This document shows positions 1 through 64,000 of a stretch of 64,000 bases of DNA, piece by piece (positions within the stretch are counted from its first letter, which is position 1; the number at the start of each line of letters is the position of its first letter). The DNA comes from Elusimicrobiota bacterium (GTDB taxonomy: Bacteria; Elusimicrobiota; Elusimicrobia; UBA1565; UBA9628). Below the pieces are notes generated by a model. The model was not told the DNA's origin. It was given only the letters and a program-made list of their open reading frames with translations, and did no database searches. Location of the stretch: assembly GCA_016212855.1 (NCBI GenBank), contig JACRDP010000003.1, forward strand, positions 29,283 through 93,282. Reading direction: 5' to 3'. The position numbers were made by a program, and so were the translations under genes.

Positions 1-28
1 CGCCGCGCCTGTCGCCGCACACGTCGCG

Positions 29-3000
29 GTGTCCGCACCCATCGCCATCGCGAACGCCGCTTCCCCGATCTCGTCCTTGTCCGCCGCCGCCGCGCAACTG
101 ACTCCGGCTCTCACCGCCACCGATCTGTCCGCTCCGGCCAAATCCGACGGCGCGCTCGACCGCCTGTCCTCGCTGTTCGACGGCCTGATCGCGCGCAAGC
201 CCGCGCAGGACGCCGTGAACGCGGGCGAACGCGACGACGCGCCCCGCGGCTCGCAGTTGGGCCGGCCCGAACACCGGCTCATGCGCGTGCAGGTGACGCT
301 CGCCGATCCCGGTTCGCACGAGGCGCTCGTGGCGGTGCTGGAGAAAATGAGCGGCGACCTCGGCTTCAGAGTCGACAATTCCGCCGAAACGTCCCGTATG
401 CCCGGGCTCGTGACCGTGCGCGGCGCCGTCCCCGTCTCGCGCCTGTTCGCGCTCCAGCAGGCGCCCGGCGTCGTGGACGTCGCCGCGGTCCGCTCGGTTG
501 AAACGGCGCCGAAGGCACCGTCGAGCGAAAATCTCCTGCGCGCCGGCGTCCGCAAGCTCGCGCTCGCGAACCCGATGTACGCGTCCCTCGCCGTCCTCCC
601 GCTGGCCGCCCTCGCCGGCGTCGCCTTCATGGGTCCCGTGATGGGCGGCATCGCCCTCGGCGGCGCGGCCGCCGTCCTCAAGCCGTGGATGCTCGGCACG
701 GTTCTCGGCATGACGTCGATGTCATACCTGTCCTTCCTGTTCAACTGGATCCCGGTCAAAATCCGCGCCGCCGCGACGTTCGCCGGCGCGGGCGGTCTCG
801 CCTGGCTCGCGTACGGCTTGATCCCCGGCGCCGCCGCGCTGTGGCTCGGCGCCAACCTGGCCGTGAGCTTCATCGCCGCGATGCGCGGCCTCCAGGTCCC
901 GGCGGCCGGCGACAAGGTCGGCAAGATCGTGTTCGCCGTCGAGCGCTCGGCGTTCGTCAACATCCTGGGCTATCAGGCTCTTCTTCCCATACTCCTGCTC
1001 GCCGGCATGCTGCCGCTGGCCTACGGCATTCTCGCCGTCTCGTCGGTCCTCGCCGTCGCCCTGCTGATCAAGACGGCGGCGCCGAAGGCCGTAGTCCTTC
1101 CCATGGCCCCCATCGCGCTCGGCTTGCTGCCGGGCGGAACGCCTTCCGTCCCGGAAGGACCGAAGCCCGGGAAGAAAGCGGCGGCGCCCAAAAAGCCCGC
1201 GCACGAGCCGTTCGTGCCCGCGACGCGCGTCGTCGCCGCGCTCGAAAAGCTGCTTGAGACGAACCCCGCCGAGGCGCTCAAGGCCGCCGCCGCCGCGATC
1301 GTCAACGAAAAGGAGCGCCGCTCCGAAGTGAAGATCGGCGCCCAGCGCATCCTCGACGCCCTGCCGATCGAGCAGACCTTGCCGCATTACCTCGAGCTGC
1401 TCAAGCTCGTCGCCCGCCCCGGCCTGCAGACGAACAAGGACGTCAACATCGATCCGTGGTGGTATCTCCAGCGCACCGCGCTCAAGCGCCTGACGCGCGA
1501 GGCCGCCGCGCTCAAGCCCGGCACGCCCGAGCTGGTCGACGCGCTGAAGGAATCGTACAAGGATCGCAACGCCTCGGTGCGTCTCGCCGCGGCCGAGACC
1601 TTGACCGCGCTCGGCGTCGTGCCGGGACCCGAGGCGACGTACGAAGTCGTCCGCGCCGAACCCGAGACGACGATGCAGCCCGCGCCCGTCCTGAACCGGC
1701 CCAATCCGGCGAAGCCCAAGAGCAATAAATTCGTGCGCTGGATCGCGATCGGTCTGCTCGCGGCCTCGCTCGGCTGGCTCGTGTTGGGAAATCACAATCC
1801 CGCGTCTCCCCCGCCTTCGACTCCGCCCGCGATCACGCAGACGATCAAGCCCGACTCGGCGGCGATACCGGCCGCGAAAGCGTCCGAGACCGACTCGATC
1901 AAGGTCGACCCGAAGGACGCGGCCCTCGAGCAGATCGCGAAGGACACCAAGCGCACCGCCGACGCGGCCGAGCGCTCCGCCAAGGCCGCCGAGCAGATGG
2001 CCAAGCCCAAGGGCTCCTTCCTGAGCACGTTGTTCTGGACGCTCGCCCCGATCATCCTCATGGTTTGGCTGTTCCGCAAGTTCATGGGCGGAGGCGGCGC
2101 GGCCGGCGGCATCCAGATGAAGCCGAAGATGGACCTCGAGAAGCCGACGACGCGCTTCGACGACGTGGCCGGCATCGACGAGAGCATGGTCGAGGTCCAG
2201 GAGATCATCGACTTCCTGCGCGACCCGTCCCGCTTTAAAAAACTCGGCGCGCGCATGCCCAAGGGTATCCTGATGGAAGGCCCCCCCGGCACCGGCAAGA
2301 CCTTGCTCGCCCGCGCGCTCGCCGGCGAGACCGACGCGACCTTCATCTCGATCTCGGGCTCCGACTTCGTCGAACTCTATGTCGGCATGGGCGCGCGCCG
2401 CGTGCGCGAGCTGTTCGAGACCGCGCGCGCTCACTCGCCGGCTATCATCTTCATCGACGAAATCGACGCGGTCGGCAAACAGCGCGGCGGCGGGGGCCCC
2501 GGCAACGGCGGCAACGACGAGCGCGAGCAGACGATCAACCAGATCCTCAAGGAGATGGACGGCTTCGACAACTCCTCGGGCGTGCTCGTCGTCGCGGCGA
2601 CCAACCAGGCGTCCACGCTCGACACGGCGCTGACCCGCCCCGGACGCTTCGACCGCAAGATTCACGTGGGCCTGCCCGAGGCCATGGGCCGCGAGGCGAT
2701 CTTGGCGCTTCACGCCAAAAAGGCGCGCCTCGGTCCCGACGTGGACCTGCGCCTCATCGCGCGCCGCTCCGCGGGCCTCTCCGGCGCCTTCCTCGAGAAC
2801 GTGATCAACGAGGCGGCCCTATTGGCCGCCCGGCGCGGCGGTCATTTCATCAACGCCGCCGACATCGACGAGGCCGTCGACCGCGCGACGATCGGCGGCA
2901 AGCGCTCTTTGCGCCTGTCCGAAGAGCTGAAGCTGCGCATCGGACGCCACGAGGTCGGCCACGTGGCCGCCAACCTGCTCAACGAAAACGCCAAGGTGCG

Positions 3001-3487
3001 CGTGCCCGTCAACAAGGTGACGATCATCCCGCACGGCTCGGGCGCGCTCGGCTTCGCCGAGTCCGGCTCCGAAGAGGGCGACAAGTACCTCTACACGCGC
3101 GCCGAGCTCGAGGCCCGACTCGATACCGCGCTCGGCGGCCTCGTCGCCGAGAAGATCTACTACGGCGAGTGGTCCACCGGCCCGGGCTCGGACCTCGAGC
3201 AGGCGACGCGCGTGGCGCGGGCGATGGTGCAGCAGCTCGGCATGAGCGAGGAGATGGGACTCGCGCAGACCGCGCCGAACCAGTACGGGCAGAGCCCGTT
3301 CGGAAGCGAGACCGACGCGAGAGCTCTCGTCGAGATCAACAAGCTGCTCGCGGCGTCGAAGGCGCGCGTCGAGAAGCGCCTGGCCGAGAACAAGGACAAG
3401 TTCGAGGCGCTCGTCGCCGCGCTGGTCGAGAAGGAGACGCTCTCCTCCGACGAGATCATGGCGATCCTGCACCCGAAACCGAAATAG
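29..3487 (+). CDS. ftsH: FtsH-type AAA+ zinc metalloprotease with ~550-aa N-terminal extension. The ORF is open to the window edge, so the 5' end may lie upstream.
   Basis: The C-terminal ~600 aa carry Walker A GPPGTGKT, Walker B IIFIDEID, the TRPGRFDR second region of homology and the HEVGH zinc site. Two TM helices (aa ~570-590 and ~665-685) precede the AAA module as in FtsH. The upstream part adds a multi-TM block (aa ~180-365), a Pro/Lys linker and a HEAT-like segment ([16 protein letters not shown]). Confidence 0.85.
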
Positions 3488-3514
3488 ACCCGCGCCCCGA
3501 TACCGGCGCCGAAG

Positions 3515-3811
3515 CTAGGTTTTTTTCTTCTTTGTTTTCGGCGCGGGCTTGCGTAGGGAGCCGCGCTTGCGCGGCTTGAGGAGGGACGCCTGGCGGCGCA
3601 GCTCCGCGATCACCGCGCGGAAGGCGATCGCCTCGTCTTCCGAGACGCGCGAGAGATGCTCGCCATGCTTGAAGCGGACGATCTCGCCGCTCTTGATCTT
3701 CATCGCGATCTTGTCGCCCTCGACGCCCATCACGATGCCGAGTTCGCCGCTGAGGGCGTTGCGCAGAACATCGAAGAGGCGCACGTTTTCGAGCTCGATC
3801 GGGTAGGACAT
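3515..3811 (-). CDS. Small hypothetical protein with a Lys/Arg-rich C-terminal tail
   Basis: 98-aa ORF with ATG start. A sigma-54-type motif sits 13 nt upstream of the ATG. I recognise no family. Confidence 0.5.
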   Translation of the reverse strand: MSYPIELENVRLFDVLRNALSGELGIVMGVEGDKIAMKIKSGEIVRFKHGEHLSRVSEDEAIAFRAVIAELRRQASLLKPRKRGSLRKPAPKTKKKKT

Positions 3812-3906
3812 GGGCCGATTTTAGCAAACGCGCCGCCATGCGTCCTAGGGCGGAACGGGTCCTTGTGCCCTGTCGGCGATGCTGGAAAATCGGCATCCTT
3901 ATGGTC

Positions 3907-4152
3907 ATGACCCGCTTCGGGCGCTTCCCGCTCGCCCTCCTGCTGACGGCGGCCCTCGCCGCCGTCTCCTCGGCCGGCGTCGTACGTCTCGTCCCCGAGG
4001 CGGCGCTTGCCCCCCTCGGGGTGCCCCAGGTCCTCGTCGGCTCACCCGGCTCCGCCCCGCTGGCGCTGACGAACGCTGTGTCCGCGCGCGACACTCGCTG
4101 GAAGAAGTTCAAGGGCTTCTTCAAGGACCTGCTGGCCGCCGCCGTTCCATGA
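3907..4152 (+). CDS. Small secreted hypothetical protein
   Basis: Starting at the internal ATG (3907) gives a classic signal peptide, MTRFGRFPLALLLTAALAAVSSAG. The longer ORF-track start (3838) is Arg/Cys-rich and unlikely. Confidence 0.4.
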   Translation: MTRFGRFPLALLLTAALAAVSSAGVVRLVPEAALAPLGVPQVLVGSPGSAPLALTNAVSARDTRWKKFKGFFKDLLAAAVP

Positions 4153-4179
4153 TGGACTCGCGCCCCCTAAAATAGTCTA

Positions 4180-5136
4180 ATCGTTCAGGCGGACTTCATC
4201 GCCGAGGACAACCTGGCACCGCGAGACTGGGAACGCAAAGACCTGCTCGGCCTGGAAGGGCTGAGCGCAGCCGAGATCGAGACGCTTCTCGATTTAGCCG
4301 CCTCGTTTAAGACCGCCCCGCCGTCGGACCTCCTGAAGGGACGCACCGTCGCCTTCATCTTCACCGAACCTTCGACGCGCACGCGCTCCTCCTTCGAAAC
4401 GGCGGCCAAGCGTTTGGGCGCGGACGTGCTGAGCTTCTCGCCCGTCGGCTCTTCGCTCTCGAAAGGCGAGACCCTCCTCGATACATTCCTCAATCTCCAG
4501 GCCGTCGGCGTCACCCACTTCGTCGTGCGCCACGAACGCTCGGGCGTGCTCGAGGACCTGGCGCCGCTGCTCAAGGCCTCCGTGATCAACGCCGGTGACG
4601 GCTGGCACGAGCACCCGACGCAGGCGCTGCTCGACCTGCTCACGCTCCGCGAGCGCTGGGGCGGGTTCAAGGGCCGCAAGATCGTGATCCTCGGCGACAT
4701 CCGTCACAGCCGCGTCGCGCGGTCGAATCTCTTCGCTCTCAAGAAGCTCGGCGCGAAGGTGACGTTCTGCGGCCCGACCCCGCTGTGCCCCGACGATTTC
4801 TCGGCTTTGGGCGCCACGGTAGAACATGACGTAGAAAAAGCATTGAAAGGCGCGGACGCGGTCAACGTCCTGCGCCTTCAGCTCGAGCGCATGGACCAGG
4901 GCTTCGTGCCCTCGCTCGCCGACTACGCTCTCGCCTACCAGCTCACGCCCGCGCGCGCCGACCTGATGAAGCCCGAGGCCCTCGTCATGCACCCGGGCCC
5001 CATCAACCGCGGCGTCGAGATCGCCTCGGAGGTCGCCGACGGCCCGCGCTCCGTCATCCTCGAGCAGGTCGCCAACGGCGTGCTCGCGCGCATGGCCGTG
5101 CTCGCACTATGTGAGGAAGGAGGTCGGGGTGCCTGA
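4180..5136 (+). CDS. pyrB: Aspartate carbamoyltransferase catalytic chain (start codon unresolved)
   Basis: Motifs EPSTRTRSSFE, HPTQALLD and HPGPINRG. The frame is open from the stop at 4168-4170. The conserved N-terminus (DLLGLEGLSAAEIETLL, STRTR) lies upstream of the first ATG (4414), and no ATG/GTG/TTG precedes it in frame. Confidence 0.88.
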   Translation: MVQADFIAEDNLAPRDWERKDLLGLEGLSAAEIETLLDLAASFKTAPPSDLLKGRTVAFIFTEPSTRTRSSFETAAKRLGADVLSFSPVGSSLSKGETLLDTFLNLQAVGVTHFVVRHERSGVLEDLAPLLKASVINAGDGWHEHPTQALLDLLTLRERWGGFKGRKIVILGDIRHSRVARSNLFALKKLGAKVTFCGPTPLCPDDFSALGATVEHDVEKALKGADAVNVLRLQLERMDQGFVPSLADYALAYQLTPARADLMKPEALVMHPGPINRGVEIASEVADGPRSVILEQVANGVLARMAVLALCEEGGRGA

Positions 5137-6421
5137 GCAATTGATCGTCGCGGGCGGGCTCCTGATCGATCCGGCCTCCCGCATCGAGGCGATCCGCGAC
5201 GTCCTCATCGAAGACGGCCGCGTCGCCGCCGTCGGCACCGGCCTGACGCGCAAGCCCGCCTTCAAGGGCGTGGCGACGATCGACGCTCGGTCAAAGTGGG
5301 TTCTCCCCGGGCTCGTGGACATGCACGTTCATCTGCGCGAGCCCGGCCGCGAGGGCGACGAGACCATCGCGACCGGCTCGAAGGCCGCGGCGCGCGGCGG
5401 CGTCACCACCGTCCTCGCGATGGCCAACACCGAGCCGGTGAGCGACACGCCCTCGCAGATCTCCTTCCTGCGCTCGAAGGCCCGCACCGACGCCGCGATC
5501 ACCGTGCTGTTCGCGGGCGCGGTCACGCTCGGCCAGAAAGGCGAGAAGCTCACCGAATTCGCCAAGCTTCGCGCCGCCGGCGCGGCCGCGCTCTCCGACG
5601 ACGGACGGCCCGTGATGAACGCCGGCCTTCTGCGCCGCGCGCTCGAGGCCGCCAAGGACCTCGGCCTGCTCGTCATCGATCACTGCGAGGATCTGCATCT
5701 GTCGAACGGAGCGTGCGTCCATGAAGGCCCGGAAGCGCTCCGCAAAGGCTTGAAAGGCTCCCCCTGGGCGGCGGAGACGGTGCAGGTGATGCGCGACATC
5801 GCCCTGTGCGAGCTCACGGGCGCGCGGCTTCACATCGCGCACGTGTCGGCCGCCTCGTCCGTCGCCGCGATCCGGACCGCGAAGAAGCACGGCATCCGCA
5901 TCTCGGCCGAGGCCGCCCCGCATCACTTCGCCCTCATCGACAAGAACATCGAAGGCTACGACACCGACGGCAAGATGAACCCGCCCCTGCGCGAAAACCG
6001 CGACCGCCAGGCGCTTCTCGCGGGCCTGGCCGACGGGACGATCGATGCGATCGCGACCGATCACGCTCCGCACGGCTGCGCCGCGAAATCCCTCGGCATG
6101 GACCTGGCCCCTTTCGGCGTCATCGGCCTGGAGACCTCGCTCGCCGTCGCGCTCACCGAGCTCTTCCACAAGAAAATCCTCACGCGCCGCCAGCTCGTCG
6201 AGCGCATGTCCTCCTGCCCGGCCGCCTTGCTCGGCCTGAAGGGTAAAGGGACCTTGGCCCCGGGCGCCGACGCGGACCTGGTCGTCGTGGATCCGAACAT
6301 CTCTTGGACGCCCGAACCGCCCTATCTGTCCAAGAGCCGGAACACGCCTTTCACGGGCAAAAAGCTTAAGGGACGAGCGATTACGACATTGTCCGCAGGA
6401 CGCGTGGTTCATGCTTTATGA
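5129..6421 (+). CDS. pyrC: Dihydroorotase
   Basis: Motifs HVHLREPG and DHAPH. GGAGG at 5119-5123 lies 5 nt before GTG 5129. Overlaps the pyrB stop. Confidence 0.9.
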   Translation: MPEQLIVAGGLLIDPASRIEAIRDVLIEDGRVAAVGTGLTRKPAFKGVATIDARSKWVLPGLVDMHVHLREPGREGDETIATGSKAAARGGVTTVLAMANTEPVSDTPSQISFLRSKARTDAAITVLFAGAVTLGQKGEKLTEFAKLRAAGAAALSDDGRPVMNAGLLRRALEAAKDLGLLVIDHCEDLHLSNGACVHEGPEALRKGLKGSPWAAETVQVMRDIALCELTGARLHIAHVSAASSVAAIRTAKKHGIRISAEAAPHHFALIDKNIEGYDTDGKMNPPLRENRDRQALLAGLADGTIDAIATDHAPHGCAAKSLGMDLAPFGVIGLETSLAVALTELFHKKILTRRQLVERMSSCPAALLGLKGKGTLAPGADADLVVVDPNISWTPEPPYLSKSRNTPFTGKKLKGRAITTLSAGRVVHAL

Positions 6422-7388
6422 TGCGGTGAAGCCGTTTCTCTTCAAGCTCGATGCCGAGCGCGTGCATGAGGAGATGTCAGGTCTAATGGCGCTCGCGGCT
6501 CCGGTTCCAGGCGCCGAAAAGGTTCTCTCCATTTTGACGGGAAGCGGCGGAAAAGGTCTTTCCAAATCCGTATTCGGCGTAAACTTCCCCAATCCGGTCG
6601 GATTGGCCGCAGGATTCGACAAGGATGGGAAGTTGATCTCAGTTCTCCCGGGGCTCGGTTTCGGGTTTCTCGAAATCGGTTCGGTGACGTTGGAACCGCA
6701 GCCCGGGAACGCAAAACCGCGCCTTTTCAGGCTCGTCGGCGAGGGCGCGGTAATTAACAGACTCGGTTTCAATTCCGAAGGCGCGCGGGCCGTCGCGTTG
6801 CGCTTGTCCATGAGCCCCCCTCCGTCGGTTCCGTTGGGAATTAATTTGGGCTTGAACAAGGGGACGGACGCGAAGGACGCTCCCAAGAAATACGCTCAGA
6901 CGTTCAAGCTCTTGAGAAAATTCGGGGATTACTTCGTGGTGAATGTGTCCTCGCCGAATACTCCGGGGCTTCGGGATTTGCAAACGGCAACGAATTTGGC
7001 GGATATATTAAGCACCTTACAGGATGCCAACCCCGACCACAAACCTGTGCTCGTTAAACTCTCACCCGATCTCGCCGACGCCGACCTGACGGCCTGCGTC
7101 GCGTCGGCGGCGAAATCAGCGCAAGGATTCGTCGTTTCAAATACGACCATTCAACACGAAGGCGAGCCGGGCGGCCTTTCAGGCCGCCCCTTGAAAGTTC
7201 GTGCGACCGAACTCCTCCGCAAAGTCAGAGCCATGACCGCGTTGCCGCTGATTGGCGTTGGCGGCATCGCGACTCCGGAAGACGCGAAAGAGCGCCTGGA
7301 TGCGGGCGCCGACTTGATCCAACTCTACACCGGGCTAGTCTACGGCGGCCCCTCCACGATCAAGCGCATCACGAGAGGCCTCTCGTGA
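6411..7388 (+). CDS. pyrD: Dihydroorotate dehydrogenase (class 2-like)
   Basis: Motifs NRLGFNSEG and NVSSPNTPGLRDLQ. Start overlaps the pyrC stop (ATG 6411, TGA 6419-6421). Confidence 0.9.
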   Translation: MLYDAVKPFLFKLDAERVHEEMSGLMALAAPVPGAEKVLSILTGSGGKGLSKSVFGVNFPNPVGLAAGFDKDGKLISVLPGLGFGFLEIGSVTLEPQPGNAKPRLFRLVGEGAVINRLGFNSEGARAVALRLSMSPPPSVPLGINLGLNKGTDAKDAPKKYAQTFKLLRKFGDYFVVNVSSPNTPGLRDLQTATNLADILSTLQDANPDHKPVLVKLSPDLADADLTACVASAAKSAQGFVVSNTTIQHEGEPGGLSGRPLKVRATELLRKVRAMTALPLIGVGGIATPEDAKERLDAGADLIQLYTGLVYGGPSTIKRITRGLS

Positions 7389-8092
7389 CCCAAATCATTG
7401 TGGCTCTTGATGTCGATACGATCAAAAAGCAGGAAGAGCTCCTCAAAGCCCTCCACGGCACCATCGTCTGGTACAAAGTCGGCCTGCAGCTGTTCACCGC
7501 CCACGGCAAGCGCGCCGTCGACATCGTGCAGCGCCATGGCGGCAAGGTCTTCCTCGATCTCAAGCTCCACGACATTCCCCAAACCGTCGCCCACGCCGTA
7601 CGCGAGTCCCAGCGCCTCGGCGTCGAGGCCGTCTCCCTCCACCTGATGGGCGGCTCCGACATGCTGCGCGCCGCCTCCGAGGTTTCGCCGCGCCCGAAGC
7701 TGTGGGGCGTCACCGTCCTGACAAGCATGGGCCCCAAAGACGTGAAGGTTTTCTCTCCCTCGGCGAAAATACCGGCCCTGGTCAAGACGCTGGCGAAACA
7801 GGGCTGGGTCGGCGGCGCCGACGCGACGATCTGCTCGCCTCAAGAGGTCGGGATGCTTCAGAAAGCCTTCCCCCACCTCGACATGAAGTTCGTGACGCCC
7901 GGCATCCGCCCGAAAGGCGCCGCGCTCAACGACCAGAACCGCGTCATGACTCCGGGCGAAGCCGCGGCTCTCGGCATCGATTTCGTCGTGATCGGCCGCC
8001 CCATCACGCACGCGAGCGACCCGCGCAAGGCGGCGCTCGACATCCTGGCCGAGATGAAGGCCGCCGCGCCCAAGTCCCTGGATCGCGAATGA
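7385..8092 (+). CDS. pyrF: Orotidine 5'-phosphate decarboxylase
   Basis: IVALDV and FLDLKLHDIPQTV motifs. GTGA overlap with pyrD. Confidence 0.9.
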   Translation: MTQIIVALDVDTIKKQEELLKALHGTIVWYKVGLQLFTAHGKRAVDIVQRHGGKVFLDLKLHDIPQTVAHAVRESQRLGVEAVSLHLMGGSDMLRAASEVSPRPKLWGVTVLTSMGPKDVKVFSPSAKIPALVKTLAKQGWVGGADATICSPQEVGMLQKAFPHLDMKFVTPGIRPKGAALNDQNRVMTPGEAAALGIDFVVIGRPITHASDPRKAALDILAEMKAAAPKSLDRE

Positions 8093-8655
8093 ACGTCGAG
8101 CAACTGTTCGTGGAGAACGGCGCGCTCCTCAAAGGCCACTTTCTGCTGTCCTCGGGCCTGCACAGCGACCGCTATCTTCAATGCGCCCTCGTGCTGGCTC
8201 AGCCCGGCGCGGCGGAGAAGCTCGGCAAGGCCATCGCGGAGAAATCCTCGGTGAAGCCCGACCTCGTGCTCTCCCCCGCGATGGGCGGGCTCATGATCGG
8301 CCACGAGGTCGCGCGCGCCCTCGGCGTGCGCCACTACTTCACCGAGCGCGCGGAAGGGAGCATGGTTCTGCGCCGCGGATTCTCCCTCAAGCCCGGCGAA
8401 AAAGTTATCGTGGTGGAGGACGTCGTGACCACCGGCAAGTCCACCAAGGAAGTCTTCGAGGTGATCAAAGCCGCGGGCGCGACGGTCGCCGCAGCCGCGT
8501 CGATCGTGGATCGTTCGGAAGGAAAATCGAATTTAGGCGTTCCGTACGCGGCCCTCTGGGCCGTGTCCGTCCCGGCGTGGAAGCCCGAGGACTGCCCGCT
8601 GTGCAAGACGGGCGTCCCCGCGGTGAAGCCGGGAAGCCGCACGGAGAAAAAATAA
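8089..8655 (+). CDS. pyrE: Orotate phosphoribosyltransferase
   Basis: GHFLLSSGLHS and the PRPP loop VVVEDVVTTGKS. ATGA overlap with pyrF. Confidence 0.9.
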   Translation: MNVEQLFVENGALLKGHFLLSSGLHSDRYLQCALVLAQPGAAEKLGKAIAEKSSVKPDLVLSPAMGGLMIGHEVARALGVRHYFTERAEGSMVLRRGFSLKPGEKVIVVEDVVTTGKSTKEVFEVIKAAGATVAAAASIVDRSEGKSNLGVPYAALWAVSVPAWKPEDCPLCKTGVPAVKPGSRTEKK

Positions 8656-9635
8656 TGGCCAGCGCGACTCTGACGTACCGCAAGTCCGGCGTCAACATCG
8701 ACCTTGCGGATAAACTTGTCGACCACATCCAGAGCAAGGCGCCCGCCATCGGCGGCTTCGCCGGCCTGTTCCCTCTCGAGCTCGACGGGGACGGACCCTA
8801 TGAGTTGGTCGCCTGCACCGACGGCGTGGGAACCAAGCTCAAGCTCGCCTTCGCGCTCGACAAGCACGACACGATCGGCATCGATCTCGTCGCGATGTCG
8901 GTCAACGACCTCGTCTGCTGCGGCGCCAAGCCTCTGATCTTCCTCGATTACTACGCCACCGGCAAGCTCAAGCTCCAGACCTCCAAGAAGATCATCTCCG
9001 GGATCATGGAAGGCTGCCGCATCGGCCGTTGCGTGCTCCTCGGAGGAGAGACGGCCGAGATGCCGGGCATGTATCCGAAGGACGAGTACGACCTCGCCGG
9101 CTTCGCGGTCGGCATCGTCAAGCGCAAGGAGGTCATCGACGGCTCCAAGATCTATCCGGGCGATCTGATCCTCGGCCTGCCGTCGTCGGGCCTCCACAGC
9201 AACGGGTACTCGTTGGCCCGGCAGGTCTTTAAAGGCAAGGAACTCAAGAAGTGGGCCAAGCAGCTCCTGACGCCCACGCGCATCTACGTCGATGAGGTCA
9301 TGGCGCTCAAGAAGGCGCTCAAGGCGGAGGACGGCATCATCCTCGGCCTCTCGCACATCACCGGCGGAGGCCTCGTCGAGAACGTGCCCCGTATTCTGCC
9401 GCGCGGCCGCAAGGCGATTTTCCGCAAGGACGCCTGGAAGCGCCACCCGCTCTTCGATGAGATCCAGCGCCGCGGCAACGTGCCGGAAAAGGAGATGTGG
9501 CGCACGTTCAACATGGGCCTGGGCCTGGTCATCGTCATCCGCCCGGACAGCCTGGGCGCGGCGCTGAAGGCCCTGCCCGAGGCCAAGGTGGTCGGCGAGA
9601 TCGTGGAGGGCAAGCACGAGGTCGTGATCATCTAA
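8655..9635 (+). CDS. purM: Phosphoribosylformylglycinamidine cyclo-ligase (AIR synthetase)
   Basis: YRKSGVNID, DGVGTKLKLA and MSVNDLV motifs. TAATG overlap with pyrE. Confidence 0.9.
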   Translation: MASATLTYRKSGVNIDLADKLVDHIQSKAPAIGGFAGLFPLELDGDGPYELVACTDGVGTKLKLAFALDKHDTIGIDLVAMSVNDLVCCGAKPLIFLDYYATGKLKLQTSKKIISGIMEGCRIGRCVLLGGETAEMPGMYPKDEYDLAGFAVGIVKRKEVIDGSKIYPGDLILGLPSSGLHSNGYSLARQVFKGKELKKWAKQLLTPTRIYVDEVMALKKALKAEDGIILGLSHITGGGLVENVPRILPRGRKAIFRKDAWKRHPLFDEIQRRGNVPEKEMWRTFNMGLGLVIVIRPDSLGAALKALPEAKVVGEIVEGKHEVVII

Positions 9636-11821
9636 TGAAGATCGCGGTTTTCGCCTCCGGAGAAGGCACCAACCTCCAGGCCCTGCTCGATGCCTGCGCC
9701 GACGGCCGCGTGCGCGGTTCGGTCGCCCTCGTCGTCTCGAACAAGGAGGACGCGGGCGCCGTGCGTCGCGCCCAACGCGTGGGCATCGAGACTCTCGTGT
9801 GCCCGCAAAACGATCATCCGACGCCCGACGAGTACAACGCCTTCCTGGCGCAGGAGTGCAAGAAGTGCGGCATCGAGCTGATCTGCCTCGCGGGCTTCAT
9901 GCTGAAGATCAAGCGGCCCCTGATCGAAGCCTACAACGGAAAGATTTTAAACGTCCATCCCGCCCTCCTGCCCGCCTTCGGCGGTCAGGGCATGTACGGC
10001 AGGAAGGTCCACGAGGCCGTGATCGCTTCGGGCGTGAAGATCAGCGGAGCGACGATCCACGTCGTGGACGAGGAGTACGACCACGGTCCGGTCGTTCTGC
10101 AGGCGCACGTGCCCGTGCTCGCGACCGACACCGCCGGGACCTTGGCCGCGCGCGTGCTCGCGCAGGAGCACTGGATCTATCCGCGCGCCGTCGCGCTGTT
10201 CGCCGAGGGACGAGCCAAGGTCGAAGGCGGCAAGGTGATCGTGAGGCCCTCGCCCCACGAGGCGTCTCCGCGGCTCAAGCGCGCCCTGATCTCGGTCTCC
10301 GACAAGACCGGGGTCGTCGAGTTCGCCAAAGGCCTGCACGAACTCGGCCTGGAGATCGTCTCCACCTCCGGAACCTACAAGGCCTTGGTGCAGGCCGGCC
10401 TGCCCGTGCGCCCGCTCGAGACCATGACCGGCTTCCCCGAGATCCTCGACGGAAGGGTCAAGACCTTGCACCCGCATGTGCACGGCGCCATTCTCCTGCG
10501 CCGCGGCGACCCCAAACAGGTCCGTGAGGCCGAGCTGTTCGGCCTGGAGCCGATCGACCTCGTCGCGGTGAACCTTTACCCGTTCAAGAAGACGGCGGCG
10601 GAGGCGAAGGACCCCTACGAACAAGCCGTCATCGAGCAGATCGACATCGGAGGAGTCGCGCTGATCCGAGCCGCGAGCAAGAATTTCGAAGACGTCGCCG
10701 TGCTGACCGCGCCGTCCGATTACGACGGCGTGCTGGCCGAGCTCAACGCGGCGCAGTGCCGCCTCTCGCTCGACACGCGCAAGCGCCTAGCGCTGACGGG
10801 CTTCCGCCACACCGCGGAGTACGACGCGATGATCTCCGGCGCCTGGTCCGGCGGCGCCGCGGGGTCGAAGGAAGCCGGGGCCTTTCCCCCGTCCCTCGAA
10901 AACCGCCTGATCAAGGTCCAGGACCTGCGCTACGGCGAGAATCCACACCAGAAAGCCGCCCTTTACGCTTCTGAAGCCGGCATGTCCTTCTCCAAAATCC
11001 ACGGCAAGGAGCTGTCGTACAACAATCTCCTCGACGCCGCCGGCACGTGGGACGCCGTCTCCGACTTCGAGGCTCCCGCTGCGGTCGTCTTCAAGCACGT
11101 GACGCCCGCCGGCATCGGCGTCGGCGACACGATCGAGCAGGCGTTTGACAAAGCCTGGGCCACCGACCCGCTGTCCGCCTTCGGCGGCGCGCTCGCCTTC
11201 AACCGCCCGGTCACGCGCGCGATCGCGGAGCTACTGTCCAAGCGCTTCGTCGAGGTGCTCGTCGCCCCGGCCTACGAGCCCGAAGCGCTCGAGATTCTGA
11301 CCAAGAAGCCTAACGTCCGCATCTTGGTGCGCACGAGCGCGCCGACGAAGGCGTTGCAACTGCGCTCGATCGGCGACGAGGTGCTCGTCACCGAGCCCGA
11401 CCGAGAGATCACCGGCTCCGATTGGAAGGTCGTCAGCAAGCGCTCGCCGACCGCGGCCGAGGAAGAGGCCCTGCGCTTCGCCTGGACCGCGGCCAAGCAC
11501 GTCAAGTCCAACGCGATCGTCCTCGCCGGCCCCGACCGCACCGTCGGCATCGGCGCGGGCCAGATGTCGCGCGTGGACTCGGTCCACATGTCGGGCGTCA
11601 AGTTCAAGCTCTGGCTGCGCGACAACGAGGGCCCCAAGGCGCTCGTGCTCGCCTCCGACGCCTTCTTCCCTTTCCGGGACGGCATCGACGCCGCCTTCAC
11701 GCTCGGCATCTCGGCGATCATCCACCCCGGCGGCTCCATCAAGGACGCCGAGGTCATCGCCGCCGCCGACGAGCACAATTTAGCGATGGTCATGACGGGC
11801 ATGAGGCACTTCCGGCATTAA
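9635..11821 (+). CDS. purH: Fusion protein: GAR formyltransferase (PurN) N-terminal module plus AICAR transformylase/IMP cyclohydrolase (PurH)
   Basis: The first ~200 aa ([17 protein letters not shown] ... [12 protein letters not shown]) look like PurN. From [21 protein letters not shown] onward the protein matches the PurH MGS-like and AICARFT domains and ends MRHFRH. There is one uninterrupted 728-codon frame. TAATG overlap with purM. Confidence 0.85.
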
Positions 11822-11825
11822 GAAG

Positions 11826-11903
11826 GTGTCAGGCTTTCGGTTTTAGGTTATTCCGCGCGGAACGTCCAGATAGGAATAACCTAAAACCGAAAGCCTGACA
11901 CCA
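11826..11903. repeat. Perfect 30-bp inverted repeat (hairpin) with an 18-nt loop
   Basis: 11826-11855 (ggtgtcaggctttcggttttaggttattcc) is the exact reverse complement of 11874-11903. More AT-rich than the surroundings. No U-tract follows. Confidence 0.9.
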
Positions 11904-11936
11904 TTGGCGGCCGTCATGCGATTTCTCGTCGGAGAA

Positions 11937-11945
11937 TGGTAAAAT
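11937..11945 (+). promoter_or_regulatory. Extended -10 box TGgTAAAAT upstream of carA
   Basis: TGGTAAAAT ends 9 nt before ATG 11955. No Shine-Dalgarno sequence lies between them. Confidence 0.45.
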
Positions 11946-11954
11946 GGGGCAGCG

Positions 11955-13070
11955 ATGAACGACAAGGCCTGGCTGGCTCTCGAGGACGGAACCATCTTCA
12001 CCGGGAGGGCGTGCGGCGCCGCCGGCGAAGCGGGCGGCGAGTTCGTGTTCAACACCGCGATGACCGGCTATCAAGAGATCCTAACCGACGCCTCCTACAC
12101 GGGGCAGTGCGTGGTGATGACCTACCCGCTGATCGGGAACTACGGCATCACCGCGGCCGACAATGAGTCCAGCCGGCCTCGCCTCTCCGGTTTCGTCGTG
12201 CGCGAGATGTGCAAGACGCCCTCCAACCACGAGTCGGTGGAGTCGGTCGGCGCGTACCTCAAGAAGCACGGCATCGTTGGCATCGAGGAAGTCGACACCC
12301 GGGCGCTGACGCTTCTGCTCCGCAAGAAGGGCGCGCTTCGGGGGATCATCTCCACGCTCGACGGCGACAAGAAAAGATTGATCGCCAAGGCGAAGGCCCT
12401 GCCCTCGATGGCCGGCCAAAATCTCGCCAAGGCCGTGACCTGCGAGAAGCCCTATTCCTGGGACGAGGGCTTTATCAAGGCCGATCGGCAATTACATGTC
12501 ATCGTGATGGACTTCGGCGTGAAGTACGGAATCCTGCGCTGCCTCGCGGCCATGGGCTGCAAGGTCACCGTCGTTCCGGCTTCAACGCCGGCTGATCAGA
12601 TTCTCGCGCTGCGCCCCGACGGCGTCCTCCTCTCCAACGGCCCCGGCGACCCCGAGCCGGTGACCGACGCGATCGAGGCGATCAAGCAGCTCCTGACCGA
12701 GCGCACGCCGCTGTTCGGCATCTGCCTCGGCCATCAGCTGCTCGGGTTGGCGCTCGGCGGCAAGACCTACAAGCTCAAGTTCGGCCATCACGGCTCGAAC
12801 CATCCCGTCAAAGATCTCGAGACGGGCAAGATCGAAATCACGTCCCAGAACCACGGCTTCTGCGTGGACCTGAAGACCTTGCCCTCCTCGGTCAAGACGA
12901 CCCACGTGAACCTCAACGACGGCACCTCCGAAGGCATGGCCCACGCCGAGCTTCCCGCCTTCTCGGTCCAGTATCACCCCGAAGCCTCCGCCGGCCCGCA
13001 CGACAGCCGCTATCTCTTCGAGCGCTTCAGGTCCTTGATGCTGACCGGACAGGAAGCGCGCTCGCGATGA
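11955..13070 (+). CDS. carA: Carbamoyl-phosphate synthase small (glutaminase) subunit
   Basis: GATase triad region FGICLGHQLL and a typical CarA N-domain. Confidence 0.92.
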   Translation: MNDKAWLALEDGTIFTGRACGAAGEAGGEFVFNTAMTGYQEILTDASYTGQCVVMTYPLIGNYGITAADNESSRPRLSGFVVREMCKTPSNHESVESVGAYLKKHGIVGIEEVDTRALTLLLRKKGALRGIISTLDGDKKRLIAKAKALPSMAGQNLAKAVTCEKPYSWDEGFIKADRQLHVIVMDFGVKYGILRCLAAMGCKVTVVPASTPADQILALRPDGVLLSNGPGDPEPVTDAIEAIKQLLTERTPLFGICLGHQLLGLALGGKTYKLKFGHHGSNHPVKDLETGKIEITSQNHGFCVDLKTLPSSVKTTHVNLNDGTSEGMAHAELPAFSVQYHPEASAGPHDSRYLFERFRSLMLTGQEARSR

Positions 13071-13648
13071 GCCCCCTCCTTCTATTCCTCATCTTCGGAG
13101 GCGGCCCGCTCGCCTGGTATTTCTGGCGGGAGCACAAGCTCAACACCCCCTCTTTGCAGTGGCCGTCCATGCGCACGGCCCTGGGGCTGACCTACGAGGC
13201 GAACCCGCCGCGTCTGGGCGGAGCGTGGAACGGCCGCAAGGTGGCCATCGAGTCCGGAGCGGACGGCGTGACGATCACCGCCTGGCTCAACGCGGAGACG
13301 CGGCTGCGAGTCGAGTGCGCGGCCCGAGAGCTCGTCACCAAGCGCGCCGGGATGCTCGTGCCCGACGCCGTCGAACCGGTGGAGACCGCGTTCAAGCAGA
13401 AGCTCCTCGCCCGCTGCTCCGACAAAGCGGCCGGCCCACTGGTCTTCGACGCGACGATGCAGCAGCGCCTGTCCGATCTTTCGCACGTGGATTTCGTCGG
13501 CGAGCAGTTCCGCGTCGTCTGGAAGGCGCCGGTGGTGAAGGAATTGAACGAAACGGAGGCCCTGCTCGGCGCCTTGTGCGCCGTGGCCGACGGGCTCGAA
13601 AGTTTCCCCAAAGGCGGAGGCACCCGTGCCCAAACGAAGCGACCTTAA
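13067..13648 (+). CDS. Hypothetical membrane-anchored protein inserted between carA and carB
   Basis: 193-aa ORF with an N-terminal TM helix ([17 protein letters not shown]). ATGA overlap with carA and a 23-nt overlap with the carB start. Confidence 0.45.
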
Positions 13649-16600
13649 GAAGATCCTCGTCGTCGGCTCGGGCTCGATCGTCATCGGCCAGGGTTGCGAG
13701 TTCGACTACTCCGGGACGCAGGGCATCAAAGCCCTCCGCGAAGAGGGCTATGAAGTCTGCCTGATCAATTCGAACCCCGCCACGATCATGACGGATCCCG
13801 AGCTCGCCGACCGCACCTACATCGAGCCCCTCACCCCGGAGTACCTCGAGAAGGTCATCGCCGCCGAGCGTCCCCAGGCCATCTTGCCCACCTTGGGCGG
13901 CCAGACCGCCCTGAACCTCACCGTCTCCGCAGCCGAGAAGGGCATCCTCAAGAAGTACGGGGTCGAGGTCATCGGCGCGCGCCTCGAGACGATCCGCAAG
14001 GCGGAGGACCGGCAGCTGTTCAAGCAGGCCATGCAGAAGATCGGCATCGACCTGCCGCGCTCAGTCGTCGTCACCGACGAGAGCGACCTCAAGTCCGTCT
14101 CCCGCGACCTGGGCTTTCCGATCATCGTGCGCGCCTCCTTCACCCTCGGCGGCACCGGCGGCGGCATCGCCTACCACTACGACGAGCTGCGCACCCGCGT
14201 GCACGCCGCCTTCGAGATGAGCCCGGTCAAGAAGGTCCTCCTCGAAGAGTCGGTGCTCGGCTGGAAGGAGTATGAGTTAGAAGTGATGCGCGACTGCAAG
14301 GACAACTTCGTGGTCGTCTGCACCATCGAAAACCTGGATCCGATGGGCGTGCACACCGGAGACTCGATCACCGTCGCCCCCGCGCAGACGCTCTCCGACC
14401 GTCAATACCAAGAAATGCGCGAGGACGCCAAGCGCATCATCTCCGAGGTCGGCGTGGAGACCGGCGGCTGCAACATCCAGTTCGCCGTGCACCCCCAAAC
14501 CGGGCGGCGCATCTGCGTCGAGATCAACCCGCGCGTGTCGCGCTCCTCGGCGCTCGCCTCGAAGGCCACGGGCTTTCCGATCGCCAAGCTCGCCGCGAAG
14601 CTCGCGGTCGGCTACTCGCTCGACGAGCTGACCAACGACATCACGAAGGCCACGCTCGCGTGCTTCGAACCCTCCATCGACTACGTCGTCGTGAAAGCCC
14701 CGCGCTTCGCGACGGAAAAGTTCGGCGAGTTCACGCTCGACACCGCCATGAAGTCCGTCGGCGAGGCCATGGCGATCGGCCGCACGTTCAAAGAGGCCCT
14801 GCAGAAATCCCTGCGCGGCCTGGAAAGCGGCAAAAAAGGCCTGTCGGGCGCCGAGCCCATGGACCCGGAGACGCGCCTGCAGCGCGTGGCCACTCCCACC
14901 TCGAGCCGGCTGTACCACGTGAAGTCCGCCCTCGACGAGGGTTTGAGCGTCGAGCGCATCCACGAGGTCTCGAAAATCGATCCGTGGTTCCTGAACCAGC
15001 TCAAGGACATTTCCGATTGCGAGAGGACGTTGCCGACGATGCCGCTAGACGCCGAGCATCTGCTCGCCGCGAAGCGCATGGGCTTCTCCGACGCGCAAAT
15101 CGCGTCGGCCAAGGGCGTCAAAGAAGACAAGATCCGCGCAAGGCGCTGGGCCCTCAAGGTTCGCCCGTCCTACAAGCTCGTCGATACGTGCGCCGGCGAA
15201 TTCCCCTCCACGACGCCCTATTTTTATTCGACCTATGAGGCGACCGGAGATCTCATTCCTTCCAAATCCGGCAAGAAGGTCGTGATCCTCGGCTCCGGCC
15301 CCAACCGCATCGGGCAGGGCATCGAGTTCGACTACTGCTGCGTCCAGGCCTCGAAGGCCCTGCGCGCCCACGGCTGGCAGTCGGTGATGGTCAACTGCAA
15401 CCCCGAGACCGTGTCCACCGACTACGACAGCTCCGACCGGCTCTACTTCGAGCCCCTCACGCTCGAGGACACTCTCGAGATCATCGCGGTGGAAAAACCG
15501 GTCGGCGTCATCGTCCAATTCGGCGGCCAGACCCCGCTCAACCTCGCGGTCCAGCTCGAGAAGGCCGGCGTGCCGATCCTGGGAACCTTGCCCGCCGCAA
15601 TCGACATGGCCGAGGACCGGCGCCTGTTCGGCGCGGCGCTCAAGAAGCTGAAGATCCTCTCCCCCGAGTCCGGCATCGCCGGCTCCGCGGACCAGGCGCT
15701 CAAGATCGCGCGCCGCATCGGCTACCCGGTGATGGTGCGCCCGAGCTACGTGCTCGGCGGACGCATGATGGAAGTCGTCTACGACGACGCCTCCCTCGTC
15801 GACTACGTCGGCCGGGCTCTCAAAGCGGCGACGCATCCCTCCCTGCTCGTCGACCGCTTTCTCGCCGACGCGACCGAGGTGGACGTCGACGCCGTCTGCG
15901 ACGGCAAGGACGTCTGGGTCTCCGGCATCATGGAGCACATCGAAGAAGCCGGCATCCACTCCGGCGATTCGGCCTGCACCTTGCCCCCGCACTCGCTGTC
16001 GCCCGCCGTCCTGAAGACCATCCGCGAGAACACGCGCAAGCTCGCCCTGCATCTGAAGGTCCGCGGCCTGATGAACGTCCAGTATGCCGTCAAAGACGGG
16101 GCGGTGTACATCCTCGAAGCCAACCCCCGCGCCTCACGCACGGTTCCCTTCGTCAGCAAGGCCACCGGCCTGCCCGTCGCGCGCATCGCGACCTGGGTCA
16201 TGATGGGCAAGCCGCTCAAGAAGCTGCTCCCCGCCGGCGTCCTCTACGGCGAGTTCGAGCCGCCCTACACCGCGACGAAGGAAGCCGTCATGCCCTTCAT
16301 CAAGTTCCCCGGCGTTGACCCCAAGCTCGGGCCCGAAATGAAGTCCACCGGCGAGGTCATGGGCCTCGACTCCGACTTCCCCCGTTCGTTCGCGAAATCC
16401 CAAGAGGCCGCCGGGATGCTCCTGCCGACCTCCGGCTCGGTGTTCGTCAGCGTGCGCGACGAGGACAAGCCCCAGATCGTCCCCATGGCCCGTTCCCTCC
16501 GTCAGCTCGGGTTTACCTTGGTCGCCACGCGCAGCACCGCCGACTTCCTGACGCGCCACGGACTCGAGACCACGCGCGTCGCCAAGGTCGGCGAGGGCAA

Positions 16601-16856
16601 GCCCGACGTCGTCGACCTCATGCGCCAGCGGACCTTGTCGCTCGTGATCAACACCCCGTCCGGCAAGCGCTCCCGCGCCGACGGCTACGCCATCCGGCGC
16701 ACCGCTCTCGAGCTCAACATCCCCTGCATCACCAACCTGCACAGCGCGGGCGCGGCGGTGCACGCGATCGCGGTGCTCCAGGGCGCCAGCATGGGCGTCA
16801 AATCGCTGCAGGCGCACTACGAGACGCTGCCTTATAAAGTAGGTCTTAAGGCCTAA
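13626..16856 (+). CDS. carB: Carbamoyl-phosphate synthase large subunit
   Basis: 1076 aa with duplicated ATP-grasp halves ([21 protein letters not shown] and [21 protein letters not shown]) and an MGS-like C-terminus. GGAGG lies 5 nt before GTG 13626. Confidence 0.95.
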
Positions 16857-16902
16857 CCCGAGCTGGGCCCGTAGACCCGCACGTCGTCGGGCGTTCCCAC
16901 TA

Positions 16903-16908
16903 TATAAT
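16903..16908 (+). promoter_or_regulatory. Sigma-70-type -10 box TATAAT, 6 nt before ATG 16915 (leaderless geometry)
   Basis: The sequence reads cactaTATAATgaagctATG. Confidence 0.5.
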
Positions 16909-16914
16909 GAAGCT

Positions 16915-17829
16915 ATGGCGCTTTTCGCGGCACTCGCCCTCTTCCTAGCGGCCCCGGCCCTCGCTTACGACGCCGCGCCCGCCGCCCCCGCCCCGCAGGA
17001 ATTCGTCGATCCTGGAACTTTGAAGGCCCGCGCCGACGCGCTGCGCGACGCCGTCGCCGATCCCTCGGTCTCCGATATCTCGGTGAAAACCCGCTCGGCC
17101 GGCTTCTTCGACAAGCTCCCGGAGCAGACCCTCGTCGTCCCCGTCCGCGTCCGCCTGATGGACCGCGAGCCCGTCGCCGGCAAGCTCGGCACGGTCGAGG
17201 GCATGCAGGCCGAGGCCGACCGCCGCATCGAGAAATGGAAGCGCGAGCACGTCGAGCCGCCGCCCCCCGAGCTCGACGGCGCCGTCGACGAAGCCCGCGC
17301 CCTGAAGAACTCCAAGCGCCTCGACTACGACGACAAGGATGAACTCAAAGAGAACCAACTGGGCATCTACAAGTACGTGGTCAACTCCGTCGAAGGCGGC
17401 TACGTCAAGCTCAACGAGCGCCTGAAGATTTTGACGGCCGTGGTCGGCGAGTGCTTCACCTACGCGACCGTCGCGCACGAGGCCCGGCACTCCCGCGACC
17501 GCGCGCTGGGCAAGCTCTCCCCCGAGAAGGAGATCGCCGGTGAGATCAGCGCCTATCGCACTCAATACCAGTGGCTCAAGCTCATGGATCCGACAGGCGA
17601 GCGCATGCTGACCTTGCACGGCTCCTTGCGCGTGCAGCGCGACCGCGCCACGGACCCGAAGCTCAAGAATCTGCTGAATCAGGGCGTGGTCTACCTCGAG
17701 CATCTCTCCGACGTCGTCGAGACTAACGGGAAGGAAGAGGAACTCAAGAAGCTGGTGGAACGGCTGGGCTACTCCGACCATCACGACCACGAGCACGGCC
17801 GCGGCGCGAACTCTCCGACCGGCGCCTAG
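16915..17829 (+). CDS. Secreted hypothetical protein with an HEXXH motif
   Basis: Signal-like N-terminus MALFAALALFLAAPALA, HEARH at aa ~188 and a His-rich C-terminus (HHDHEHG). The metalloprotease assignment is speculative. Confidence 0.45.
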   Translation: MALFAALALFLAAPALAYDAAPAAPAPQEFVDPGTLKARADALRDAVADPSVSDISVKTRSAGFFDKLPEQTLVVPVRVRLMDREPVAGKLGTVEGMQAEADRRIEKWKREHVEPPPPELDGAVDEARALKNSKRLDYDDKDELKENQLGIYKYVVNSVEGGYVKLNERLKILTAVVGECFTYATVAHEARHSRDRALGKLSPEKEIAGEISAYRTQYQWLKLMDPTGERMLTLHGSLRVQRDRATDPKLKNLLNQGVVYLEHLSDVVETNGKEEELKKLVERLGYSDHHDHEHGRGANSPTGA

Positions 17830-17885
17830 GCCGGGCGCGAGACGCCCGGCACAGATGCGGCTTCGGAAATCCTTATAGCATCTAG
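17829..17885 (+). repeat. REP-like terminator element, copy A (GC hairpin plus AGATG...CATCT hairpin)
   Basis: The 29-mer ggccgggcgcgagacgcccggcacagatg is identical to the minus strand of 62055-62083. An 8-bp GC stem (17830-17837 / 17843-17850) is followed by a second stem, agatg/catct. It fills the gap between two convergent genes. Confidence 0.7.
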
Positions 17886-18466
17886 CTCTTCTTTTTCTTC
17901 TTCGAAGACCCGCCGCCCTTGCCGCCGAGCATAAGCGCGGCCCAAGGCCAGGACAGCAAGCCGCCGAGCGCCATCCCCGCGAGCACGTCGAACGGGTAGT
18001 GCACGCCGCAATATACGCGGCTGTACGCGACGAGCCCGGCGACGGTCCAGAACGCGAAGCCGGCCGCGGGGTACGCGACGCTCAGGACCGCGGCCGCGGC
18101 AGCCGTGTTCGTCGCGTGGTTGGACGGGAATCCGTAGGTGCCGCCAGATTGTCCGCGCACGATCGCTCCGATGCCCGCGTACTGCGGGCGCGGGCGCGCG
18201 GCCCAGGGCTTGATGACGCGGGCCGCGAGCAGGTCGCAGACGCCGATCGCGATCGCCGCGACGACGAGTACGCGCAGGGCCTGCTTGCGTCCTTTATAGA
18301 GCCACAGCGCGACTGCCGCGGGCGCGACACCGTAGCGGAACCACGGCGCGCGGTTGAGGTCGGTGAGCCCCGACATCAGCAGGTCGAGCGTCGGATGGGT
18401 CCACGTCCCGTTGATCAGGCCGAAGGCGACGCGGTCGAGGGAGCCGAAGCCCCAGGGAACGCTCAC
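17882..18466 (-). CDS. PAP2-family phosphatase (undecaprenyl-diphosphatase-like)
   Basis: The three PAP2 motifs are KPWAARPRP, FPSNH and SRVYCGVHYPFDV. Multi-TM protein. Confidence 0.8.
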   Translation of the reverse strand: MSVPWGFGSLDRVAFGLINGTWTHPTLDLLMSGLTDLNRAPWFRYGVAPAAVALWLYKGRKQALRVLVVAAIAIGVCDLLAARVIKPWAARPRPQYAGIGAIVRGQSGGTYGFPSNHATNTAAAAAVLSVAYPAAGFAFWTVAGLVAYSRVYCGVHYPFDVLAGMALGGLLSWPWAALMLGGKGGGSSKKKKKS

Positions 18467-18840
18467 TTACGAGCGCAGGCGGCGCAGACGCCGTGAACGA
18501 GCACCTCGTGCGAGCTGACCTTAAAGCCGCGCGGCAACGCGTTCTTGAGGTCGGGGAGGCAGGCTCCGCCGAGCTCATAGACCTTCTCGCAGCGGTCGCA
18601 GCGGAAGTGATGGTGGTGGTCCTTCCCGGCCGCCTCGTAGCGCGGCGGCTCGCCGGGAAGCTGGACCTCGGAGATCTCCTTCGCTTTGAGCAGGGCCTTT
18701 ATATTGCGGTACACCGTGGCGATCCCCAAGCCGGGGGCGTCGGCCTGCGAGGCCTCGAGGACCTCGAGGGCGCCGAGGGGGCGCCCCGCGGCTTCGAGAG
18801 CGCGGCGGATCGCCCGCCGCTGGGAGGTGTCGCGCTGCAT
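18463..18840 (-). CDS. zur: Fur-family metalloregulator, probably Zur
   Basis: Winged-helix region (ATVYRNIKAL), HHHHFRCDRC and a C-terminal CAAC cysteine pair. Divergent from a ZnuAB locus, with a palindromic operator between them. Confidence 0.75.
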   Translation of the reverse strand: MQRDTSQRRAIRRALEAAGRPLGALEVLEASQADAPGLGIATVYRNIKALLKAKEISEVQLPGEPPRYEAAGKDHHHHFRCDRCEKVYELGGACLPDLKNALPRGFKVSSHEVLVHGVCAACARK

Positions 18841-18846
18841 AAGACG

Positions 18847-18855
18847 ATGATAGCA
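18847..18855 (-). promoter_or_regulatory. Extended -10 box TGcTATCAT, 6 nt before the zur ATG (leaderless geometry)
   Basis: The minus strand reads tTGcTATCATcgtcttATG. Confidence 0.45.
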
Positions 18856-18864
18856 AAATCAGAC

Positions 18865-18893
18865 TTGACCTATTTTTGATAACGTGTTATCAT
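18865..18893 (+). promoter_or_regulatory. Sigma-70-type promoter TTGACC-N17-TATCAT for the OMP-znuAB-ZIP operon
   Basis: TTGACC at 18865-18870 and TATCAT at 18888-18893, with ATG 18901 following 7 nt later. The promoter overlaps the palindromic operator. Confidence 0.6.
18877..18892. promoter_or_regulatory. Fur/Zur-type operator, perfect 7-2-7 palindrome TGATAAC-GT-GTTATCA
   Basis: Exact inverted repeat overlapping the -10 box between zur and the zinc uptake operon. Confidence 0.7.
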
Positions 18894-18900
18894 TATCAGG

Positions 18901-20019
18901 ATGAAGCCTTTCCTCCTGCTTGCGCTGTTCGCCGTCGCCGCCAAAGCCGAGGAGCCGGCGCCATCCTCCCGGCCTCCAGCGCCGCGCGCGTTCGGCGCCC
19001 TTCAAGCTTCCAACCTGCTGAACCCCAACATCAGCGTCATCGGCTGGTTTCAGGGCGAGGCGGGCCGGCGGCACTCCGATCCCGGCGTCAATCTCCCCCC
19101 CGCGCTGGACATGAAAGAGGCCGAGCTCGGCTTTCAGTCCATCGTCGATCCCTACGCTCGCGCCGACTTTTTCATCTCGGTCGGGCGCGAGGGCGTCGAA
19201 CTGGAGGAGGGCTACATAGACTGGTTCCACCTCCCCCACGACCTGGCTCTGAAAGTCGGCAAGTTCCGCGCCGATTTCGGCAAGTTCAACCGCACCCACC
19301 CTCCCGAGACGGCGTTCGCCGACCGGCCATTGGTCCACGAGCGCTTCTTGGGAAACGAAGGCCTCTCGGGAGCGGGCGCCGACCTGTCCTGGCAGGTGCC
19401 CAATCCCTGGGTGCTCGTGACCGTCGACGGCGAAATCATCAACACGCCCACCGCCGAGGAAAGCCCTTTTTTCGACCGGGCCCGGAGACGCGATCTGCTG
19501 TATGTCGCCCACGCCAGCGGCTATTACGACCTGAGCGACGCCGTCAACATGACTCTCGGCGGCAGCTACGCCTACGGCGCGGCGGGTCAGGACTACAACG
19601 CGGTCGCCCTCTCGTCGCGCACCTTATCGGCGCAGCTCGGCGGCCTCGACCTGACTTTGCGCTGGAGGAATCCGCGGCGCAGCATCTACCGCTCGGGTTT
19701 CTGGCAGACCGAGGTCCTGTGGGGCAAGCGCGGCGCCGCCGGCGGCTCGTCCGTCGGCACCGCCGGGATGTTCAGCCACGTCGAATATCAGTTCGCGCGG
19801 CGCTGGCGCGCCGGCGCGCGCTACGATTACACCCAGATGCCGGCCGACCGGTCCCAGCACGAAGAAGCGGGGCTCGCCTACCTGACCTTTCAGCCCAGCG
19901 AATTCACCTCCATCAGCCTTCAAGGCCGCCAGGCGCGCCGCTTCGACGGGGCGAAAGAGACGCTCGGATTTCTTAAGATCACCTTCAACATCGGTCCGCA
20001 TGGATCGCATCCGTTCTAG
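18901..20019 (+). CDS. Outer-membrane beta-barrel protein (putative zinc-regulated porin or receptor)
   Basis: Signal peptide MKPFLLLALFAVAAKA, alternating beta-strand-like pattern and a C-terminal Phe (GSHPF). First gene of the Zur-controlled operon. Confidence 0.55.
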   Translation: MKPFLLLALFAVAAKAEEPAPSSRPPAPRAFGALQASNLLNPNISVIGWFQGEAGRRHSDPGVNLPPALDMKEAELGFQSIVDPYARADFFISVGREGVELEEGYIDWFHLPHDLALKVGKFRADFGKFNRTHPPETAFADRPLVHERFLGNEGLSGAGADLSWQVPNPWVLVTVDGEIINTPTAEESPFFDRARRRDLLYVAHASGYYDLSDAVNMTLGGSYAYGAAGQDYNAVALSSRTLSAQLGGLDLTLRWRNPRRSIYRSGFWQTEVLWGKRGAAGGSSVGTAGMFSHVEYQFARRWRAGARYDYTQMPADRSQHEEAGLAYLTFQPSEFTSISLQGRQARRFDGAKETLGFLKITFNIGPHGSHPF

Positions 20020-20025
20020 GAGCCC

Positions 20026-20946
20026 ATGAGCAAAACGAAGGCCTTACTCGCCGCCGCGCTCTGCGTCCTGCCGTCGCTGTCGTCGGCCAAGATTCAAATC
20101 GTGACCACGACCGAGGACTTGGCGGCCCTGGCTCGCGAGGTCGGAGGCGGCCAGGTCGAAGCGCAGACCATCGCCAAGGGCTACGAAGACCCCCACTTCG
20201 TCCAGGCCAAGCCGAGCTATCTGCTGAAGCTCAAGCGCGCCGACCTTTTCATTCAGGTCGGCCTCGAGCTCGAGGTCGCCTGGGCGGGCGCGCTTCTGAC
20301 CAGCGCCCGGAACACGAACATCATTCCGGGCAACCCGGGTTTCCTCGACGCCTCCGAGAGCTGCGAGGTTCTCGAGAAGCCGCAGTCCGTCGACCGGTCT
20401 TTGGGCGACGTCCATCCTCTCGGCAATCCCCACTACTGGCTCGATCCCGCCAACGGCCGGATCATCGCGAGCCGCATCGCTCAACGTCTCGAGGAAATCG
20501 ACTCGTCGCACGCCGCCGAGTACCGCTCCAACCTCGCCGCGTTCGAAAAACGCCTGAACGAGAAGAGCCGCGAGTGGGCGCTTTTGGCCCAGCCCCTCAA
20601 GGGGCTGGGCGTGGTGACCTACCACAACTCCTGGCCCAACTTCGCAAGACGCTTCGGACTGCGCGTCGTCAATTTCATCGAGCCGCGGCCGGGCATCCCG
20701 CCTTCGCCCGCCCATGTGCAGTCCCTGGAAAAGCAGATGGCGCGCGAGAAGATCGCGCTGATCCTCGTCGAGCCGTACTTCGACGACAAACTGCCGCGGA
20801 AGATCGCGGAGGACACCGGGGCCCATCTCGTCATCCTGCCGCCGTCCGTCGGCGCGGTGCCGGACATCAAAACCTATTTCGGCCTGTTCGATCATGACCT
20901 GAAGCTGATCCTGGGCGCGCTCGGAAAATCAGCGGCCAAGTCATGA
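20026..20946 (+). CDS. znuA: Metal ABC transporter substrate-binding protein (ZnuA/TroA family)
   Basis: Signal peptide, DPHF, HPLGNPHYWLDP and YHNSWPNFARRFGL motifs. Confidence 0.85.
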   Translation: MSKTKALLAAALCVLPSLSSAKIQIVTTTEDLAALAREVGGGQVEAQTIAKGYEDPHFVQAKPSYLLKLKRADLFIQVGLELEVAWAGALLTSARNTNIIPGNPGFLDASESCEVLEKPQSVDRSLGDVHPLGNPHYWLDPANGRIIASRIAQRLEEIDSSHAAEYRSNLAAFEKRLNEKSREWALLAQPLKGLGVVTYHNSWPNFARRFGLRVVNFIEPRPGIPPSPAHVQSLEKQMAREKIALILVEPYFDDKLPRKIAEDTGAHLVILPPSVGAVPDIKTYFGLFDHDLKLILGALGKSAAKS

Positions 20947-21782
20947 GCGACGTGCTGCAGATCATGTTTTGGCCGTTCCTCGCGAGCCTGGTCTTGGCCG
21001 GCATCCACGCCTACCTGGGGCTCCACGTCGTCGAGCGCGGCGTCATCTTCGTCGATCTTTCGCTCGCCCAGGTCGCCGCGCTGGGCAGCGCGGTCGCGCT
21101 TCTCGCCGGCTACGATCTGCACGGCCGCGCCGCCTATTTTCTGTCTCTGGGCTTCACGCTCCTCGGCGCCGGTCTTTTCTCGGTGACCCGCAGCCGCCGC
21201 ACCCGGATTCCCCAAGAAGCCTTCATCGGGATCGTCTACGCGGTCAGCGCCGCGCTCGCGATCCTCATCATGGACCGCCTGCCGGAAGGCGCGGAGCACA
21301 TCAAGCACATTCTCGTCGGCAACCTCCTCGCCGTCAGCCCGCACGAAGTCAAGAAAATGGCCCTGCTCTACGCGTTCATCGGGGTCCTCCACTGGCTGTG
21401 GCGCAAGCCGTTCCTGACCATCTCGACCAATCCCGAAGAAGCGTCGCGCAAGGGCTACCGCGTCAAGCTGTGGGACTTTCTGTTCTACGCCACCTTCGGC
21501 TTCGTCGTGACCTCTTCGGTCTCGATCGCAGGCGTGCTCCTGGTTTTCACCTACCTCATCGTGCCGTCGGTCACGGCCATGCTGTTTTCGGAGAAGGTCG
21601 GCGCGCGGCTGGCGATCGGCTGGTCCATGGGCGCCGCCGCCAGCTTGCTCGGCATGTATTTTTCCTACCGCTTCGACGCGCCGACGGGCGCCACCATCAT
21701 CTGCGTCTTCGGAGCCCTGCTGATCGTCCTGTCCGCGCTCCGCGGTCTTTACTTCACATTCGCCCTCAAGAGACCCGCATAA
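20943..21782 (+). CDS. znuB: Metal ABC transporter permease (ZnuB, ABC-3 family)
   Basis: 279-aa polytopic protein typical of ABC-3 permeases. ATGA overlap with znuA. Confidence 0.85.
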   Translation: MSDVLQIMFWPFLASLVLAGIHAYLGLHVVERGVIFVDLSLAQVAALGSAVALLAGYDLHGRAAYFLSLGFTLLGAGLFSVTRSRRTRIPQEAFIGIVYAVSAALAILIMDRLPEGAEHIKHILVGNLLAVSPHEVKKMALLYAFIGVLHWLWRKPFLTISTNPEEASRKGYRVKLWDFLFYATFGFVVTSSVSIAGVLLVFTYLIVPSVTAMLFSEKVGARLAIGWSMGAAASLLGMYFSYRFDAPTGATIICVFGALLIVLSALRGLYFTFALKRPA

Positions 21783-22501
21783 TGCTGATCCTCATCGTCG
21801 CGCTCGCCTTCGCGGTCACCATGGTCGGCGGCTTCCTCCCGGCCTACGCCAGCCTGTTCACGCACGCGCGCATGTCCCGGGCCCTGGCCTTGCGCTCGGG
21901 ACTCCTGCTCGCGGTCGCGTTCGGCGACGTGCTCCCCGAGGCCTGGTCGGCGGACCCGCGTCTGGCCGGCGCGGCCGCCTTCGCCGCCTTCGCGCTGTGC
22001 TACGCGGCCGAATACTTCGCGATGGGCGACTCCTGCCATGAGGCCGTCGAGGACTGCCACTCCCACGCGCTCGGCGCGGCCGCGCTCGTCGGCATCCTCG
22101 CCCACTCCTTCGTGGACGGGATCAATCTCGGCGCGGCCCGCCTGGCGGGCGTTCACACCTTGATCGCCGCGGGCGGGGCGGTCATCGTCTGCCACTTCGC
22201 CGACGGCTTCACCTTGACGACGCTGTTCAGCCGGTCCGGCTTCAGCCGCGCCGCCGTCGTGGGGCTGCTCGCCTCCGTGGGCCTCACCACCGCGGCCGGG
22301 GCCTTCGTCACCGGCTCCTCGGCGTCCGGCCTGGCGCAGGGGCCGACGTCGATGCTGCTCGGCTTCGCGGGCGGCTGCTTCGTCTACGTCGGCGCCGCCG
22401 ACATCCTTCCGCGGCTGCACCGGGACCGCGACCCGGCCGCGCTCGCCTTCTTCGGCGCCGGCGCCGCGGCGATGGCCGGCCTCCACGTCCTCCTGCGCTA
22501 G
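21782..22501 (+). CDS. ZIP-family divalent metal transporter (ZupT-like)
   Basis: Polytopic protein with the HSFVDGINLG signature. Start overlaps the znuB stop (TAATG). Confidence 0.7.
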   Translation: MLILIVALAFAVTMVGGFLPAYASLFTHARMSRALALRSGLLLAVAFGDVLPEAWSADPRLAGAAAFAAFALCYAAEYFAMGDSCHEAVEDCHSHALGAAALVGILAHSFVDGINLGAARLAGVHTLIAAGGAVIVCHFADGFTLTTLFSRSGFSRAAVVGLLASVGLTTAAGAFVTGSSASGLAQGPTSMLLGFAGGCFVYVGAADILPRLHRDRDPAALAFFGAGAAAMAGLHVLLR

Positions 22502-24303
22502 AGAACGGCGAACAGAAAGGCCGTCGCGGTCAGGACGCTGATCGCGAAGCCGGCTAAAGCCGCGATCGAGCCGAACTCGAACTCGACTGTGTGCTCGCCG
22601 GGCGGCACCGCGACCGACGGGAAAGCCTCGGCGAACATTCCCGTTTCTACTTTTACTCCGTCGACACGCGCCTCCCAGCCGGGATAATTCATTTCCGAGA
22701 GAATCAACGCGCCCCCGCCGGCCGTGACGACGCGCGCCGACGCGAAACCCGGACGAAGCGACGTCTCGCCGACTTTCCCCGCGCCGTCGAAGAATATCCG
22801 CTCGCGGGCCGTCGTCCGGCGGGAGACCTCGATCGTCTCCCGCGTCACGCGCAAGGCTCCGCGCTTCAGGCCGACGACGCGGTCCACCCCCGCCCAATCC
22901 GCCCTGCCGGGAGAGTTCATGCGGCTCAGATAATCGTTCGCCCGGCGAAGCCGCAAGGTCTGATACGAGCTCGCTTCCCGCACGCCGAACGCCGCACCGA
23001 AAGACGGCGCGAGAAAATCGCGCATGAGGAGATAATCCTCCTCGGTCTCGAGGGTGCCCTTCTCCCACGCACGCCGCAGCTCGTCGGTGTGATAGATCCG
23101 TCCCCTCCCGGCGCCCGCCAAAGCCGGCGGATCGCTCAGGAATTCCGGACGCGACCAGGCCGCGCGCGGGACCGCCAGGAACAGGAGCAAGTCCGCGAGC
23201 AGCAGACCGGCCGCCGCCCATTGAAGGGACGGCCGCAGCCGGGCGACGCCGGACGCGGCGAGCAAAGCCGCGGCCGCCGTCGCCAGGAGCAGCCAATTCG
23301 CCGGAAAGCGGAAGAGATGAAGAAAGCCCATCGCGTCGAACCCGGGCAGATGGCCGCCGAGGCTGAGCAGCATCGCGCCCAGCGCCCCCGCCGCCAGCAG
23401 GCGCTCGGTCCGCCCCCCGCGCCACGCCGCCCAGCCCGCGAGCGCCCAGGCGACGAGCCCGACGTAAAAACAGACGATAGCGGGATCTCCGGCCATAAAC
23501 GGCGACCAGCGAATCCATTGCGGGGCCAGCGCCTCCTTGAGAAGCTGGCCTGGCGCCAGGGAGAATTGACGCGCCATGGCGGGATCGAGGATCACGGCGC
23601 GGCCGGCGCCGCGCAGAAGCTCGATAAACGGGATCCACTGCGCCGCGGCCAGGCCCAGCGCCACGATTCCGCCCTGGACGAGGCACTTCAATCCTTTTCG
23701 TCCCTGAGCGCAGGCGACGGCGGACACGGCGACGACGCTCAGGAGCGAGAACGGCGGAAACCCCGCCAGCCATTGCAGCGCGACGCAGGCGCCGAGCCCC
23801 AAGGGGGAGAGCTCGTACTGGAAATACAAAATCGCGGGGAGCCACGCCGCAGCCGCGAAATGATTCGGGAACGTGACTCGCGCCGTGAAGAACCCGTTGA
23901 ACGCCGCGAGCGCCGCCGCCGCCGCCGCCGCGGGCGCGGACTTTTTCATCCGCCACGCCAGGCCCCCCATGAACGCCGCCGCCAGCAAAGTGTGAAACAC
24001 GACCCACACGCGAAGAAAGCCGGTGAAATCGGGGAGGAGGACGAAGAGCCGGGCCGGAGGATATAAGGACATGCTCTGCGGATCGGCTAGAAAGGGCTCG
24101 CCCATGTCCCGGAAGGGATTCCAGACGGGCAGCAGCCGGTCCGCGCCGAGCGTGCGCAGCAGGCTCCAGTTCGGATAGGAGTACGCGATCATGTTTCCGT
24201 CGAGGGGAACCAGGCCGCCGAGGAGCAGCGGGCGCCACGCGAGGCACAGCGCGAGCACGATTCCCGCCATGACGGCCGCGGCGACGGAACGGCGGAGTTT
24301 CAC
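22498..24303 (-). CDS. Large polytopic membrane protein (YfhO-like or glycosyltransferase-like, uncertain)
   Basis: 601 aa with more than 10 predicted TM helices, then a C-terminal soluble domain and a final TM helix. GTG start preceded by TGgTATCGT-N6. Confidence 0.5.
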   Translation of the reverse strand: MKLRRSVAAAVMAGIVLALCLAWRPLLLGGLVPLDGNMIAYSYPNWSLLRTLGADRLLPVWNPFRDMGEPFLADPQSMSLYPPARLFVLLPDFTGFLRVWVVFHTLLAAAFMGGLAWRMKKSAPAAAAAAALAAFNGFFTARVTFPNHFAAAAWLPAILYFQYELSPLGLGACVALQWLAGFPPFSLLSVVAVSAVACAQGRKGLKCLVQGGIVALGLAAAQWIPFIELLRGAGRAVILDPAMARQFSLAPGQLLKEALAPQWIRWSPFMAGDPAIVCFYVGLVAWALAGWAAWRGGRTERLLAAGALGAMLLSLGGHLPGFDAMGFLHLFRFPANWLLLATAAAALLAASGVARLRPSLQWAAAGLLLADLLLFLAVPRAAWSRPEFLSDPPALAGAGRGRIYHTDELRRAWEKGTLETEEDYLLMRDFLAPSFGAAFGVREASSYQTLRLRRANDYLSRMNSPGRADWAGVDRVVGLKRGALRVTRETIEVSRRTTARERIFFDGAGKVGETSLRPGFASARVVTAGGGALILSEMNYPGWEARVDGVKVETGMFAEAFPSVAVPPGEHTVEFEFGSIAALAGFAISVLTATAFLFAVL

Positions 24304-24328
24304 GCCGTAACGATACCATTCTCCCCTC

Positions 24329-24357
24329 TTTGACTCCCACCCCGAAGGATTGATAAT
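24329..24357 (+). promoter_or_regulatory. Sigma-70-type promoter TTGACT-N17-GATAAT
   Basis: TTGACT at 24329-24334 and GATAAT at 24352-24357, with ATG at 24371. Confidence 0.6.
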
Positions 24358-24370
24358 CTATCGAAGGCCT

Positions 24371-25462
24371 ATGAAATATACCGTCAGCCTTCTTTTGCTG
24401 GCGCTATCCGCTTCAGCCCTTGAGGGCTATCCGATTCGGCCCGTCTCGGTGAAGCTCGAGATTGAATCCGACCGGATCGTCGCCGACATCGAAACCGACT
24501 CGATCTACTGGATCGAAGAAGTCGCCCATCTCCACCCGATGCCTCCTGCGGACTGGCCCGCCGACGCCCGCGGACGCGTTCAGGACTACGTAAACTCCCA
24601 TTTGCGCCTGTCGGACGGAGGCCGCGTCCTTCCCGGCGCGCTTGACTCCGCGCGCTATCGCCAACTCCCCTGGGAAGTCAACGAGGAGGGCCGGTTTTTC
24701 CTGCGCATGGTGTATCCGCCGGCTTCCGGCGCGGAACTGGAAATCGCCGCCTCGTTCTTCAACGAATACCGCGCGGAGGCGACGGCGGCGTACGCCGGAC
24801 GGCCGTTCCCTCCTTCCGTCGTCTTCCGGACCGATGTCTCCGTTCCCTCGAAACACGCGATCCTGACTCCCGAATCTCCCGCGATTACGATCGCGACCGG
24901 CGCCGCGCGTCGCGGCGCTCTGGCCACGATCGTCGCGAGCCTGCGCGCCGGCGCGGCGACGGCGCTCGGCACTGCCGCCGGGTTTCCGGCCTTGCTCGCG
25001 ATCGCGTTGTGCGTCGGCGGAGCGGCCTTCGACCGCCGGAAAGCCGCCGTTCTCGCGACCGCCTCCGCGCTCGGCTTCGCCTGCGCCGGAGCTCTCGCTT
25101 GGACGCCGCCGTGGCAGATTTGGCCGTGGACGCTGGCGACGGCTCTCGTCGCCGGGCGCTGGCGGCGCGCGCCGTCGGTCGCCGTCGCAACGGCCTCGGC
25201 TCTCGGCCTCGCCTGGGCCGTCGCCGCGCGGCCGACCATGCCGCACGCGGCCCTCGCCTCTCCGTCCGCTCTCGCCGGCGCGATGGCCGGCGGAGCGGTG
25301 CTTCTGTGCGCGATGCTGCTCGTGCTTCGTGAGGAATACAAGCGCATGTTCGAGCTGTCCGAGTCGCGCGTCGAGGAGCTGTTCGCCCGGCGCGTGCGCC
25401 TGCTCGGAACGATCCTGACCATCGTCGGAGCCTACGGTTTATGGCAGTCCATTCAGAGGTGA
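24371..25462 (+). CDS. Membrane protein: periplasmic N-domain plus multi-TM C-domain, first gene of the ABC-2 module
   Basis: Signal peptide MKYTVSLLLLALSASA, a ~170-aa soluble part, then 5-6 Ala/Gly-rich TM helices. Confidence 0.5.
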   Translation: MKYTVSLLLLALSASALEGYPIRPVSVKLEIESDRIVADIETDSIYWIEEVAHLHPMPPADWPADARGRVQDYVNSHLRLSDGGRVLPGALDSARYRQLPWEVNEEGRFFLRMVYPPASGAELEIAASFFNEYRAEATAAYAGRPFPPSVVFRTDVSVPSKHAILTPESPAITIATGAARRGALATIVASLRAGAATALGTAAGFPALLAIALCVGGAAFDRRKAAVLATASALGFACAGALAWTPPWQIWPWTLATALVAGRWRRAPSVAVATASALGLAWAVAARPTMPHAALASPSALAGAMAGGAVLLCAMLLVLREEYKRMFELSESRVEELFARRVRLLGTILTIVGAYGLWQSIQR

Positions 25463-25466
25463 ACGC

Positions 25467-26231
25467 GTGAACGCCATCAGCTTTCAGAAAGTCTCCAAAA
25501 TCTACAGGCGCTCCCACCTCGGGAAGACGACCGAGACGGTCGGCCTCGACGGCCTCGAACTCGACATTCCCGAGGGCGAAGTGTTCGGCCTCCTCGGCCT
25601 CAACGGCTCGGGCAAGACGACGGCGATCAAGCTCCTCATGGGCCTGCACCTCCCGACGAAGGGAGAGGTCGAGACCCTCGGCCGCCGCGCGCCGGATGTG
25701 GAAGTCCTCGCGCGCATCGGCTACGCGCCCGAGGCGGCCTACCTCAACAAGACCTTGACCGGGCGCGAGAACCTGCGCTTGTTCGCCGCGCTCTCGCGCA
25801 TTCCCCGGGGCAATCTGGAGAAGCGCGTCGAAGAGATGCTCGACCGCGTCGGCCTGGCGCACGCCGCGGACAAGCGCCTCTCGGAGTATTCGAAGGGCAT
25901 GCTTCAGCGCGCGAGCCTCGCCCAGGCCCTCGTTCACGATCCGGAACTCGTCATCCTGGACGAGCCCGTCACCGGCCTCGACCCGCTCGCGATCAAGGAA
26001 GTCCGGACCCTGATCCTGTGGCTTAAGTCGAAGGGACGCACGGTGCTCTTCTCCTCGCACGACATCTCCGAGGTCGAGCGCGTCTGCGACCGCATCGGCA
26101 TCCTCAGCGGCGGCCGCCTCGTCAAACTGATGTCGCAGAACGAATGGCGCGGAAAATCCGACGTCATCGAAACGGCCTTCGCCACGGCGGTCAAACGCAC
26201 CGACGGCGTCGGTCCGATCCGCATGGAGTAA
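25467..26231 (+). CDS. ABC transporter ATP-binding protein
   Basis: Walker A GLNGSGKTT, signature YSKGMLQR and Walker B LVILDEP. Confidence 0.88.
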   Translation: MNAISFQKVSKIYRRSHLGKTTETVGLDGLELDIPEGEVFGLLGLNGSGKTTAIKLLMGLHLPTKGEVETLGRRAPDVEVLARIGYAPEAAYLNKTLTGRENLRLFAALSRIPRGNLEKRVEEMLDRVGLAHAADKRLSEYSKGMLQRASLAQALVHDPELVILDEPVTGLDPLAIKEVRTLILWLKSKGRTVLFSSHDISEVERVCDRIGILSGGRLVKLMSQNEWRGKSDVIETAFATAVKRTDGVGPIRME

Positions 26232-26232
26232 T

Positions 26233-26997
26233 ATGCAGACCATCTCGGCCGTCTTCACGTACACGTTCAAGGAGCATGTCCGCCACAAGGCGTGGCTCTC
26301 CTCCGCCCTGTTCGGCTTCATTTTGCTCGGCGGCGCCCTCGTCATTTCCGCGCTCGGCGCGGACGAGCGGCCGCGGCTGATGCTCGATCTCGGCTTGGCG
26401 GGCATCGAAGCCATCACCTTGGTCTCGATCGTCTTCCTGACGGTGAACCTCATCCTGCAGGAGATCGAGTCGCGCGCGATCTACCTCATACTCACTCACC
26501 CGGTGCGCCGCAGCGACTACCTCCTCGGCCGGTTCCTGGGGACGCTCGCGGCCGCGGCGCTCGGCATGGCGATCATGGCCGCGCTCCACCTCGTCCTTTT
26601 GGGTCTCTACGGCTGGTGGGAGCCGGGACGCTACCTCGCCGCGCTCCTGTGCACGCTCGGCAAGGCGGGCGTGATGGGCTCGCTCGCCTTATTGCTCTCG
26701 CTCGCGCTGACGAGCGAGGCCGCGGCGATGGCGTTCTCGGTGTTCTTCTGGATGCTCGGGCATTTCTCCTCCGAAATGCGCTTTCTCGCCGACCGCTCCG
26801 GCAGCGCCTTCATCAAGACGGCCATCGTCGCCTTCTCCCACGCGGCCCCGGATTTCGCCCACTTCAACTATCGCGACTTCTGGCACGCGACCGCGCCGGG
26901 CGCGCAGTGGCTGATGTGGGCCGGCGTGTACGCCGTCGCGTACGCTGGCGCCTGCCTCGCGTTGTCGGTCCAGCTGTTCGAGCAGAAGGAATTTTGA
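26233..26997 (+). CDS. ABC-2-type permease
   Basis: 254-aa protein with six TM helices immediately after the ATPase. Confidence 0.7.
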   Translation: MQTISAVFTYTFKEHVRHKAWLSSALFGFILLGGALVISALGADERPRLMLDLGLAGIEAITLVSIVFLTVNLILQEIESRAIYLILTHPVRRSDYLLGRFLGTLAAAALGMAIMAALHLVLLGLYGWWEPGRYLAALLCTLGKAGVMGSLALLLSLALTSEAAAMAFSVFFWMLGHFSSEMRFLADRSGSAFIKTAIVAFSHAAPDFAHFNYRDFWHATAPGAQWLMWAGVYAVAYAGACLALSVQLFEQKEF

Positions 26998-27719
26998 TGA
27001 AGTACCGCGCGCTCGCCGTCGCCGCCGTCCTCTTCGCCGTTTCGCTCGCGGCGGGCACGGCCATGCGCGCGCTGTACGAGCCCCGCTTCCCGCCGCTCGC
27101 CGAGCTGCAGGGCGGAGCGTTCGCCTTCCAGGACGCGTCCTTGGCCGCCGCGGGCTTCCGCGCCCCCGCGGCCGACCTCGCGTGGATCCAGCTCCTCCAA
27201 TACGCGGCGGGCTCACTCCCCGAATACGTCGACGCGCCGGGAAAAGGATATGAGCACCTCGCCAAGCTCAGCCTGCGCGTCGCGCGCCTGGATCCCTCCT
27301 TCAACCGCGCGGTACTCTTCGGCGCCGGCATCCTCGCCTGGTTCCACGGCGTCGACCGCCCGGACGAAGCGGCGGAGCTGCTGCGCGACGGCATGCGCAT
27401 GTCTCCCGACCAGAAACTGTACCCGCTGTATATCGCCGCGCTCGCCTACAAGAAAAAAGGAGACTCGGACCGCATGATCGCCTTGCTCGAGTCGAGTTTC
27501 GACCAGCCCGAGACGCCGAGCACGATGAAGGCCATTCTCGCGAACCTGCGCCAGTCGCGCGGCGAACTTAAGGAAGCGCTCGTTCTTTGGATCCGCATCC
27601 TCGAAAACGAGCGCGACGCCTCCGAGCACGGCCGGGCCCGCGCCAAGATCGTGGAGCTGCGGGCCGCCTTACGCGGTCGCCAGGGGAAGAAACAGGTAGA
27701 CGGCCGCAAGCATCAGTAA
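26997..27719 (+). CDS. TPR-like protein with an N-terminal anchor
   Basis: ATGA overlap with the permease. Helical repeat pattern (LYPLYIAALAYKKKGDSDRMIALLE). Confidence 0.5.
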   Translation: MKYRALAVAAVLFAVSLAAGTAMRALYEPRFPPLAELQGGAFAFQDASLAAAGFRAPAADLAWIQLLQYAAGSLPEYVDAPGKGYEHLAKLSLRVARLDPSFNRAVLFGAGILAWFHGVDRPDEAAELLRDGMRMSPDQKLYPLYIAALAYKKKGDSDRMIALLESSFDQPETPSTMKAILANLRQSRGELKEALVLWIRILENERDASEHGRARAKIVELRAALRGRQGKKQVDGRKHQ

Positions 27720-28217
27720 ATAGCCCGCGAACCGCGTCCGCAGCGGACGGGCCGAGAGGCCGGGCGGGCCGAACTTCGCGGCGAGATCGATTCCGCCGCA
27801 GCCCGCCGAGACGAACCAGGCCCCGAGCACGTCGTAGTCGCCCATCCCCCTCTGCCAGCCGAACACGACGAGCACGCCCCAGGCGAGCACCGGGGCCATC
27901 GGGATCAGGACGTCGGCGAGATGCATGACCGTGTCCCGGTGGCAGAGATAGATCGAGAACCCGATGAAGAAGACGATCGGCGCGAGCAGAACCGCGTTCA
28001 TGTACTGCGGAGGGATGCCGCCGCGCGGCATGAAGTACTTCACGATCGCCACGTCCACGGCCGCGCCCAAGACCAGGGCGATCAAGTGGGCCGCGCAATA
28101 CTGGCGTACCAGGTCGGTCCGGCGCGCGGCGGCGTAGATCGCGGCGCTGACCGCGCCGACGAAGACGGCGGCGCAGACAATTACTTTAAGATAGAAGACG
28201 TAAAACGCGTCGCTCAT
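27669..28217 (-). CDS. Hypothetical integral membrane protein
   Basis: 182 aa with 5-6 TM helices. 4-nt overlap with the upstream methyltransferase gene. Confidence 0.5.
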   Translation of the reverse strand: MSDAFYVFYLKVIVCAAVFVGAVSAAIYAAARRTDLVRQYCAAHLIALVLGAAVDVAIVKYFMPRGGIPPQYMNAVLLAPIVFFIGFSIYLCHRDTVMHLADVLIPMAPVLAWGVLVVFGWQRGMGDYDVLGAWFVSAGCGGIDLAAKFGPPGLSARPLRTRFAGYLLMLAAVYLFLPLATA

Positions 28218-28888
28218 TTCGCGAGTTCCTTCATGACCGAAAATAGCAGGCTCGCGGAGGGGTCGTCAAGACGCATAGAATAAAACAGTTGTCTCACGCG
28301 CCTAAGCCGTTTCTCCGTAAAACGCGGCGAAGCCGCGAGATGAAGTGAAACGAAATCCCACAAGGCGAGCATCCGTTCCATGGACGCCGTCTCGGGCCGT
28401 TCTTTGCTATCTCCATTCGTTGCCGTTGCCGTCGCCGTTAAAGAAAAAAGCGCCACCGCGACGGCCTGCCCCAAATTCAAGCTCACGCCGTTCCGGCACG
28501 GGATTCTCGCGAGATACGGACACAGCGCCGTCTCCGCCCGCGTCAGCCCCTTCGACTCGCGCCCGAACACAAGCGCGATTCGTCCGCTCAAAGAGGGTGC
28601 GTTCGGAAGGACGAATTCCTCCTGCTTGAGCGCCGACGGCCGGCGGCTGAACGCGACGGCGGACGCGCAGCCGCGCAGTGCGGCGTTCAGGTCCGAAACG
28701 ACGCCGGCTTCGTTCAAAATCTCCGGGGCGCTCGTGCCGGTGACGTAGGCCTCGGCGGGAATTTTTTTCCAGTCCGGCGAGACGACGACGAGGTCCTCGA
28801 CGCCCGACGCGCGCATCGCGCGGGCGACGAAGCCGAGATTGAGCGGATTTTCGGGCTCGACGAGCACGACGCGCCAGCCTGAGGCCAT
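28214..28888 (-). CDS. SpoU/TrmH-family RNA 2'-O-methyltransferase (TrmJ-like)
   Basis: VVLVEPENPLNLGFVARAMRASG, LVFGRESKGL and LNLGQAVAV motifs. Confidence 0.8.
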   Translation of the reverse strand: MASGWRVVLVEPENPLNLGFVARAMRASGVEDLVVVSPDWKKIPAEAYVTGTSAPEILNEAGVVSDLNAALRGCASAVAFSRRPSALKQEEFVLPNAPSLSGRIALVFGRESKGLTRAETALCPYLARIPCRNGVSLNLGQAVAVALFSLTATATATNGDSKERPETASMERMLALWDFVSLHLAASPRFTEKRLRRVRQLFYSMRLDDPSASLLFSVMKELAK

Positions 28889-28930
28889 GCGCTACTTTAA
28901 CAATTCCTACATCACGCCCGCGAAGCGCCC

Positions 28931-28939
28931 TGCTATCCT
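28931..28939 (+). promoter_or_regulatory. Extended -10 box TGcTATCCT, 6 nt before ATG 28946 (leaderless geometry)
   Basis: The sequence reads cTGcTATCCTcaagccATG. Confidence 0.4.
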
Positions 28940-28945
28940 CAAGCC

Positions 28946-29218
28946 ATGAACGACATCACGATCGAACCCCGTTCGCGAGTCACGCTCGCGGATAAAGAAA
29001 TTCTGAAGCCCGTTTTCGGCTCCCTCTGGCTTCCCTACGCGATCCTTCTCCTCACGGTCGCCGCCTTCTACTGGAACGTGCCCGCGAAGCTCGCCGCGCG
29101 GCTGAAGAGCAAGCCGGTTCCCCAGGCCTCGCTCGTCCCGACCTCGGTGAACTACCCCATGCCGCCCCAGTCGCAGTGGTTCACGAACCCGGACGACGCC
29201 CTCGTCGCCCACCGCTAG
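28946..29218 (+). CDS. Small hypothetical membrane protein
   Basis: 90-aa ORF with one TM helix (WLPYAILLLTVAAFYW). Confidence 0.4.
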   Translation: MNDITIEPRSRVTLADKEILKPVFGSLWLPYAILLLTVAAFYWNVPAKLAARLKSKPVPQASLVPTSVNYPMPPQSQWFTNPDDALVAHR

Positions 29219-30666
29219 TTCGCGTAGTAGTCGACGACGAACACGTCCGCCCGCCCTTCCCCTTCCGCCTCCGCCTTCAGCAGAAAGTCGTGATTGGCGG
29301 CGGTCTCGCGCTCGAAGGGCTTCAGAAAAGGCCGCAGATCCACGACGGCCGGACGGCCGTCCTGGAAGCTCAGCGGCGGCAGGTCCTTCCCCTCGATCGC
29401 CAGCTTCATACCGGCTAGCCCGCGAGGATAGACCACGAGCTTGGCGTTCCCGCGTCTGGAGTAGAAACGCAAAGTCCACGAGCGGCGCTCGGCGTCGAGC
29501 GTGCCGACGCGGATCCACAGCGGCTCGCGCGAGGCGTAGCGGTCGTCCTTGCGGTCGGGGATGGCCAAGGCGCGCAGCTTGGCGAGATATTCGGACGGAT
29601 TCGGCGTCTCGTCGCGATCGAGCGAGAACAGGCAGAAGCCGCGCAGACCCAGCTCGCGGCCCCATTCGATCTGCTCGGCCACGCGTTCGGGCGGGTGCGC
29701 CTTGACGCTGAAGCCCGCGATCACGCGCGACGGATCGAGCGTCTCGACCGAGTTCTGCAGGGCCTGACGCACCCAGGCGACGTCCGGAAAATAATCCATG
29801 AGCACGGCGAAATCAAGCGTGCCGTCCTCCACCCAGCGGCGGTACGCGGTGAAATTGCGTCCCTCGGCCAGGCTCCACGCGGCGAGCACCGCCGCGGACA
29901 CCGGCGTGCCCGGCCGCGCGGCCTTCACAGCGTCGCGCACGCCGCGCAGGCCCGCCGTCACCTGCGCCTCGCGCCACTCGTCCCCCTCACGGGTGTGCGT
30001 CGCGGGCCCCTTGCCCGCGGCCGGTGTGCGCGGCCCCATGCGCGCGGGATAGCGCACGAAGTCGAGATGCACGCCGTCCACCGGATAACGCGAGGCGACT
30101 TCGCCCGCGACCGCGGCCAGGTGCGCCCGCAGGTCCGGGTCCGCCCACTCGACCCACACGTTACCCTCCACCACCGAGGGCGTCGGGTCGTCCTTGCCCG
30201 GAAAGGCGATTTTACCGCTCACGTCGTGGAGAATCCAAGCGGGATGCGCGTTGAAGACGTGGAGCGGCGAGAGCGGCGGCGTGAGCCCGCGCCAGATCAC
30301 GCCCATGTTCAGATAGGCGTGGATCTTGAGCCCCTGCTTGTGGCCTTTCTCGAGCGCGTAGCCCAGCGGATCGAAATCCCCCTGCTCCTTGAGCGCCTCG
30401 GCGCGCGGCGTCAGATCGGAACGATAATAGGCGTCGCCGGAGACGCGCACCTGAACGAACAACGTGTCGAGGCCGGCGGCCTTCGCCCAGGCCAGCGCCT
30501 CGTCCACGCCTTTGCGCGAGGTCATCTGCCGCCAGCCCACCACCCAGCCCGCGCGGGTCTCGAGCGCGGCTGCGCGCGTGGCGGGCGGGACCGAGGGCAC
30601 GGGATCTTTCATCAAGTCGCGCGCCGGCGAAGGCACGGCGAGCAGCAGCAGCAAGAGCGTCCGCAT
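29215..30666 (-). CDS. Glycoside-hydrolase-like family 10 (GHL10/YngK-type) secreted protein
   Basis: Signal peptide from the internal ATG (MRTLLLLLLAVPSPA) and a TIM-barrel-like region LDTLFVQVRVSGDAYYRSDL. A perfect TATAAT (minus strand, 30673-30678) lies 6 nt before the ATG. Confidence 0.65.
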   Translation of the reverse strand: MRTLLLLLLAVPSPARDLMKDPVPSVPPATRAAALETRAGWVVGWRQMTSRKGVDEALAWAKAAGLDTLFVQVRVSGDAYYRSDLTPRAEALKEQGDFDPLGYALEKGHKQGLKIHAYLNMGVIWRGLTPPLSPLHVFNAHPAWILHDVSGKIAFPGKDDPTPSVVEGNVWVEWADPDLRAHLAAVAGEVASRYPVDGVHLDFVRYPARMGPRTPAAGKGPATHTREGDEWREAQVTAGLRGVRDAVKAARPGTPVSAAVLAAWSLAEGRNFTAYRRWVEDGTLDFAVLMDYFPDVAWVRQALQNSVETLDPSRVIAGFSVKAHPPERVAEQIEWGRELGLRGFCLFSLDRDETPNPSEYLAKLRALAIPDRKDDRYASREPLWIRVGTLDAERRSWTLRFYSRRGNAKLVVYPRGLAGMKLAIEGKDLPPLSFQDGRPAVVDLRPFLKPFERETAANHDFLLKAEAEGEGRADVFVVDYYAN

Positions 30667-30688
30667 GGCGCGATTATAGCCCTTAACT

Positions 30689-30704
30689 TGGCCGCTTCGT
30701 TGCT
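30689..30704 (+). promoter_or_regulatory. Sigma-54-type -24/-12 promoter TGGCCGCTTCGTTGCT
   Basis: GG and GC are separated as in TGGCAC-N5-TTGC. The -12 C (30703) is 13 nt before ATG 30716. Confidence 0.6.
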
Positions 30705-30715
30705 CGCGAGCATGC

Positions 30716-31282
30716 ATGGACCGGAAATACGCGCCGTTTCTGGCCTTTTTCGCGATCGCGCTCACGGCCGGTTGCGCCTTGTTCCGCTGGTCGGGCTACC
30801 GCGAGCGCGATCCCATGAAAGTCGGAGAGTGGTCCGCCGCCGAGCTCGCCTTCTCGACGAGCCCGGCCCGGGCGCGCCCGGAACTCCCGCCCCCCCCGTT
30901 GGGCGATATTCCCAATACGCTGTACTACTCCGATCTCGGTCCCGACACCGTCGACGTGTCCGGCTACCCGACCCAGCAGAAATACAACTACGAAATCTTC
31001 CGCCGGGAGTGCTCGGCGTGCCACACCTTGGCCCGCGCGGTGAATTCGCCGACGCAAAGCCGCGCGTACTGGCGCTTTCACATGGCGCGCATGAGCCTGC
31101 ATTCCCGCGTCAATCGCGCCGGCCCGCTGCCGGCAGCCGAGCTCGGCTTCATCCTCGATTTTCTCGAGTACGACTCGAAGGTCCGGAAGTCGGACGACAA
31201 GAAGGCCTTCGAGGAGCGGACCGAGGAGCTGAAGCGGCGATTCGATCCGATTCTGAAAAAACTGGTGGATAAGCCGAGGTAG
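30716..31282 (+). CDS. Lipoprotein with a single CxxCH haem-c motif (paralog 1)
   Basis: Lipobox LTAGC, CSACH motif, conserved YSDLGPDTVD and DFLEYDS blocks shared with the next gene. Confidence 0.6.
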   Translation: MDRKYAPFLAFFAIALTAGCALFRWSGYRERDPMKVGEWSAAELAFSTSPARARPELPPPPLGDIPNTLYYSDLGPDTVDVSGYPTQQKYNYEIFRRECSACHTLARAVNSPTQSRAYWRFHMARMSLHSRVNRAGPLPAAELGFILDFLEYDSKVRKSDDKKAFEERTEELKRRFDPILKKLVDKPR

Positions 31283-31286
31283 CGCC

Positions 31287-31835
31287 ATGTACCTGAAAAG
31301 AACGCCGCTCGCCGCCCTCGTGCTCGCCGCCCTCATGCTCGCCGCCGGCTGCACCCTGTGGCGGGTCCTCGTTCCCGCGTCCCCGTCCGGTGCGCCTGCC
31401 TCGGACGTTTCTGTTCCGGAAGTGACGCCCGAACGACGCAAGGCCGCCTTGTTCTACAGCGACCTGGGGCCGGAGACGGTGGACGCTTCGTCGTACCCGG
31501 CCGAACGAAAGCGCGACTATGAGGTTTACGCGCGGGTTTGCTCGCGCTGCCACACGCTCGCGCGGTCGATCAACGCGCCCTACGTCAGCCGGGGCTGGTG
31601 GGAGTTCTACGTCGCGAGAATGCGCGTGCGGGCGAAATTCCACGGCAAGCCGCTCACCAAGAGCGAGGTGAAGGCCGTCCTCGACTTCCTTGAGTACGAC
31701 TCCAACGAACGCAAGGTCGCGCACGCGGCCGAATTCGACGCGACCAAGGCCGTGCTGAAGCGCCGCTTCGAGGCCGCGCTCGACGAACGCATCGAGGGGC
31801 TCCAAAAGCAGACTCAGCCCCGGCTTATCCCCTAA
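31287..31835 (+). CDS. Lipoprotein with a single CxxCH haem-c motif (paralog 2)
   Basis: Lipobox LAAGC, CSRCH motif, same block order as 30716-31282. Confidence 0.6.
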   Translation: MYLKRTPLAALVLAALMLAAGCTLWRVLVPASPSGAPASDVSVPEVTPERRKAALFYSDLGPETVDASSYPAERKRDYEVYARVCSRCHTLARSINAPYVSRGWWEFYVARMRVRAKFHGKPLTKSEVKAVLDFLEYDSNERKVAHAAEFDATKAVLKRRFEAALDERIEGLQKQTQPRLIP

Positions 31836-31842
31836 AAGAACC

Positions 31843-31882
31843 GGGGCGGGTCGGCTCGCGAGCCGATCCGCCCCGTCTTTTC
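31843..31882. terminator. Bidirectional intrinsic terminator
   Basis: 16-bp stem ggggcgggtcggctcg/cgagccgatccgcccc (one G-U pair). It is followed by tcttttcc on the plus strand and by ttctttt on the minus strand. Confidence 0.8.
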
Positions 31883-31891
31883 CTGCATTCG

Positions 31892-32134
31892 TTAAGAGCC
31901 GGCGAGTTCCTTCTCCTTGGCCGCGAACGTCTTGCGGCCCGTCTCGAGCGCTTCTTTCACCGCCCGGTACTCGACTCGGCCTTTCGCCCTCTTCTCCTTG
32001 AGCCAGAGGCTCAACTCTTCCCTCGTCTCAGACCCCGCCTTCGGCGCGAATAACACGCCGAGCGCGGCTCCGATCACGGTCCCGGAAATGAAATATCCGG
32101 CGTACGACGCCAGCTTGCGCGTATCGTGTTCCAC
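31892..32134 (-). CDS. YtxH-domain protein
   Basis: GAALGVLFAPKAGSETREEL is the YtxH signature. GTG start preceded by GGGAGGG. Confidence 0.75.
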   Translation of the reverse strand: MEHDTRKLASYAGYFISGTVIGAALGVLFAPKAGSETREELSLWLKEKRAKGRVEYRAVKEALETGRKTFAAKEKELAGS

Positions 32135-32176
32135 ATGCCCTCCCGCGGAGGACGAAGCCCCCGCGCTTGAGCGCGC

Positions 32177-32192
32177 CGCAACGGAACATCCA
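32177..32192 (-). promoter_or_regulatory. Sigma-54-type promoter TGGATGTTCCGTTGCG (ytxH)
   Basis: Minus-strand motif with correct GG/GC spacing. Predicted +1 near 32166, giving a 32-nt leader with a Shine-Dalgarno sequence. Confidence 0.55.
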
Positions 32193-32194
32193 TC

Positions 32195-32842
32195 CTACGC
32201 GAACTCCCGGCGCCGCGCGTCGCGCAGGAGCGCCAGGACGTCCTCATCCGACACGGGCGAGAAATCCTCGTACCAGCGGCCGACCGCGTCGAAATATTCC
32301 GGCACGACGAGGAAGACGGTTTCGTCGGCGCGGCGCGCGAGCTCGCGCGCCGCCTCGGACGCGGCCACGGGAGCGGCGAGGATCACGCGCGAAGCCCCGC
32401 GCCGGCGCAGAGCGAGCATCGCCGCCGAGGCGGTCGCGCCCGTCGCGACCCCGTCGTCGACCAGGATGACGGCACGGGAGGCCACGGGCAGAGGCGGGAT
32501 TTCCGGGCGCAGGAACGCCAGACGCCGCCGGAGTTCCGCCTCCTGGCGCTTCGTCTCCCGGCGGATCCAAGTTCCGCCGGCCGCGCTTTGAGCGCCGGGC
32601 TCGAACCAAATCTCGCCCCCCTCCGCGATCGCTCCGATGGCCACCTCGGGACATCCGGGCGCGCCGAGCTTGCGCACGACGAGAAAGTCGAGCGGTGCGC
32701 CCAGACGCTCCGCCACCTCCGCGGCCACCGGCACGCCGCCCCGCGTCAGCCCGACGACGACGGGCCCGAGGGCCGCCCGCGTCATGAGCCTATCGGCGAG
32801 CGCGCGTCCGGCCTCCCGGCGGTCCTCGAATCGTTCATCCAT
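32195..32842 (-). CDS. Phosphoribosyltransferase-family protein (intact PRPP loop)
   Basis: RGGVPVA and VILVDDGVATGATASAA motifs. Confidence 0.75.
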   Translation of the reverse strand: MDERFEDRREAGRALADRLMTRAALGPVVVGLTRGGVPVAAEVAERLGAPLDFLVVRKLGAPGCPEVAIGAIAEGGEIWFEPGAQSAAGGTWIRRETKRQEAELRRRLAFLRPEIPPLPVASRAVILVDDGVATGATASAAMLALRRRGASRVILAAPVAASEAARELARRADETVFLVVPEYFDAVGRWYEDFSPVSDEDVLALLRDARRREFA

Positions 32843-32851
32843 GCTTGATCG

Positions 32852-33742
32852 TCAGTAAATGCGGGAGCCGGCGCGAGCGGCCACACGGCGAAGACTTCGC
32901 GGACGCCGCCCGGACGGTACGGCCAGAATGGGGGCGAAGGAGTGGCGCAGCGCCCGCTCGATCGTAGACCCCAGAGCGAAGTCGCCGGCGAAAGGCCGAC
33001 GGTGCGCGGACAGAGCCACGAGCCCGTAGCGTCCACTGTTGGCTTCCTCGACGATGCGCGCGCGAGCGTCCCCCGCGTACACGCGCAGGGTCCAATCCGG
33101 CCCGTCGCCCAGGATCAGCTTCAGACGGCGGCGTAGCGCGGGCCAATCCTGCACCATGGAGAGGCCGGCTTCCTTGACGTGGAGCACGTCCAGCGTCGCG
33201 CCGAGCCCGCGCGACACCTCGCGGGCCCAGCGCAGGGCGCGCGTCGCGTAAGGGCTTGCGTTCCACGGCGCGAGCACGCGCGCCGTGCCCTCGACTCCCT
33301 TGCGCGCTGGCACGGCGAGGACCGGGATCGAGGCGCGCCGGATGACCGCCTCGGACACGGAGCCGGTGAGAAGGCGGTCGAGGCCGGCGTAACCGTGGGT
33401 GCCCATCACCAGCAGATCCGCGCGCTCCGGCCGGGCCATCTCCAGGAGCGCGTCCACCGGCCAGCCCCGCGCCATGCGCAGCTTCAAGCGCTCCCGGGGA
33501 AAGCCCGCCGCGGCGTGGAGAAGCCTCTTGCGTATTTTATGCGCGGGCAACGTCGTCGCCGGCAACGGGAACACCGGCAGTCCGGGCTCGGTCCAGACCA
33601 CGGGCGCGGGCGCGCTGATATAGACGATCTCGAGCGCGGAGCCCCATCTTCGCGCCAAAGCCTTGGCTGCGTCGATCGCCGACAGCGAGGGCGCGGACAG
33701 ATCGGCGGCGACCAAAATGCGACGCGGCGGAAACCGCTTCAT
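32852..33742 (-). CDS. Universal stress protein, tandem USP domains
   Basis: Two UspA-like halves, each with the G-x2-G-x9-G-S/T pattern (MGTHGYAGLDRLLTGSVSE). Confidence 0.8.
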   Translation of the reverse strand: MKRFPPRRILVAADLSAPSLSAIDAAKALARRWGSALEIVYISAPAPVVWTEPGLPVFPLPATTLPAHKIRKRLLHAAAGFPRERLKLRMARGWPVDALLEMARPERADLLVMGTHGYAGLDRLLTGSVSEAVIRRASIPVLAVPARKGVEGTARVLAPWNASPYATRALRWAREVSRGLGATLDVLHVKEAGLSMVQDWPALRRRLKLILGDGPDWTLRVYAGDARARIVEEANSGRYGLVALSAHRRPFAGDFALGSTIERALRHSFAPILAVPSGRRPRSLRRVAARAGSRIY

Positions 33743-33751
33743 ACGTACCCC

Positions 33752-34219
33752 CTAATGCCCGTCCGCGCGCTTGACGACCCGGCTGGAGTCGAGCCACGCG
33801 CGCGCGCCGCCCTCCAGGCTGTACACGTTCATGTAGCCCATGCGCTGGAGGCTCTCCGCCGCCAACACGGACCGCGCACCCGCTCCACAGTAGAGGATGA
33901 TCTCCGATTCGGCGTCGGAGACCGTCTTCTCGATGTCCCGCTCGAGGATTCCGCGGCCGAGATGAACGGCACCCGGAAGACCTCCGCCGGCCCATTCCGA
34001 ATCCTCGCGCACGTCGATCAGTATGAAGCCGCGTTCACCCGCGTCGATCCGCGCCCGCAGAGCACCGGCCGAGATCGAACGCGTGCGCTGCCGCGCCTCC
34101 GAGACCAGCTTTTCGAAACGGAAGGCCGCAGGCGCCGCCCTCGAGGCGAGGGCGACCGCCAACAGGCCCACGGCCGCGACCGCCGCGACCACCGCGGCGA
34201 TCGCGTGTTTCCTGGTCAT
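33752..34219 (-). CDS. Rhodanese-domain sulfurtransferase with an N-terminal anchor
   Basis: Active-site loop YCGAGARS and IDVREDSEW. The start overlaps the ppsA stop. Confidence 0.8.
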   Translation of the reverse strand: MTRKHAIAAVVAAVAAVGLLAVALASRAAPAAFRFEKLVSEARQRTRSISAGALRARIDAGERGFILIDVREDSEWAGGGLPGAVHLGRGILERDIEKTVSDAESEIILYCGAGARSVLAAESLQRMGYMNVYSLEGGARAWLDSSRVVKRADGH

Positions 34220-36657
34220 ACGAGCGGCGGTCGCAACGATCCGGCCGCCGCGCCGCGCTTCTTCTCCATCTCGAGCACCGCCAAAGTCGTCTTGAGGACC
34301 GAATCCGGATTGAGCGAAAGGCTGTCGATCCCCAGGCCGACGAGAAACCCCGCGAACTCGGGATAGTCGCTCGGAGCCTGGCCGCAGATGCCGATCTTGC
34401 GGCCCGCGGCCTTGGCCGTGCGGATCACCTGCGCGATCATCGTCTTGACCGCCTCGTCGCGCTCGTCGAAGAGCGGCGCGACGATCTCGGAGTCGCGGTC
34501 GACGCCGAGAATCAGCTGCGTCAGGTCGTTCGAGCCGATCGAGAAGCCGTCGAAGATCTCGGCGAACTTCTCGGCCAGGATCACGTTGCTCGGGATCTCG
34601 CACATCACGTACACCTCGAGGCCGTCCTCGCCCCGGACGAGCCCGTGCAGTTCCATCTCGGCCTGCACGCGCCGCCCCTCTTCGACCGTGCGGCAGAACG
34701 GGATCATCAGCTTGAGGTTCTTGAGGCCCATCTCCTCGCGGACTTTGCGCACCGCCCGGCATTCCAGCGCGAAGCCCTCCCGGTAGCGGGGGTGATAGTA
34801 GCGCGAGGCGCCCCGGAAGCCGATCATCGGGTTCTCCTCGCGCGGCTCGAAGGCCGCGCCGCCGAGGAGGTTGGCGTACTCGTTGGTCTTGAAGTCGCTG
34901 AGTCGGAGGATCACGTCCTTCGGGTGGAACGCGGCCGCGATCATCGCCACGCCCTCCGCGAGCTTGTCGACGAAATAGCGCGGCTTGTCCGTCCAGCCCG
35001 CGGTCAGGCGCGCGATCTCGCGTCGCGCGTCGGCGCCCTGGACGCGCTCGGGGTGGATCAGGGCCAGGGGGTGGATCTTGACGAAGTTCGAGACGATGAA
35101 CTCCTCGCGCGCCAGGCCCACCCCGGAGTTCGGGATCAGCGAGAGGCCGAACGCCTCGCGGGGATCGGCGACGTTGAGCATGATCTTGGTTTCGGGCCGC
35201 TCCAGGCCCTTCAGGTCGACCCGCTCCACGTCGAACGCCAGACGTCCCGCGTAGACCACGCCGAGCTCGCCCCCGGCGCACGAGACCGTGACCTCCCATC
35301 CGTCGCGAAGCGCGTCCGTCCCCGTCTCCGTTCCCACGACGGCGGGCAAACCGAGCTCGCGGCTGACGATGGCCGCATGGCAGGTGCGCCCGCCGCGGTT
35401 GGTGACGATCGCGGACGCCTTTCTCATGATCGGCTCCCAGTCCGGGTCGGTCTTGTCCGTGACGAGCACCTCGCCGTCTTGGAACTCGCTCAGTCGCCCG
35501 ACGTCGCGGATGACCCGCACCCGGCCGATTCCGATCCGCCCGCCGACGCTGTGACCCGAGGCGAGAATCTTGCCGCGCTCCTTGAGGCGATAGGTCTCCA
35601 TCACGTCCGCCAGCCGCCGCGACTGCACCGTCTCCGGCCGGGCCTGGACGATGAACAGGCGGCCGCTCAGCCCGTCCTTAGCCCACTCGATATCCATGGG
35701 GCAGGGCTTGCCGGCCTTGGCGCCGTAGTGGTCCTCGATCACGCAGGCCCAGCGGGCCAAAGTCAAGATCTCCTCGTCGGTGATGGCGAAGCGCGCCCGC
35801 TCCGCCGCGGAGACGGGAACGTTCGACGTCCTTTTGGTCCCGCCCTCGTCATAAACGATCCTAAACTCCTTGCCGCCCACGGTCTTTTGAAGAATCGGCT
35901 TGAAGCCGTCCTTCAACGCGGGCTTGAAGACGACGTACTCGTCCGGGTTCACCGCGCCCTGGACGATGCTCTCGCCGAGGCCGTACGCGGCGCTGATGAG
36001 GACCGCCTCGCGGAAGCCGGTTTCCGTGTCGAGCGTGAACATGATGCCGGAGGCGGCCAGGTCCGAACGCACCATCCGCTGGACGCCGACGGAAAGCGCG
36101 ATGCGGCTTTCATCCAGGTTCTTGTCCGCGCGGTAGGCGATCGAGCGGTCGGTGAAGAGCGACGCGAAGCAGCGCCGGCACGTGTCGAGCAGCGCGGCGC
36201 GGCCCCGGACGTGCAGGAACGTCTCCTGCTGTCCGGCGAAGCTCGCCTCGGGAAGGTCCTCGGCCGTGGCGCTGCTGCGCACGGCCACGTCGGCGTCCTC
36301 GCCCGCGCCCAGACGGGCGTAGGCCCCGAGGATCGCCGCCTCGAGTTCCGCGGGGAGCGGCGCGGTCAACACGGCCTGGCGAAGCTCATGGCCGCGCCGG
36401 TGCAACTCCTCGGTGTCGCGCGCGTCCAAGCCCGTCAGCGCCCGCGTGATGAGCGCGCGCAGGCCGGAGCGCTCGATGAACAGGCGGTAGGACTCCGCCG
36501 TGATCGCGAAGCCGTCGGGCACCGGCACGCCTTGCGCGGAAAGCCCGCGGTACATCTCTCCGAGAGAGGCGTTCTTGCCGCCCACCGAGGGAACGTCCTC
36601 GATGCCGATCTCCTCGAACCGCTTGATGAGCTGAACCGCCCGCGCGATAGTCGCCAT
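34216..36657 (-). CDS. ppsA: Phosphoenolpyruvate synthase (pyruvate, water dikinase)
   Basis: 813 aa with N-terminal VGGKNASLGEM, the phosphohistidine region GGRTCHAAIVSRELG and a PEP-utilising C-domain. Confidence 0.92.
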   Translation of the reverse strand: MATIARAVQLIKRFEEIGIEDVPSVGGKNASLGEMYRGLSAQGVPVPDGFAITAESYRLFIERSGLRALITRALTGLDARDTEELHRRGHELRQAVLTAPLPAELEAAILGAYARLGAGEDADVAVRSSATAEDLPEASFAGQQETFLHVRGRAALLDTCRRCFASLFTDRSIAYRADKNLDESRIALSVGVQRMVRSDLAASGIMFTLDTETGFREAVLISAAYGLGESIVQGAVNPDEYVVFKPALKDGFKPILQKTVGGKEFRIVYDEGGTKRTSNVPVSAAERARFAITDEEILTLARWACVIEDHYGAKAGKPCPMDIEWAKDGLSGRLFIVQARPETVQSRRLADVMETYRLKERGKILASGHSVGGRIGIGRVRVIRDVGRLSEFQDGEVLVTDKTDPDWEPIMRKASAIVTNRGGRTCHAAIVSRELGLPAVVGTETGTDALRDGWEVTVSCAGGELGVVYAGRLAFDVERVDLKGLERPETKIMLNVADPREAFGLSLIPNSGVGLAREEFIVSNFVKIHPLALIHPERVQGADARREIARLTAGWTDKPRYFVDKLAEGVAMIAAAFHPKDVILRLSDFKTNEYANLLGGAAFEPREENPMIGFRGASRYYHPRYREGFALECRAVRKVREEMGLKNLKLMIPFCRTVEEGRRVQAEMELHGLVRGEDGLEVYVMCEIPSNVILAEKFAEIFDGFSIGSNDLTQLILGVDRDSEIVAPLFDERDEAVKTMIAQVIRTAKAAGRKIGICGQAPSDYPEFAGFLVGLGIDSLSLNPDSVLKTTLAVLEMEKKRGAAAGSLRPPLV
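34232..34247 (-). promoter_or_regulatory. Sigma-54-type promoter CGGCCGGATCGTTGCG (rhodanese), embedded in the ppsA 3' end
   Basis: The -12 C (34233) is 14 nt before ATG 34219. Confidence 0.5.
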
Positions 36658-36669
36658 GACCCGAGCCCC

Positions 36670-36685
36670 GGCAACGTTACTTCCA
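36670..36685 (-). promoter_or_regulatory. Sigma-54-type promoter TGGAAGTAACGTTGCC (ppsA)
   Basis: The -12 C (36671) is 14 nt before ATG 36657. No Shine-Dalgarno sequence. Confidence 0.6.
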
Positions 36686-36687
36686 GA

Positions 36688-36996
36688 CTACGGCCGCAGA
36701 TCCACGAAGAATTCGTGCGGCTCGCCGGTGATCCTCTTCCCGTCCGGGGTCTCCATGGACACGATGATCTCGTGTTCACCGTTTTCATAACCCGACCAAT
36801 CGAACCACCAGAAGCCCACGGCCGGCCGGCAGGCCATCCATTTTCCTTGGTCTATGGAAATGCCCACGCGTTTGACGCCTTCCGGGGCGTACACGCGGAC
36901 GGTGTATTGCGCGGACGTGATCACTTCGTTCTGCAGCGGATGATTGACCGCCAGCATGGTCTTGTTCGCGCTCTTACGGTTCAATATCGTCGCCAT
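36688..36996 (-). CDS. Hypothetical 102-aa protein (possibly a beta-sandwich fold)
   Basis: ATG preceded by GAAGGAGGAG. Locally lower GC. I recognise no family. Confidence 0.5.
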   Translation of the reverse strand: MATILNRKSANKTMLAVNHPLQNEVITSAQYTVRVYAPEGVKRVGISIDQGKWMACRPAVGFWWFDWSGYENGEHEIIVSMETPDGKRITGEPHEFFVDLRP

Positions 36997-37052
36997 GATA
37001 TCTCCTCCTTCGCTATCTCCGGCCGGAAAGTCTCGCCTCTTACGGCGCCGCA

Positions 37053-37068
37053 CGCAACGCGACGGCCA
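37053..37068 (-). promoter_or_regulatory. Sigma-54-type promoter TGGCCGTCGCGTTGCG
   Basis: Predicted +1 near 37042, giving a 46-nt leader with a Shine-Dalgarno sequence before ATG 36996. Confidence 0.6.
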
Positions 37069-37091
37069 CGCTCACGGCCCCAGCACGGCTC

Positions 37092-37107
37092 TGGCGCATA
37101 CGTTGCG
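37092..37107 (+). promoter_or_regulatory. Sigma-54-type promoter TGGCGCATACGTTGCG
   Basis: The -12 C (37106) is 14 nt before ATG 37120. Confidence 0.6.
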
Positions 37108-37119
37108 GCGCGTCGAATC

Positions 37120-37320
37120 ATGACATTCTCGCCGACCGAGCCGAGCCGCGATAAGGACGCGGAAATCGCCCGCTTGCTCGGTGAACTGGCCGACCTGACC
37201 GGGGAGGAGGAGGCCCTCGCGGCCTATCGCCGCGAGGCGGAGGCTTTCGAGCCCGCCGTCTCCACCGAAAGCATCGCGCGCGCCCTTCTCGCGCTTGAAA
37301 AGGAGGCGGGGCCGCCATGA
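37120..37320 (+). CDS. Small acidic hypothetical protein (66 aa), coupled to the HD-GYP gene
   Basis: ATG sits at the leaderless position of the sigma-54-type promoter. ATGA overlap with the next gene. Confidence 0.4.
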   Translation: MTFSPTEPSRDKDAEIARLLGELADLTGEEEALAAYRREAEAFEPAVSTESIARALLALEKEAGPP

Positions 37321-38753
37321 ACGCCGCCGAGACCGCCGCATCGGGCATAGGCGCCGATCTGGTGCGGCGGTTGTTCGTCCTGCTCAAGGCCGCGACCGTC
37401 TATGGGCCGAACAACGAGGGTTACCGCACGCACTCCGCCGAGGCCCGCGGGACCTTGACCGCGGCGCTCTCCCGGGCGGACCCGGTCCGAGTCGAGGTGC
37501 GCGAGGACCGCCTCTTTTTCAACGGCGCGCCGATCACTTTGCCGCCCGGGGAAGCCGGCGTTCGCTTTCTCTGCGCCGAACTGCGGCGCTGCGGCGCCGG
37601 CGGCCTGGAGTTTCGCGGGGCCCGCGCGGCGCTGGAACTCGACGCGTTCGTCTTCGCCTTCGTCAGCGGCGGCGCGCGGCGGGAGCGCTCGCTGAGTGAC
37701 ACGGCCCGGCTGCTGCGCGACGCGGGCGTGAACGCGATCACGCCGCTGGAGCCGGCGGGCGAGGACGAGGGAGCATGCGAACGGGCGCGGACGCCGGAGC
37801 CGGAATTCGGGGCCGACGCCGCGCGCCGGGCGTTCAGCCGGGCCGTCGATACGGTCGAGGAGGTCATGGCCCGCACGCGCGCAGGGCAGGACGCGGACCT
37901 CGGCGAGGCCAAGGTCGCGGCCGCGGAACTGGCCGAGCAGGTCGTCGCGGATCCGCAAGCGCTCTTCGAATTGTCGATCCTGCAGCGTTTCGACGAATAC
38001 ACGTACGCGCATTGCGTCAACGTCAGCATCTACTCCATCGCCATCGGCGACCGCCTCGGCCTGGGCACGGCGCGCCTCGCCGAGCTCGGCTTCGGCGCGC
38101 TGTTTCACGATTTGGGCAAGGCTCAGCTGCCGCGAGAGCTCATCGACAAGCCCGACGAATTCACCGAGGACGATTGGCGACTCATGCGCCGGCATCCCGC
38201 GCTCGGAGCCCGGGCTCTGCTGGCCCTGCGCCGGCCTCTCGACGCGCAGCTGGCGCGCGCGATTTCGATCGCCTTCGAGCATCACCTCGGCCTCGACGGC
38301 TCGGGCTATCCGAAGCTGACGCCGCCCCGGCGCCAGGAGCTGTTTTCCCGCATCTGCGCCGTGGCCGACGCGTTCGACGCCATGACCTCGGGCCGGGTGT
38401 ACGCCAAGCGCGCGATGAGCCCCGATGAAGCGCTGCGCCGCATGGTCCAGCGCGCGGGCACCGCCTTCGATCCCCTCCTGCTGCGCGTCTTCATCAACAT
38501 CGCCGGAGTCTTCCCCATCGCAACCGCCGTGCGCCTCGACACGGGAGAGCGCGCCGTGGTCCGCCGCAACGGCGACGATCTGCTCCGGCCCGACGTCGTC
38601 GTGCTCGCCGACGACGGCCGGGCGCGGGCGAAGTCGTCGCGGCGCGCGATTCAACGCACGCTGGACCCGGAGGAGAACGGCATCGACGCGCGGGAGGTCC
38701 TGCGCAGGGCCGCGAGCGCCTCGTCCTCGGTGACGCTCGAAAAATCGCGGTAG
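37317..38753 (+). CDS. HD-GYP domain protein (putative c-di-GMP phosphodiesterase) with an uncharacterised N-domain
   Basis: HCVNVS, FHDLGK and HHLGLDGSGYP motifs. Confidence 0.8.
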   Translation: MNAAETAASGIGADLVRRLFVLLKAATVYGPNNEGYRTHSAEARGTLTAALSRADPVRVEVREDRLFFNGAPITLPPGEAGVRFLCAELRRCGAGGLEFRGARAALELDAFVFAFVSGGARRERSLSDTARLLRDAGVNAITPLEPAGEDEGACERARTPEPEFGADAARRAFSRAVDTVEEVMARTRAGQDADLGEAKVAAAELAEQVVADPQALFELSILQRFDEYTYAHCVNVSIYSIAIGDRLGLGTARLAELGFGALFHDLGKAQLPRELIDKPDEFTEDDWRLMRRHPALGARALLALRRPLDAQLARAISIAFEHHLGLDGSGYPKLTPPRRQELFSRICAVADAFDAMTSGRVYAKRAMSPDEALRRMVQRAGTAFDPLLLRVFINIAGVFPIATAVRLDTGERAVVRRNGDDLLRPDVVVLADDGRARAKSSRRAIQRTLDPEENGIDAREVLRRAASASSSVTLEKSR

Positions 38754-39319
38754 AGGCCGCAGACGTCCGTGGAGCTCTCCACGACGCGCAGGCAGACGAC
38801 CTCGTCGGCCGCGCGCCGAAGGGCCTCGTACGCCTCGCGCGAGGCGACGGGAACGGCCGCGACGATCTTCGCCGCGCCCTCGCGGCGCAGACGGCGAACG
38901 GCGGCGATCAGGGACAGTTCCGAGGCCGCTTCATCGTCGGTCAGAATCACGATCCGGCCGGCCACGGGCGTGAAGCGGACGGCCCGATGGTAGTCCCAAT
39001 AGCGCCCGCGCAATACCGCCCGCGCCTTCTCCACCGCCGCGGCGACGTACTCCTCCGAGACGCCGCCTTCGCCCGTCGTCGCGCTGTCGACATCCACGCT
39101 CGTCAGGCTGACCGCCCCGATCACGACCCCGGGCTCGTCCGGGTGTTCGAGCTTGGCGATCAGAATCGCGTTGAGCGCCAAGCCGAGCTCGCGCGCGATC
39201 TCGCCGCCCACCGGCATCCCTCCGCGCGGGATCGCCAGGACCAACGCGTCCTTGCGGTCCTTGTAACGGCTGAGCTCCCACGCCAAGCGCGCCCCCGCGT
39301 CCGTCCGGTCGCGAAACAT
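38651..39319 (-). CDS. Phosphoribosyltransferase-family paralog with a degenerate PRPP loop
   Basis: RGGMPVG is retained, but the PRPP loop reads VILTDDEAASELS instead of DDGxATGxT. GGAGG precedes the ATG. Confidence 0.7.
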   Translation of the reverse strand: MFRDRTDAGARLAWELSRYKDRKDALVLAIPRGGMPVGGEIARELGLALNAILIAKLEHPDEPGVVIGAVSLTSVDVDSATTGEGGVSEEYVAAAVEKARAVLRGRYWDYHRAVRFTPVAGRIVILTDDEAASELSLIAAVRRLRREGAAKIVAAVPVASREAYEALRRAADEVVCLRVVESSTDVCGLYRDFSSVTEDEALAALRRTSRASMPFSSGSSVR

Positions 39320-39344
39320 GGCACACCTCCGCCCACCTCCGCGA

Positions 39345-39360
39345 CGCAACGAAAACACCA
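39345..39360 (-). promoter_or_regulatory. Sigma-54-type promoter TGGTGTTTTCGTTGCG
   Basis: Predicted +1 near 39334, giving a 15-nt leader with GGAGG. Confidence 0.55.
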
Positions 39361-39374
39361 CGCCCGCGTCACGT

Positions 39375-39390
39375 TGGCCGAATGGTTGCA
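39375..39390 (+). promoter_or_regulatory. Sigma-54-type promoter TGGCCGAATGGTTGCA (pilT operon)
   Basis: Near-consensus motif. The -12 C (39389) is 14 nt before GTG 39403. Confidence 0.65.
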
Positions 39391-39402
39391 ACCCCGTCGT
39401 AA

Positions 39403-40500
39403 GTGCCGGCGGGGTGCGCCATGACAAACGACATCGTACGCGTGCTGAGCGTCGCGCTCGCCCGCAAGGCCAGCGATATTCATCTTTCGGTCGGGCGCGC
39501 GCCGATCCTGCGCGTCAACGGCGAGCTCGTCGATCTGGCCGAGGCGCCGGTCCTCGACGCCGCCTCCTGCCGGGCGTTGGTCTACTCCTTCCTGAGCGAG
39601 CAGCAGCGCGCCCGTCTCGAGGAGGAGCTCGAGCTGGATTGCTCGTTCACCGTGCCCGAGCTGGGGCGTTTTCGCGCCAACGTCCTGTATCAGCGCGGCG
39701 GCGTCGAATGCGCCCTGCGCTTCGTGCCCGCGACGATCCCCTCGCCGGAAAGCCTGGGGCTCGGGCCGGCGGCGATGAGCCTGGCGGAGCTCCCGCGCGG
39801 GCTCATCCTCGTCACCGGACCCACGGGCTCGGGCAAGTCCACCACCATGGCCTGCCTCATCGAGCGCATCAACGCCACGAGCCGCCGTCACATCCTCACC
39901 ATCGAGGATCCCATCGAGTTCATCTACCCCCGGCGTCAAGCCCTCATCCGTCAGCGGGAGGTCGGCTCGGACACGAAGTCCTTCGCCGAGGCCCTGCGTC
40001 ACTCGATGCGCGAGGATCCCGACGTCATCCTGATCGGCGAGATGCGCGACCTCGAGACCATCTCTTTGGCCCTCACGGCCGCCGAAACCGGGCATCTGTG
40101 CCTGTCCACCCTGCACACAATCGATTCGGTCCAGTCCCTCAACCGGATCATCGACGTCTTTCCCGCCCACCAGCAGGCCCAGGTCCGCGTGCAGTTGGCC
40201 GGGGCGCTCAAAGGCGTGATCTCGCAGATCCTCGTGCCGCGCCTCGGCGGGAGCGGGCGCATCGCGGCGCGCGAGCTCATGCTGGTCAACGCGGCCGTAG
40301 CCAATCTGATCCGAGAGAACAAAACCCACCTCATCTCCACCACGATCGAGACGAGCGGCGGGGCAGGTATGTTCACGTTGGACCGCTCTTTGACCGCCTT
40401 GGTCCAGCGCGGCGTCGTGTCCTTCGAGGACGCCCTCGCGCGGGCGCAGGATCCGGAGCGGCTGACCGCGGCGTGCCGGAAGGCGGGGGTGGCGGCATGA
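39403..40500 (+). CDS. pilT: Type IV pilus retraction ATPase PilT (alternative start ATG 39421)
   Basis: ASDIHL, Walker A GPTGSGKST, Asp box, Walker B ILIGEMRD and His box TLHT. Confidence 0.9.
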   Translation: MPAGCAMTNDIVRVLSVALARKASDIHLSVGRAPILRVNGELVDLAEAPVLDAASCRALVYSFLSEQQRARLEEELELDCSFTVPELGRFRANVLYQRGGVECALRFVPATIPSPESLGLGPAAMSLAELPRGLILVTGPTGSGKSTTMACLIERINATSRRHILTIEDPIEFIYPRRQALIRQREVGSDTKSFAEALRHSMREDPDVILIGEMRDLETISLALTAAETGHLCLSTLHTIDSVQSLNRIIDVFPAHQQAQVRVQLAGALKGVISQILVPRLGGSGRIAARELMLVNAAVANLIRENKTHLISTTIETSGGAGMFTLDRSLTALVQRGVVSFEDALARAQDPERLTAACRKAGVAA

Positions 40501-42380
40501 GCCCGGACACCCGTCTCGATCCCGCGCGCCTCCTGGCGGAGCTCGACGCCCTCATCGGGCCGATGCCCGAGGAGACGCCGCGAGCCGCGCCGCAACCCGC
40601 CCCGCCGCCGCCGGCGCCGGAGGAAAGCCCGCCCCCCTCTCCCGTCCGGGAGGCGCGGTCCCGCACGACCGCGCCGCGCGTGCTCCTAGTCGAGGACAAC
40701 GCGGACTACCGCAAGGTGCTCCGTTACCTCCTCGCGTCCAACGGCTACGCGGTGTCGGAGGCGCGCGACGGAGCGGAAGGGCTCGCCGCCGCGCGCGAGC
40801 TTCGTCCCGACCTGGCCCTGCTCGACTTCGAGATGCCGCGCATGAACGGCTACGAGCTCCTTTTGGAGTTGCGCCGCAGCGAAGACACACGCAAGCTGCC
40901 CGTGGTTTTTCTCACGGGCGCGGCCAACCGGCGCCATCTCAAAGATCTGAGCCTCGATGTGGCCCGCTTTCTGGACAAGCCGATATCCAACAGCCAGCTG
41001 CTTGAGACCGTCGCGGATCTGCTGGGCGCGCCTCCGCTTCCCGCGCCCGAGGCGGCGCCGGAGGAAGCCGCGTCTGCGGCCGCCGCCCCTCCGCCGGCCG
41101 AGGAGGCCATGCCGCTTCTCGAAGATATCGTCGACGCGAGCGGCGACGACATTCTCATCGAAGAGCAGAAGAAGGAGCGCGAGGAGGACGCCGCGGGCCT
41201 CGACGTGCTGGCCAACGACTCACCGCTCGTCAACCGGATCAACAAGATTCTCGTGCAGGCGGTCGAAATGGGCGCCAGCGACGTGCACATCGAGCCCCAG
41301 GAGAAATCCATCGCCGTGCGCGTGCGCGTGGACGGCTCTCTGCGCCTGCTCTGCCGGCTTCCCATCGCGCTTCACACGCAGGTCGCCGCGCGCGTCAAGA
41401 TCATGTCCAACCTGGTCATCACCGAACGGCGCCGCCCGCAGGACGGACAGGTGCGCGCCGAGATCAAAGGGCGCAAGATCGAATTCCGCGTCAGCACGAT
41501 CCCGTCGCTGTACGGCGAGAAGGTGGTGATGCGCATCCTCGGCGGCGTCAAGCTCAAGGAGAAGCTCGAGGAGCTTCAGTTCTCCCCCCGCGACCTCGAG
41601 GTCTGCGCCAAGGCGCTGCAAAGCCCGCACGGCCTGCTGCTCGTCACCGGCCCGACCGGCAGCGGCAAGAGCACCACGCTGTACACGATGGTCCGCCAGC
41701 TCAATCAGCCCGACGTGAACATCATGACGGCCGAGGACCCCGTCGAGTACGAGCTGGCCGGGATCACCCAGGTGCCGGTGCGAGCGGCCATCGGCGTCAC
41801 CTTCGAGGCGGTGCTGCGCTCCTTCCTGCGCCAGGACCCCGACATCATGCTCGTCGGCGAGATTCGCGATCTGGAGACCGCCGAGATCGCGGTCAAGGCC
41901 GCGATCACGGGCCACCTGGTCCTGTCCACCTTGCACACGAACAGCGCTCCCGCGTCCGTGATGCGCCTGACCCACATGGGGCTGGCGCCCTATCTGGTCG
42001 CCGACAGCCTCAAGCTCGTGATCGCCCAGCGGCTCGTGCGGCGGATCTGCCCCGAGTGCCGCGAGCCGGCGCCGCCGAGCGAAGAGGCCATCCGCATCAT
42101 CGGAGAAGCCCACCGCGACAAGCTCGCCAAGGCCTGCGCGGGCAAAGGCTGCGCCGCCTGCCACAACAGCGGCTACAAAGGCCGCATGCCGCTGTTCGAG
42201 GTGATGAACGTGGGCACGCCGGAGCTTCGCGCGCTCATCCTCGCGAGCGCGAGCCTGGACAAGCTGACCAAGCAGGCGCAGGCCGAGGGCATGCGCTCGC
42301 TGGCGGAGGCGGCGCTCGACGCGGTGGCGGAGGGCGCTACGACCGTGGAGGAGGCCCGGGACATCATCCTGTCCGAGTGA
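40497..42380 (+). CDS. Response-regulator receiver domain fused to a PilB/GspE-type secretion ATPase
   Basis: A Pro-rich N-terminus is followed by a REC domain (VLLVEDN, LALLDFEMP, FLDKP). The GspE core has ASDVHIEP, GPTGSGKSTT, MLVGEIRD and a tetracysteine CPEC...CAAC. ATGA overlap with pilT. Confidence 0.85.
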   Translation: MSPDTRLDPARLLAELDALIGPMPEETPRAAPQPAPPPPAPEESPPPSPVREARSRTTAPRVLLVEDNADYRKVLRYLLASNGYAVSEARDGAEGLAAARELRPDLALLDFEMPRMNGYELLLELRRSEDTRKLPVVFLTGAANRRHLKDLSLDVARFLDKPISNSQLLETVADLLGAPPLPAPEAAPEEAASAAAAPPPAEEAMPLLEDIVDASGDDILIEEQKKEREEDAAGLDVLANDSPLVNRINKILVQAVEMGASDVHIEPQEKSIAVRVRVDGSLRLLCRLPIALHTQVAARVKIMSNLVITERRRPQDGQVRAEIKGRKIEFRVSTIPSLYGEKVVMRILGGVKLKEKLEELQFSPRDLEVCAKALQSPHGLLLVTGPTGSGKSTTLYTMVRQLNQPDVNIMTAEDPVEYELAGITQVPVRAAIGVTFEAVLRSFLRQDPDIMLVGEIRDLETAEIAVKAAITGHLVLSTLHTNSAPASVMRLTHMGLAPYLVADSLKLVIAQRLVRRICPECREPAPPSEEAIRIIGEAHRDKLAKACAGKGCAACHNSGYKGRMPLFEVMNVGTPELRALILASASLDKLTKQAQAEGMRSLAEAALDAVAEGATTVEEARDIILSE

Positions 42381-42384
42381 CGCC

Positions 42385-43167
42385 ATGATCATCGACCTCG
42401 ACACGCCGGCGCCGTCCGCGACGCGTCCGAATCCTCCCGAGCCGGAGCGCGACTTGATCCGGCGCGGCCGCGAGCAGCGTCTGACCTTCGACGTCCCGGG
42501 CTTCGAGGAGGCCGTGCCTCTCCTGCGCGAGGCCATCGAGCGCTGTCCGACCTCGGCCGAGGCCTACGCGGAGCTGTCTTTGACCTACTCCGCCTGGGGC
42601 CTTCGCCGCGAGTCCTCCTGCACGGGCCTGCGGCACGAACTGCGCGTCATCGAATTCCAGAGCCTCTACGATCTGGCCTACGATTACGCCGAGCTCGCCC
42701 TCCGGCTGGCGCCGGAGCTCGCGGCCGCCCATCTCGCCATGGCCTCGGCCCTGCGCCGCGGCGTGAGAAGCGACCTCGAGCGGCGCTCCCGCGAGGCCCT
42801 GCTCGCCGCCGAGCTCGACGGCGAGGACCTCGAATGCCTGACCGAGCGCTGGCGGGTTCACGGCTACGATCCCGATGATCCGGCCGTGAGGCGCGCGGTG
42901 GAGGCGACGCCGCCGCTGCTGCCGGCCCAGCTCGACCTGGCCGAATCCCTCGCCGAGCGCGGCCGCTACGCCGAAGCGCTCACCGAGCTCGAGCGCGCGC
43001 TGCGCCTGCACCCGGCGAACGCGCAGGTTTACTACGACATCGCCATGCTCCTCGACCGCAAGGGTCTGCGCGTCAAAGCCCTCGAGCTCCTCGGCCACGC
43101 GCGCAAGATGAGGCCGGAGGATCCGCTGGTCAAGCAGGGGTTCGCGCTGCTGGGGGAGGCCGTATGA
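42385..43167 (+). CDS. TPR-repeat protein
   Basis: Repeated A-x3-L-x2-A-L helical pairs (YAEALTELERALRLHPANAQVYYDIAMLL). Confidence 0.6.
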   Translation: MIIDLDTPAPSATRPNPPEPERDLIRRGREQRLTFDVPGFEEAVPLLREAIERCPTSAEAYAELSLTYSAWGLRRESSCTGLRHELRVIEFQSLYDLAYDYAELALRLAPELAAAHLAMASALRRGVRSDLERRSREALLAAELDGEDLECLTERWRVHGYDPDDPAVRRAVEATPPLLPAQLDLAESLAERGRYAEALTELERALRLHPANAQVYYDIAMLLDRKGLRVKALELLGHARKMRPEDPLVKQGFALLGEAV

Positions 43168-44975
43168 ACGATCAACCGACGACCGTCGCGCCGCGCGTCA
43201 TGGACCTGTGCCGGGTCTTCCTCAAATCCTTCGGCCAGACCGTGAAGCTCGTCTCGCTGTACAGCGCGGGCCACCCCGTGCCCGCCTCCTCCCAGCAGGA
43301 ATCCTGGCAGCTGCTCCATGAGATCTTCTCGGAGAGCGGCTGGCCCGAGATCACCTTCGCCCTCGTCGCCGGCCGCTGGCTCGTCAACGGCCAGCTCGCG
43401 GCCGACTCCGCGCAGGCTTACGAGCTGCTCGCCATCGCCTTCCGCGCTCACGCCCTGCACAGCGTCACCTTCCGCCCGGAGTGCCGCCTCTACGAGCTGT
43501 CCGCGCTGTGCGAGCTGGCGTCCACGCCCCCCAACCGCGCCTACCAGACCAACGCCGACGACTTCCTGAAGGAGCGCGGCGTCCGTCACATCTCGGCCAA
43601 CGTCGAGGAGTTCATGAAGGCCCGGCGCGTGACCTTGCCCGCCTCTGCGCTCGTGCAGAAGCCGCAGCCGGCCGCGCCGGCGCCCCGGCCGGCCGCGCCG
43701 CCGGCGCCCCCGCGCGCGGAGCCCGCGAAGCCCGTGCTGGGCTTCGGCTCCTTCATCAAGAATCTGGTGGATAAGGCCGTCTCCGATCCGCGCGAGCGCG
43801 CCCAAATCTACGCCGAGGCGCTCAAGCACGTCGAGCAGGCCCTGGTCCGGCGCGCCTCCGAGTCCTCGCATAAGCTCCTGCTCGAGAAGCAGTGCGTCGT
43901 CAACGAGCGGGTGCGCGCCGAGAGCGTCATGACGACCGTCGCGCAGGGCAAGGTGATCGTCGACCAGGAGGGCCGCATCCTGATGATGGACCCGGCCGCC
44001 GAGGAGATCGTCGGCCATCCCTTCGCGGCCGTGGCCGGAAAGAAGATTCTCGAGGGGCTCGACGGGCTGCAAAGCGAGGATAAGTTCGTCGTGCTGGCCA
44101 AGGAGCTCGTCATCCCGGAGAACCGCCCGGTCTCAGAGGAAATTCTCCACGCCGGCGCGTCCGAGGCCATGAGCGCCTTCCGCCAGTCGGTGGCCGTGGT
44201 CCACGACGAGCAGGGGCGCGTCGTGGGCACGTACGCGGTGCTCCCGCACGCCGCGAAGTTCCGCGAGGCGCAGCGGATGCAGGAAGAGTTCATGGCGAAC
44301 ATCACCCACGACCTCAAGGCGCCCCTGACCTCGATCTGTTCGGCGCTCGAGGTGCTCAACGACACTTTGCGCCCGCAGCTGCACGGCGAGGACGCGGAAT
44401 TCCTCGACATCTGCGTGCGCAACAGCGGCACTTTGCGCCAGATGATCGACGAGCTGCTCGATTTCTCCAAGGTCAGCTCCGGGCGCATGACCGTGCACCC
44501 GGAGAAGACGCCGCTCGAACCGCTGCTGCGGGAGTGCGCCCAAGTCCTTTTGCCCTGGGCGCGCTCCAAGCGCATCGTCTTGGAGGTCGAGCCCGATCCG
44601 GACGGCAAGGCCCTGCCGCACGTGCTCGCGGACCGGCGCCGCGTCCTGCAGGTGCTCAACAACTTGGTTTCGAACGCCATCAAGTTCACGCCCGAAGAAG
44701 GACGAGTCGCGTTGTCGGCCGCCCCCGGCGGCACGGACCGGCCCGGAACGGTGGTCGTGACCGTGCGCGACACCGGGTGCGGCATAGCGCCGGAAGATCA
44801 GAAGCGGCTCTTCGAGCGCTTCTCCCAGGGACAGTCCGAGCGCCGCGAGGGGGTGGGCCTGGGACTGGCGATCGCGCGCGAGCTCGTCCTGCAGCATCGC
44901 GGCGAATTGTGGATGGACAGCGAGCCCGGTCGCGGCTCGACTTTTTCGTTCACCTTGCCTTGCAGCCCGCCCTGA
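43164..44975 (+). CDS. Sensor histidine kinase (PAS plus HisKA plus HATPase_c), cytoplasmic
   Basis: H-box ITHDLKAPLTSI, N-box LNNLVSNAIKFT, G1 DTGCGI and G2 GVGLGLAI. Confidence 0.85.
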   Translation: MNDQPTTVAPRVMDLCRVFLKSFGQTVKLVSLYSAGHPVPASSQQESWQLLHEIFSESGWPEITFALVAGRWLVNGQLAADSAQAYELLAIAFRAHALHSVTFRPECRLYELSALCELASTPPNRAYQTNADDFLKERGVRHISANVEEFMKARRVTLPASALVQKPQPAAPAPRPAAPPAPPRAEPAKPVLGFGSFIKNLVDKAVSDPRERAQIYAEALKHVEQALVRRASESSHKLLLEKQCVVNERVRAESVMTTVAQGKVIVDQEGRILMMDPAAEEIVGHPFAAVAGKKILEGLDGLQSEDKFVVLAKELVIPENRPVSEEILHAGASEAMSAFRQSVAVVHDEQGRVVGTYAVLPHAAKFREAQRMQEEFMANITHDLKAPLTSICSALEVLNDTLRPQLHGEDAEFLDICVRNSGTLRQMIDELLDFSKVSSGRMTVHPEKTPLEPLLRECAQVLLPWARSKRIVLEVEPDPDGKALPHVLADRRRVLQVLNNLVSNAIKFTPEEGRVALSAAPGGTDRPGTVVVTVRDTGCGIAPEDQKRLFERFSQGQSERREGVGLGLAIARELVLQHRGELWMDSEPGRGSTFSFTLPCSPP

Positions 44976-45318
44976 ACGCCCAGGCGCCGCACCCAACCGT
45001 CCGCCGACCAGAGAAAGCGCGAGACCTTTCCCTCCGCGGGCCGCCGGCGCGACAACTCCAGCGCCAGCGATATCGCCGCCAGCCGACGATCCCGGTACAT
45101 GGCTCCCCCCGCCTTCTCTCCGCGGTGCAACGCTACGGCTCGCGGCCGTCTCGTTGCGTCATCATGAGCAGGAGGCCGGGAGAGCCCGTGACCTCCTCCG
45201 GGTAAAGGCGAGACCGGACGCGCGAAAGCGCGGCGATCGGCCCGCCTCCCGGATGGCGAGGGGCGCAAAGAGTTGGAGCGAACGAGGACCGGTCGAGGCC
45301 GGCCCTCGTTCGTCGCTT

Positions 45319-45816
45319 TCAGGCCGGCACGGTGCGCGCGCGACGGCCGAGCTCGCGCAACAGACCCGCCGGAAGGCGGGCGCGCAGCTCCGGGAACACG
45401 ACGTTCTCCTCGTAGACCATATGCGCCTCCAGCTCCTCGCACAGGCGGGAGAGAACGGTGCGCAGGCGGTACACGTGCTCGCCGTCGCCGCTGGCGGCGA
45501 CGGCGCCGAAGAGCTTCGTCATCTCCATGACGGCGCGGTGTCCTTCCTCGATGGCCGCGGACAACGCGGGGTCCATCCCGGCTTGGCGCAGCACCCGCGT
45601 CAAATACGCGTCCTCCATGGCCTCGTGAGCCTTGAACTCCGTGAAGAAGCGGTCCAGCGCGCGCGCGAACAGCTTGCGGTCCGCCGTCGCGCGATCATCC
45701 CACCCGATCCCGCTGGGGCGGTCGATCAGGACGGTCAGAAACGCGAGCGTGCCGCGGAGCTTTCCGTGGCCTTCGAGCAGGCGGTCGATGATATCCATGT
45801 GCCTCCGGACGGGCAT
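45319..45816 (-). CDS. Hemerythrin-like (HHE cation-binding) domain protein
   Basis: Spaced H/E pattern (HGKL..., FKAHEAMED, IEEGHRAV, LEAHMVYEE). The start was chosen at the ATG that coincides with the predicted sigma-54 +1. Longer starts (45864, 46011) overlap the divergent promoter. Confidence 0.6.
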   Translation of the reverse strand: MPVRRHMDIIDRLLEGHGKLRGTLAFLTVLIDRPSGIGWDDRATADRKLFARALDRFFTEFKAHEAMEDAYLTRVLRQAGMDPALSAAIEEGHRAVMEMTKLFGAVAASGDGEHVYRLRTVLSRLCEELEAHMVYEENVVFPELRARLPAGLLRELGRRARTVPA

Positions 45817-45826
45817 CGGGACGGGG

Positions 45827-45842
45827 CGCAACGCTTCGTCCA
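45827..45842 (-). promoter_or_regulatory. Sigma-54-type promoter TGGACGAAGCGTTGCG (hemerythrin)
   Basis: The -12 C (45828) is 12 nt before ATG 45816. Confidence 0.5.
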
Positions 45843-45852
45843 ACGCGACGAT

Positions 45853-45868
45853 TGGCCGGTTCATTGCA
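45853..45868 (+). promoter_or_regulatory. Sigma-54-type promoter TGGCCGGTTCATTGCA (PAS-GGDEF)
   Basis: Near-consensus motif. The -12 C (45867) is 14 nt before GTG 45881. Confidence 0.65.
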
Positions 45869-45880
45869 CACCCGCAGGGC

Positions 45881-46921
45881 GTGAGCCAGGCGGATTTTCC
45901 GGCGCTGTCCATCTCTGCGTGGCAGGTCATCCAGGCCATGCGCGACGGCGTCGTGCTCACCGACCCGCGCGGCTCGATCATGGCCGTCAACGACGTCTTC
46001 TGCGCCGTCACCGGCTACGCGCGGGACGAAGTCATGGGACGAAACCCCCGCCTCCTCCATTCGGGAAGGCACGATCACGCTTTCTACTGCCGCCTGTGGT
46101 CCGACGTCCTGAAAACCGGCGTCTGGCAGGGCGAGATATGGAACCGGCGGAAAAACGGCGAGATCTACCCGGAATGGCTCACGATCAGCTCGATCAAAGA
46201 CGCGTGGGGACACACCCGCTGCTATCTCGGGGTTTTCCGCGACATCACGAGCCCGAAGCTCGATGAAGAACGGCTCAAGCATCTGGCGCAGTACGACGCT
46301 CTCACGAGCTTGCCCAATCGCCGCACCTTCACCGAACGGCTCAAGCGCGTCCTGGCGAACCGTCCGGCGCAGCATCGGCTCGGCATCCTCTTTCTCGACC
46401 TCGACCATTTCAAGGACATCAACGACCGGTGGAGCCACAGCGCGGGCGACGCGTTCCTGCAGGCGGTCGGCGCGCGCCTGCGCTCCTGCGTGCGGCGCAG
46501 CGACTACACGGCGCGCTGGGCGGGAGACGAGTTCGCCGTCCTGCTCCACCCCGTCGCCGGGCGCCGGGGCGCCGCGCGCGTCGCGGCGAAAATACTGCGC
46601 GCCCTGCGGCGGCCGTTCAGCGTTCTGGGCCGCCGGACCAAGATCTCCGCCAGCGTCGGCGTCTGCCTGTACAACGGCGAGGGCTCGGCGGAACGGCTGA
46701 TCGACCGGGCGGACCGGGCGATGTACGCGGTCAAGGAAAAGGGGCGCAACGACGTCGGCTTCTGGTCCTCGGCCGTTTCGTTGCGGCGTCGTTCGGCGAC
46801 CCCTCAGAGAGGGGCCGCCGCAAAGGACGTAAAGAAGGACCGGAACACGCCGCAGGCCCGGACAGGGATGGGGTCCATGAGACGGCGATCCGGAGTTCGT
46901 AAAGGGCCGAGCGGTTCGTAG
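45881..46921 (+). CDS. PAS-GGDEF diguanylate cyclase (motif reads AGDEF). The C-terminal ~55 codons run through the next promoter and leader.
   Basis: PAS region (VLTDPRGSIMAVNDVFCAVTGYARDEV) and GGDEF domain (LFLDLDHFKDINDRWSHSAGD, RWAGDEFAVLL, DRADRAMYAVKEKGRN). Alternative start ATG 45938. Confidence 0.85.
   Translation: MSQADFPALSISAWQVIQAMRDGVVLTDPRGSIMAVNDVFCAVTGYARDEVMGRNPRLLHSGRHDHAFYCRLWSDVLKTGVWQGEIWNRRKNGEIYPEWLTISSIKDAWGHTRCYLGVFRDITSPKLDEERLKHLAQYDALTSLPNRRTFTERLKRVLANRPAQHRLGILFLDLDHFKDINDRWSHSAGDAFLQAVGARLRSCVRRSDYTARWAGDEFAVLLHPVAGRRGAARVAAKILRALRRPFSVLGRRTKISASVGVCLYNGEGSAERLIDRADRAMYAVKEKGRNDVGFWSSAVSLRRRSATPQRGAAAKDVKKDRNTPQARTGMGSMRRRSGVRKGPSGS
46770..46785 (+). promoter_or_regulatory. 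Sigma-54-type promoter CGGCCGTTTCGTTGCG (leader copy 1)
   Basis: Correct GG/GC spacing. Predicted +1 near 46796, 156 nt before ATG 46952. Confidence 0.55.
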
Positions 46922-46951
46922 CCGCCCGGCCTTCCTTTTGGAGCGTTGGAC
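46796..46951 (+). promoter_or_regulatory. Structured 5' leader, copy 1 (candidate riboswitch or attenuator) ending in an intrinsic terminator
   Basis: Hairpin cccctc-aga-gagggg, then the conserved module 46848-46939 shared with 47697-47790 and 55348-55442. The terminator is gggccgagcgg/ccgcccggcc plus ttcctttt (46904-46939). Confidence 0.6.
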
Positions 46952-47581
46952 ATGAGACATCCGTACGCCTACGAGCACGGGAACAATCTCTACGTCAACC
47001 TGACGTCTCTGTGTCCGACCGACTGCGTCTTCTGTCCGAAGCGCGAGTCCGGGCGGCGTTTCCGCGGGCACGACCTCTCGCTCGACGGCGAGCCGGAGCT
47101 CGACGAGATTTGGGCCGACGTGCTCGAGCGCGCCGCGCGACGCTCGTACAGCGAGTTCGTCTTCTGCGGCTACGGCGAGAGCACGTACCGGCTCGACGCG
47201 ATCACCCAGCTCAGCGAGCGCATGAAGAAGTTCTTCCCGCGCAGCGGCCGCCGCCTGAACACGATCGGCCTCGGCAGCATGATTTGGGGACGAGACATCG
47301 TCCCGGAACTGGCCGAGTCGCTGACGAACGTCAGCGTCAGCCTCAATACGGCCGATCCGCGGCAGTGGCGGCGGCTGCACCGGCCGCGCCCCGAGATGCG
47401 CGCGGGAGGCTTCGAGGGAGCGCTCGAATTCGTGCGCTCCTGCGTTCTGTCCGATCTGCGCGCGACGGTGACCGCCGTCGAACTCCCGGGCGTGGATCTG
47501 CCCGCGGTCGAGAGGCTCGCGCGCTCGCTCGGAGCGGAATTCGCCGTGCGCCCCCGGCTGACGGCCGCCGAGACGAGCTGA
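46952..47581 (+). CDS. Small radical-SAM protein
   Basis: CPTDCVFC is the CX3CX2C 4Fe-4S/SAM motif near the N-terminus. GGAG lies 8 nt before ATG 46952 (the ORF track starts at TTG 46946). Confidence 0.75.
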   Translation: MRHPYAYEHGNNLYVNLTSLCPTDCVFCPKRESGRRFRGHDLSLDGEPELDEIWADVLERAARRSYSEFVFCGYGESTYRLDAITQLSERMKKFFPRSGRRLNTIGLGSMIWGRDIVPELAESLTNVSVSLNTADPRQWRRLHRPRPEMRAGGFEGALEFVRSCVLSDLRATVTAVELPGVDLPAVERLARSLGAEFAVRPRLTAAETS

Positions 47582-47596
47582 GACGTTTTGTTGCGG
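47581..47596 (+). promoter_or_regulatory. Degenerate sigma-54-like element GAGACGTTTTGTTGCG (leader copy 2)
   Basis: The -12 half is conserved, but the -24 position reads AG instead of GG. Confidence 0.3.
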
Positions 47597-47606
47597 CATT
47601 GAGGGC

Positions 47607-47790
47607 GCCGAGGGACAATCAGGGGTGAGCCCCCTCCCCGGCACCCAAGGCCCTCTCAGAGAGAGGGCGCCGGAAAGACGGCGTCGGACCGGAAACTGCC
47701 GCGGGCCCGGACAGGAACGGGGTCCTTGAGACGGCGATCCGGAGTGAGTAAAGGGCCGAGCGGTTCGTAGCCGCCCGGCCTTCCTTTTTT
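47607..47790 (+). promoter_or_regulatory. Structured leader, copy 2 (longest version) ending in an intrinsic terminator
   Basis: Extra hairpins agggg-tgag-cccct and ccctctc-aga-gagaggg, then the conserved module 47697-47790. The terminator stem at 47753-47782 is followed by a U-tract (tt cc tttttt). Confidence 0.6.
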
Positions 47791-47802
47791 CCCCGCCCCC
47801 CC

Positions 47803-47818
47803 CGGCCGAAACGTTGCG
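47803..47818 (+). promoter_or_regulatory. Sigma-54-type promoter CGGCCGAAACGTTGCG (methyltransferase)
   Basis: Located just 3' of the copy-2 terminator. The -12 C (47817) is 13 nt before GTG 47830. Confidence 0.55.
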
Positions 47819-47829
47819 GTCAGTGCTGC

Positions 47830-49026
47830 GTGAAGAAGACCATGCAAACCGTCGTTTCCCCGGGCGTCGGCAACACCCGCTCCGAGGCCTTCGTCAACGT
47901 CGCCGACCGCAACACCTACGCGTGGTGGGCGATTCTTCTGGCCTCGGTGGCCCTCGCCGGAACGGTGGGCCCGCTCGGCGGCTTCTTCTGGGTCGCCGCG
48001 CTCGCTCTCGACGACGTTCTCCTCTGGGGGTTCGGAAAATCCCTCCTGTTCGATTCGCAGCTGCGGGTGCGCCGCAACTACCAGTGGATACACAATCTGT
48101 ACGACGGCACCACGGGAGCCGGCCGTGACCTGGGCTTCAACCTGCTGACCGGCGGCCGCCTGTCCCAGCGCGCGAAGTACGAGCACATGGCCAAGGCGCT
48201 CGGCCTGCGTAAGGGCATGCGCATCTGCGACGTCGGCTGCGGATACGGCGACTGGCTCCGGTATTGCCGCGAAGAGCTCGGCTGCGAGGCCGTGGGGATC
48301 AACCTGACGCCCGAGCAGGCCGCCTACGCCCGCCGCGAGTACGGCCTCGAGGTGCACACGACGAACTGGAAGGACATCCCCGGCGATACGCTCCTCCGGG
48401 CGAGGCTGTACGGCCGCTTCGACGCCGTCACCTTCATGGACACCGTCGAGCACTACGTCAGCATGGAGGACCGCGACGATCTCCCCAAGCAGCGCGCGAT
48501 CTACTCCGACATGTGCCGGCTGGCCGCGGACCTGATCGACCCGAATTCCCCTTCGGGGCGTGTGTTCGTCTCCTGCCTGCACCAGACGCGCAGGCCGCGC
48601 GGCTGGAAGTTCTATTGGCACGCCTACTTCATGGACAAGATGTACTCCGGCCATTATCCCTTCGTCGACGAAGGCCCGCTCGCGGCGTGCCGGCCCTGGT
48701 TCGACGTGCTGGACATCGAGGACCGGACCGAGGACTACCGGCTGACCGGCGTCGTGGACCGCAGCCACTTCCAGGCCGTGTCCGTCCGGCCGACGCCGCG
48801 CAAAGCGGCGTACGCGGCCGCCCTGATGCTCCTCGATCCGCACGTCCTGCACCGGCTGATGTACTACGCCTGCGACTCCTGGATGTTCTTCTACGGCGAC
48901 GACCCTTACAGCCCGGAGTACGATCCGGAGCGCCGCCGGAAAACGAGCTACGTCCTGCTCTACTGGATCACGTTGGAGCTGAAGCGAGGAGGACGTCATG
49001 GGCGCGCCATTTCCGCACCGCTATGA
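47830..49026 (+). CDS. SAM-dependent methyltransferase, cyclopropane-fatty-acid/mycolic-acid synthase family, with an N-terminal TM segment
   Basis: SAM motif I ICDVGCGYGDW and CMAS-like length and layout. Alternative start ATG 47842. Confidence 0.8.
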   Translation: MKKTMQTVVSPGVGNTRSEAFVNVADRNTYAWWAILLASVALAGTVGPLGGFFWVAALALDDVLLWGFGKSLLFDSQLRVRRNYQWIHNLYDGTTGAGRDLGFNLLTGGRLSQRAKYEHMAKALGLRKGMRICDVGCGYGDWLRYCREELGCEAVGINLTPEQAAYARREYGLEVHTTNWKDIPGDTLLRARLYGRFDAVTFMDTVEHYVSMEDRDDLPKQRAIYSDMCRLAADLIDPNSPSGRVFVSCLHQTRRPRGWKFYWHAYFMDKMYSGHYPFVDEGPLAACRPWFDVLDIEDRTEDYRLTGVVDRSHFQAVSVRPTPRKAAYAAALMLLDPHVLHRLMYYACDSWMFFYGDDPYSPEYDPERRRKTSYVLLYWITLELKRGGRHGRAISAPL

Positions 49027-49426
49027 GGTGACCTTGTCCTCGGCCGGCGGGTCGCAGGGAACGCTGAGCGCCGGGCCGCGCCCGGCCCTGGCCGGCGGCC
49101 CGCCGCCCGAGTTCGACGGCGACGAGCGCCGGTGGAGCCCGGAGCACCTGCTCCTCGCCTCGGCCGGCCTGTGCTTCATGACGACCTTCGCCGCGATCGC
49201 GGCGAAATCGAAGCTCGACTACTCCGGCTACGAAAGCCGCGCGGAGGGCGTGCTCGACAAGACGCCGGAGGGGCTGCGTTTCACGCGCATCACGCTGCGC
49301 GTGACGGTCAGCGGCGCCGATCCCGACAAAGCCGCGCGCCTGTTCGAGCTGGCCAAGAAGCACTGCATCGTGTCGAACAGCCTGCGCGTTCCCGTCGAGG
49401 TCGAGGCCGCCGTCGCGGCGGCCTGA
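48998..49426 (+). CDS. OsmC/Ohr-family peroxiredoxin-like protein
   Basis: SPEHLLLASAGLCFMTTF and KKHCIVSNSL carry the two conserved Cys. GGAGGA precedes the ATG. Confidence 0.85.
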   Translation: MGAPFPHRYEVTLSSAGGSQGTLSAGPRPALAGGPPPEFDGDERRWSPEHLLLASAGLCFMTTFAAIAAKSKLDYSGYESRAEGVLDKTPEGLRFTRITLRVTVSGADPDKAARLFELAKKHCIVSNSLRVPVEVEAAVAAA

Positions 49427-49433
49427 GGCCGCC

Positions 49434-50475
49434 ATGAGCCGCCCTGCGGGGCCGCCTGACTCGAGCCGGATTTTTCTCTTCGGCGCCGGCCTGCTGATCG
49501 CCCTGCTCGGCCTGCGCATCTTCGCCCCGTTCCTGGGCGCGCTGCTCGCGGCCGCCTCGGTCGCCCTGCTGCTCGCGCCGGCCCGCCGCGCGCTGTCCGT
49601 TCGCGCGTCGGGCCGCCCCACCGGCGCCGCGCTGGCGCTCACGGCGCTGGTCTCGCTGCTGGTCGTCCTCCCGCTCCTTCTCTGCGGCTGGCTCATCCTG
49701 CGCGAGGCCGCGGACGCCTATCCGGCGGCGCGGGCCTGGCTGGAAAGAATGTCCGGACCGGACGCCCCGGCCTGGACGCCGTCGCCGAGATGGGCCGACG
49801 CCGTCCAAACGGCGCGCGGCTACGCCGCGATGCTGAAGCTCGACCCCAGGACGATCGTGCTCGAAAATCTCGATCAGGCCAGTTCCTGGGCCGCCCTGTT
49901 CACGCGCTCCGCGGTCGCGAACGCCGCGTTCGTTCTGCTCAATTTCGCCGTATTCATGGCCTCGCTGTTCCTGTTCCTGCGGGACGGGGCACGTCTGCGC
50001 GAACGCGCGACGTCACTCATTCCCTTGCCCGCGGATAAAACAGACGCCCTGATATCCCGCGTGTGCGACGTCATGCTCGCCGTGGTCAACGGCATGTTCG
50101 TGGTCGCCCTGCTTCAAGGCGCGCTCGCCTGGGCGGGGTTCGCGCTGTTCCGGGTACCTTTCTCATTTCTTCTCGGGGCGGCCTGCGTCGCGCTCTCTCC
50201 CATCCCCTTCGTCGGCTCGACGCTCGTCTGGGTGCCGGTCGTGATCTACGTCGCGCTGTCGGGAGCGACGATGAAGGCGGCGGCGTTGACGCTCTGGTTC
50301 CTGCTGATCGTCGGTCTCTCCGACAACATCGTGCGCCCGATCCTCCTGGGAGCGCGGATGAAGCTTCCCATTCCACTCGTCTTCATCGGCGTCATCGGAG
50401 CGATGAAGGCCTTCGGGCTCGCGGGGCTGTTCATCGGCCCGCTCGTGATCGCGCTCGCCTTCGGCCTCCTCGACA

Positions 50476-50501
<26 letters not shown>
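49434..50501 (+). CDS. AI-2E family transporter (PerM/YdiK-like)
   Basis: 355-aa protein with about 8 TM helices and the conserved PFVGSTLVWVP / SDNIVRPIL region. Confidence 0.8.
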
Positions 50502-53025
<2,524 letters not shown>

Positions 53026-53036
53026 TCCCTCGATAA

Positions 53037-53052
53037 GGCAACGATCCGGCCA
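53037..53052 (-). promoter_or_regulatory. Sigma-54-type promoter TGGCCGGATCGTTGCC (P-type ATPase)
   Basis: The -12 C (53038) is 13 nt before ATG 53025. The core is identical to the rhodanese promoter. Confidence 0.6.
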
Positions 53053-53085
53053 CGGCCGCCGTCGCGGCGGTTTAGCAGCCGTTAT

Positions 53086-53101
53086 TGGCCGGGATGTTGC
53101 G
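53086..53101 (+). promoter_or_regulatory. Sigma-54-type promoter TGGCCGGGATGTTGCG (hsp20-ubiB)
   Basis: Predicted +1 near 53112, giving a 19-nt leader with GGGAGGGAGG before ATG 53131. Confidence 0.6.
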
Positions 53102-53130
53102 CCCCGGATTGCGACGGGAGGGAGGACGCC

Positions 53131-53607
53131 ATGGCCATCAAACATGCGGTAAAAAAAAGCAACGGTTCGGCGTGGGAGCCGGTGCACGACATCTTGGAGG
53201 GGGTCGAGCAGGCCGTGGCCGGAGGCTGGTACCCGGCGCGCAATCTGCTGCTCTCCCGCCTGGCCGAGGCCGCGCGCCCGCAACTGGCCGCGTGGGTCCC
53301 GGAGGCCGACCTTGAGGAAACCCCGAGCGAGTTCACGGTCTCCTTCGCCCTTCCGGGCGTCGACAAGGCCGACATCCGCGTGAATGTGACGGAGGACACG
53401 CTGACCGTCAGCGGCCGCCGCCGCGACAACGAGAAAGCCCGCGACGAACGCCGGCGCGAGTTGCCGCGCGGCGAGTTTTTGCGCCGCGTCAGGCTTCCGG
53501 ACGAGGTCAAACCCGCGTCCGCGAAGGCCGCCTGCCGCAACGGCGTTCTGCGCGTCGTGCTTGAGCGCGCCCGCGTCCGCGCCGGGCGCAGCGTGAAAGT
53601 CGACTGA
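53131..53607 (+). CDS. Hsp20/alpha-crystallin small heat-shock protein
   Basis: Alpha-crystallin domain (FTVSFALPGVDKADIRVNVTEDTLTVSGRR ... GVLRVVL). Confidence 0.85.
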   Translation: MAIKHAVKKSNGSAWEPVHDILEGVEQAVAGGWYPARNLLLSRLAEAARPQLAAWVPEADLEETPSEFTVSFALPGVDKADIRVNVTEDTLTVSGRRRDNEKARDERRRELPRGEFLRRVRLPDEVKPASAKAACRNGVLRVVLERARVRAGRSVKVD

Positions 53608-53617
53608 AGGAGGGGTT

Positions 53618-55300
53618 ATGGGCGGTCTCGCGGTCCTGGGACGGACCTACCGTCACCTGAACAGGTACCGCGAGGTCGCCGCGATCCTCACCAAGCACGG
53701 CTTCGGGGATTTGTTGCACGTCCTGAAACTCGACTCGCATCTCGAGGCCGGCTTGCACGCCGTCATGAAGCATCCGCCCGTGGACGCCGCCTCGCGCCCC
53801 GAGCGCGTACGTCTGGCGATCCAGGAGTTGGGCACCACCTTCGTGAAGGCCGGCCAATACCTCTCGACGCGCTCCGATCTGCTCGCTCCGGAGTACCTGC
53901 GCGAGCTGGCCAAGCTCCAGGACCGCGTGCCGCCCTTCCCCGGCTCCGAGGCCCGCCATGCCGTCGAAAAGGAGCTGGGCGCGCCGCTCTCCCGGCATTT
54001 CTCCCGCTTCGACCTCCACCCGCTGGCCGCCGCCTCGATCGCGCAGATCCACGCGGCCGCGCTGCGCGACGGCCGCGAGGTCGTCGTCAAGGTCCTGCGG
54101 CCCGACGTCCGCCGCCTCGTCGCCGTGGACCTCGAGATCATGACGCACCTGGCGGGGCTCGCCGAGAAGCATCTCGAGGCGTGGCGCCCGCGCCGGCCCA
54201 AAGCCGTGGTCGCCGAGATCGCCCGCTCGCTCGACCGTGAAATGGATCTGTCGATGGAGGCGGCGCACACCGAGCGCTTCGCCCGGCAGTTCGCCGACGA
54301 CGCGACCGTGCGCGTTCCCGCGACGCACCGCGCCCTGAGCTCCGCCCAAATTCTGACGCTCGAACGCCTGGACGGGGTCAAGCCGGGAAGCGCCCGCGCG
54401 CTCGAACGCGCGGGGCTCGATCCGCGCGTCGCGGCCGAACGGCTGGCCGCCCATTATCTCGCGATGATCTTCACTCACGGCTTTTTCCACGCCGACCCGC
54501 ACCCGGGGAACATCCTGGTCCAGCCGGACCACGTGATCGCCTATCTCGATTTCGGCATGATGGGACGACTCGACCGGGGGTCGCGCGAGGCGTTGGCCGA
54601 CGTCGTCTTCGCGCTCTCCGAGCGGGACGAGGCCCGGCTCGCGCGCGCGCTGCTCGCGCTCGCGGACAAAAACGACGAGCCGGATCCGCACGCCTTCGAG
54701 GCCGACATGGCCGAGCTCATGGACCAGTACGCCTACCGTCCCCTCTCGGAGTGGCGGCTCGGGCGCATGCTCGAGCAGCTGTTTCAAACCACGGCCAGGC
54801 ACGACGTGCGCATACCGCCGGATCTCTTCCTGATGGTCAAGGCGCTGACCGAACTCGAGAGCCTCGCGCTGCTCCTTGATCCCCGCTTCGACGCCGTCAC
54901 CGCCTGCGCTCCCTTCGTCCGTCGCGTGCATGAGGAGCGCGCGTCTCCCGCCCGCCTCACGGAGCGCCTGACGCAGGCCGGACGCGAGACGCTGAATCTG
55001 CTGGCCTCGGCTCCCGGCGAACTGCGCGCGCTGATCCAAGCGGCACGCCGAGGCCGCCTGCTCATCGAGTTCGAGCACAAGGGGCTCGAGCCGACGCTCG
55101 CCGAACTCGATCAGATCAGCAACCGGCTCGCCTTCGCGGTTCTGCTGGGCTCGCTGGTGATCGGCTCCGCTCTGCTCGTACACTCGGGCCTGCCGCCGCA
55201 CTGGCGCGGGATGCCGGTCCTGGGCCTGGCCGGCTTTCTGCTCTCCGCGCTGATGGCGTTCTGGCTCCTGCTCGCCATACTCCGGCACGGACGCCTCTGA
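53618..55300 (+). CDS. ubiB: ABC1/UbiB-family atypical kinase
   Basis: FVKAGQYLSTRSDLL, AAASIAQIH and HADPHPGNIL motifs, with C-terminal TM helices. Confidence 0.85.
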   Translation: MGGLAVLGRTYRHLNRYREVAAILTKHGFGDLLHVLKLDSHLEAGLHAVMKHPPVDAASRPERVRLAIQELGTTFVKAGQYLSTRSDLLAPEYLRELAKLQDRVPPFPGSEARHAVEKELGAPLSRHFSRFDLHPLAAASIAQIHAAALRDGREVVVKVLRPDVRRLVAVDLEIMTHLAGLAEKHLEAWRPRRPKAVVAEIARSLDREMDLSMEAAHTERFARQFADDATVRVPATHRALSSAQILTLERLDGVKPGSARALERAGLDPRVAAERLAAHYLAMIFTHGFFHADPHPGNILVQPDHVIAYLDFGMMGRLDRGSREALADVVFALSERDEARLARALLALADKNDEPDPHAFEADMAELMDQYAYRPLSEWRLGRMLEQLFQTTARHDVRIPPDLFLMVKALTELESLALLLDPRFDAVTACAPFVRRVHEERASPARLTERLTQAGRETLNLLASAPGELRALIQAARRGRLLIEFEHKGLEPTLAELDQISNRLAFAVLLGSLVIGSALLVHSGLPPHWRGMPVLGLAGFLLSALMAFWLLLAILRHGRL

Positions 55301-55320
55301 CGGACGCCCTGGACGCGCCG

Positions 55321-55336
55321 AGGCCGTATTGTTGCG
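55321..55336 (+). promoter_or_regulatory. Sigma-54-type promoter AGGCCGTATTGTTGCG (leader copy 3)
   Basis: Correct spacing. Predicted +1 near 55347. Confidence 0.5.
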
Positions 55337-55346
55337 ACATCGTTGG

Positions 55347-55481
55347 GCGCCGCAGGGCCCGGACAAGAGCCGGGCCCGTCAGTCGGCGATCCGGAGCGAC
55401 GCAAAGGGCCGAGCGGTTTCGCGACCGCCCGGCCTTCCTTTGCTCGCCGGCGCGGCCGGTCCGGTATCCAATGGGGGCGAA
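55347..55481 (+). promoter_or_regulatory. Structured leader, copy 3 (minimal version) with an intrinsic terminator
   Basis: Helix cgccg (55348-52) / cggcg (55384-88) encloses the hairpin gggcccgg-acaagag-ccgggccc. The tail tccgg is complementary to ccgga. The terminator is at 55406-55442. Confidence 0.6.
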
Positions 55482-56060
55482 ATGCGCATATTCCGGAACA
55501 TGTTCGAAGCCTGGAGAACTTACCCGAACGCCGTCGTCGCCCTCGGAAAGTTCGACGCGATCCACCGCGGCCACAAGCGGGTGCTGCGCCTGGCCGTCCG
55601 GAAGGCGAAGGCGTTCAAGACCTTCTGCCTCGTCGTCACCTTCGATCCGTCCGCCGAGCAATATCTTCGTCTCTATCCCAGCCGGCCGGTGCTGACCATG
55701 GCCGAGCGCATCGCGTTGCTCGGCAAGCTCGGCGTCGACGGCGTGGTGCTGCTCCCTTTCGACAAGAAGCTGGCCTGCCTGTCTCCCGAGGCGTTCGCCA
55801 AGGACGTCCTCGCCCTTCAGCTCAAGCCGATGGCGGTGTGCGTGGGCGAGGATTTCTGCTTCGGCAAGAACCGCGCCGGCAGGGTCGCGACGCTCCAGGA
55901 GCTCGGCCCCGAGCTCGGCTTCCTCGTCTATCCGGTGCCGCTGCTGTCCGCCGGCGGAGAGAAGATCAGCGCGACGCGCATACGGACCTTGCTCGAACGG
56001 GGGCGCAAAGCCGAAGCCGAAGCGCTTCTCGGGCGGAAGCTCCGGTCCGCCCCCGTCTAA
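55482..56060 (+). CDS. FAD-synthetase-like FMN adenylyltransferase domain protein (no riboflavin kinase domain)
   Basis: ALGKFDAIHRGHKRVL matches the RibF N-terminal nucleotidyltransferase motif. 192 aa only. Confidence 0.7.
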   Translation: MRIFRNMFEAWRTYPNAVVALGKFDAIHRGHKRVLRLAVRKAKAFKTFCLVVTFDPSAEQYLRLYPSRPVLTMAERIALLGKLGVDGVVLLPFDKKLACLSPEAFAKDVLALQLKPMAVCVGEDFCFGKNRAGRVATLQELGPELGFLVYPVPLLSAGGEKISATRIRTLLERGRKAEAEALLGRKLRSAPV

Positions 56061-56121
56061 TACAACCGGTCGAAGACGATGCGGCAGACCAGAGCGCCCA
56101 GCGACGCGGCCGGGAGCCCGG

Positions 56122-56982
56122 TCATTTTCGACTTATGGGAGAGCCTTCATGAATCCGCAAGGCGAAATGCGCGCTCTCCAACGCGGGTACGGACAGAACC
56201 GGGACCGGCGAGCGCCGGAGCACCTGCTCCAACGTCGTTCCGAAGAACGCCTCTTTAAAAGGCGCTTTCTCATGCGAGACGAGGACGATCCAGTCATGCC
56301 CCCTCTGCGCTTTCAAGATCGACTTCACCGCCGTGCCGGTGAACTCCTGAGCCGTCGGGCGGCAGTTCTCACGCAGCTTCGCGGGCAGGTGATGGATGAG
56401 GTTCGACAGGCGGTAGCGCGGATTCCCCTCCCAGATCGGATCGACGGTCGCGTGCAGAGCCGTCAGCTGAGCCGAAAGCACGGCCGACGCCGCGGCGGCG
56501 TAGGCGAAGCCGTAATCCGAATACGGCGTGAAGTTGACGGGGGCCAGGATCGAACGGACCGGGCGCACGGGACCGCGCGCGGCAAGAACGGGCACCGAGG
56601 ATCCGCGGATCACGGTCTCGGCGACGGAGCCCAGGATGGCGCGTTCAAAGCCCTTGCGTCCGTGCGTGCCGACGACGATCAGCTGCGGACGATGCAACCG
56701 GGCCAGGCTCAGAATACGTCCGGCCGGATCGCCTTGCAGGATCGTGATTTTCGGGCCGTCGCCGACGGCGGCGCGGATTTTCGCGCGCAACGAGCGCGCC
56801 TCGGCCGGCGTCAGGCGCGGCGGAGGCATCAAATCGACGCCCGCGCCCCACGGCTGGACGAACACCGCCTCGAGCTCGGCGCCGCAGTCCGCGGCGAGCG
56901 CGACCGCGTGCCGCCACGCGATCCGGGAGACGTCCGACAAATCGTAAGCGACGAGGATTTTCTTCGGCGGAAATTGAATCAT
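56122..56982 (-). CDS. Universal stress protein, tandem USP domains
   Basis: Two UspA halves (VGTHGRKGFERAILGSVAE). Confidence 0.8.
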   Translation of the reverse strand: MIQFPPKKILVAYDLSDVSRIAWRHAVALAADCGAELEAVFVQPWGAGVDLMPPPRLTPAEARSLRAKIRAAVGDGPKITILQGDPAGRILSLARLHRPQLIVVGTHGRKGFERAILGSVAETVIRGSSVPVLAARGPVRPVRSILAPVNFTPYSDYGFAYAAAASAVLSAQLTALHATVDPIWEGNPRYRLSNLIHHLPAKLRENCRPTAQEFTGTAVKSILKAQRGHDWIVLVSHEKAPFKEAFFGTTLEQVLRRSPVPVLSVPALESAHFALRIHEGSPISRK

Positions 56983-57018
56983 AAAACCCCCACAATCAGC
57001 CGTCGTCGACTGAAGCTA

Positions 57019-57034
57019 CGCAACGAAACGGCCC
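57019..57034 (-). promoter_or_regulatory. Sigma-54-type promoter GGGCCGTTTCGTTGCG (USP)
   Basis: 15 of 16 nt are identical to the leader copy-1 promoter. Predicted +1 near 57008, giving a 26-nt leader. Confidence 0.55.
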
Positions 57035-57049
57035 GGTCTCCATGTTGCG
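57034..57049 (+). promoter_or_regulatory. Sigma-54-like element CGGTCTCCATGTTGCG pointing antisense into the CBS gene
   Basis: Correct GG/GC spacing and abuts the minus-strand promoter. No credible plus-strand gene lies downstream. Confidence 0.3.
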
Positions 57050-57071
57050 ACACGAAGAAGGAGCGCGACGA

Positions 57072-57575
57072 TTACCTCGTCGCCGTGGAAGACGGCCTGG
57101 CCTGAGTCTTCGCGCGGATCCGGCGCGGCTTTTTCGCGAGGGCGATCAAAGCCCGCACGAGGTCCATGCTCGTCACGATGCCCGCGAGCTTATCCCCCTT
57201 CGTGATCAGGATGCGGTGGATGCGGCTCTCGAGCATGACCTTCGCGACCGTCTCCACGGGAGTCTCGCAGTCGAGCGTGATGGCGCCGGGAGTCATGATC
57301 TCCTCCACTCGCGTCTTGTCCATCTCCTCGAGGTGAAAGCCGAAGGAGCGCGCCGAATTGTCGAGCTCCTGGTAGTAAAGCGGCACTCCTTCCGACGCAC
57401 CCCGCCGCGCGCGCACCAGATCCGTCTGCGAAACGACGCCGAGCACCGTGCCTTCCTCATCGACGACCGGGGCGCCGCTGATGACCTTGTCTTCGAATAT
57501 CTTGGCGACCTCCGGCAGGATCAGCCACCGTTCCACCGTGACGACCTTTTTGCTCATGACGTCTTTGGCTTTCAT
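57072..57575 (-). CDS. CBS-domain pair protein
   Basis: Two CBS repeats (VMSKKVVTV..., IMTPGAITL...). GGAGG precedes the ATG. Confidence 0.8.
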   Translation of the reverse strand: MKAKDVMSKKVVTVERWLILPEVAKIFEDKVISGAPVVDEEGTVLGVVSQTDLVRARRGASEGVPLYYQELDNSARSFGFHLEEMDKTRVEEIMTPGAITLDCETPVETVAKVMLESRIHRILITKGDKLAGIVTSMDLVRALIALAKKPRRIRAKTQARPSSTATR

Positions 57576-57614
57576 CGCGGGCCTCCGGGCGGGCTTCCCG
57601 CCGCGATAAAACCA

Positions 57615-57630
57615 TGCAACGTTCCTACTC
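57615..57630 (-). promoter_or_regulatory. Degenerate sigma-54-like element GAGTAGGAACGTTGCA (CBS gene)
   Basis: The -12 half is good, but the -24 position reads AG. Predicted +1 near 57604, giving a 29-nt leader with a Shine-Dalgarno sequence. Confidence 0.3.
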
Positions 57631-57648
57631 GCGCTCCGCGCTGCTCCC

Positions 57649-57664
57649 TGGCCGGTCCGTTGCG
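57649..57664 (+). promoter_or_regulatory. Sigma-54-type promoter TGGCCGGTCCGTTGCG (clpB)
   Basis: The -12 C (57663) is 14 nt before ATG 57677. No Shine-Dalgarno sequence. Confidence 0.6.
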
Positions 57665-57676
57665 TGATATTGGGAC

Positions 57677-60223
<2,547 letters not shown>

Positions 60224-60258
60224 CGCCGCCTTATGCTAAAATCACCTCCGTCGTCCAC

Positions 60259-60345
60259 GGAAAGGTGACCGAGTGGTTGAAGGTAGCAGTCTCGAAAACT
60301 GCCAGGGATGCAAGTCCCTCGAGGGTTCGAATCCCTCCCTTTCCG
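60259..60345 (+). tRNA. tRNA-Ser (anticodon CGA)
   Basis: Acceptor stem ggaaagg/cctttcc, anticodon stem gcagt/actgc with loop cuCGAaa, a long variable arm and a T arm gaggg-ttcgaat-ccctc. 87 nt; CCA not encoded. Confidence 0.9.
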
Positions 60346-60388
60346 CCGTTTTTCCGGTGTCAGGCTGACAAATTCGTTGAATTCTCCC

Positions 60389-60775
60389 ATGTCCTGGTTC
60401 AAGAACCCGTTTAAAAAAGAAGAAGCCCCGGCCGAAACCGCCTCGGGCATTCCCACGAGCGCCGCGGAGCTCGCCGCCGATCCCAAGATGAAGGGGATGA
60501 TGGGCACCTTCTTCCGCAAATGGAAGGATCCCGCCTTCATCAAGCAGCTGCGCGTCCTCGCCGGACACATGCAGAAGGACGGGGTCGACATCAAGGACAT
60601 GAAGGCCGTCCAGGCCTGGCTTGAGAAGAACAAGGAGCGCGTCGAGAAGGGCGACTTCGAAGAAGAGTCCGCTCAGCCCGGCGTCACCGTCGTGAACTCC
60701 GGCCCCCAGGTCGGCCGCAACGATCCCTGCCACTGCGGCTCCGGCAAGAAGTTTAAAAAGTGCCACGGCGCGTAA
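60389..60775 (+). CDS. SEC-C motif protein
   Basis: The C-terminus [17 protein letters not shown] is the SEC-C metal-binding motif. Confidence 0.7.
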
Positions 60776-60809
60776 CCCTCGAAACTATAATAACTAAGGG
60801 TCTGGCCCC

Positions 60810-61223
60810 ATGATTCTCCATCATCTCGAGAGGACCCTTTTGTTGGCCAGCGCGGGGATCGCGGCGGAGATCGTGTTCACGGCGCTGTGCAATTACAAGA
60901 AGAACGGGATTCGCCTGATCGGGTATTCCTACGTGTGGATGCTTCCGATCTACATGCTGCTGTATCCGGGTTTCGCTTTCCTGACGCCGGTCGTCGGGAG
61001 CTGGGCGTGGCCGCTGCGGGGCGCGTTTTACGCGGTTCTGATCATGGTCTTCGAGCTGATCACCGGGCTGATCCTTCGCAAAACCATCGGCGAGGCGCCG
61101 TGGGAGCCCGAGTACCGCGGCCACAAGTGGGCCGTCATGAGCCTCGTGCGGCTCGACTATTTCCCGGCGTGGGCGGTAGCCGCGCTCGTGTTCGAGCGCG
61201 GCTACCGGCTCTTAACGCCTTAG
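60810..61223 (+). CDS. Small four-TM membrane protein
   Basis: 137-aa hydrophobic ORF. TATAAT at 60786-60791. Confidence 0.5.
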   Translation: MILHHLERTLLLASAGIAAEIVFTALCNYKKNGIRLIGYSYVWMLPIYMLLYPGFAFLTPVVGSWAWPLRGAFYAVLIMVFELITGLILRKTIGEAPWEPEYRGHKWAVMSLVRLDYFPAWAVAALVFERGYRLLTP

Positions 61224-61224
61224 A

Positions 61225-61884
61225 CTAGCGGTCGCCGCGGCCGGGGTGATCTCCGATGCGGTCCCGGCGCCGCTCGCCGGCGCGTCGGTATAACGCGGAG
61301 TTGTTCATCACGACGGCCACCGCGGCCAGGCGCGCGTCGATGCCCGAGGCCGAGACCTTGTAGCTGTCGATGAGCCAGTGGTTGTTCTGCACCGACACCA
61401 TCCCGCCCGTGCCCTTGAGGACCATCGAGTGGCCGTCCACCTCGCCGCTCGACGCGATGATCTGGCCGGCGGCGTTTTTGACGGCGAACGAGCTCGAATC
61501 CGAGCCGGCGAGCTCTTCGACCGAGCCGATCACGGCGCCCGAGCAGTCGATCACGGTCGCGCCCGAGGTCTTCGCGGCGATGGCCGAACCGTTCTTGATC
61601 ACGTAGCCGCCGCGGTTGACCTCGATCTCGCCGATCTTGGAGCCGCCCGATTCGACCGTGAAGTCGCTGGAGAACACGCCGCGGCTGATGACGACGTCCT
61701 CGAGCTTCATGAGCGCGCAGCCCTTCGCGTCGACCGGCGCCGGAGCTTCGACGACGACGGCCGCCGGCTCCTTCACGCGGATCTCGCGCATTTCGCGACG
61801 CCACTCGCCGATGTCATTGAACTCCCTCGCGACGGCTGGAACGGTCATGGTGATAATCGACAAGACGACGAGTGTTTTCTTCAT
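61225..61884 (-). CDS. Secreted hypothetical protein
   Basis: Signal peptide from the internal ATG (MKKTLVVLSIITMTVPAVA). Gly/Ser-rich beta-type sequence. Confidence 0.5.
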   Translation of the reverse strand: MKKTLVVLSIITMTVPAVAREFNDIGEWRREMREIRVKEPAAVVVEAPAPVDAKGCALMKLEDVVISRGVFSSDFTVESGGSKIGEIEVNRGGYVIKNGSAIAAKTSGATVIDCSGAVIGSVEELAGSDSSSFAVKNAAGQIIASSGEVDGHSMVLKGTGGMVSVQNNHWLIDSYKVSASGIDARLAAVAVVMNNSALYRRAGERRRDRIGDHPGRGDR

Positions 61885-62027
61885 GCGGATGTCCTCTCTC
61901 TGTTGTAACGACATGGGCGGTTTCTATTCGCCGACAAGAGGATAAGCTTAAAGCCTGGCACCCGGGGGGAGTCGGAAGGCCTAGATGGTCGACGTATTGG
62001 GGCCCTTAAAAAAGGGGCCGAAAGTCC

Positions 62028-62083
62028 CTAGATGTTATTGGCCATTCCTCAGCACATCTGTGCCGGGCGTCTCGCGCCCGGCC
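62028..62083 (-). repeat. REP-like terminator element, copy B
   Basis: Minus strand 62083-62055 is identical to 17829-17857, followed by an equivalent agatg...catct stem. It starts 4 nt after the stop of the SRPBCC gene. A partial third copy lies at 61981-62004. Confidence 0.7.
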
Positions 62084-62087
62084 GCTC

Positions 62088-62540
62088 TTAAATGTCGAGG
62101 ACCTGGAGCTGCACGCGACGGTTGAGGGCCTCGGCGCGCTCCTTGATGGAATCGAGCTCGAGCTCGAGGGTGTGGTCGAGCCAGCGGCGGACCAAAGACG
62201 TCACGGGCCGCAGGAACAACGGAAGCGCGTAGCCCTCTTCGCGTTCGAGCAAGGTGCCGCCGTTGACCGGGCGGATCATCACCTTGCACTCCATGTGCTT
62301 GAGCGGGCCGGTCACCATCACGCCGCGGTAGCCGCCGTCCGGCTTGAACTCGAAGCTGAACGTCCCGCGCCACGGGATGCCGAAGAAGCGCCCGCTCGCC
62401 TGCGCGGGCTCACCGGCCGGAGACAGCTGCAGCGAATCGACTTTAGGCTCGTAGTGCGCGATCTCGTTGAGATCGCTGAGGTAGGTGCGCACCGATTCGT
62501 AAGGAGCGCTGATCAGGATACGGCGGTTGACGTTGAGCAT
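62088..62540 (-). CDS. SRPBCC (START/polyketide-cyclase-like) family protein
   Basis: 150 aa from the internal ATG, with typical size and a beta-rich pattern plus a C-terminal helix. The upstream part of the ORF-track frame runs through the tRNA gene. Confidence 0.55.
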   Translation of the reverse strand: MLNVNRRILISAPYESVRTYLSDLNEIAHYEPKVDSLQLSPAGEPAQASGRFFGIPWRGTFSFEFKPDGGYRGVMVTGPLKHMECKVMIRPVNGGTLLEREEGYALPLFLRPVTSLVRRWLDHTLELELDSIKERAEALNRRVQLQVLDI

Positions 62541-62552
62541 CGGTGGGAAATC

Positions 62553-62626
62553 TGGAGCGGGCGAAGGGAATCGAACCCTCGTCTGATCCTTGGCAAGGAC
62601 CCGTTCTACCATTGAACCACGCCCGC
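62553..62626 (-). tRNA. tRNA-Gly (anticodon GCC), CCA encoded
   Basis: The reverse complement reads gcgggcg-tg-gttcaatggtagaac-gggtcc-ttGCCaa-ggatc...gagggttcgattccc-ttcgcccgc-t-cca. Confidence 0.9.
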
Positions 62627-62637
62627 GGTTCCCGATG

Positions 62638-62666
62638 ATATTAGCAAAATCGACGGGGCCGGGCAA
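62638..62666 (-). promoter_or_regulatory. Sigma-70-type promoter TTGCCC-N17-TGcTAATAT for tRNA-Gly
   Basis: Minus strand: -35 at 62661-62666 and -10 at 62638-62643, 11 nt before the tRNA 5' end. Confidence 0.55.
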
Positions 62667-62674
62667 CAGGCGCC

Positions 62675-63871
62675 CTAAACGGTCTTCGGGACGGGCGTCG
62701 GCGAGGGCGACGCCGGCGGCGGGAAGTGCTGCTGAAGGGAGGCGGCCTCGTCCTCGACGAGGCGGCGGTTCTCCTCGTCGCGCGCCTCGAGGATCTCGGG
62801 CAGCTTCTCGATAAGGACGGCGACCACCTTCGGGTCGAACTGCTTGCCCGAGCGTTCCTTGATGTAAGCGACCGCGTCGTCCACGGTCCACTCTCCCTTA
62901 TAGACGCGCTTGGAGGAGAGGGCGTCGAAGACGTCGGCCACGGTGACGATGCGGGCCTCGAGCGAGATCGCGTCGCCCTTGAGCGCGTACGGATAGCCCG
63001 TGCCGTCGTAGAACTCGTGGTGGCCCACCGCGATCTTGGCGGCGAGGCGCAGGAGGCGGCTTTCGGCGTTGGCGAGCATCTTCGCGCCGTACACCGTGTG
63101 CTTCTTCATCTCGTCGAATTCCTCGGGTGTCAGCTTCGCGGGTTTTCGAAGAATTGAGTCAGGTATGGCGACCTTGCCGATGTCGTGGAGCGGGGCGGCG
63201 TAGCGAATATCCTCGGCCTCGAGGAAGGACAGTCCCATGCCCTGGGCGAGGATGCCCGAGAAGCGGGACATGCGGCGCAGGTGGCGGCCGGTGTCCTCCT
63301 GGTCGCGGTATTCGGCCACGAGCGCCATGCGGTAGATCGTTTCCAAATGCGAGCGCCGCAGATCATCGTAAAGCGTCGCGTTCTCGATGAAGGTCGCGGC
63401 CATGGTGGCGAGGATGCGCAGCAGGCCTTCATCCTCTTCCGTGAAGGCGCCCTTCGCCTTGTTGAGCACCTCGAACACGCCCAAAGCCTTGCCGTCGCGG
63501 CCGCGCAGCGGCACGGCGAGGACGGTGCGGGTCTGGTAGCCGGTGATTCGGTCGAGATCCTGGGCGAAGCGGGTATCCTTGTAGGCGTCGCGGATGTTGA
63601 CCGCGGAGCCGGTGCGCGCCACGAAGCCCGCGATGCCCTGGCCGACCGGGATGCGCAGGACCTTCTCCTCCATCCCGAGCGCGATCTTCGTCCACAGCTC
63701 GCCCTTGTAGGGGTCGACGAGAAACACGGAGCAGCGGTCGGCCGAGAGGATGTTGCGGACCTCCTCGGCGATGATGGTCAGGAGGGTGTCGAGGCTGGTC
63801 TCGGCGGCCACCATACGGCCGAACCGGGCCAGGAGGGACTGCCGCTGCTCGAGCTCTTGCCTGCGTCCCAT
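62675..63871 (-). CDS. GAF plus HD-GYP domain protein (putative c-di-GMP phosphodiesterase)
   Basis: N-terminal GAF domain (ADRCSVFLVD...), HDIGKVAIP and HHEFYDGTGYP. Confidence 0.85.
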   Translation of the reverse strand: MGRRQELEQRQSLLARFGRMVAAETSLDTLLTIIAEEVRNILSADRCSVFLVDPYKGELWTKIALGMEEKVLRIPVGQGIAGFVARTGSAVNIRDAYKDTRFAQDLDRITGYQTRTVLAVPLRGRDGKALGVFEVLNKAKGAFTEEDEGLLRILATMAATFIENATLYDDLRRSHLETIYRMALVAEYRDQEDTGRHLRRMSRFSGILAQGMGLSFLEAEDIRYAAPLHDIGKVAIPDSILRKPAKLTPEEFDEMKKHTVYGAKMLANAESRLLRLAAKIAVGHHEFYDGTGYPYALKGDAISLEARIVTVADVFDALSSKRVYKGEWTVDDAVAYIKERSGKQFDPKVVAVLIEKLPEILEARDEENRRLVEDEAASLQQHFPPPASPSPTPVPKTV

Positions 63872-63872
63872 G

Positions 63873-64000
63873 TTATTTTCGAAGGGCTCCGGCGACGAAC
63901 TCGGACAGATGAAGCGCCTTCGCCTCAGGATAATACTTCCTCAGGCCCCGCGCAAGTTGGATGAGGCAGGACGTCGAGCTCGTGAGCACCACCCCGGCCT
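63873..64000 (-). CDS. 3' end of a gene continuing beyond the window (possibly a Cys-rich Fe-S oxidoreductase C-terminus)
   Basis: Open frame ...AGVVLTSSTSCLIQLARGLRKYYPEAKALHLSEFVAGALRK*. The stop is 1 nt before the next start. The family guess is weak. Confidence 0.35.
   Translation of the reverse strand, partial: AGVVLTSSTSCLIQLARGLRKYYPEAKALHLSEFVAGALRK

Follow-up and report, generated by a model that had tools for sequence, protein, structure and literature searches.

The DNA around ppsA raises the question of what reads a two-block motif that recurs ahead of its genes, and where the transcripts made from it would begin relative to the start codon. The window analysed here is a stretch of 64,000 nucleotides from a MAG of an uncultured Elusimicrobiota bacterium. 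Our preferred answer, to which we assign a probability of roughly 0.6, is that the motif represents promoters of the -24/-12 class that are read by a short sigma-54, and that part of them give rise to leaderless mRNAs. The pairing of a -24/-12 motif with a placement that abuts the start codon has not been described previously.

Anatomy and distribution of the motif

Copies of the motif in the window share the consensus (T/C)GGCCG-N3-CGTTGC, in which GG and TTGC are invariant. The spacing between the blocks is rigid, with 47 matches for a spacer of 3 and 1–11 for other spacers, and places the blocks in the GG-N10-GC geometry of sigma-54. The window contains 20 matches of at least 14 bits, compared with approximately 1.6 expected from shuffled sequence, and 18 of these fall within 30–60 kb. 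Eight loci from Elusimicrobiota relatives contain 1.74 matches per 10 kb, compared with 0.23–0.25 in 160 loci of other phyla. Where copies stand back to back, 10–35 bp separates their -24 elements, which leaves no space for an enhancer between them; a shared enhancer (UAS) motif was not found upstream of the motif copies.

Motif-to-start distances

Distances were counted from the C of the motif (the lower coordinate of a minus-strand copy, the higher of a plus-strand copy) to the first base of the start codon. Four copies lie around ppsA and its neighbours. The copy TGGAAGTAACGTTGC (36671..36685, minus strand) stands 14 nt ahead of ATG 36657 of ppsA (PEP synthase; 34216..36657, minus strand; 813 aa), which has no Shine-Dalgarno (SD) sequence; this start is confirmed by the alignment of PpsA with its homologues from residue 1. 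The copy CGGCCGGATCGTTGC (34233..34247, minus strand; 19.1 bits) is located within the non-conserved 3′ tail of ppsA and lies 14 nt from ATG 34219 of a rhodanese-domain gene (33752..34219, minus strand; 155 aa; PF00581); the N-terminus of the product resembles a signal peptide. The start codon of this gene shares bases with the stop codon of ppsA (ATGA), and translational coupling could therefore account for the lack of an SD at this start. The copy TGGCCGTCGCGTTGC (37054..37068, minus strand) precedes ATG 36996 of a 102-aa ORF by 58 nt, in a leader that contains AAGGAGG. Back to back with it stands TGGCGCATACGTTGC (37092..37106, plus strand), 14 nt ahead of ATG 37120 of a 66-aa ORF, downstream of which is an HD-domain gene (37317–38753).

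Similarly short distances recur elsewhere in the window. On the plus strand, copies are found 13 nt ahead of ATG 30716 (30689..30703; a 188-aa membrane or secreted protein), 14 nt ahead of GTG 39403 (39375..39389; pilT operon), 14 nt ahead of GTG 45881 (45853..45867; PAS-GGDEF) and 13 nt ahead of GTG 47830 (47803..47817; methyltransferase). On the minus strand, they lie 12 nt ahead of ATG 45816 (45828..45842; hemerythrin) and 13 nt ahead of ATG 53025 (53038..53052; P-type cation ATPase), and a weak copy of less than 12 bits, TGGCGGCGCGTTTGC (3824..3838), is 13 nt from ATG 3811. Three of these motif-proximal start codons are GTG, which initiates leaderless translation poorly in E. coli.

The best-anchored case is clpB (57677..60223, plus strand; 848 aa), where TGGCCGGTCCGTTGC (57649..57663, plus strand) stands 14 nt ahead of ATG 57677. 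The ORF extends just three codons upstream of this ATG, the N-terminus MNPDRWT is kept in orthologues, and the alignment with homologues begins at residue 1; the protein is 100% identical to one from an NCBI Elusimicrobia MAG. The 14-nt distance is shared by the clpB genes of relatives L164 (92% protein identity) and L167 (75% protein identity; a 3.1-Mb genome). It is 18 nt in L162, and 32 and 54 nt in L166 and L168, both of which have GGAGG.

The initial annotation had tabulated eleven start codons 12–14 nt after the motif C, and we reproduced every coordinate and distance. All eleven are in frame with a coding-like ORF, are the first ATG or GTG past the motif and, as had been claimed, have no SD. 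With in-frame starts at a background rate of 0.034 per codon, the binomial P for 9 of 16 window distances at 12–14 nt is 6e-10. Among 32 distances in relatives, six are 13–14 nt (P = 6.5e-4), five are 16–18 nt, none falls at 19–24 nt and the remainder span 25–72 nt. A TSS approximately 13 nt past the motif C predicts such a vacant zone.

Longer distances go together with ordinary leaders. Most window copies at 27 nt or more have GGAGG. Copies at such distances precede GTG 32134 of YtxH (32178..32192, minus strand; 44 nt; SD GGGAGGG), ATG 39319 of a phosphoribosyltransferase (39346..39360, minus strand; 27 nt; SD GGAGG), ATG 53131 of Hsp20 (53086..53100, plus strand; 31 nt; SD GGGAGGGAGG) and ATG 56982 of a tandem USP (57020..57034, minus strand; 38 nt). 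In relatives, too, the short-distance class has no SD and SDs are common in the long-distance class. The proposed bimodality is thus borne out: an SD core of at least 4 nt is present in 2 of the 20 cases with a short distance versus approximately 17 of the 26 with a long one. Three plus-strand copies have hairpins downstream. That at 46770..46784 is followed by a structured leader of approximately 160 nt, ending in a terminator-like hairpin, and then by a radical-SAM gene (46946); this hairpin element is repeated after the copy at 55321..55335; and an orphan at 45143..45157 faces the 3′ end of the hemerythrin gene in the antisense direction, with a stable hairpin after it.

Two generalizations did not survive. 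Leaderless mRNA had been proposed as the default output of the motif; the predicted arrangement is frequent, but it applies to only about one-half of the window copies and approximately one-fifth to one-third in relatives. Nor is the arrangement peculiar to -24/-12 promoters. TAnnnT boxes peak 6–7 nt ahead of start codons (19 of 163 ORFs, versus approximately one per offset elsewhere), and leaderless geometry, as predicted from such spacing, is a clade-wide habit that includes sigma-70-type promoters. The geometry had also been expected to settle ambiguous starts. For PAS-GGDEF the motif-proximal start is supported: the N-terminal extension is conserved in protein and relative L172 has an ATG at +14. 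The geometry does not settle four others with nearby in-frame alternatives downstream. For hemerythrin (45816), the start is more probably ATG 45798 (+30), preceded by a GGAGG SD, and the orthologue starts at the downstream ATG (MDII...), again with GGAGG. For pilT (39403), the methyltransferase (47830) and the ATPase (53025), in-frame ATGs lie 9–18 nt downstream, at +32, +25 and +22, respectively; the N-terminus of the L173 ATPase differs, and its start is again 13 nt from the motif C.

Candidate sigma factor and competing explanations

Neither a sigma-54 nor an EBP gene is present within the 64-kb window; the module is found only in relatives. In close relatives, genes for a sigma-54 homologue, a PAS histidine kinase and a GAFTGA activator lie beside the same regulon gene families, and for this reason the initial reading of the motif as a sigma-54-type promoter, already in keeping with the rigid GG-N10-GC spacing, is well supported. 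The homologue, annotated as 'hypothetical protein', is short (approximately 360 aa) and divergent. In common with the RpoN family (TIGR02395; Pfam Sigma54_AID, CBD and DBD), it has a C-terminal DBD with an HTH (Sigma54_DBD at 50–54 bits, cutoff 22.8), an RpoN box (SRRTV) and an N-terminus resembling region I. It differs from that family in its length, in a TIGR02395 score of 62 bits, far under the cutoff of 277, and in having no Pfam match for the core-binding or activator-interacting domain. Its AF2 model (pLDDT 90.9) fits the sigma-54 chains of holoenzyme structures: the top 29 PDB matches are all sigma-54 chains with probability 1.00, and most alignments cover approximately 230–430 columns (gaps counted). 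All family members with an organism given are from Elusimicrobia. The neighbours of the gene are the PAS-HK and a REC-AAA+ protein with GAFTGA or GSFTGA, and the motif is found ahead of the sigma gene itself.

A coherent mechanism can be proposed from these parts. The motif sites would be promoters of a stress or dormancy-like regulon comprising ClpB, Hsp20, tandem USPs, PpsA, the P-type ATPase, phosphoribosyltransferases, YtxH and rhodanese, together with c-di-GMP enzymes and the PilT/PilB operon. The most likely reader is RNA polymerase with the short, phylum-specific sigma-54, most likely switched on by the PAS histidine kinase and the REC-AAA+ (GAFTGA) activator. Because sigma-54 holoenzyme initiates approximately 12–14 nt downstream of the -12 GC, start codons at that distance would yield mRNAs that begin 0–2 nt before AUG or GUG. 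Such leaderless mRNAs would be translated without an SD, while copies at 25 nt or more would give ordinary SD leaders. This would be the sigma-54 counterpart of the clade-wide placement seen at sigma-70-type promoters and, if true, would make leaderless transcripts dependent on an activator.

One alternative is that an ordinary transcription factor, either a repressor or an activator, binds the motif as an asymmetric operator. The operator would lie shortly before the start codon inside 5′ UTRs that issue from unrecognised promoters further upstream, with SD-less starts explained by translational coupling or SD-independent initiation. The lack of a sigma-54 or EBP gene in the window and of a UAS would suit this account, as would the ATGA overlaps at 34219 and 37317 and the use of SDs by only approximately 46% of Elusimicrobia genes (PMC10783764). 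We nevertheless consider it unlikely. The motif is always co-directional with the downstream gene, its two-block spacing fits GG-N10-GC, and no sigma-70-like promoter was found in 34100–37300. Moreover, the vacant 19–24 nt zone and the restriction of SDs to distances of at least 25 nt are left unexplained if the TSS lies elsewhere, and the sigma-54 homologue and GAFTGA activator co-localize with the regulon in relatives.

It is also improbable that the copies are sigma-70-family promoters, in which the TG of TTGC would form an extended -10 with a degenerate hexamer and leaderless mRNAs would arise without sigma-54 or an activator. Leaderless sigma-70-type promoters are frequent in the clade, and in one relative, GCA_965283875.1, the copies that precede clpB, the ATPase, USP and the sigma gene run from TTGC straight into a TAnnnT hexamer placed 6 nt ahead of the ATG; there, an extended -10 reading is possible and predicts the same TSS. 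The same arrangement occurs in the window at 3824..3838, where TAAAAT is followed by 6 nt and ATG 3811, so this copy, originally listed as a -24/-12 promoter, probably acts as a leaderless promoter of the sigma-70 extended -10 type. However, it is the only one of 22 window copies with TAnnnT, the others being GC-rich at that position; the invariant GG at -25/-26 would sit in the sigma-70 spacer, and there is no -35 conservation around the copies. Finally, it is very improbable that the 12–14 nt start codons are mis-assigned, with true starts downstream and coincidental ATG or GTG codons beside the motif: the hemerythrin, pilT, methyltransferase and ATPase alternatives lean this way, as does the public call for the L172 GGDEF gene, which picked an internal ATG, but the N-termini of ClpB and PpsA match those of homologues from the first residue, the extension of the GGDEF protein is conserved, and a start at the one in-frame position within 12–14 nt, expected by chance at approximately 0.034 per promoter, is seen in 9 of 16 window cases and 6 of 32 in relatives.

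Comparison with known systems

Canonical sigma-54 promoters (glnAp2, nifH and pspA) have the consensus TGGCAC-N5-TTGCW. The promoters proposed here resemble them in their GG and GC doublets 10 bp apart, their TGG and TTGC blocks, the lack of -35/-10 elements, a TSS expected 12–14 nt past GC, and a lineage that encodes GAFTGA AAA+ activators and a two-component sensor. They differ in that the -24 block is TGGCCG, not TGGCAC, with a conserved CG before TTGC; an enhancer is not detected and many promoters stand back to back, 37–62 bp apart; approximately one-third to one-half lie directly against the start codon, in contrast to the SD leaders of described sigma-54 transcripts; and the sigma itself is short and divergent. 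Leaderless genes with a -10 box adjoining the ORF, as described in PMC12340547 and in the Beck & Moll review as cited in PMC12754779, occur in Deinococcus-Thermus and Actinobacteria; these genes share with our system an element at a set distance from the start, the absence of an SD and clade-wide use, but the fixed element here is the -24/-12 motif rather than a -10 hexamer.

In gene content, the regulon resembles the mycobacterial DosR dormancy regulon, which includes tandem USPs, Hsp20/alpha-crystallin, CBS proteins, phosphoribosyltransferases and a P-type cation ATPase. DosR differs in being a response regulator of the NarL type that works at sigma-70 promoters, as opposed to the sigma-54 and AAA+ activator proposed here, and its binding motif is unrelated. 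H. pylori FlgR and Chlamydia CtcC are activators without a DNA-binding domain; likewise, the L173 activator orthologue has no HTH_8 and the promoters are compact with no detectable enhancer, whereas the L171 and L172 orthologues retain HTH_8.

Motif copies and promoter geometry in the stress island

A stress island rich in copies of the motif (T/C)GGCCG-N3-CGTTGC occupies the window from 30 to 60 kb. It encodes YtxH, two phosphoribosyltransferases, two tandem USPs, a rhodanese, PpsA, an HD-domain protein, PilT, a REC-PilB protein, a histidine kinase, hemerythrin, a PAS-GGDEF protein, OsmC, a P-type ATPase, Hsp20, an ABC1 kinase and ClpB. The left half of the window carries housekeeping genes (pyrimidine, purine and zinc) and is nearly devoid of motif copies. 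About 22 good copies conform to the consensus in the window as a whole; a PWM scan yields 20 matches of at least 14 bits, compared with about 1.6 in shuffled sequence, and 18 of the 20 fall within 30–60 kb. In eight independent Elusimicrobiota loci, which make up the sample of relatives, motif density is 1.74 matches per 10 kb, against 0.23–0.25 for 160 loci belonging to other phyla. The motif was absent from the relatives found by ppsA-based scans of genome and metagenome contigs (at most 71% identity; PVC, cyanobacteria and archaea), and apparently motif-rich loci, such as L067 from Mycobacterium, were rejected as PE-PGRS-like repeats.

Four 15-nt copies lie in the region 34219–37122, with distances counted from the last C of TTGC to the start codon. 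On the reverse strand, CGGCCGGATCGTTGC (34233–34247) stands 14 nt upstream of the rhodanese ATG at 34219, TGGAAGTAACGTTGC (36671–36685) stands 14 nt upstream of the ppsA ATG at 36657, and TGGCCGTCGCGTTGC (37054–37068) precedes a 102-aa ORF by 58 nt, with AAGGAGG in the leader. On the forward strand, TGGCGCATACGTTGC (37092–37106) lies 14 nt upstream of the ATG at 37120. A sigma-70 consensus scan of 34100–37300 returned no promoter-like site.

The arrangement GG-N10-GC is the promoter geometry of sigma-54. The sigma-54 consensus TGGCAC-N5-TTGCW and the window motif agree in TGG and TTGC but differ at −22/−21, where the motif has CG and not AC; exact TGGCA[CT]-N5-TTGC sites number zero in the window. 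The invariance of GG and TTGC among 23 copies is a consequence of pattern picking and not independent evidence. The independent test of the geometry is the spacer between the two blocks, which is rigid: in the window and the eight related loci, a spacer of 3 gives 47 matches, and the remaining lengths between 0 and 8 give 1–11 each.

In the relative GCA_965283875.1, TAnnnT directly follows the motif at clpB, the ATPase gene, the USP gene and the sigma gene, so that the sigma-54 and extended −10 readings overlap there and predict the same transcription start site (TSS). Such a hexamer follows only 1 of the 22 window copies. An RNA element was rejected, since the distance to the start codon ranges from 25 to 72 nt in leadered copies and both orientation and spacing are promoter-like. 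An ECF-type site (GGAAC-N17-CGTT) was dismissed because no conservation was found upstream of TGG among the picked copies. The window sites are very probably promoters of the −24/−12 class.

A short sigma-54 homologue and an adjacent activator in relatives

No sigma-54 or activator gene was found in the 64-kb window. Three relatives (loci L171, L172 and L173) share a conserved module comprising a gene for a 355–360-aa protein with a Sigma54_DBD domain, divergent to a gene pair for a PAS histidine kinase and a REC-AAA+ activator. Its neighbours are CBS, YtxH, hemerythrin, USP, GGDEF and P-type ATPase genes, and in L172 the module shares a 119-kb contig with a clpB 92% identical to that of the window. 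The motif lies 40–43 nt upstream of the sigma homologue gene itself and also precedes the kinase gene.

The sigma homologue (L172:7682–8761, L173:7774–8841 and L171:1–408, all on the reverse strand; protein records P0249–P0395) contains the RpoN box SRRTVNAVRH and an STVSR helix, and its N-terminus, MKQTQKLAL...DPLFQKL, resembles region I. PF04552 scores 38–94 bits in 12 of 12 family members tested, and this DNA-binding domain (DBD) is the sole domain match in 10 of 10; a Pfam search of the homologues gave no match to PF04963 (core-binding) or PF00309. The homologue reaches 58–62 bits with TIGR02395 against a cutoff of 277, matching by its C-terminus only. An alignment of 80 sequences gives the RpoN-box consensus SRRTVxxYR, and the AlphaFold model built on it (pLDDT 90.9, pTM 0.88) has sigma-54 chains in RNAP complexes as all of its top 29 PDB matches, with probability 1.00 nearly throughout and alignments mostly of about 230–430 columns, gaps included. 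An exhaustive HMMER search recovered 190 representatives, nearly all of 346–400 aa, and a word-indexed search with the N-terminal 136 aa recovered fragments only. One MAG contig holds two paralogues.

All family members for which a source gives the organism are Elusimicrobia proteins annotated 'hypothetical protein'. Surveys reporting the phylum to be without sigma-54 may need revisiting. Francke et al. described Elusimicrobium minutum as being without sigma-54 (PMC3162934), and a preprint on soil Elusimicrobiota MAGs mentions genes with sigma-54-interaction domains.

In L171, L172 and L173, the gene next to that for the sigma homologue encodes a REC-Sigma54_activat protein with a GAFTGA or GSFTGA loop. 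The GAFTGA loop is the sigma-54 contact loop of such activators. The L173 activator (10001–11248) is devoid of the HTH_8 DNA-binding domain and falls, with protein records P0213–P0237, in a subgroup of about 400–424 aa with this feature; H. pylori FlgR and Chlamydia CtcC are likewise activators without a DNA-binding domain.

Divergent back-to-back motif pairs are frequent, both in the window (37054/37106, 39346/39389, 45828/45867 and 53038/53100) and in relatives (L162 16117/16154 and 21343/21383, L164 8243/8291, L172 15043/15082, L173 20947/20988). The distance from C to C is 37–62 bp, and only 10–35 bp separate the −24 blocks, leaving no space for an enhancer between them. Upstream activator sequences (UAS) of sigma-54 promoters are expected some 80–150 bp upstream, and a search for shared enhancer or UAS k-mers from −220 to −16 recovered nothing but the motif in reverse. 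Canonical enhancer-dependent sigma-54 promoters, unlike these pairs, are not arranged back to back; speculatively, the layout would suit an activator that works from solution, which the L173 form might do. The −24/−12 assignment is well supported for the lineage, and we infer it for the window's own genome.

Spacing to start codons and predicted leaderless messages

The initial annotation had listed 11 start codons 12–14 nt after the motif C and proposed that their messages are leaderless. All 11 positions and distances were reproduced, and each start is the first in-frame ATG or GTG downstream of its motif and opens a coding-like ORF. GTG is a poor leaderless initiator in E. coli, though mycobacteria use it. 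Nine of 16 scorable window promoters have a start at 12–14 nt (P = 6e-10, on a background of about 0.034 in-frame ATG/GTG per codon). Of 32 distances pooled from relatives, 6 are at 13–14 nt (P = 6.5e-4), 5 at 16–18 nt, zero at 19–24 nt and the remainder at 25–72 nt. The proposed division by Shine–Dalgarno (SD) sequence was borne out: a core of at least 4 nt occurs in 2 of 20 short-distance cases versus about 17 of 26 long-distance cases. In the window, the short class is devoid of an SD, and the long class comprises distances of 27, 31, 38, 44 and 58 nt, most with a GGAGG-type SD.

Sigma-54 promoters, whose open complexes form in an ATP- and activator-dependent manner, are expected to have their TSS 11–14 nt past the GC. 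A TSS about 13 nt past the C would explain the empty zone, because distances of 19–24 nt would then mean leaders of 6–11 nt, too long for a leaderless message and too short for an SD and its spacer; TSSs far upstream predict no such gap. Leaderless messages, defined by a 5′ end on the start codon or at most 5 nt before it, are predicted from the promoter geometry only, and the empty zone is consistent with them.

The motif precedes clpB in every relative, at a variable distance from the start codon. The distance is 14 nt without an SD in the window and in L164 (92% ClpB identity to the window), 14 nt with a weak SD (AAGG core only) in L167 (75%), and 18 nt without an SD in L162 (92%). It is 31 nt with a weak SD in L171 (85%), and 32 nt and 54 nt with GGAGG in L166 (86%) and L168 (82%), respectively. 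In relatives, this short spacing recurs at the genes for EAL (+14), PAC2 (+13), a 191-aa protein (+13), GGDEF (+14) and an ATPase (+13). The window ClpB has a 100% identical counterpart at NCBI, encoded in an Elusimicrobia MAG, and dozens of relatives at 70–92% identity; exact-protein look-ups with PpsA, the GAF-HD protein and the ClpB record P0001 returned no record.

Leaderless geometry is not special to the motif. Of 163 coding-like ORFs drawn from both the window and relatives, 19 have a TAnnnT hexamer that stops exactly 6 nt (14 ORFs) or 7 nt (5 ORFs) short of the first start codon, on a background of about 1 per offset. Window examples are the start at 16915 of a gene for a 304-aa protein (TATAAT-gaagct-ATG), Fur at 18840 (−) with its divergent neighbour at 18901, a YfhO-like gene at 24303 (−), an ORF at 28946 and the ORF at 3811 (−). 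TGn often precedes the hexamer in these sigma-70-type sites. Judged by sequence, leaderless mRNAs appear to be widely used across the clade. The sigma-54-type promoters follow this clade-wide habit rather than defining it. Leaderless translation as the default output of −24/−12 promoters was an overstatement, and the initial interpretation of the spacing is partly supported.

The motif spacing had been said to resolve ambiguous starts, which proved true of PAS-GGDEF and probably false of hemerythrin, and left ambiguity for pilT (39403), the methyltransferase (47830) and the ATPase (53025), where in-frame ATGs lie 9–18 nt downstream. Firm starts are those of ClpB (57677; the reading frame begins just 3 codons earlier, and orthologues of 848–855 aa share MNPDRWT), PpsA (36657; the N-terminus is co-linear with many homologues) and PAS-GGDEF (45881; its 19-residue extension is conserved in L172, where the ATG is at +14). 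The public gene call for the L172 orthologue (L172:15096–15153) is 19 codons late, at an internal ATG, an example of how SD-based gene callers misplace starts that have no SD. The starts of the 188-aa and 66-aa ORFs (30716 and 37120) are plausible by geometry only; that of the rhodanese (34219) is also plausible, with translational coupling as the alternative given its ATGA overlap with the ppsA stop codon. For the ATPase, comparison with L173 gave no decision between ATG 53025 and ATG 53016, the L173 protein being without the first 24 or so residues. The hemerythrin start at 45816 is probably wrong: the L172 orthologue begins MDII, is led by a GGAGG SD and has a stop codon 4 codons before its start, which corresponds to ATG 45798 in the window. 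The 98-aa ORF at 3811 has leaderless geometry from another promoter type, with a weak motif and TTTGC-TAAAAT followed by 6 nt and ATG, and its promoter is probably sigma-70-type with an extended −10. Of the 11 genes on the list, about 6–9 are credible candidates for leaderless expression.

The full reading is that a phylum-specific, hitherto unannotated short sigma-54, with its own PAS kinase and AAA+ activator, would control a stress regulon of dormancy-like character. The −24/−12 promoters of this regulon, compact and in many cases back to back, would have no detectable enhancer and would start transcription on the start codon. This would be the first regulon to couple activator-dependent sigma-54 transcription systematically to SD-independent translation; we give this reading slightly less than an even chance (about 0.45). 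A full-text literature search combining leaderless with sigma-54 or RpoN found no description of a sigma-54-driven leaderless mRNA, an absence that is no proof. TSS-mapping papers treat the two as separate topics, and the leaderless transcript described in the PexR paper on M. xanthus arises from a sigma-A promoter. Sigma-54 promoters and leaderless mRNAs are both textbook mechanisms, and the combination was not found. If the reading is true, leaderless expression would not be bound to −10-type promoters, and the regulon would offer a natural system for testing whether leaderless translation favours stress genes.

Structured elements and other features of the window

An element of about 90 nt occurs three times on the forward strand (46855–46939, 47700–47800 and 55355–55441) and has two GC-rich hairpins; it ends in terminator-like TTCCTTTT. 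Two copies lie about 70–120 nt downstream of otherwise orphan motifs (46784 and 55335) and so could represent small RNAs or attenuators that depend on sigma-54. An Rfam search of the structured leaders, this element included, matched no known RNA, and in relatives the element is absent except for a 26-nt partial match in L171. Within 45143–45260 (+), another orphan motif is oriented antisense to the hemerythrin gene, at its 3′ end, and is followed by a stable hairpin (z = −2.7); it may mark an antisense or small RNA.

Two tRNA genes, at 60259–60345 (+) and 62556–62626 (−), are the sole Rfam matches in the window. At the left edge, a gene for an FtsH-like AAA/M41 protease (29–3487, +) extends beyond the window. 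The N-terminal extension of the protease exceeds 740 aa, which is unusually long, and has a weak HEAT-repeat match.

What the first reader, a model, noticed from the sequence alone, without database searches (positions are those of the whole stretch)
45827..45868. Back-to-back divergent sigma-54-type promoter pairs separated by only 0-32 bp
Six divergent gene pairs are each served by two opposed motif copies with very short gaps:

| Minus-strand copy | Plus-strand copy | Gap (bp) |
|---|---|---|
| 37053-68 | 37092-107 | 23 |
| 39345-60 | 39375-90 | 14 |
| 45827-42 | 45853-68 | 10 |
| 53037-52 | 53086-101 | 33 |
| 57615-30 | 57649-64 | 18 |
| 57019-34 | 57034-49 | abutting |

Two closed sigma-54 holoenzyme complexes could hardly occupy such pairs simultaneously. 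There is also no room for a shared upstream activator site between them, so any enhancer must lie inside the flanking coding regions. The arrangement suggests mutually exclusive or coordinated firing. An alternative reading is that the paired GCAAC...GTTGC half-sites also form a binding site for a dimeric regulator.
Basis: seen in the sequence. Interest (0 to 1): 0.6.

Follow-up and report, generated by a model that had tools for sequence, protein, structure and literature searches.

The report
Back-to-back sigma-54 promoter pairs
In an uncultured groundwater Elusimicrobiota bacterium, neighbouring stress and low-oxygen genes that point away from each other each have their own sigma-54-type promoter, and the two promoters lie only 0-35 bases apart with no room for the usual activator site; the layout is kept across a whole bacterial order but is untested at the bench.

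Summary
The observation mostly holds. Four of the six listed pairs (37.05, 39.35, 45.83 and 53.04 kb) are two full outward-facing -24/-12 motifs, each with a gene start just downstream (4 found, 0.00 expected). The 57615 copy lacks the -24 GG. The 57034 copy has no gene to drive, so that site is a single promoter.

The motif (TGGCCG-ttTCG-TTGC) marks about 45 promoters in two islands of this 2.5-Mb genome. The second island encodes a short, diverged sigma-54 paralogue, a PAS kinase and an NtrC-type activator, and that sigma gene carries the motif itself.

Back-to-back pairs recur on two other contigs and in related genomes of the same order. Across 40 pairs the gap runs from -1 to 35 bp with no helical phasing. 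It drifts even between orthologous pairs (10, 10, 10, 8, 1), while both motifs stay conserved.

I read the pairs as two independent promoters packed together. They are compact because many of the mRNAs are leaderless and no enhancer lies between the promoters. No shared activator site was found in the flanks.

The variable gap rules out the dimeric-regulator reading. Steric exclusion is possible only for gaps under about 14 bp and remains untested. No RNA data exist.

The parts
45827..45842 (-). -24/-12 promoter (TGGACGAAGCGTTGCG) for the hemerythrin-domain gene. An ATG lies 10 nt after the motif (leaderless). An in-frame ATG with a GGAGG ribosome-binding site lies at 28 nt.
   Evidence: (score 18.1). 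Conserved in four congeners.
45853..45868 (+). -24/-12 promoter (TGGCCGGTTCATTGCA) for the PAS-GGDEF gene. A GTG lies 12 nt after the motif (leaderless).
   Evidence: (score 18.7). The motif and a start codon 11-12 nt downstream are conserved in congeners.
45843..45852 (.). 10-bp spacer between the two -24 elements. Its sequence is not conserved, and its length in orthologous pairs is 10, 10, 10, 8 and 1 bp.
45319..45816 (-). Hemerythrin-domain protein gene, the left arm of the focal pair.
   Evidence: (PF01814)
45881..46921 (+). PAS-GGDEF diguanylate cyclase gene, the right arm of the focal pair.
   Evidence: (PF00990, PAS)
37053..37068 (-). -24/-12 promoter for a 102-aa protein of unknown family. 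The leader is 56 nt and carries AAGGAGGA.
   Evidence: (16.8)
37092..37107 (+). -24/-12 promoter for a 66-aa ORF (ATG at 12 nt, leaderless) followed by the HD-GYP gene.
   Evidence: (16.1)
39345..39360 (-). -24/-12 promoter for the second PRTase-family gene. The ATG lies at 25 nt and follows GGAGGTG.
   Evidence: (16.7)
39375..39390 (+). -24/-12 promoter for the PilT-like ATPase operon. The start is a GTG at 12 nt or an ATG at 30 nt.
   Evidence: (18.8)
53037..53052 (-). -24/-12 promoter for the P-type cation ATPase (ATG at 11 nt, leaderless).
   Evidence: (21.2)
53086..53101 (+). -24/-12 promoter for the Hsp20 gene. The ATG lies at 29 nt and follows GGGAGGGAGG.
   Evidence: 17.2; PF00011
57649..57664 (+). 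-24/-12 promoter for ClpB (ATG at 12 nt, leaderless).
   Evidence: (19.5)
57615..57630 (-). Degenerate copy (GAGTAGGAACGTTGCA, no GG at -24) upstream of the CBS-pair gene. It is doubtful as a sigma-54-type promoter.
   Evidence: It falls below the PWM threshold.
57019..57034 (-). Single promoter (GGGCCGTTTCGTTGCG) for the tandem-Usp gene, with the ATG at 36 nt.
   Evidence: (17.4)
57034..57049 (+). Rejected copy (CGGTCTCCATGTTGCG). It points into the 3' end of the minus-strand CBS gene and has no plus-strand gene downstream.

Best explanation
Each pair is two separate, outward-facing -24/-12 promoters.

**Who reads them (inferred).** They are most likely read by RNA polymerase carrying a lineage-specific short sigma-54 paralogue. 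The neighbouring NtrC-type activator (REC-AAA+ with GAFTGA, plus an HTH_8 domain) most likely switches them on, under a PAS histidine kinase. The regulon holds about 45 promoters in two islands. It covers dormancy-type stress genes (Usp, Hsp20, CBS, ClpB, PpsA, hemerythrin, P-type ATPase) and anaerobic-metabolism genes (hemA, a radical-SAM enzyme, PFOR, MoeA, Rrf2).

**Why pairs arise (inferred).** A pair appears wherever two regulon genes are divergent. It is very compact for two reasons. About half of the transcripts start at the start codon (shown: start codons lie 10-15 nt after the motif). No activator site sits between the promoters (shown: gap at most 35 bp).

**What the spacer shows.** The spacer is free in length and sequence (shown). 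The two promoters therefore need no fixed mutual geometry and are not one composite binding site.

**How activation reaches them (inferred).** The activator must act from solution or from distant or intragenic sites.

**Occupancy (inferred).** Pairs with gaps of about 14 bp or more can hold two closed complexes at once. Tighter pairs may compete or sit on different faces of the helix.
For: **Motif**
- It has GG-N10-GC sigma-54 spacing, and all its information lies in 15 nt.
- It is enriched only at that spacing.
- The PWM gives 40 sites against 3 in the control at score 16 or more.
- Sites lie in front of genes, with a sharp peak of start codons 10-15 nt downstream: 37 of 86 forwards against 5 of 72 in the opposite direction.

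**Sigma factor**
- Two sigma-54-family genes and two GAFTGA activators are present.
- The paralogue has a region-I-like N-terminus, an ELH-HTH and an RpoN box.
- Its AlphaFold model matches only sigma-54 chains at the top of the PDB fold search (E = 5e-8).
- It is present in 75 of 81 genomes of the order.
- It carries a conserved motif copy upstream of its own gene.
- It lies on the same contigs as pairs in relatives.

**Pairs**
- 4 in the window against 0.00 expected, and 8 in the genome against 0 in the control.
- They are conserved across the order.
- Gaps run from -1 to 35 bp with no phasing.
- The focal pair is kept in four congeners while its spacer drifts.

**No enhancer found**
- There is no enriched k-mer, dyad or NmpR-type site within -220 to +120.

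**Literature**
- Truncated activators can work from solution (PMC3844500).
- Closed-complex DNA is ordered only to about -33 (PMC5505868).
Against: - There are no transcript data of any kind, so neither promoter activity nor simultaneous use is shown.
- The activator next to the sigma gene has a DNA-binding HTH_8 domain. That predicts enhancer sites I failed to find. My searches used exact k-mers and exact dyads and could miss degenerate or split sites.
- Assigning the motif to paralogue 2 rather than paralogue 1 rests on gene neighbourhood and on the motif upstream of its gene.
- The bEBP ring sits over -24 to -12 and may overhang the partner promoter in tight pairs. Full independence at gaps of 0-10 bp is therefore uncertain.
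Confidence: 0.65

Rival explanations
1. Tight pairs act as mutually exclusive switches. Only one sigma-54 holoenzyme, or one activator ring, can occupy a pair at a time. The two genes then fire alternately, or one promoter dominates.
For: - About half of all pairs have gaps under 14 bp. That is less than twice the 7 bp of ordered upstream DNA in the closed complex.
- The activator hexamer sits over -24 to -12.
- The face-to-face pair in front of the sigma gene shows that this lineage does use overlapping promoters.
Against: - Gaps are spread evenly from -1 to 35 bp with no avoidance or preference.
- The orthologous focal pair drifts from 10 bp to 1 bp.
- Both arms belong to one regulon and are expected to be co-induced.
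- Two enzymes 4-14 bp apart can face different sides of the helix.
Confidence: 0.15
2. The pairs are coupled bidirectional units. One activator assembly fires both arms together, or firing one arm helps the other through the negative supercoils produced by divergent transcription.
For: - Back-to-back topological coupling has been shown for a sigma-54/sigma-70 pair (PMC5175336).
- Predicted start sites are only about 56-88 bp apart.
- There is no separate enhancer per arm.
- Both motif copies are kept even where the left-hand gene has been replaced.
Against: - There is no constraint on spacing or phase.
- Two thirds of the regulon's promoters work as singles.
- Nothing in the sequence requires coupling.
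Confidence: 0.15
3. The inverted GCAAC...GTTGC elements form the binding site of a dimeric regulator, or the motif is read by something other than sigma-54.
For: - The pair is formally an inverted repeat.
- The -12 element is extended (CGTTGCG) compared with the textbook sigma-54 consensus.
Against: - The half-site distance varies by 36 bp.
- Most sites are single.
- The motif is asymmetric and always points at a gene start.
- The exact GG-N10-GC spacing is needed for enrichment.
- A sigma-54 paralogue and GAFTGA activators are encoded in the island.
Confidence: 0.04

Closest known systems
Divergent sigma-54 promoter pairs with a shared enhancer: E. coli/Salmonella zraP-zraSR (ZraR) and hyc-hyp (FhlA)
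   Same: Two outward-facing -24/-12 promoters drive co-regulated divergent operons under one activator. In Salmonella the zraP and hydH sites lie in one intergenic region. The hyc/hyp 'divergent NtrA-dependent promoters' of Lutz et al. 1990 are cited in that paper.
   Different: - In those systems the two -24 elements are about 150 bp or more apart (zraP 4388217-34 and hydH 4388385-402), and the activator sites lie between them (own knowledge).
- Here the gap is -1 to 35 bp and holds no conserved sequence.
- Here the layout is repeated at many loci of one regulon.
NmpRSTU oxygen-responsive sigma-54 regulon of Myxococcus xanthus (PMC11841059)
   Same: A kinase-to-NtrC-type-regulator pathway drives a sigma-54 regulon tied to oxygen limitation.
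   Different: - NmpR binds defined GCGCA-N5-TGCGC dyads upstream of each promoter.
- Such sites are not enriched here: 2 found against 2.0 expected.
- That regulon uses the cell's single RpoN.
- No back-to-back geometry is described in the sections I read.
Multiple RpoN paralogues with cognate activators, for example RpoN1-4 of Cereibacter (Rhodobacter) sphaeroides (PMC11999139, title and abstract only)
   Same: A genome with more than one sigma-54, each encoded beside its own activator and serving its own gene set.
   Different: - Both paralogues here are unusually short (349 and 360 aa).
- They are so diverged that Pfam recognises only the DNA-binding domain.
- The regulon content is stress and anaerobiosis rather than nif or fla genes.
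Back-to-back Po (sigma-54) / Pr (sigma-70) promoters of the dmp system (PMC5175336)
   Same: Non-overlapping back-to-back promoters communicate through transcription-driven supercoiling.
   Different: - Both partners here are sigma-54-type and much closer together.
- Coupling here is only a hypothesis.
Enhancer-independent activation by bEBPs without a DNA-binding domain (DctD250 in Salmonella, PMC3844500; FlgR of Helicobacter and CtcC of Chlamydia, from my own knowledge)
   Same: Sigma-54 promoters are activated with no nearby activator site.
   Different: - The activator encoded beside the paralogue here keeps an HTH_8 domain.
- Only the second activator (C24:21401-22756) lacks a recognisable HTH.

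Membership tests
sigma-54-dependent (-24/-12) promoter | Conserved GG and GC dinucleotides exactly 10 bp apart (TGGCAC-N5-TTGCW type) | tested here: met
   - The logo of 32 sites reads TGGCCG-ttTCG-TTGC.
- Enrichment appears only at the N8 spacing.
sigma-54-dependent (-24/-12) promoter | A sigma-54 gene and a GAFTGA-bearing AAA+ activator in the genome | tested here: met
   Two Sigma54_DBD proteins and two activators with GAFTGA.
sigma-54-dependent (-24/-12) promoter | Upstream activator (enhancer) sites, usually 70-150 bp upstream | tested here: inconclusive
   - There is no room between paired promoters.
- No enriched k-mer, exact dyad or NmpR-type site lies within -220 to +120.
- Degenerate sites could have been missed.
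sigma-54-dependent (-24/-12) promoter | Transcription starts about 12 nt downstream of the GC and depends on sigma-54 and ATP hydrolysis by the activator | not testable with these tools
   No RNA runs hold this sequence.
Divergent sigma-54 pair with shared enhancer (zraP/zraSR, hyc/hyp type) | Two outward-facing sigma-54 promoters in one intergenic region | tested here: met
Divergent sigma-54 pair with shared enhancer (zraP/zraSR, hyc/hyp type) | Activator-binding dyads located between the two promoters | tested here: not met
   - Gaps are -1 to 35 bp.
- Spacers are not conserved between orthologous pairs.
Sigma-54 (RpoN) protein family, for the paralogue at C24:102704-103786 | C-terminal ELH-HTH and RpoN box (ARRTVAKYR) | tested here: met
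   - PF04552 matches at 2e-14.
- A profile search hits PDB sigma-54 chains at 3e-9 over positions 203-355.
- The RpoN box reads SRRTVNAVR.
Sigma-54 (RpoN) protein family, for the paralogue at C24:102704-103786 | N-terminal region I, the target of the activator | tested here: inconclusive
   - MKQ..QRL..LEKDPLF aligns weakly by eye and by profile to E. coli residues 1-50.
- Pfam Sigma54_AID does not reach threshold.
Sigma-54 (RpoN) protein family, for the paralogue at C24:102704-103786 | Overall sigma-54 fold, including the core-binding domain | tested here: met
   - The AlphaFold model of an 80%-identical orthologue has pLDDT 77 and pTM 0.75.
- The top 31 PDB fold matches are all sigma-54/SigN chains, with E down to 5e-8 and alignments of up to 429 columns.
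- TM scores are low (0.3), as expected for a flexible multi-domain protein.

The most novel reading that the evidence does not exclude
This Elusimicrobiota order runs a whole sigma-54 regulon without promoter-proximal enhancers. Its back-to-back pairs would then be true bidirectional units. Two holoenzymes would load within zero to three helical turns of each other. The same activator assembly would fire both, acting from solution or from a few distant sites in the island, on transcripts that are largely leaderless. That would be a minimal form of enhancer-dependent transcription not described in model bacteria.
Probability: 0.2. Interest if true: 0.75.

Novelty: new variant of a known kind. 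Interest (0 to 1): 0.5.

Why it matters
Textbook sigma-54 promoters need an activator bound 70-150 bp upstream and a DNA loop. Here dozens of promoters, in many genomes of one order, leave no space for that on their upstream side. Where two of them meet, the whole control region shrinks to about 60-90 bp between two start codons.

If the promoters are active as predicted, they give a natural series of spacings from -1 to 35 bp. That series could be used to ask three questions:
- How close can two sigma-54 closed complexes and their AAA+ activators sit?
- Does activation need an enhancer at all?
- Do divergent sigma-54 promoters help or hinder each other?

The finding also ties a very diverged, self-regulated sigma-54 paralogue to a hypoxia or dormancy-type programme in a phylum with almost no experimental genetics.

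Tried and rejected
- **Shared enhancer.**
  - Counts of 6-8-mers and of exact inverted or direct dyads (half-sites of 4-6 nt, spacers of 0-16) within -220 to +120 of 32 promoters gave nothing beyond multiple-testing noise.
  - The first dyad run timed out.
  - Repeating the search with 75 promoters from relatives was dominated by orthologous sequence around the sigma gene. It was not usable, except that it showed CGCAAC enriched upstream, which reflects partner promoters.
- **NmpR-type GCGCA-N5-TGCGC sites.** 2 found near promoters against 2.0 expected.
- **Phylogenetic footprinting of the focal pair.** Only the two motifs stand out. Conserved blocks further right are PAS-domain coding sequence.
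- **RNA evidence.** Only DNA runs of the source groundwater study hold the sequence, and no RNA run was found.
- **Comparison with other divergent intergenic lengths in the genome.** My crude longest-ORF gene calls give many negative distances, so this comparison is not informative.
- **Long repeats in the island.** No shared non-coding element appeared apart from the three small-RNA-like copies already noted by others.
- **Literature.** I found no report of sigma-54/sigma-54 promoters less than 40 bp apart in the searchable library. This does not prove that none exists.
- **Genome-wide count of the loose motif.** TGG-N8-TTGC gives 246 hits, no more than at the N5 or N11 spacings, because of codon periodicity. 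Only the PWM, or the motif with the extra G, separates signal from noise.

Full report
**1. What is in the sequence**

The shared word is TGG-N8-TTGC, the sigma-54 spacing.
- It occurs 21 times in the 64-kb window against 5.0 +/- 2.4 in shuffles.
- With one more base of spacing it is not enriched, at 4 against 5.
- The composite back-to-back pattern occurs 4 times against 0.00 expected in 100 shuffles.

A logo of 32 good sites reads T-G-G-C-C-G-t-(t/a)-t-C-G-T-T-G-C. There is no information upstream of -26 or downstream of -12. The element is directional and asymmetric.

**2. Which of the six pairs are real (gene families)**

| Pair | Gap (bp) | Left arm (-) | Right arm (+) |
|---|---|---|---|
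| 37053 / 37092 | 23 | 102-aa protein, 56-nt leader with a ribosome-binding site | 66-aa ORF starting 12 nt after the motif, then HD-GYP |
| 39345 / 39375 | 14 | PRTase-family protein | PilT-type ATPase operon |
| 45827 / 45853 | 10 | hemerythrin protein, ATG at 10 nt | PAS-GGDEF, GTG at 12 nt |
| 53037 / 53086 | 33 | P-type ATPase, ATG at 11 nt | Hsp20 |

These four are solid. The other two are not.
- In 57615 / 57649 the plus copy is a good ClpB promoter, but the minus copy has no GG at -24.
- In 57019 / 57034 the minus copy is a plausible Usp promoter. The plus copy faces the 3' end of the minus-strand CBS gene and drives nothing. That site is a single promoter.

**3. The regulon and its likely machinery**

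The window is contig C28:29283-93282 of a 2.5-Mb, 66% G+C, 73%-complete MAG. Its relatives are uncultured Elusimicrobiota, mostly from groundwater.

A PWM scan gives 40 sites at score 16 or more, against 3 with a reversed PWM. The sites concentrate in two islands: the window at 30-58 kb and contig C24 at 59-104 kb.

The C24 island carries the motif in front of hemA, a radical-SAM gene, a YwiC-like gene, PFOR, moeA, an Rrf2 regulator and an acetyl-CoA hydrolase.

The C24 island also encodes the likely regulators:
- a PAS histidine kinase;
- an NtrC-type activator (REC, an AAA+ domain with ESELFGH and GAFTGA, and HTH_8);
- a 360-aa sigma-54-family protein.

A second short sigma-54 (349 aa) lies elsewhere on C24, beside an activator with no recognisable HTH.

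The 360-aa paralogue has these features:
- a region-I-like N-terminus (MKQSQKLSLAHSQRL...LEKDPLF);
- an ELH-HTH and an RpoN box reading SRRTVNAVR;
- an AlphaFold model of an 80%-identical orthologue (pLDDT 77) that matches only sigma-54 chains at the top of the PDB fold search.

It is found in 75 of 81 genomes of the order. In most of them a motif copy (TGGCCGttATATTGCT) lies about 45-60 nt upstream of its start codon, so it probably activates its own gene. In several relatives the pairs lie on the same contig as this gene. On these grounds I assign the motif to this paralogue. That is an inference, not a demonstration.

**4. The pairing is a property of the lineage**

In the own genome a relaxed scan finds 8 back-to-back pairs. 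Besides the four in the window they are:

| Pair | Gap (bp) | Genes |
|---|---|---|
| C10:9819 / 9838 | 3 | fatty-acid-hydroxylase-like / di-iron protein |
| C24:59771 / 59822 | 35 | hemA / radical SAM |
| C24:62429 / 62448 | 3 | YwiC / PFOR |
| C24:94799 / 94824 | 9 | weak minus copy / Rrf2 |

The same scan finds one face-to-face pair and no tandem pairs, against none of any kind with the reversed PWM.

The strict pair pattern is present in 22 of 401 genomes of the phylum. Eighteen of these, about 29 pairs, lie in the window's own order, where the reversed-pattern control gives 2 hits (6 of 401 genomes phylum-wide).

In relatives both arms usually have a start codon 11-16 nt after the motif. 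Partners are swapped between genomes. YwiC is paired with PFOR, with malic enzyme or with a receiver protein. A PorG-like gene is paired with three different genes.

The focal hemerythrin/GGDEF pair is kept in four congeners, with gaps of 10, 10, 8 and 1 bp. Both motifs are conserved, the spacer sequence is not, and the left-hand gene has been replaced in some genomes.

**5. What the geometry says**

Forty pairs from this genome and its relatives have gaps from -1 to 35 bp. The gaps are spread evenly across the bins and show no 10-11-bp periodicity (Rayleigh p = 0.6-0.8).

The face-to-face pair in front of the sigma gene is the opposite case. It has a fixed gap of 9-12 nt (mostly 11) in 11 loci, and a characteristic TTCC in place of TTGC in one copy. 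Where geometry matters in this lineage it is conserved. In the back-to-back pairs it is not.

This excludes a composite site for a dimeric regulator. It also argues against any mechanism that needs the two promoters on a set face of the helix.

**6. Steric question**
- In the closed-complex cryo-EM model, DNA is ordered from about -33 to -5/-9 (PMC5505868). The T of TGG is at -26.
- Two back-to-back complexes would therefore share ordered DNA only when the gap is under about 14 bp.
- The activator ring sits over the DNA between -24 and -12 and may add some overhang.
- In the window, the 23- and 33-bp pairs should hold two closed complexes, the 14-bp pair is borderline, and the 10-bp pair overlaps. 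Two pairs elsewhere in the genome have 3-bp gaps and one has 9 bp.
- Whether overlap means exclusion depends on rotational setting and cannot be decided here.
- The even spread of gaps shows no selection against short ones.

**7. Enhancers**
- I found no shared k-mer, exact dyad or NmpR-type site within -220 to +120 of 32 promoters.
- The logo is flat upstream of -27.
- Activators that lack their DNA-binding domain can activate from solution, although less strongly (PMC3844500).
- The activator here does have an HTH, so distant, intragenic or degenerate sites remain possible.

**8. Comparison with known systems**
- Divergent sigma-54 promoters are known from zraP/zraSR and hyc/hyp. There the promoters lie about 150 bp or more apart, with the activator sites between them (own knowledge).
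- An oxygen-responsive sigma-54 regulon with defined dyads is known in Myxococcus.
- Several RpoN paralogues with cognate activators are known in Cereibacter.
- Supercoil-mediated coupling of back-to-back promoters is known for the dmp system.
- In the searchable literature I found no sigma-54/sigma-54 pairs less than 40 bp apart, repeated across a regulon and a bacterial order.
I did not test that note.

**9. Verdict**

The feature is real and non-random, and four of the six listed pairs stand. The best reading is two independent sigma-54-type promoters compacted back to back in a leaderless-rich, enhancer-poor regulon driven by a dedicated sigma-54 paralogue. Exclusion or coupling at the tightest pairs remains open. 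Everything rests on sequence and comparative evidence, and there are no transcript data.

Noticed in passing
L013:9641-9683 (G000 C24:102641-102683): Between the PAS-kinase/activator operon and the short sigma-54 gene lie two motif copies facing each other, about 11 nt apart. The leftward copy carries GTTCC instead of GTTGC. The layout and spacing are conserved in 11 related loci, so the two promoters should exclude each other. It looks like an autoregulatory switch.
   Followed up: partly
L013:9612-9660 (G000 C24:102612-102660): An inverted repeat, GTAGCAA ... TTGCTAC, spans the predicted 5' end of the kinase mRNA and ends 4 nt before its ATG. In more distant relatives both arms change together (TTAGCA / TGCTAA). 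This suggests a 5'-terminal hairpin or a protein-binding site.
   Followed up: no
G000 C24:21401-24001 (L010:6401-9001): A second short sigma-54-like gene (349 aa) lies directly downstream of a REC-AAA+ activator that has GAFTGA but no recognisable DNA-binding domain. No copy of the motif lies nearby, so this pair probably reads a different promoter set.
   Followed up: no
G000 C24:59000-104000 (L011-L013): A second promoter island places hemA, a radical-SAM gene, PFOR, a YwiC-like protein, MoeA, an Rrf2 regulator and an acetyl-CoA hydrolase/GNAT fusion under the same motif. This ties the stress genes of the window to anaerobic metabolism.
   Followed up: partly
window 37120-37320: A 66-codon ORF with high third-position G+C starts 12 nt after the 37092 promoter, and its stop overlaps the start of the HD-GYP gene (ATGA). 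It has no Pfam match.
   Followed up: no
L112-L116 compared with window 45319-45868: In three congeners the gene to the left of the focal pair has been replaced by unrelated genes, yet the leftward promoter copy is kept almost unchanged (CGCAACGCTTCnTCC). The promoter pair may behave as a cassette around which regulon genes are shuffled.
   Followed up: no
window 57034-57049: A -24/-12-like word (CGG...GTTGCG) is oriented antisense to the 3' end of the CBS-pair gene. It is probably chance, but an antisense promoter is not excluded.
   Followed up: partly
L066 (record CALRXP010000218.1): A contig whose sigma-54 paralogue is 86% identical to this genome's copy is titled 'Candidatus Endomicrobium trichonymphae'. 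That name does not fit its high-G+C groundwater-type relatives and is probably a labelling error in the public record.
   Followed up: no

Follow-up and report, generated by a model that had tools for sequence, protein, structure and literature searches.

Repeated structured RNAs of an uncultivated lineage of Elusimicrobiota are more probably small-RNA genes in their own right than riboswitches for metabolites

What is the role of a structured module of about 95 nt that is found three times on one strand of a single stretch of DNA: does it control the gene that follows it, as a riboswitch would, or is it a gene in its own right? The stretch analysed here (the window, 64 kb in length) comes from a metagenome-assembled genome of the Elusimicrobiota, a largely uncultivated phylum in which, to our knowledge, nothing is known about RNA-based regulation. 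The three copies lie on the plus strand at 46848–46939, 47697–47790 and 55348–55442 and belong to longer units that we call W1, W2 and W3. The initial annotation had described them as paralogous 5' leaders, running from a promoter through a conserved fold to an intrinsic terminator, and had proposed a new riboswitch or attenuator family. The first half of that description is supported, in that the element is paralogous, conserved and structured and extends from a promoter motif to an intrinsic-terminator-like hairpin. The three repeats are genuine members of one family of short, structured RNAs that has not been described before; of the two possibilities, stand-alone genes for small RNAs fit them better than riboswitches that sense a metabolite.

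Both the coordinates and the strand of the repeat are confirmed. Mean column identity is 86% in the alignment of the three window copies (A2), and the covariance model built from them re-finds each one with 100–119 bits (E-values of 1e-19 to 1e-23), with no further comparable match elsewhere in the 64 kb. A weak match to the model on the minus strand at 31835–31933 comes from a bidirectional terminator hairpin that has no relation to the family. Exact occurrences of CGGCGATCCGGAG and AAAGGGCCGAGCGG, a 13- and a 14-mer, are restricted to the three copy sites in the window. The fold had originally been matched to no riboswitch class, and scans against Rfam 15 agree: no family reached its gathering threshold for the three copies or for a long form of the element, the best score in E-value-mode scans being 19 bits against a gathering score of 70. 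The only Rfam matches in the window are two tRNAs, and the eight related loci scanned returned nothing. A likeness to sequence words of guanidine-III or SAH riboswitches was not borne out by Rfam, and we found nothing relevant in the Elusimicrobia literature on sigma-54, riboswitches or RNA motifs.

The anatomy of the units is most easily followed in W1, which, like the others, is on the plus strand. It opens with the promoter motif TCGGCCGTTTCGTTGCGGCG (46769–46788; GG-N10-GC spacing; 22.9 bits by position weight matrix, PWM), located inside the 3' tail of a PAS-GGDEF ORF (45632–46921). A 5' hairpin termed HP, CGGCGACCCCUC-AGA-GAGGGGCCGCCG, follows at 46794–46820 and is 92% complementary; it starts about 12 nt past GTTGC, at the predicted transcription start. 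This is the CCCUC..GAGGG hairpin previously seen in copies 1 and 2, where we confirm it, and in the homologue L007 it is perfect and carries a C-G to U-A change. The core is a three-tier hairpin (46840–46893) comprising P0 (CCGGA 46840–44 with UCCGG 46889–93), P1 (CGCCG 46848–52 with CGGCG 46883–87) and P2 (GGCCC/GGGUC, loop GGACAGGGAU), the last two of which had been recognised by eye and are retained. The UCCGG strand had instead been assigned to a pseudoknot with CCGGA, a pairing that is broken in two homologues (CCAGA; UCCGC). We dropped it because in the medium and long forms of the element UCCGG pairs better with the upstream linker CCGGA, forming the ordinary helix P0. The unit closes with a terminator-like hairpin, GGGCCGAGCGG-UUCGUA-GCCGCCCGGCC, followed by UUCCUUUU (46904–46939, stem to 46931; −18.4 kcal/mol). 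The proposed terminator stands in all copies of the window: a GC-rich hairpin at the 3' end, with about −18 kcal/mol, leads into UUCCUUU(U). One correction applies, namely a conserved A·C mismatch in its stem. As had been pointed out, the TAG stop of the PAS-GGDEF ORF (46919–46921) falls inside the loop of this hairpin. The GGDEF domain ends near 46750, the final ~50 codons of the ORF consist of promoter motif and RNA element, and the annotated protein P0241 includes this element-encoded tail. Downstream, the ATG of a TatD-associated radical SAM gene (46952–47581) is 13 nt past the U-tract with no promoter motif in between; an exact look-up of its protein found no record.

W2 represents the long form. 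Its promoter motif TGAGACGTTTTGTTGCGGCA (47579–47598; 13.4 bits), in which the −24 half is weaker, overlaps the TGA stop of the radical SAM gene. It is followed by two extra modules (47603–47671) that are common to the homologues L016, L021, L028 and L017, namely the D1 hairpin GGGCGCCG..GGGACAAU..GGGGUGAGCCCC..CGGCACCC (47603–47646) and HP (47649–47671). The core (47689–47742) is formed from P0 (CCGGA 47689–93 with UCCGG 47738–42), P1 (UGCCG 47697–701 with CGGCG 47732–36, including the U-G pair anticipated for this copy) and P2, and the terminator-like hairpin and UUCCUUUUUU occupy 47753–47790 (stem to 47780). A separate promoter motif, CCGGCCGAAACGTTGCGGTC (47802–47821), would then serve the gene for a CMAS-like methyltransferase (ATG 47842), so that W2 would be a closed transcription unit. 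Each copy was said to lie between a sigma-54-type element and a start codon; this describes W1 and W3 and fails for W2, where the second motif intervenes. In W3, the short form, the promoter motif GAGGCCGTATTGTTGCGACA (55320–55339; 21.7 bits) is followed by a core (55346–55394; fold z = −3.75) that begins at the predicted +1. P1 pairs CGCCG (55348–52) with CGGCG (55384–88), and P2 has the longer arms described for this copy, GGGCCCGG (55355–62) and CCGGGCCC (55370–77), in a perfect 8-bp stem. The terminator-like hairpin and UUCCUUUG (55406–55442, stem to 55434) precede a ribF start at 55482 or 55500, again with no promoter motif in between. The assignment of the three downstream genes to a radical SAM protein, a CMAS-like methyltransferase and an FAD_syn protein was correct.

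Six further copies were found in related metagenomic contigs (L007, L016, L017, L021, L022 and L028), which brings the total to nine in at least five related Elusimicrobiota genomes or contigs. Exact-pattern scans returned only five chance matches in unrelated taxa from genome contigs and, from metagenome contigs, the L007 contig again together with chance matches, the patterns perhaps being too strict. Identity of the core between genomes is 0.85–0.89, compared to 0.72–0.80 for adjacent genes and 0.55–0.65 for third codon positions, an excess that indicates purifying selection on the element. Each unit contains two to five hairpins, and the long, medium and short forms differ by deletions of whole modules flanked by short GCGCCG-type direct repeats. 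In all copies the terminator-like hairpin (−17.7 to −22.4 kcal/mol) has 5–8 U in the next 10 nt and, as a GC-rich hairpin with an immediate U-tract, is predicted to be an intrinsic (Rho-independent) terminator. The U-tract is interrupted (UUCCUUU), and a simple terminator scanner does not call the hairpin because of the A·C mismatch. The stem is identical in six of the eight aligned full-core copies, L016 and L028 differing only by AG>GA in the 5' arm. Although 94–97% of helix cells are paired, there is essentially no covariation for the helices among the copies (0–2 compensatory pairs, all from the degenerate L017 copy and a stem extension), because the core is nearly invariant.

A small peptide or protein-coding gene can be ruled out, since indels between the copies disrupt every frame. 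Three-frame translation yielded no conserved reading frame, the frames differing between copies, and there are stops in all frames in W1 and W2. When proteins were searched with the element's three-frame translations, only the window's own GGDEF protein came back, the candidates being saturated by low-complexity words. A CsrA-type sponge is conceivable: GGA motifs are enriched, though only 2–2.5-fold, in the medium and long forms, while the P2 loop does not conserve them.

All nine units are headed by the motif RGCCG-N5-GTTGC with sigma-54-like GG-N10-GC spacing. With a PWM trained on gene-proximal motifs only, the element promoters score about 20–25 bits, like bona fide gene promoters, W2 being the lower-scoring case given above. 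Sixteen sites are detected in the window versus 3.3 in shuffles, mostly 0–50 nt before ORF starts, in line with the earlier remark that other sites of this type have little or no leader (start codon ~0–50 nt further on). The motif thus appears to be a general promoter type of the lineage, one that also precedes many ordinary genes whose leaders are short. Across the units neither TTGC nor the spacing varies, and whichever the form (long, medium or short), the first helix begins within a few nt of GTTGC +12 nt. W1, W3 and L007 have GGCCG as the −24 half, the other six units AGCCG or AGACG. Measured against the sigma-54 consensus (GG at −24, GC at −12 and fixed N10 spacing; TGGCAC-N5-TTGC), dependence on this factor is uncertain because the −24 half is often AG rather than GG. 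Relatives do encode Sigma54_DBD and Sigma54_activat proteins.

Upstream, every unit overlaps the stop codon of a co-oriented gene or begins 0–25 nt past it. Downstream, a second promoter follows the terminator after 10–45 nt in four of the nine units (W2, L007, L028 and apparently L017), and none is visible before the next gene in W1, W3, L021 and L022. The genes downstream have no relation to one another (radical SAM, CMAS-like methyltransferase, ribF, HisKA and beta-CASP nuclease) and do not share one pathway or ligand across genomes, as those of a riboswitch class would. At the locus shared by W2, L007 and L017, the conserved neighbour is the upstream radical SAM gene (70–72% protein identity), and what lies downstream varies between a methyltransferase, a HisKA gene and a non-coding stretch. 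For ribF, promoter motif and element occur together in the window, L022 and L021, and the same motif occurs without the element in L019, L025, L023 and L028.

The explanation that we favour, with a probability of about 0.5, is that these are self-contained small non-coding RNA genes of ~95–190 nt, sited at the 3' ends of other genes, from which read-through feeds some of the genes downstream. The units have the putative promoter and terminator that such genes need, and their conservation does not depend on which gene follows. Transcription would begin about 12 nt past RGCCG-N5-GTTGC, where the first helix has its base; the RNA would fold into the optional D1 and HP modules, the P0-P1-P2 core hairpin and the 3' hairpin; and the transcript would end at the nearly invariant GC-rich hairpin and U-tract. 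Because the units directly follow or overlap an upstream stop codon, the same hairpin would also terminate the mRNA of the upstream gene, as happens with 3'-end small RNAs that are transcribed from a promoter of their own. Since no second promoter follows W1 and W3, the next gene would there be reached only by read-through of an imperfect terminator, making the unit secondarily an attenuating leader. The RNA would presumably act in trans, through base-pairing or by binding a protein, and be controlled by the activator of its promoter; a target or seed region could not be identified.

The original proposal of a cis-acting transcription attenuator or riboswitch is a tentative alternative. Here, P0-P1-P2 would sense a ligand, a protein or the ribosome: with the core folded the terminator would form, and with the core 5' strand CCGC-A-GGCCC (segment 1) free, this strand would pair with the terminator 5' arm GGGCC-GA-GCGG (segment 3) over 9 bp, allowing read-through into the radical SAM gene or ribF. 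A candidate antiterminator of this kind can be found in silico. The duplex of segments 1 and 3 (−20.9 to −22.3 kcal/mol) equals the pairing of the terminator's own arms, ranks in the top 0.1–0.35% among the window's 16-mers, can form in 97% of cells when eight copies are compared, and is the minimum free energy structure in three of the eight transcripts truncated before the 3' arm (W1, L021 and L022). A partner in the top 0.3% would, however, arise by accident with a chance that we estimate at ~0.1–0.25 (~80 upstream 16-mers per unit), and covariation for the pairing is zero in the eight copies. That segments 1, 3 and 4 hardly vary fits a constraint from multiple partners. L017 has lost P2 and the antiterminator strand while keeping promoter, D1, HP and terminator, and in L016 and L028 the AG>GA change weakens the pairing and goes uncompensated. 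The proposal suits W1, W3, L021 and L022, which have no promoter motif before the next start codon, and translation of the GGDEF ORF into or up to the hairpin in W1 and L021 could couple translation to read-through. As a general explanation it is not supported, given the separate promoters in four of nine units, the unrelated downstream genes, the ribF orthologues of equally close relatives that do without the element, the scant covariation and the absence of an Rfam match. The more specific idea that P0-P1-P2 is the sensor of a new Elusimicrobiota attenuator or riboswitch class, with its 5' strand as antiterminator and the closed units as orphans or recruited small RNAs, seems doubtful.

Two further explanations bear on how the units reached their positions and what they do for upstream genes. 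A dispersed repeat cassette, spread or shuffled by recombination like a Correia element or MITE, with a functionless RNA and only incidental insulation or attenuation of neighbours, would account for three copies in 64 kb, for forms related by clean internal deletions with direct repeats at the edges, and for patchy occurrence at ribF among close relatives. It would also fit the differing position relative to GGDEF, ribF and beta-CASP genes in L016, L021 and L028, and the GGDEF ORFs of W1 and L021, which have no stop of their own and run into the element. We nevertheless consider it unlikely: only internal hairpins were found, with no terminal inverted repeats or target duplications, so that the units do not appear MITE-, REP- or Correia-like, the patchiness at ribF leaving some room for mobility. 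Moreover, 9/9 copies point the same way as the genes that flank them, three genomes have retained the position behind the radical SAM gene, conservation far above third-position identity points to purifying selection on the element, and the distance from promoter to first helix is fixed. That the units are merely elaborate 3' terminators or stabilisers of upstream genes, the promoter motif being coincidental or unrelated, is very unlikely. The placement at co-oriented stop codons in every case is as expected from this, and the hairpin and U-tract are the most conserved part and the sole core feature kept in L017, but a plain terminator needs no 60–150 nt of conserved upstream structure. The promoter motif, moreover, heads 9/9 units with constant spacing to the first helix and scores like true promoters, and other terminators in the window (e.g. 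31835–31933) are unrelated in sequence.

Among known systems, the putative small RNA genes resemble the sigma-54/LuxO-dependent Qrr RNAs of Vibrio, which also comprise several ~100-nt paralogues per genome with their own promoter of sigma-54-type spacing (GG-N10-GC), an intrinsic terminator and conservation well above neighbouring genes. The two are related neither in sequence nor through Rfam, and the units here are modular (long, medium or short) with a −24 element that is often AG. Enterobacterial 3'-end small RNAs of the DapZ/MicL type have their own promoter and share the terminator of the upstream mRNA. The promoter overlapping the end or stop of the upstream ORF, the presumably shared terminator hairpin and the co-orientation (9/9 here) are all reminiscent of these; they are, however, single-copy with one host gene each, whereas this family sits behind at least five different genes. 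W1 and W3 share the order of promoter, structured domain, terminator and gene with terminator-type riboswitches and attenuators, as well as a structured-domain strand that could compete for the terminator 5' arm. The family differs from them in having no class match, coherent regulon or appreciable covariation, in that four of nine units do not directly precede a controlled gene, and in being dispensable at ribF in close relatives. Correia elements, MITEs of Neisseria, and other intergenic repeats with promoter or terminator activity are similarly multi-copy, intergenic and ~100–200 bp long, occur in full-length and internally deleted forms, and can affect transcription of neighbours, but the units here have no terminal inverted repeats and show fixed orientation, cross-species synteny and apparently low density. 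The 'cuckoo' or CcsR-type small RNAs of alpha-proteobacteria (RF02791) are likewise paralogous and hairpin-rich with several copies per genome; the units lack their CCUCCUCCC loop motif, and the only CcsR1 match is opposite-strand noise (13 bits versus a gathering score of 65).

Should the units prove to be small RNAs of sigma-54 type, Qrr-type regulators would have an independent counterpart in them; should they prove to be attenuators, they would form a new cis-regulatory class. A well-delimited RNA family under strong selection, with a clear promoter-to-terminator anatomy, offers a handle for metatranscriptomic or heterologous tests, and the units also expose what appears to be the dominant promoter type of the lineage, whose spacing is sigma-54-like and whose leaders are very short. 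Whichever reading is right, annotation is what gains first: the element is the cause of a mis-extended GGDEF protein model.

The repeats described in the initial annotation were recovered by sequence reading and alignment as a module of ~95 nt, present in three copies on the plus strand of the window (W1, 46848–46939; W2, 47697–47790; W3, 55348–55442) with a mean column identity of 86%. Within the window, the invariant words CGGCGATCCGGAG and AAAGGGCCGAGCGG are confined to these copies, and a covariance model built from them (R1) scores them at 100–119 bits, with nothing comparable elsewhere. A weak extra R1 match (31835–31933, minus strand) proved to be an unrelated terminator hairpin; the interval 31791–31933, between convergent ORFs, holds a GC-rich bidirectional terminator-like hairpin (GGGGCGGAUCGGCUCGCGAGCCGACCCGCCCC) whose sequence is unrelated to that of the element hairpin. 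The flanking genes had been correctly recognised as encoding PAS-GGDEF, radical SAM, CMAS-like methyltransferase and FAD_syn (ribF-like) proteins, the last preceded by an ABC1 kinase gene. The radical SAM protein falls in the "TatD-associated radical SAM" group and shares 100% identity with a protein encoded on a 112-kb contig of an Elusimicrobiota MAG. Searching the whole window with Rfam 15 at gathering thresholds returned two tRNAs only (60259–60345, plus strand; 62556–62626, minus strand), while permissive scans of W1–W3, one long-form homologue and eight related loci gave noise. The element thus matches no Rfam family in either type of scan, the test proposed at the outset for a known class, and nothing on an RNA of this kind turned up in literature searches. 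This is a previously undescribed, multi-copy and strongly conserved RNA element of one Elusimicrobiota clade.

Exact-pattern scans of public sequence collections were unproductive for further copies. We therefore searched contigs with close radical SAM or ribF-like orthologues (here L006–L028) with the covariance model and found six more. Two lie downstream of the radical SAM gene (L007:10709–10809 and L017:5517–5589, the latter on a contig duplicated as L018 and with its core shrunk to a small hairpin), one downstream of a beta-CASP gene (L016:3893–3979, cut by the contig end), one upstream of a beta-CASP gene (L028:6689–6786), one between PAS-GGDEF and ribF (L021:9865–9962) and one ahead of ribF in a relative with 95% identity (L022:330–432). 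Core identity between genomes is 85–89%, compared with 72–80% nucleotide identity for adjacent genes (55–65% at third codon positions), and the element is accordingly under purifying selection. Gene order around it has been rearranged, since the radical SAM gene adjoins a nosZ-nosD-nosF-nosY-nosL nitrous-oxide reductase cluster in relatives (L006/L021, L007/L008/L009, L017 and L023), overlapping nosL in L007, whereas in the window it is preceded by the GGDEF gene.

Whole-unit alignment distinguishes three forms which differ by whole modules: a long form with D1 hairpin, HP hairpin, linker and core (W2, L016, L021, L028, and L017 with its reduced core), a medium form lacking D1 (W1 and L007) and a short form consisting of the core only (W3 and L022). 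In all three, the first helix begins about 12 nt after GTTGC, at the predicted +1. Folding pairs UCCGG with the linker CCGGA as a helix, P0, which lengthens the CGCCG/CGGCG helix (P1) and the enclosed GGCCC/GGGUC hairpin (P2) into one three-tier hairpin; the pseudoknot originally suggested for UCCGG is not retained, and the partner segment proposed for it is mutated to CCAGA in L016 and L021. The 3' hairpin (−18 to −22 kcal/mol, followed by 5–8 U in 10 nt) has a nearly invariant stem, including an A.C mismatch which causes a simple terminator scan to skip it. In the covariation check proposed initially, the pairing itself is kept (94–97% of cells), but with so little variation in the core there is essentially no covariation; the sole compensatory changes in the test are one in the degenerate P1 of L017 and one in a stem extension. 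Between W1 and L007, a C-G pair of the HP hairpin is replaced by U-A, and GGA motifs are about 2–2.5-fold enriched in the longer forms. A protein-coding reading was discarded, as reading frames are not conserved.

All copies open with the same motif, RGCCGTTTYGTTGCRAC (L028 being aligned separately), which also occurs 0–50 nt in front of numerous ordinary genes, both of the window and of relatives. In the form (T/R)GGCCG-N5-GTTGC, it precedes ordinary genes of the window at 30688, 39374, 45852, 47802, 53085 and 57648 (plus strand), at 57035, 53053, 45843, 37069 and 34248 (minus strand) and at 45142 (both strands). A PWM trained on gene-proximal motifs only scores the element motifs at 20–25 bits (W2 is the exception, at 13.4) and finds 16 sites in the window versus 3.3 in shuffles. 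Judged by sequence, the motif is a predicted general promoter of the lineage. A scan of 11 kb gave no sigma-70-type promoter; the TTGC and spacing fit the sigma-54 GG-N10-GC rule, with the first G often A, and relatives encode Sigma54_DBD and Sigma54_activat proteins. In this lineage a sigma-54-like promoter type with very short leaders may be in very wide use.

We favour, with a probability of about one half, the reading that these units are promoter-to-terminator small-RNA genes at gene 3' ends, where one terminator would serve both the small RNA and the upstream mRNA, and that at some loci the unit would secondarily work as an attenuating leader. The initial annotation had taken all three copies for leaders of the genes that follow. 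In favour of a leader role, no promoter motif separates the U-tract from the next start codon at W1, W3, L021 and L022, so that the following genes depend on read-through or upstream transcription. Moreover, the GGDEF ORF in W1 and L021 extends across the element as far as the hairpin or into it, and its translation could suppress termination of transcripts arriving from upstream. Against a dedicated leader, a second promoter motif follows W2 (47802–47821, 20 nt before the methyltransferase ATG) and stands between terminator and next gene in L007, L028 and apparently L017. Three genomes keep the locus downstream of the radical SAM gene, each with a different gene after it, and at ribF orthologues the promoter motif is accompanied by the element in the window, L021 and L022 but stands without it in L019, L023, L025 and L028. 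In L006 and L016 the radical SAM orthologue has the motif immediately in front of it, and in L007 the gene overlaps nosL and has no leader. With no regulon, no covariation and no consistency across loci, a riboswitch or attenuator is less likely.

A candidate antiterminator was found, in which the 5' strands of P1 and P2 (CCGC-A-GGCCC) could pair with the 5' arm of the terminator (GGGCC-GA-GCGG). Its predicted energy, −20.9 to −22.3 kcal/mol, equals that of the terminator's own arms and falls in the top 0.1–0.35% of window 16-mers. For transcripts ending before the 3' arm, it is the MFE structure in W1, L021 and L022 but not in W2, W3, L007 or L028. All columns involved are invariant and hence show no covariation; in L016 and L028 the pairing is weakened by an uncompensated AG>GA exchange, and in L017 it is missing. 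With about 80 windows per unit to draw from, we estimate the probability of such a partner arising by chance at roughly 0.1–0.25. The clean module deletions, which are flanked by GCGCCG-type direct repeats, and the patchy presence at ribF show gain, loss or shuffling of the cassette over time. We think a selectively neutral repeat cassette improbable; against a classical MITE stand the single orientation common to all copies and a search for terminal inverted repeats that found none. That the element is purely a 3' terminator is less probable still.

The PAS-GGDEF ORF lacks its own stop in two genomes (window 46751–46921 and L021:9740–9922) and, as noted initially, in the window first meets one at TAG 46919–21. 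Its run-in tail, about 50–60 codons read across promoter motif and element, is included in the public annotation P0241 (374 aa) but probably has no function as part of the protein. The W1 and W2 cores contain stops in all three frames (TGA 46878, TAA 46900, TAG 46919), which is not so in W3.

Several minor features accompany these loci. On the 3' side of the degenerate L017 copy lies a non-coding stretch of about 430 nt (L018:2050–2480 = L017:5590–5891) with repeated TTGTGCCATTT(T/C)TGTGCCA words; a tRNA-like segment within it (L018:2298–2366) stays, at 25.6 bits, below the gathering score of 29, and ARAGORN finds no tRNA or tmRNA there. A short protein (359–362 aa; L019:4769–5848, L020:109–1188, L021:4066–5154) matching the Sigma54_DBD domain only is encoded in relatives, adjoining and divergent from the genes for a PAS-HisKA kinase and for a response regulator of the sigma-54-activator type; this protein may be an unusual RpoN-like factor tied to the promoter motif. 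The 712-aa ORF at 51469–53607 has an HSP20 domain at its C-terminus only, and the motif at 53085 is followed after 26 nt by the ATG of a 158-aa ORF. This suggests that a small heat-shock protein is what the real gene encodes, the longer ORF being an artefact of the GC-rich sequence. Finally, at L019:13073–13352 another PAS-GGDEF gene carries the same promoter motif within its 3' end, and some 280 nt free of annotated genes separate the motif from a PhyH-like gene; this sequence, unrelated to the element, may be another leader or small RNA.

Follow-up and report, generated by a model that had tools for sequence, protein, structure and literature searches.

A genus-specific RNA family of Elusimicrobiota, with a truncated copy in front of a stand-alone FMN adenylyltransferase gene

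The small RNAs Qrr1-5 of Vibrio are sigma-54/LuxO-dependent and are found as multiple paralogues (PMC3730234, bioRxiv 10.1101/2021.07.01.450815). We have analyzed a stretch of 64,000 nucleotides (the window) from an uncultured groundwater Elusimicrobiota, whose genome is 2.5 Mb long and 73% complete, and that carries three copies of a structured RNA element. By analogy, and with no homology implied, multi-copy sigma-54-dependent small RNAs such as Qrr would be its closest functional analogues. In both cases the RNAs are short and structured, there are several paralogues per genome, and every copy comes with a -24/-12 promoter and a Rho-independent terminator of its own (predicted from sequence in the new family). 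Besides, both seem tied to their regulon through an NtrC-type activator, in our case because genes for such activators adjoin the clusters of the FMN adenylyltransferase (FMNAT) gene in relatives. On the other hand, sequence and structure are unlike, there was no Rfam match to Qrr (RF00378) or to any other family, and some copies of the new family, the third one of the window included, are joined to a protein gene at its 5' end.

The protein gene behind this third copy has described counterparts too. The FMNAT module of the FAD synthase of C. ammoniagenes (CaFADS, 2x0k), for which the roles of the catalytic and flavin-binding residues are known (PMC7279473), has the same fold as our 192-aa protein, the same HRGH, GxD/N and SxTxxR motifs and the same aromatic flavin pocket. 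The difference is that our protein stops exactly at the domain boundary, with no riboflavin kinase module, and is encoded apart from the kinase as an accessory gene under a stress-type promoter motif. Stand-alone N-terminal-only sequences of this kind were among the <5% atypical ones left out of a survey of FAD synthetases in prokaryotes (Frago et al., 2008, PMC2573891), which agrees with the original prediction that the layout is uncommon. The survey did not report their lineage, context or regulation, whereas here we deal with a conserved orthologue group of Elusimicrobiota (~58 clusters at 90% identity) in a taxonomic family that does not have the fused form. What is new is an undescribed RNA family found in a truncated, gene-fused state, together with a split and partly lost RibF; the functional steps that would connect them are those that we infer below.

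Copy 3 occupies positions 55347-55442 of the plus strand and was recognized by a covariance model of the three copies in the window with a score of 113 bits (E 3.7e-30, searching the 2.5-Mb genome). It is preceded by a sigma-54-type -24/-12 motif, AGGCCGTATTGTTGCG, at 55321-55336 (GG at 55322-23 and GC at 55334-35), and its transcript is predicted to start near 55347. Both the minimum free energy (MFE) and the centroid fold contain a helix P1 (CGCCG at 55348-55352 with CGGCG at 55384-55388) and an 8-bp helix P2 (GGGCCCGG at 55355-55362 with CCGGGCCC at 55370-55377), closed by the loop ACAAGAG (55363-55369) and separated from the outer helix by an asymmetric internal loop inside P1 (55353-54 and 55378-83). 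The tail AUCCGGAG (55389-55396; 55389-55405 with the linker) leads to an intrinsic-terminator-like hairpin at 55406-55442, in which GGGCCGAGCGG (55406-55416) pairs with CCGCCCGGCC (55425-55434) over 10 bp with a conserved A.C mismatch and a loop at 55417-24, followed by UUCCUUUG (55435-55442). Folded alone this hairpin has -22.1 kcal/mol; a simple terminator scan did not call it because of the A.C mismatch. When the whole RNA was folded from 55347, exactly P1, P2 and the terminator were recovered, with -55.2 kcal/mol and z = -2.8 (3 of 200 shuffles folded as stably). Sequence and fold are thus in agreement with the layout of about 95 nt that had been proposed for this element (outer helix, 8-bp hairpin, ACAAGAG loop, tail and terminator). 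Between the terminator and the start codon there is a spacer of 39 nt (55443-55481), with GGGGG at 55472-76 as likely ribosome-binding site. We found no -24/-12 motif in this spacer, and a motif scan of 55200-56200 gave no sigma-70-type match.

The other two copies of the window, located by repeat finding, are full length and score 140 bits each, and copy 3 is confirmed as a third, weaker copy of the same element. Copy 1 (46826-46945, plus strand, promoter motif at 46770-46785) precedes a TatD-linked radical SAM gene that starts with the ATG at 46953, with no second promoter between them. Copy 2 (47675-47794, plus strand, weak promoter motif at 47580-47595) is separated from the next gene, for a CMAS-like methyltransferase, by a second -24/-12 motif (47803-47818). 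Apart from these three, nothing of comparable covariance-model strength was found in the host genome. In a search of 401 genomes of the phylum the matches were confined to the genus of the window, where the element is present in 13 of 38 genomes with one to three copies each. Adding metagenome and GTDB contigs to the genomes of the genus we have collected 22 members. Rfam 15, run on the whole window at gathering threshold, detected two tRNAs only, and permissive scans of 55250-55550 and 46760-47830 gave asX1 as best match, with 19 bits where the threshold is 70, and otherwise noise. The RNA family is therefore undescribed and genus-specific, and matches no Rfam family. A pattern scan also produced ~40 hits in other GC-rich phyla, all of them rejected by the covariance model as chance matches.

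The full-length members share one order of parts: the -24/-12 promoter, one or two accessory hairpins, a P0-P1-P2 hairpin and the intrinsic terminator. P0 is formed by a CCGGAA box located after the accessory hairpins, paired with the tail AUCCGG, and it stacks on P1 and P2 to make a single long imperfect hairpin next to the terminator. In an alignment of 15 sequences, 94% of the cells at the pairing positions are paired. The P0 pair at columns 20/64 appears as A-U, G-C and U-A, in P1 a C-G pair is replaced by U-A, a compensatory change, and one pair of P2 is found as G-U, G-C or A-U. Double-sided changes affect only three pairs among these 15 sequences (in P0, P1 and the terminator), a modest and shallow covariation that is due to the youth of the family. 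We also considered a pseudoknot between the tail AUCCGG and a CCGGA in the P2 loop, and dropped it because half of the family has CCAGA in this loop; it is the P0 pairing that shows covariation instead.

The promoter motif, GG(C/A)CG-N5-TTGCG, is found at a fixed distance upstream of all the members examined except the weakest one (L188), with the -24 GG reading AG in four members. The host genome encodes RpoN-type DNA-binding domains. The same motif is also upstream of the FMNAT gene in all 13 orthologue lineages examined. Nine of these lineages do not have the RNA, and their motif is located 14-95 nt from the start: in eight the start codon comes 14-45 nt after the -12 C, and L182, the ninth, has another leader and a distance of ~95 nt. 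In the four others (our own locus, L040, L039 and L181) the RNA sits between the motif and the start codon, and there is no second motif. Actually, the stand-alone FMNAT is always found among genes of the sigma-54 stress type (CBS, YtxH, hemerythrin, USP, PAS-GGDEF and the activator). We infer from these motifs and neighborhoods that the RNA family belongs to a sigma-54-type stress regulon.

The original prediction had described copy 3 as a leader, and we have examined the context of all 22 members with regard to this point. In 10 of them a second -24/-12 motif is found within ~20 nt of the terminator and would serve the next gene, which codes for the methyltransferase in copy 2 and elsewhere for coxIII, PAS, LAB_N, hsp20 (twice), rSAM, a beta-CASP RNase, clpB and usp. 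Three more (L072, L182 and L188) face a convergent gene after the terminator. For these 13 members, control of the next gene by the RNA can therefore be dismissed. An ORF located 8-50 nt past the terminator with no promoter motif, that is, a 5'-UTR position for the RNA, is found only in copy 3 and five other members (copy 1, L040, L039, L181 and L081), while the context of L008, L084 and L057 is ambiguous. Nor do the downstream genes have a shared metabolic theme, as FMNAT, a radical SAM protein and a lipoprotein have to be added to those just mentioned. Such a context indicates that the family consists mainly of stand-alone small-RNA genes and argues against a metabolite riboswitch family, so that the leader-type description does not hold for the element in general. 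The quality of the U-tract did not clearly set the members that have a second promoter apart from those that do not. In a tblastn search of the 73%-complete host genome with Hfq of E. coli and CsrA of E. coli and B. subtilis nothing appeared below E 0.1; the usual partners of a trans-acting RNA are therefore missing, and the lack of an Hfq match is a further difference from Qrr. The idea of a CsrA sponge was also discarded, given the weak enrichment of GGA motifs (~7 in copy 2 against ~3 expected) and the lack of a CsrA gene.

Considered by itself, copy 3 does look like a terminator-type riboswitch or attenuator leader, with a structured 5' domain, an intrinsic terminator and, just past it, the ribosome-binding site of a gene in the same orientation. 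It is also possible to draw an alternative, mutually exclusive pairing between the 5' strand of P1-P2, GCCGCAGGGCC, and the terminator's 5' arm. P1-P2 would then bind a small molecule or a protein, and the core, when not stabilized, would turn into this antiterminator and allow the transcription of FMNAT. With the 3' arm of the terminator left out of the fold, the alternative pairing is actually the MFE structure of copy 3 (-36.5 kcal/mol versus -26.9 for P1-P2 alone), and the same happens in 6 of the 13 other members folded (7 of 14 overall). The complete RNA of copy 3 folds, as said above, with P1, P2 and the terminator. The bases of the loop, internal loop and tail are 100% conserved with respect to L040, which fits a binding surface, and the stem of the terminator is conserved in sequence beyond what pairing requires, which would suit a stem with two possible partners. 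Five members are found just downstream of PAS-GGDEF genes (in two of them, GGDEF-type C-terminal genes), a hint of a link to a second messenger. However, half of the members folded, the most divergent ones included, are not predicted to form the alternative pairing, and pairings of this kind arise easily by chance given the GC-rich GGCCC repeats. The kinetics are not favorable either, since P1-P2 would be complete well before the competing strand and the 3' arm of the terminator follows within ~10 nt. Together with the 13 members whose next gene is beyond control, the mixture of downstream genes and the lack of a consistent gene association or of any match to a known aptamer class (in Rfam even at E<1, noise aside), this makes a regulated switch unlikely. 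Less likely still is a P1-P2 core that works as a sensor, of a second messenger or of a dedicated protein, gating the read-through of the terminator, which would amount to a new class of attenuator. If it were true, the stand-alone copies would be decoys or small RNAs and copy 3 would directly control FAD synthesis under stress.

The truncated form of copy 3 was then compared with its closest relatives. As predicted, it is a minimal copy: the accessory 5' hairpins are missing in copy 3 and in L040 only, out of the 22 members. L040 is its twin in a close relative (FMNAT 95% identical), and L039 is a full-length copy before a FMNAT gene that is 81% identical. Neither copy 3 nor L040 has the upstream CCGGAA box and hence the 5' strand of P0, so their tail, which is the 3' strand of P0 in the full-length copies, has lost its partner. 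Besides, the internal loop of copy 3 reads CAGU in place of the otherwise conserved GAGA, the P2 loop, where the family conserves RGAY, differs and P2 is lengthened. Aligned with L039, copy 3 and L040 show one clean gap of ~92 nt, with GGCGCC just past the promoter at one edge and ACGCC at P1 at the other. A clean gap between GCGCC-like repeats is best read as a deletion, which would have joined the promoter directly to P1. Copy 3 thus appears to be a derived deletion product and not the ancestral core, contrary to the suggestion that it defined the functional core of the element.

A truncated copy could also be a decaying relic, non-functional or at most serving as terminator of the UbiB gene located upstream, whose stop codon is only 21 nt before the beginning of copy 3. 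The loss of P0 and of the accessory domain and the departure of the internal loop from the consensus of the family would be in keeping with this. The comparison with L040 points in the opposite direction. None of the 88 core bases (P1, P2, loops, tail, linker, terminator stem and U-tract) has changed, 32 unpaired ones included, while the flanking genes diverge by 25% at third codon positions (46/186 and 26/103). With a neutral divergence of 18-25%, the probability of such identity under neutrality is ~1e-8 to 1e-11. The differences start right outside the core: 6 of the 8 bases of the terminator loop have changed in spite of the identical stem, and the spacer is 82% identical (7/39 differ) against 100% for the RNA. 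Judging from these substitution patterns, copy 3 is clearly maintained by selection, and a relic is very improbable.

The position of copy 3 has consequences for the expression of FMNAT. As there is no recognizable promoter between the terminator and the ATG, FMNAT is probably dependent on read-through of the terminator. The reading that we favor, with a probability of about 0.5, is that copy 3 is a 5'-truncated paralogue that acts as a default-off attenuator and also yields a short RNA. The terminated product would be a ~95-nt RNA from 55347 to about 55442, which might have some function in trans, and the FMNAT mRNA would be the read-through fraction of the transcripts started at 55347. The element would work in cis, setting the amount of FMNAT once the sigma-54 activator fires. 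A promoter of another kind may be located within the 39-nt spacer, and transcription from the upstream UbiB gene could enter copy 3.

Most members of the family behave as independent units, and copy 3 could be one more of them, a small-RNA gene producing only its short RNA, with FMNAT transcribed from its own unrecognized promoter and the adjacency being incidental. Two members are indeed found near FMNAT without leading it, one convergent with it (L182) and the other 450 nt downstream (L092). Still, we find this reading doubtful. The room left for such a promoter is the 39 nt from the U-tract to the ATG, free of -24/-12 and sigma-70 matches as described above, and while every other FMNAT orthologue is served by a -24/-12 motif, the only one available here is that of the element. 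Furthermore, the order promoter-RNA-gene, uninterrupted by a second promoter, is found in four separate FMNAT lineages. The different states found in the family (stand-alone, with a second promoter and gene-fused) would represent a natural series for the conversion between a small-RNA gene and a 5' leader, in a promoter-RNA-terminator unit that appears young and mobile and seems to be spreading within one genus of Elusimicrobiota.

We have also examined the gene itself (55482-56060, plus strand). Its 192-aa product contains only the Pfam domain FAD_syn (PF06574; 134 bits versus a cut-off of 27, E 5e-39), which is the N-terminal module of FAD synthases, and a Pfam search found no Flavokinase domain, as anticipated when the gene was described as the nucleotidyltransferase half of RibF. 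Against the profile of the bifunctional RibF (TIGR00083) the score was 103 bits, under the cut-off of 184, and covered profile positions 2-167 only. The protein aligns to residues 14-186 of CaFADS, which correspond precisely to its FMNAT module, with 32-33% identity, and its AlphaFold model (pLDDT 88) gave TM values of 0.82-0.85 to 2x0k, 3zug and related entries. The motifs HRGH, GxD and SATRIR are kept, and so are H28, H31, D124 (N125 in CaFADS) and the S/T/R motif, with Y61, F105 and F127 corresponding to F62, Y106 and F128 of CaFADS. In 27 orthologues H28, H31, D124, F105 and R168 are invariant and F127 is nearly so. The orthologue group is made of proteins of 141-223 aa, nearly all of 179-223, that are 52-95% identical and clearly apart from the bifunctional RibF, with which identity is 47% at most. 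A metagenome scan for further orthologues gave at least two useful loci, the rest of the matches listed being mostly bifunctional RibF at 35-40%. The substitutions with respect to L040 are distributed as 11:5:46 over the codon positions. By sequence and model the 192-aa protein is the product of a functional gene, intact and with a conserved orthologue group, and not a truncated pseudogene, an outcome that the original prediction had left to be checked. That prediction had also asked which nucleotide cofactor was being made. Since all the ATP- and flavin-binding residues are kept, the product should be FAD, and the question seems to have an ordinary answer.

The kinase half is encoded elsewhere. 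We found no full-length ribF in the host genome (73% complete), and the sole Flavokinase domain belongs to a 121-aa gene that overlaps the end of truB, at the usual infB-rbfA-truB-ribF position, and that matches positions 171-284 of TIGR00083. The separately encoded riboflavin kinase would supply the FMN that the FMNAT then converts to FAD. Full-length ribF is present in nearly all the genomes of the phylum, whereas all the members of the taxonomic family of the window score for the kinase half only. Within the genus the kinase was found in 38 of 38 genomes, always as a stand-alone ORF of ~120 aa, and any FAD_syn domain in 4 of 38. The stand-alone FMNAT is best described, from this distribution, as an accessory gene, in a taxonomic family from which the FMNAT half of RibF has disappeared. 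FAD synthesis would then be placed in a sigma-54-type regulon with USP, Hsp20, CBS, hemerythrin and ClpB, and not in the kinase-fused housekeeping arrangement.

In the 34 other genomes of the genus there is no recognizable FAD synthase. Together with the loss of the FMNAT half throughout the family, this points to an as yet unidentified FAD-forming enzyme or to FAD salvage. A literature search gave no article on how Elusimicrobia make their flavin cofactors. The search for an alternative FAD synthase in the host genome gave no clear RibL; the nearest candidates were a NadD-HD fusion, an HldE-like cytidylyltransferase-PfkB fusion and a 157-aa RfaE-domain-II-like protein. As to the locus, a search of sequencing runs detected its sequence only in the source groundwater DNA runs.

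The stand-alone riboflavin kinase of the genome containing the window (GCA_016212855.1) is a protein of 121 aa, encoded outside the window at C9:86946-87311 (1492-1857 of locus L020), where the gene overlaps the truB stop codon. It occupies the infB-rbfA-truB position, the usual site of ribF. This kinase-only gene is characteristic of the whole taxonomic family, and full-length ribF is found in the remainder of the phylum. We found a riboflavin kinase in the absence of a FAD_syn domain in 34 of the 38 genomes of the genus. Among those more than 90% complete, 19 of 21 had the kinase without any FAD_syn domain.

A candidate for the missing FMN adenylyltransferase (FMNAT) is a nucleotidyltransferase of 157 aa resembling RfaE domain II, located in the same genome at C15:40694-40981 (loci L023/L176). 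Its score of 160 bits was slightly below the cut-off of 181. The genome has a separate cytidylyltransferase-PfkB kinase fusion of 529 aa (C20:107393-107665, L177), by which heptose activation could already be covered.

We have also examined the surroundings of the stand-alone FMNAT gene in related genomes. In three loci (L092, L171 and L025) the gene has a leaderless spacing, with its start 14 nt after the -24/-12 motif. Within the window, a second motif of this type, GGCCGAAACGTTGC, is located 3' of copy 2 of the RNA family and is followed after 12 nt by a GTG (motif and GTG region, 47803-47830), a distance consistent with this leaderless spacing. In L092, a fragment of 104 aa resembling the N-terminus of lactate/malate dehydrogenases (3094-3408), probably a gene remnant, lies between the FMNAT and a full-length RNA copy; a PAS-GGDEF gene is found farther upstream, ahead of the FMNAT. 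Another locus, L182, has a different FMNAT leader of ca. 95 nt (about 730-820) after its -24/-12 motif, with a perfect hairpin CCCGGCCCGGAUCCGGGCCGGG and without terminator. Here a full RNA copy is found on the opposite strand, convergent with the 3' end of the FMNAT.

The terminator stem of copy 3 contains an A.C mismatch (window 55412/55429). Comparing the same columns in 15 members, we found it retained in nearly all of them, and displaced by one position in the GGACGG variants. One further locus, L019 (G264:C9:21987-22089), shares with the family its promoter motif and its kind of terminator, here GGGCCGGGCGG...CCGCCCGGCC with one stem base changed, but the middle part is unrelated to the family RNA. 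This suggests that promoter and terminator form a modular cassette common to more than one RNA. In the genome of the window, a lone terminator hairpin without P1-P2 (C24:69178-69214, L004), probably the leftover of a lost copy, lies 5' of a PAS gene; the orthologue of this gene in genome G387 is located downstream of a complete element (L009).

Within the window, a PAS-GGDEF ORF (45632-46921) on paper spans the promoter motif and the entire RNA element of copy 1, its first stop being the TAG at 46919-46921, in the loop of the terminator of this copy. In three more loci (L039, L072/L010 and L187), a PAS-GGDEF gene, or one with a GGDEF-type C-terminus, ends shortly 5' of a family member.
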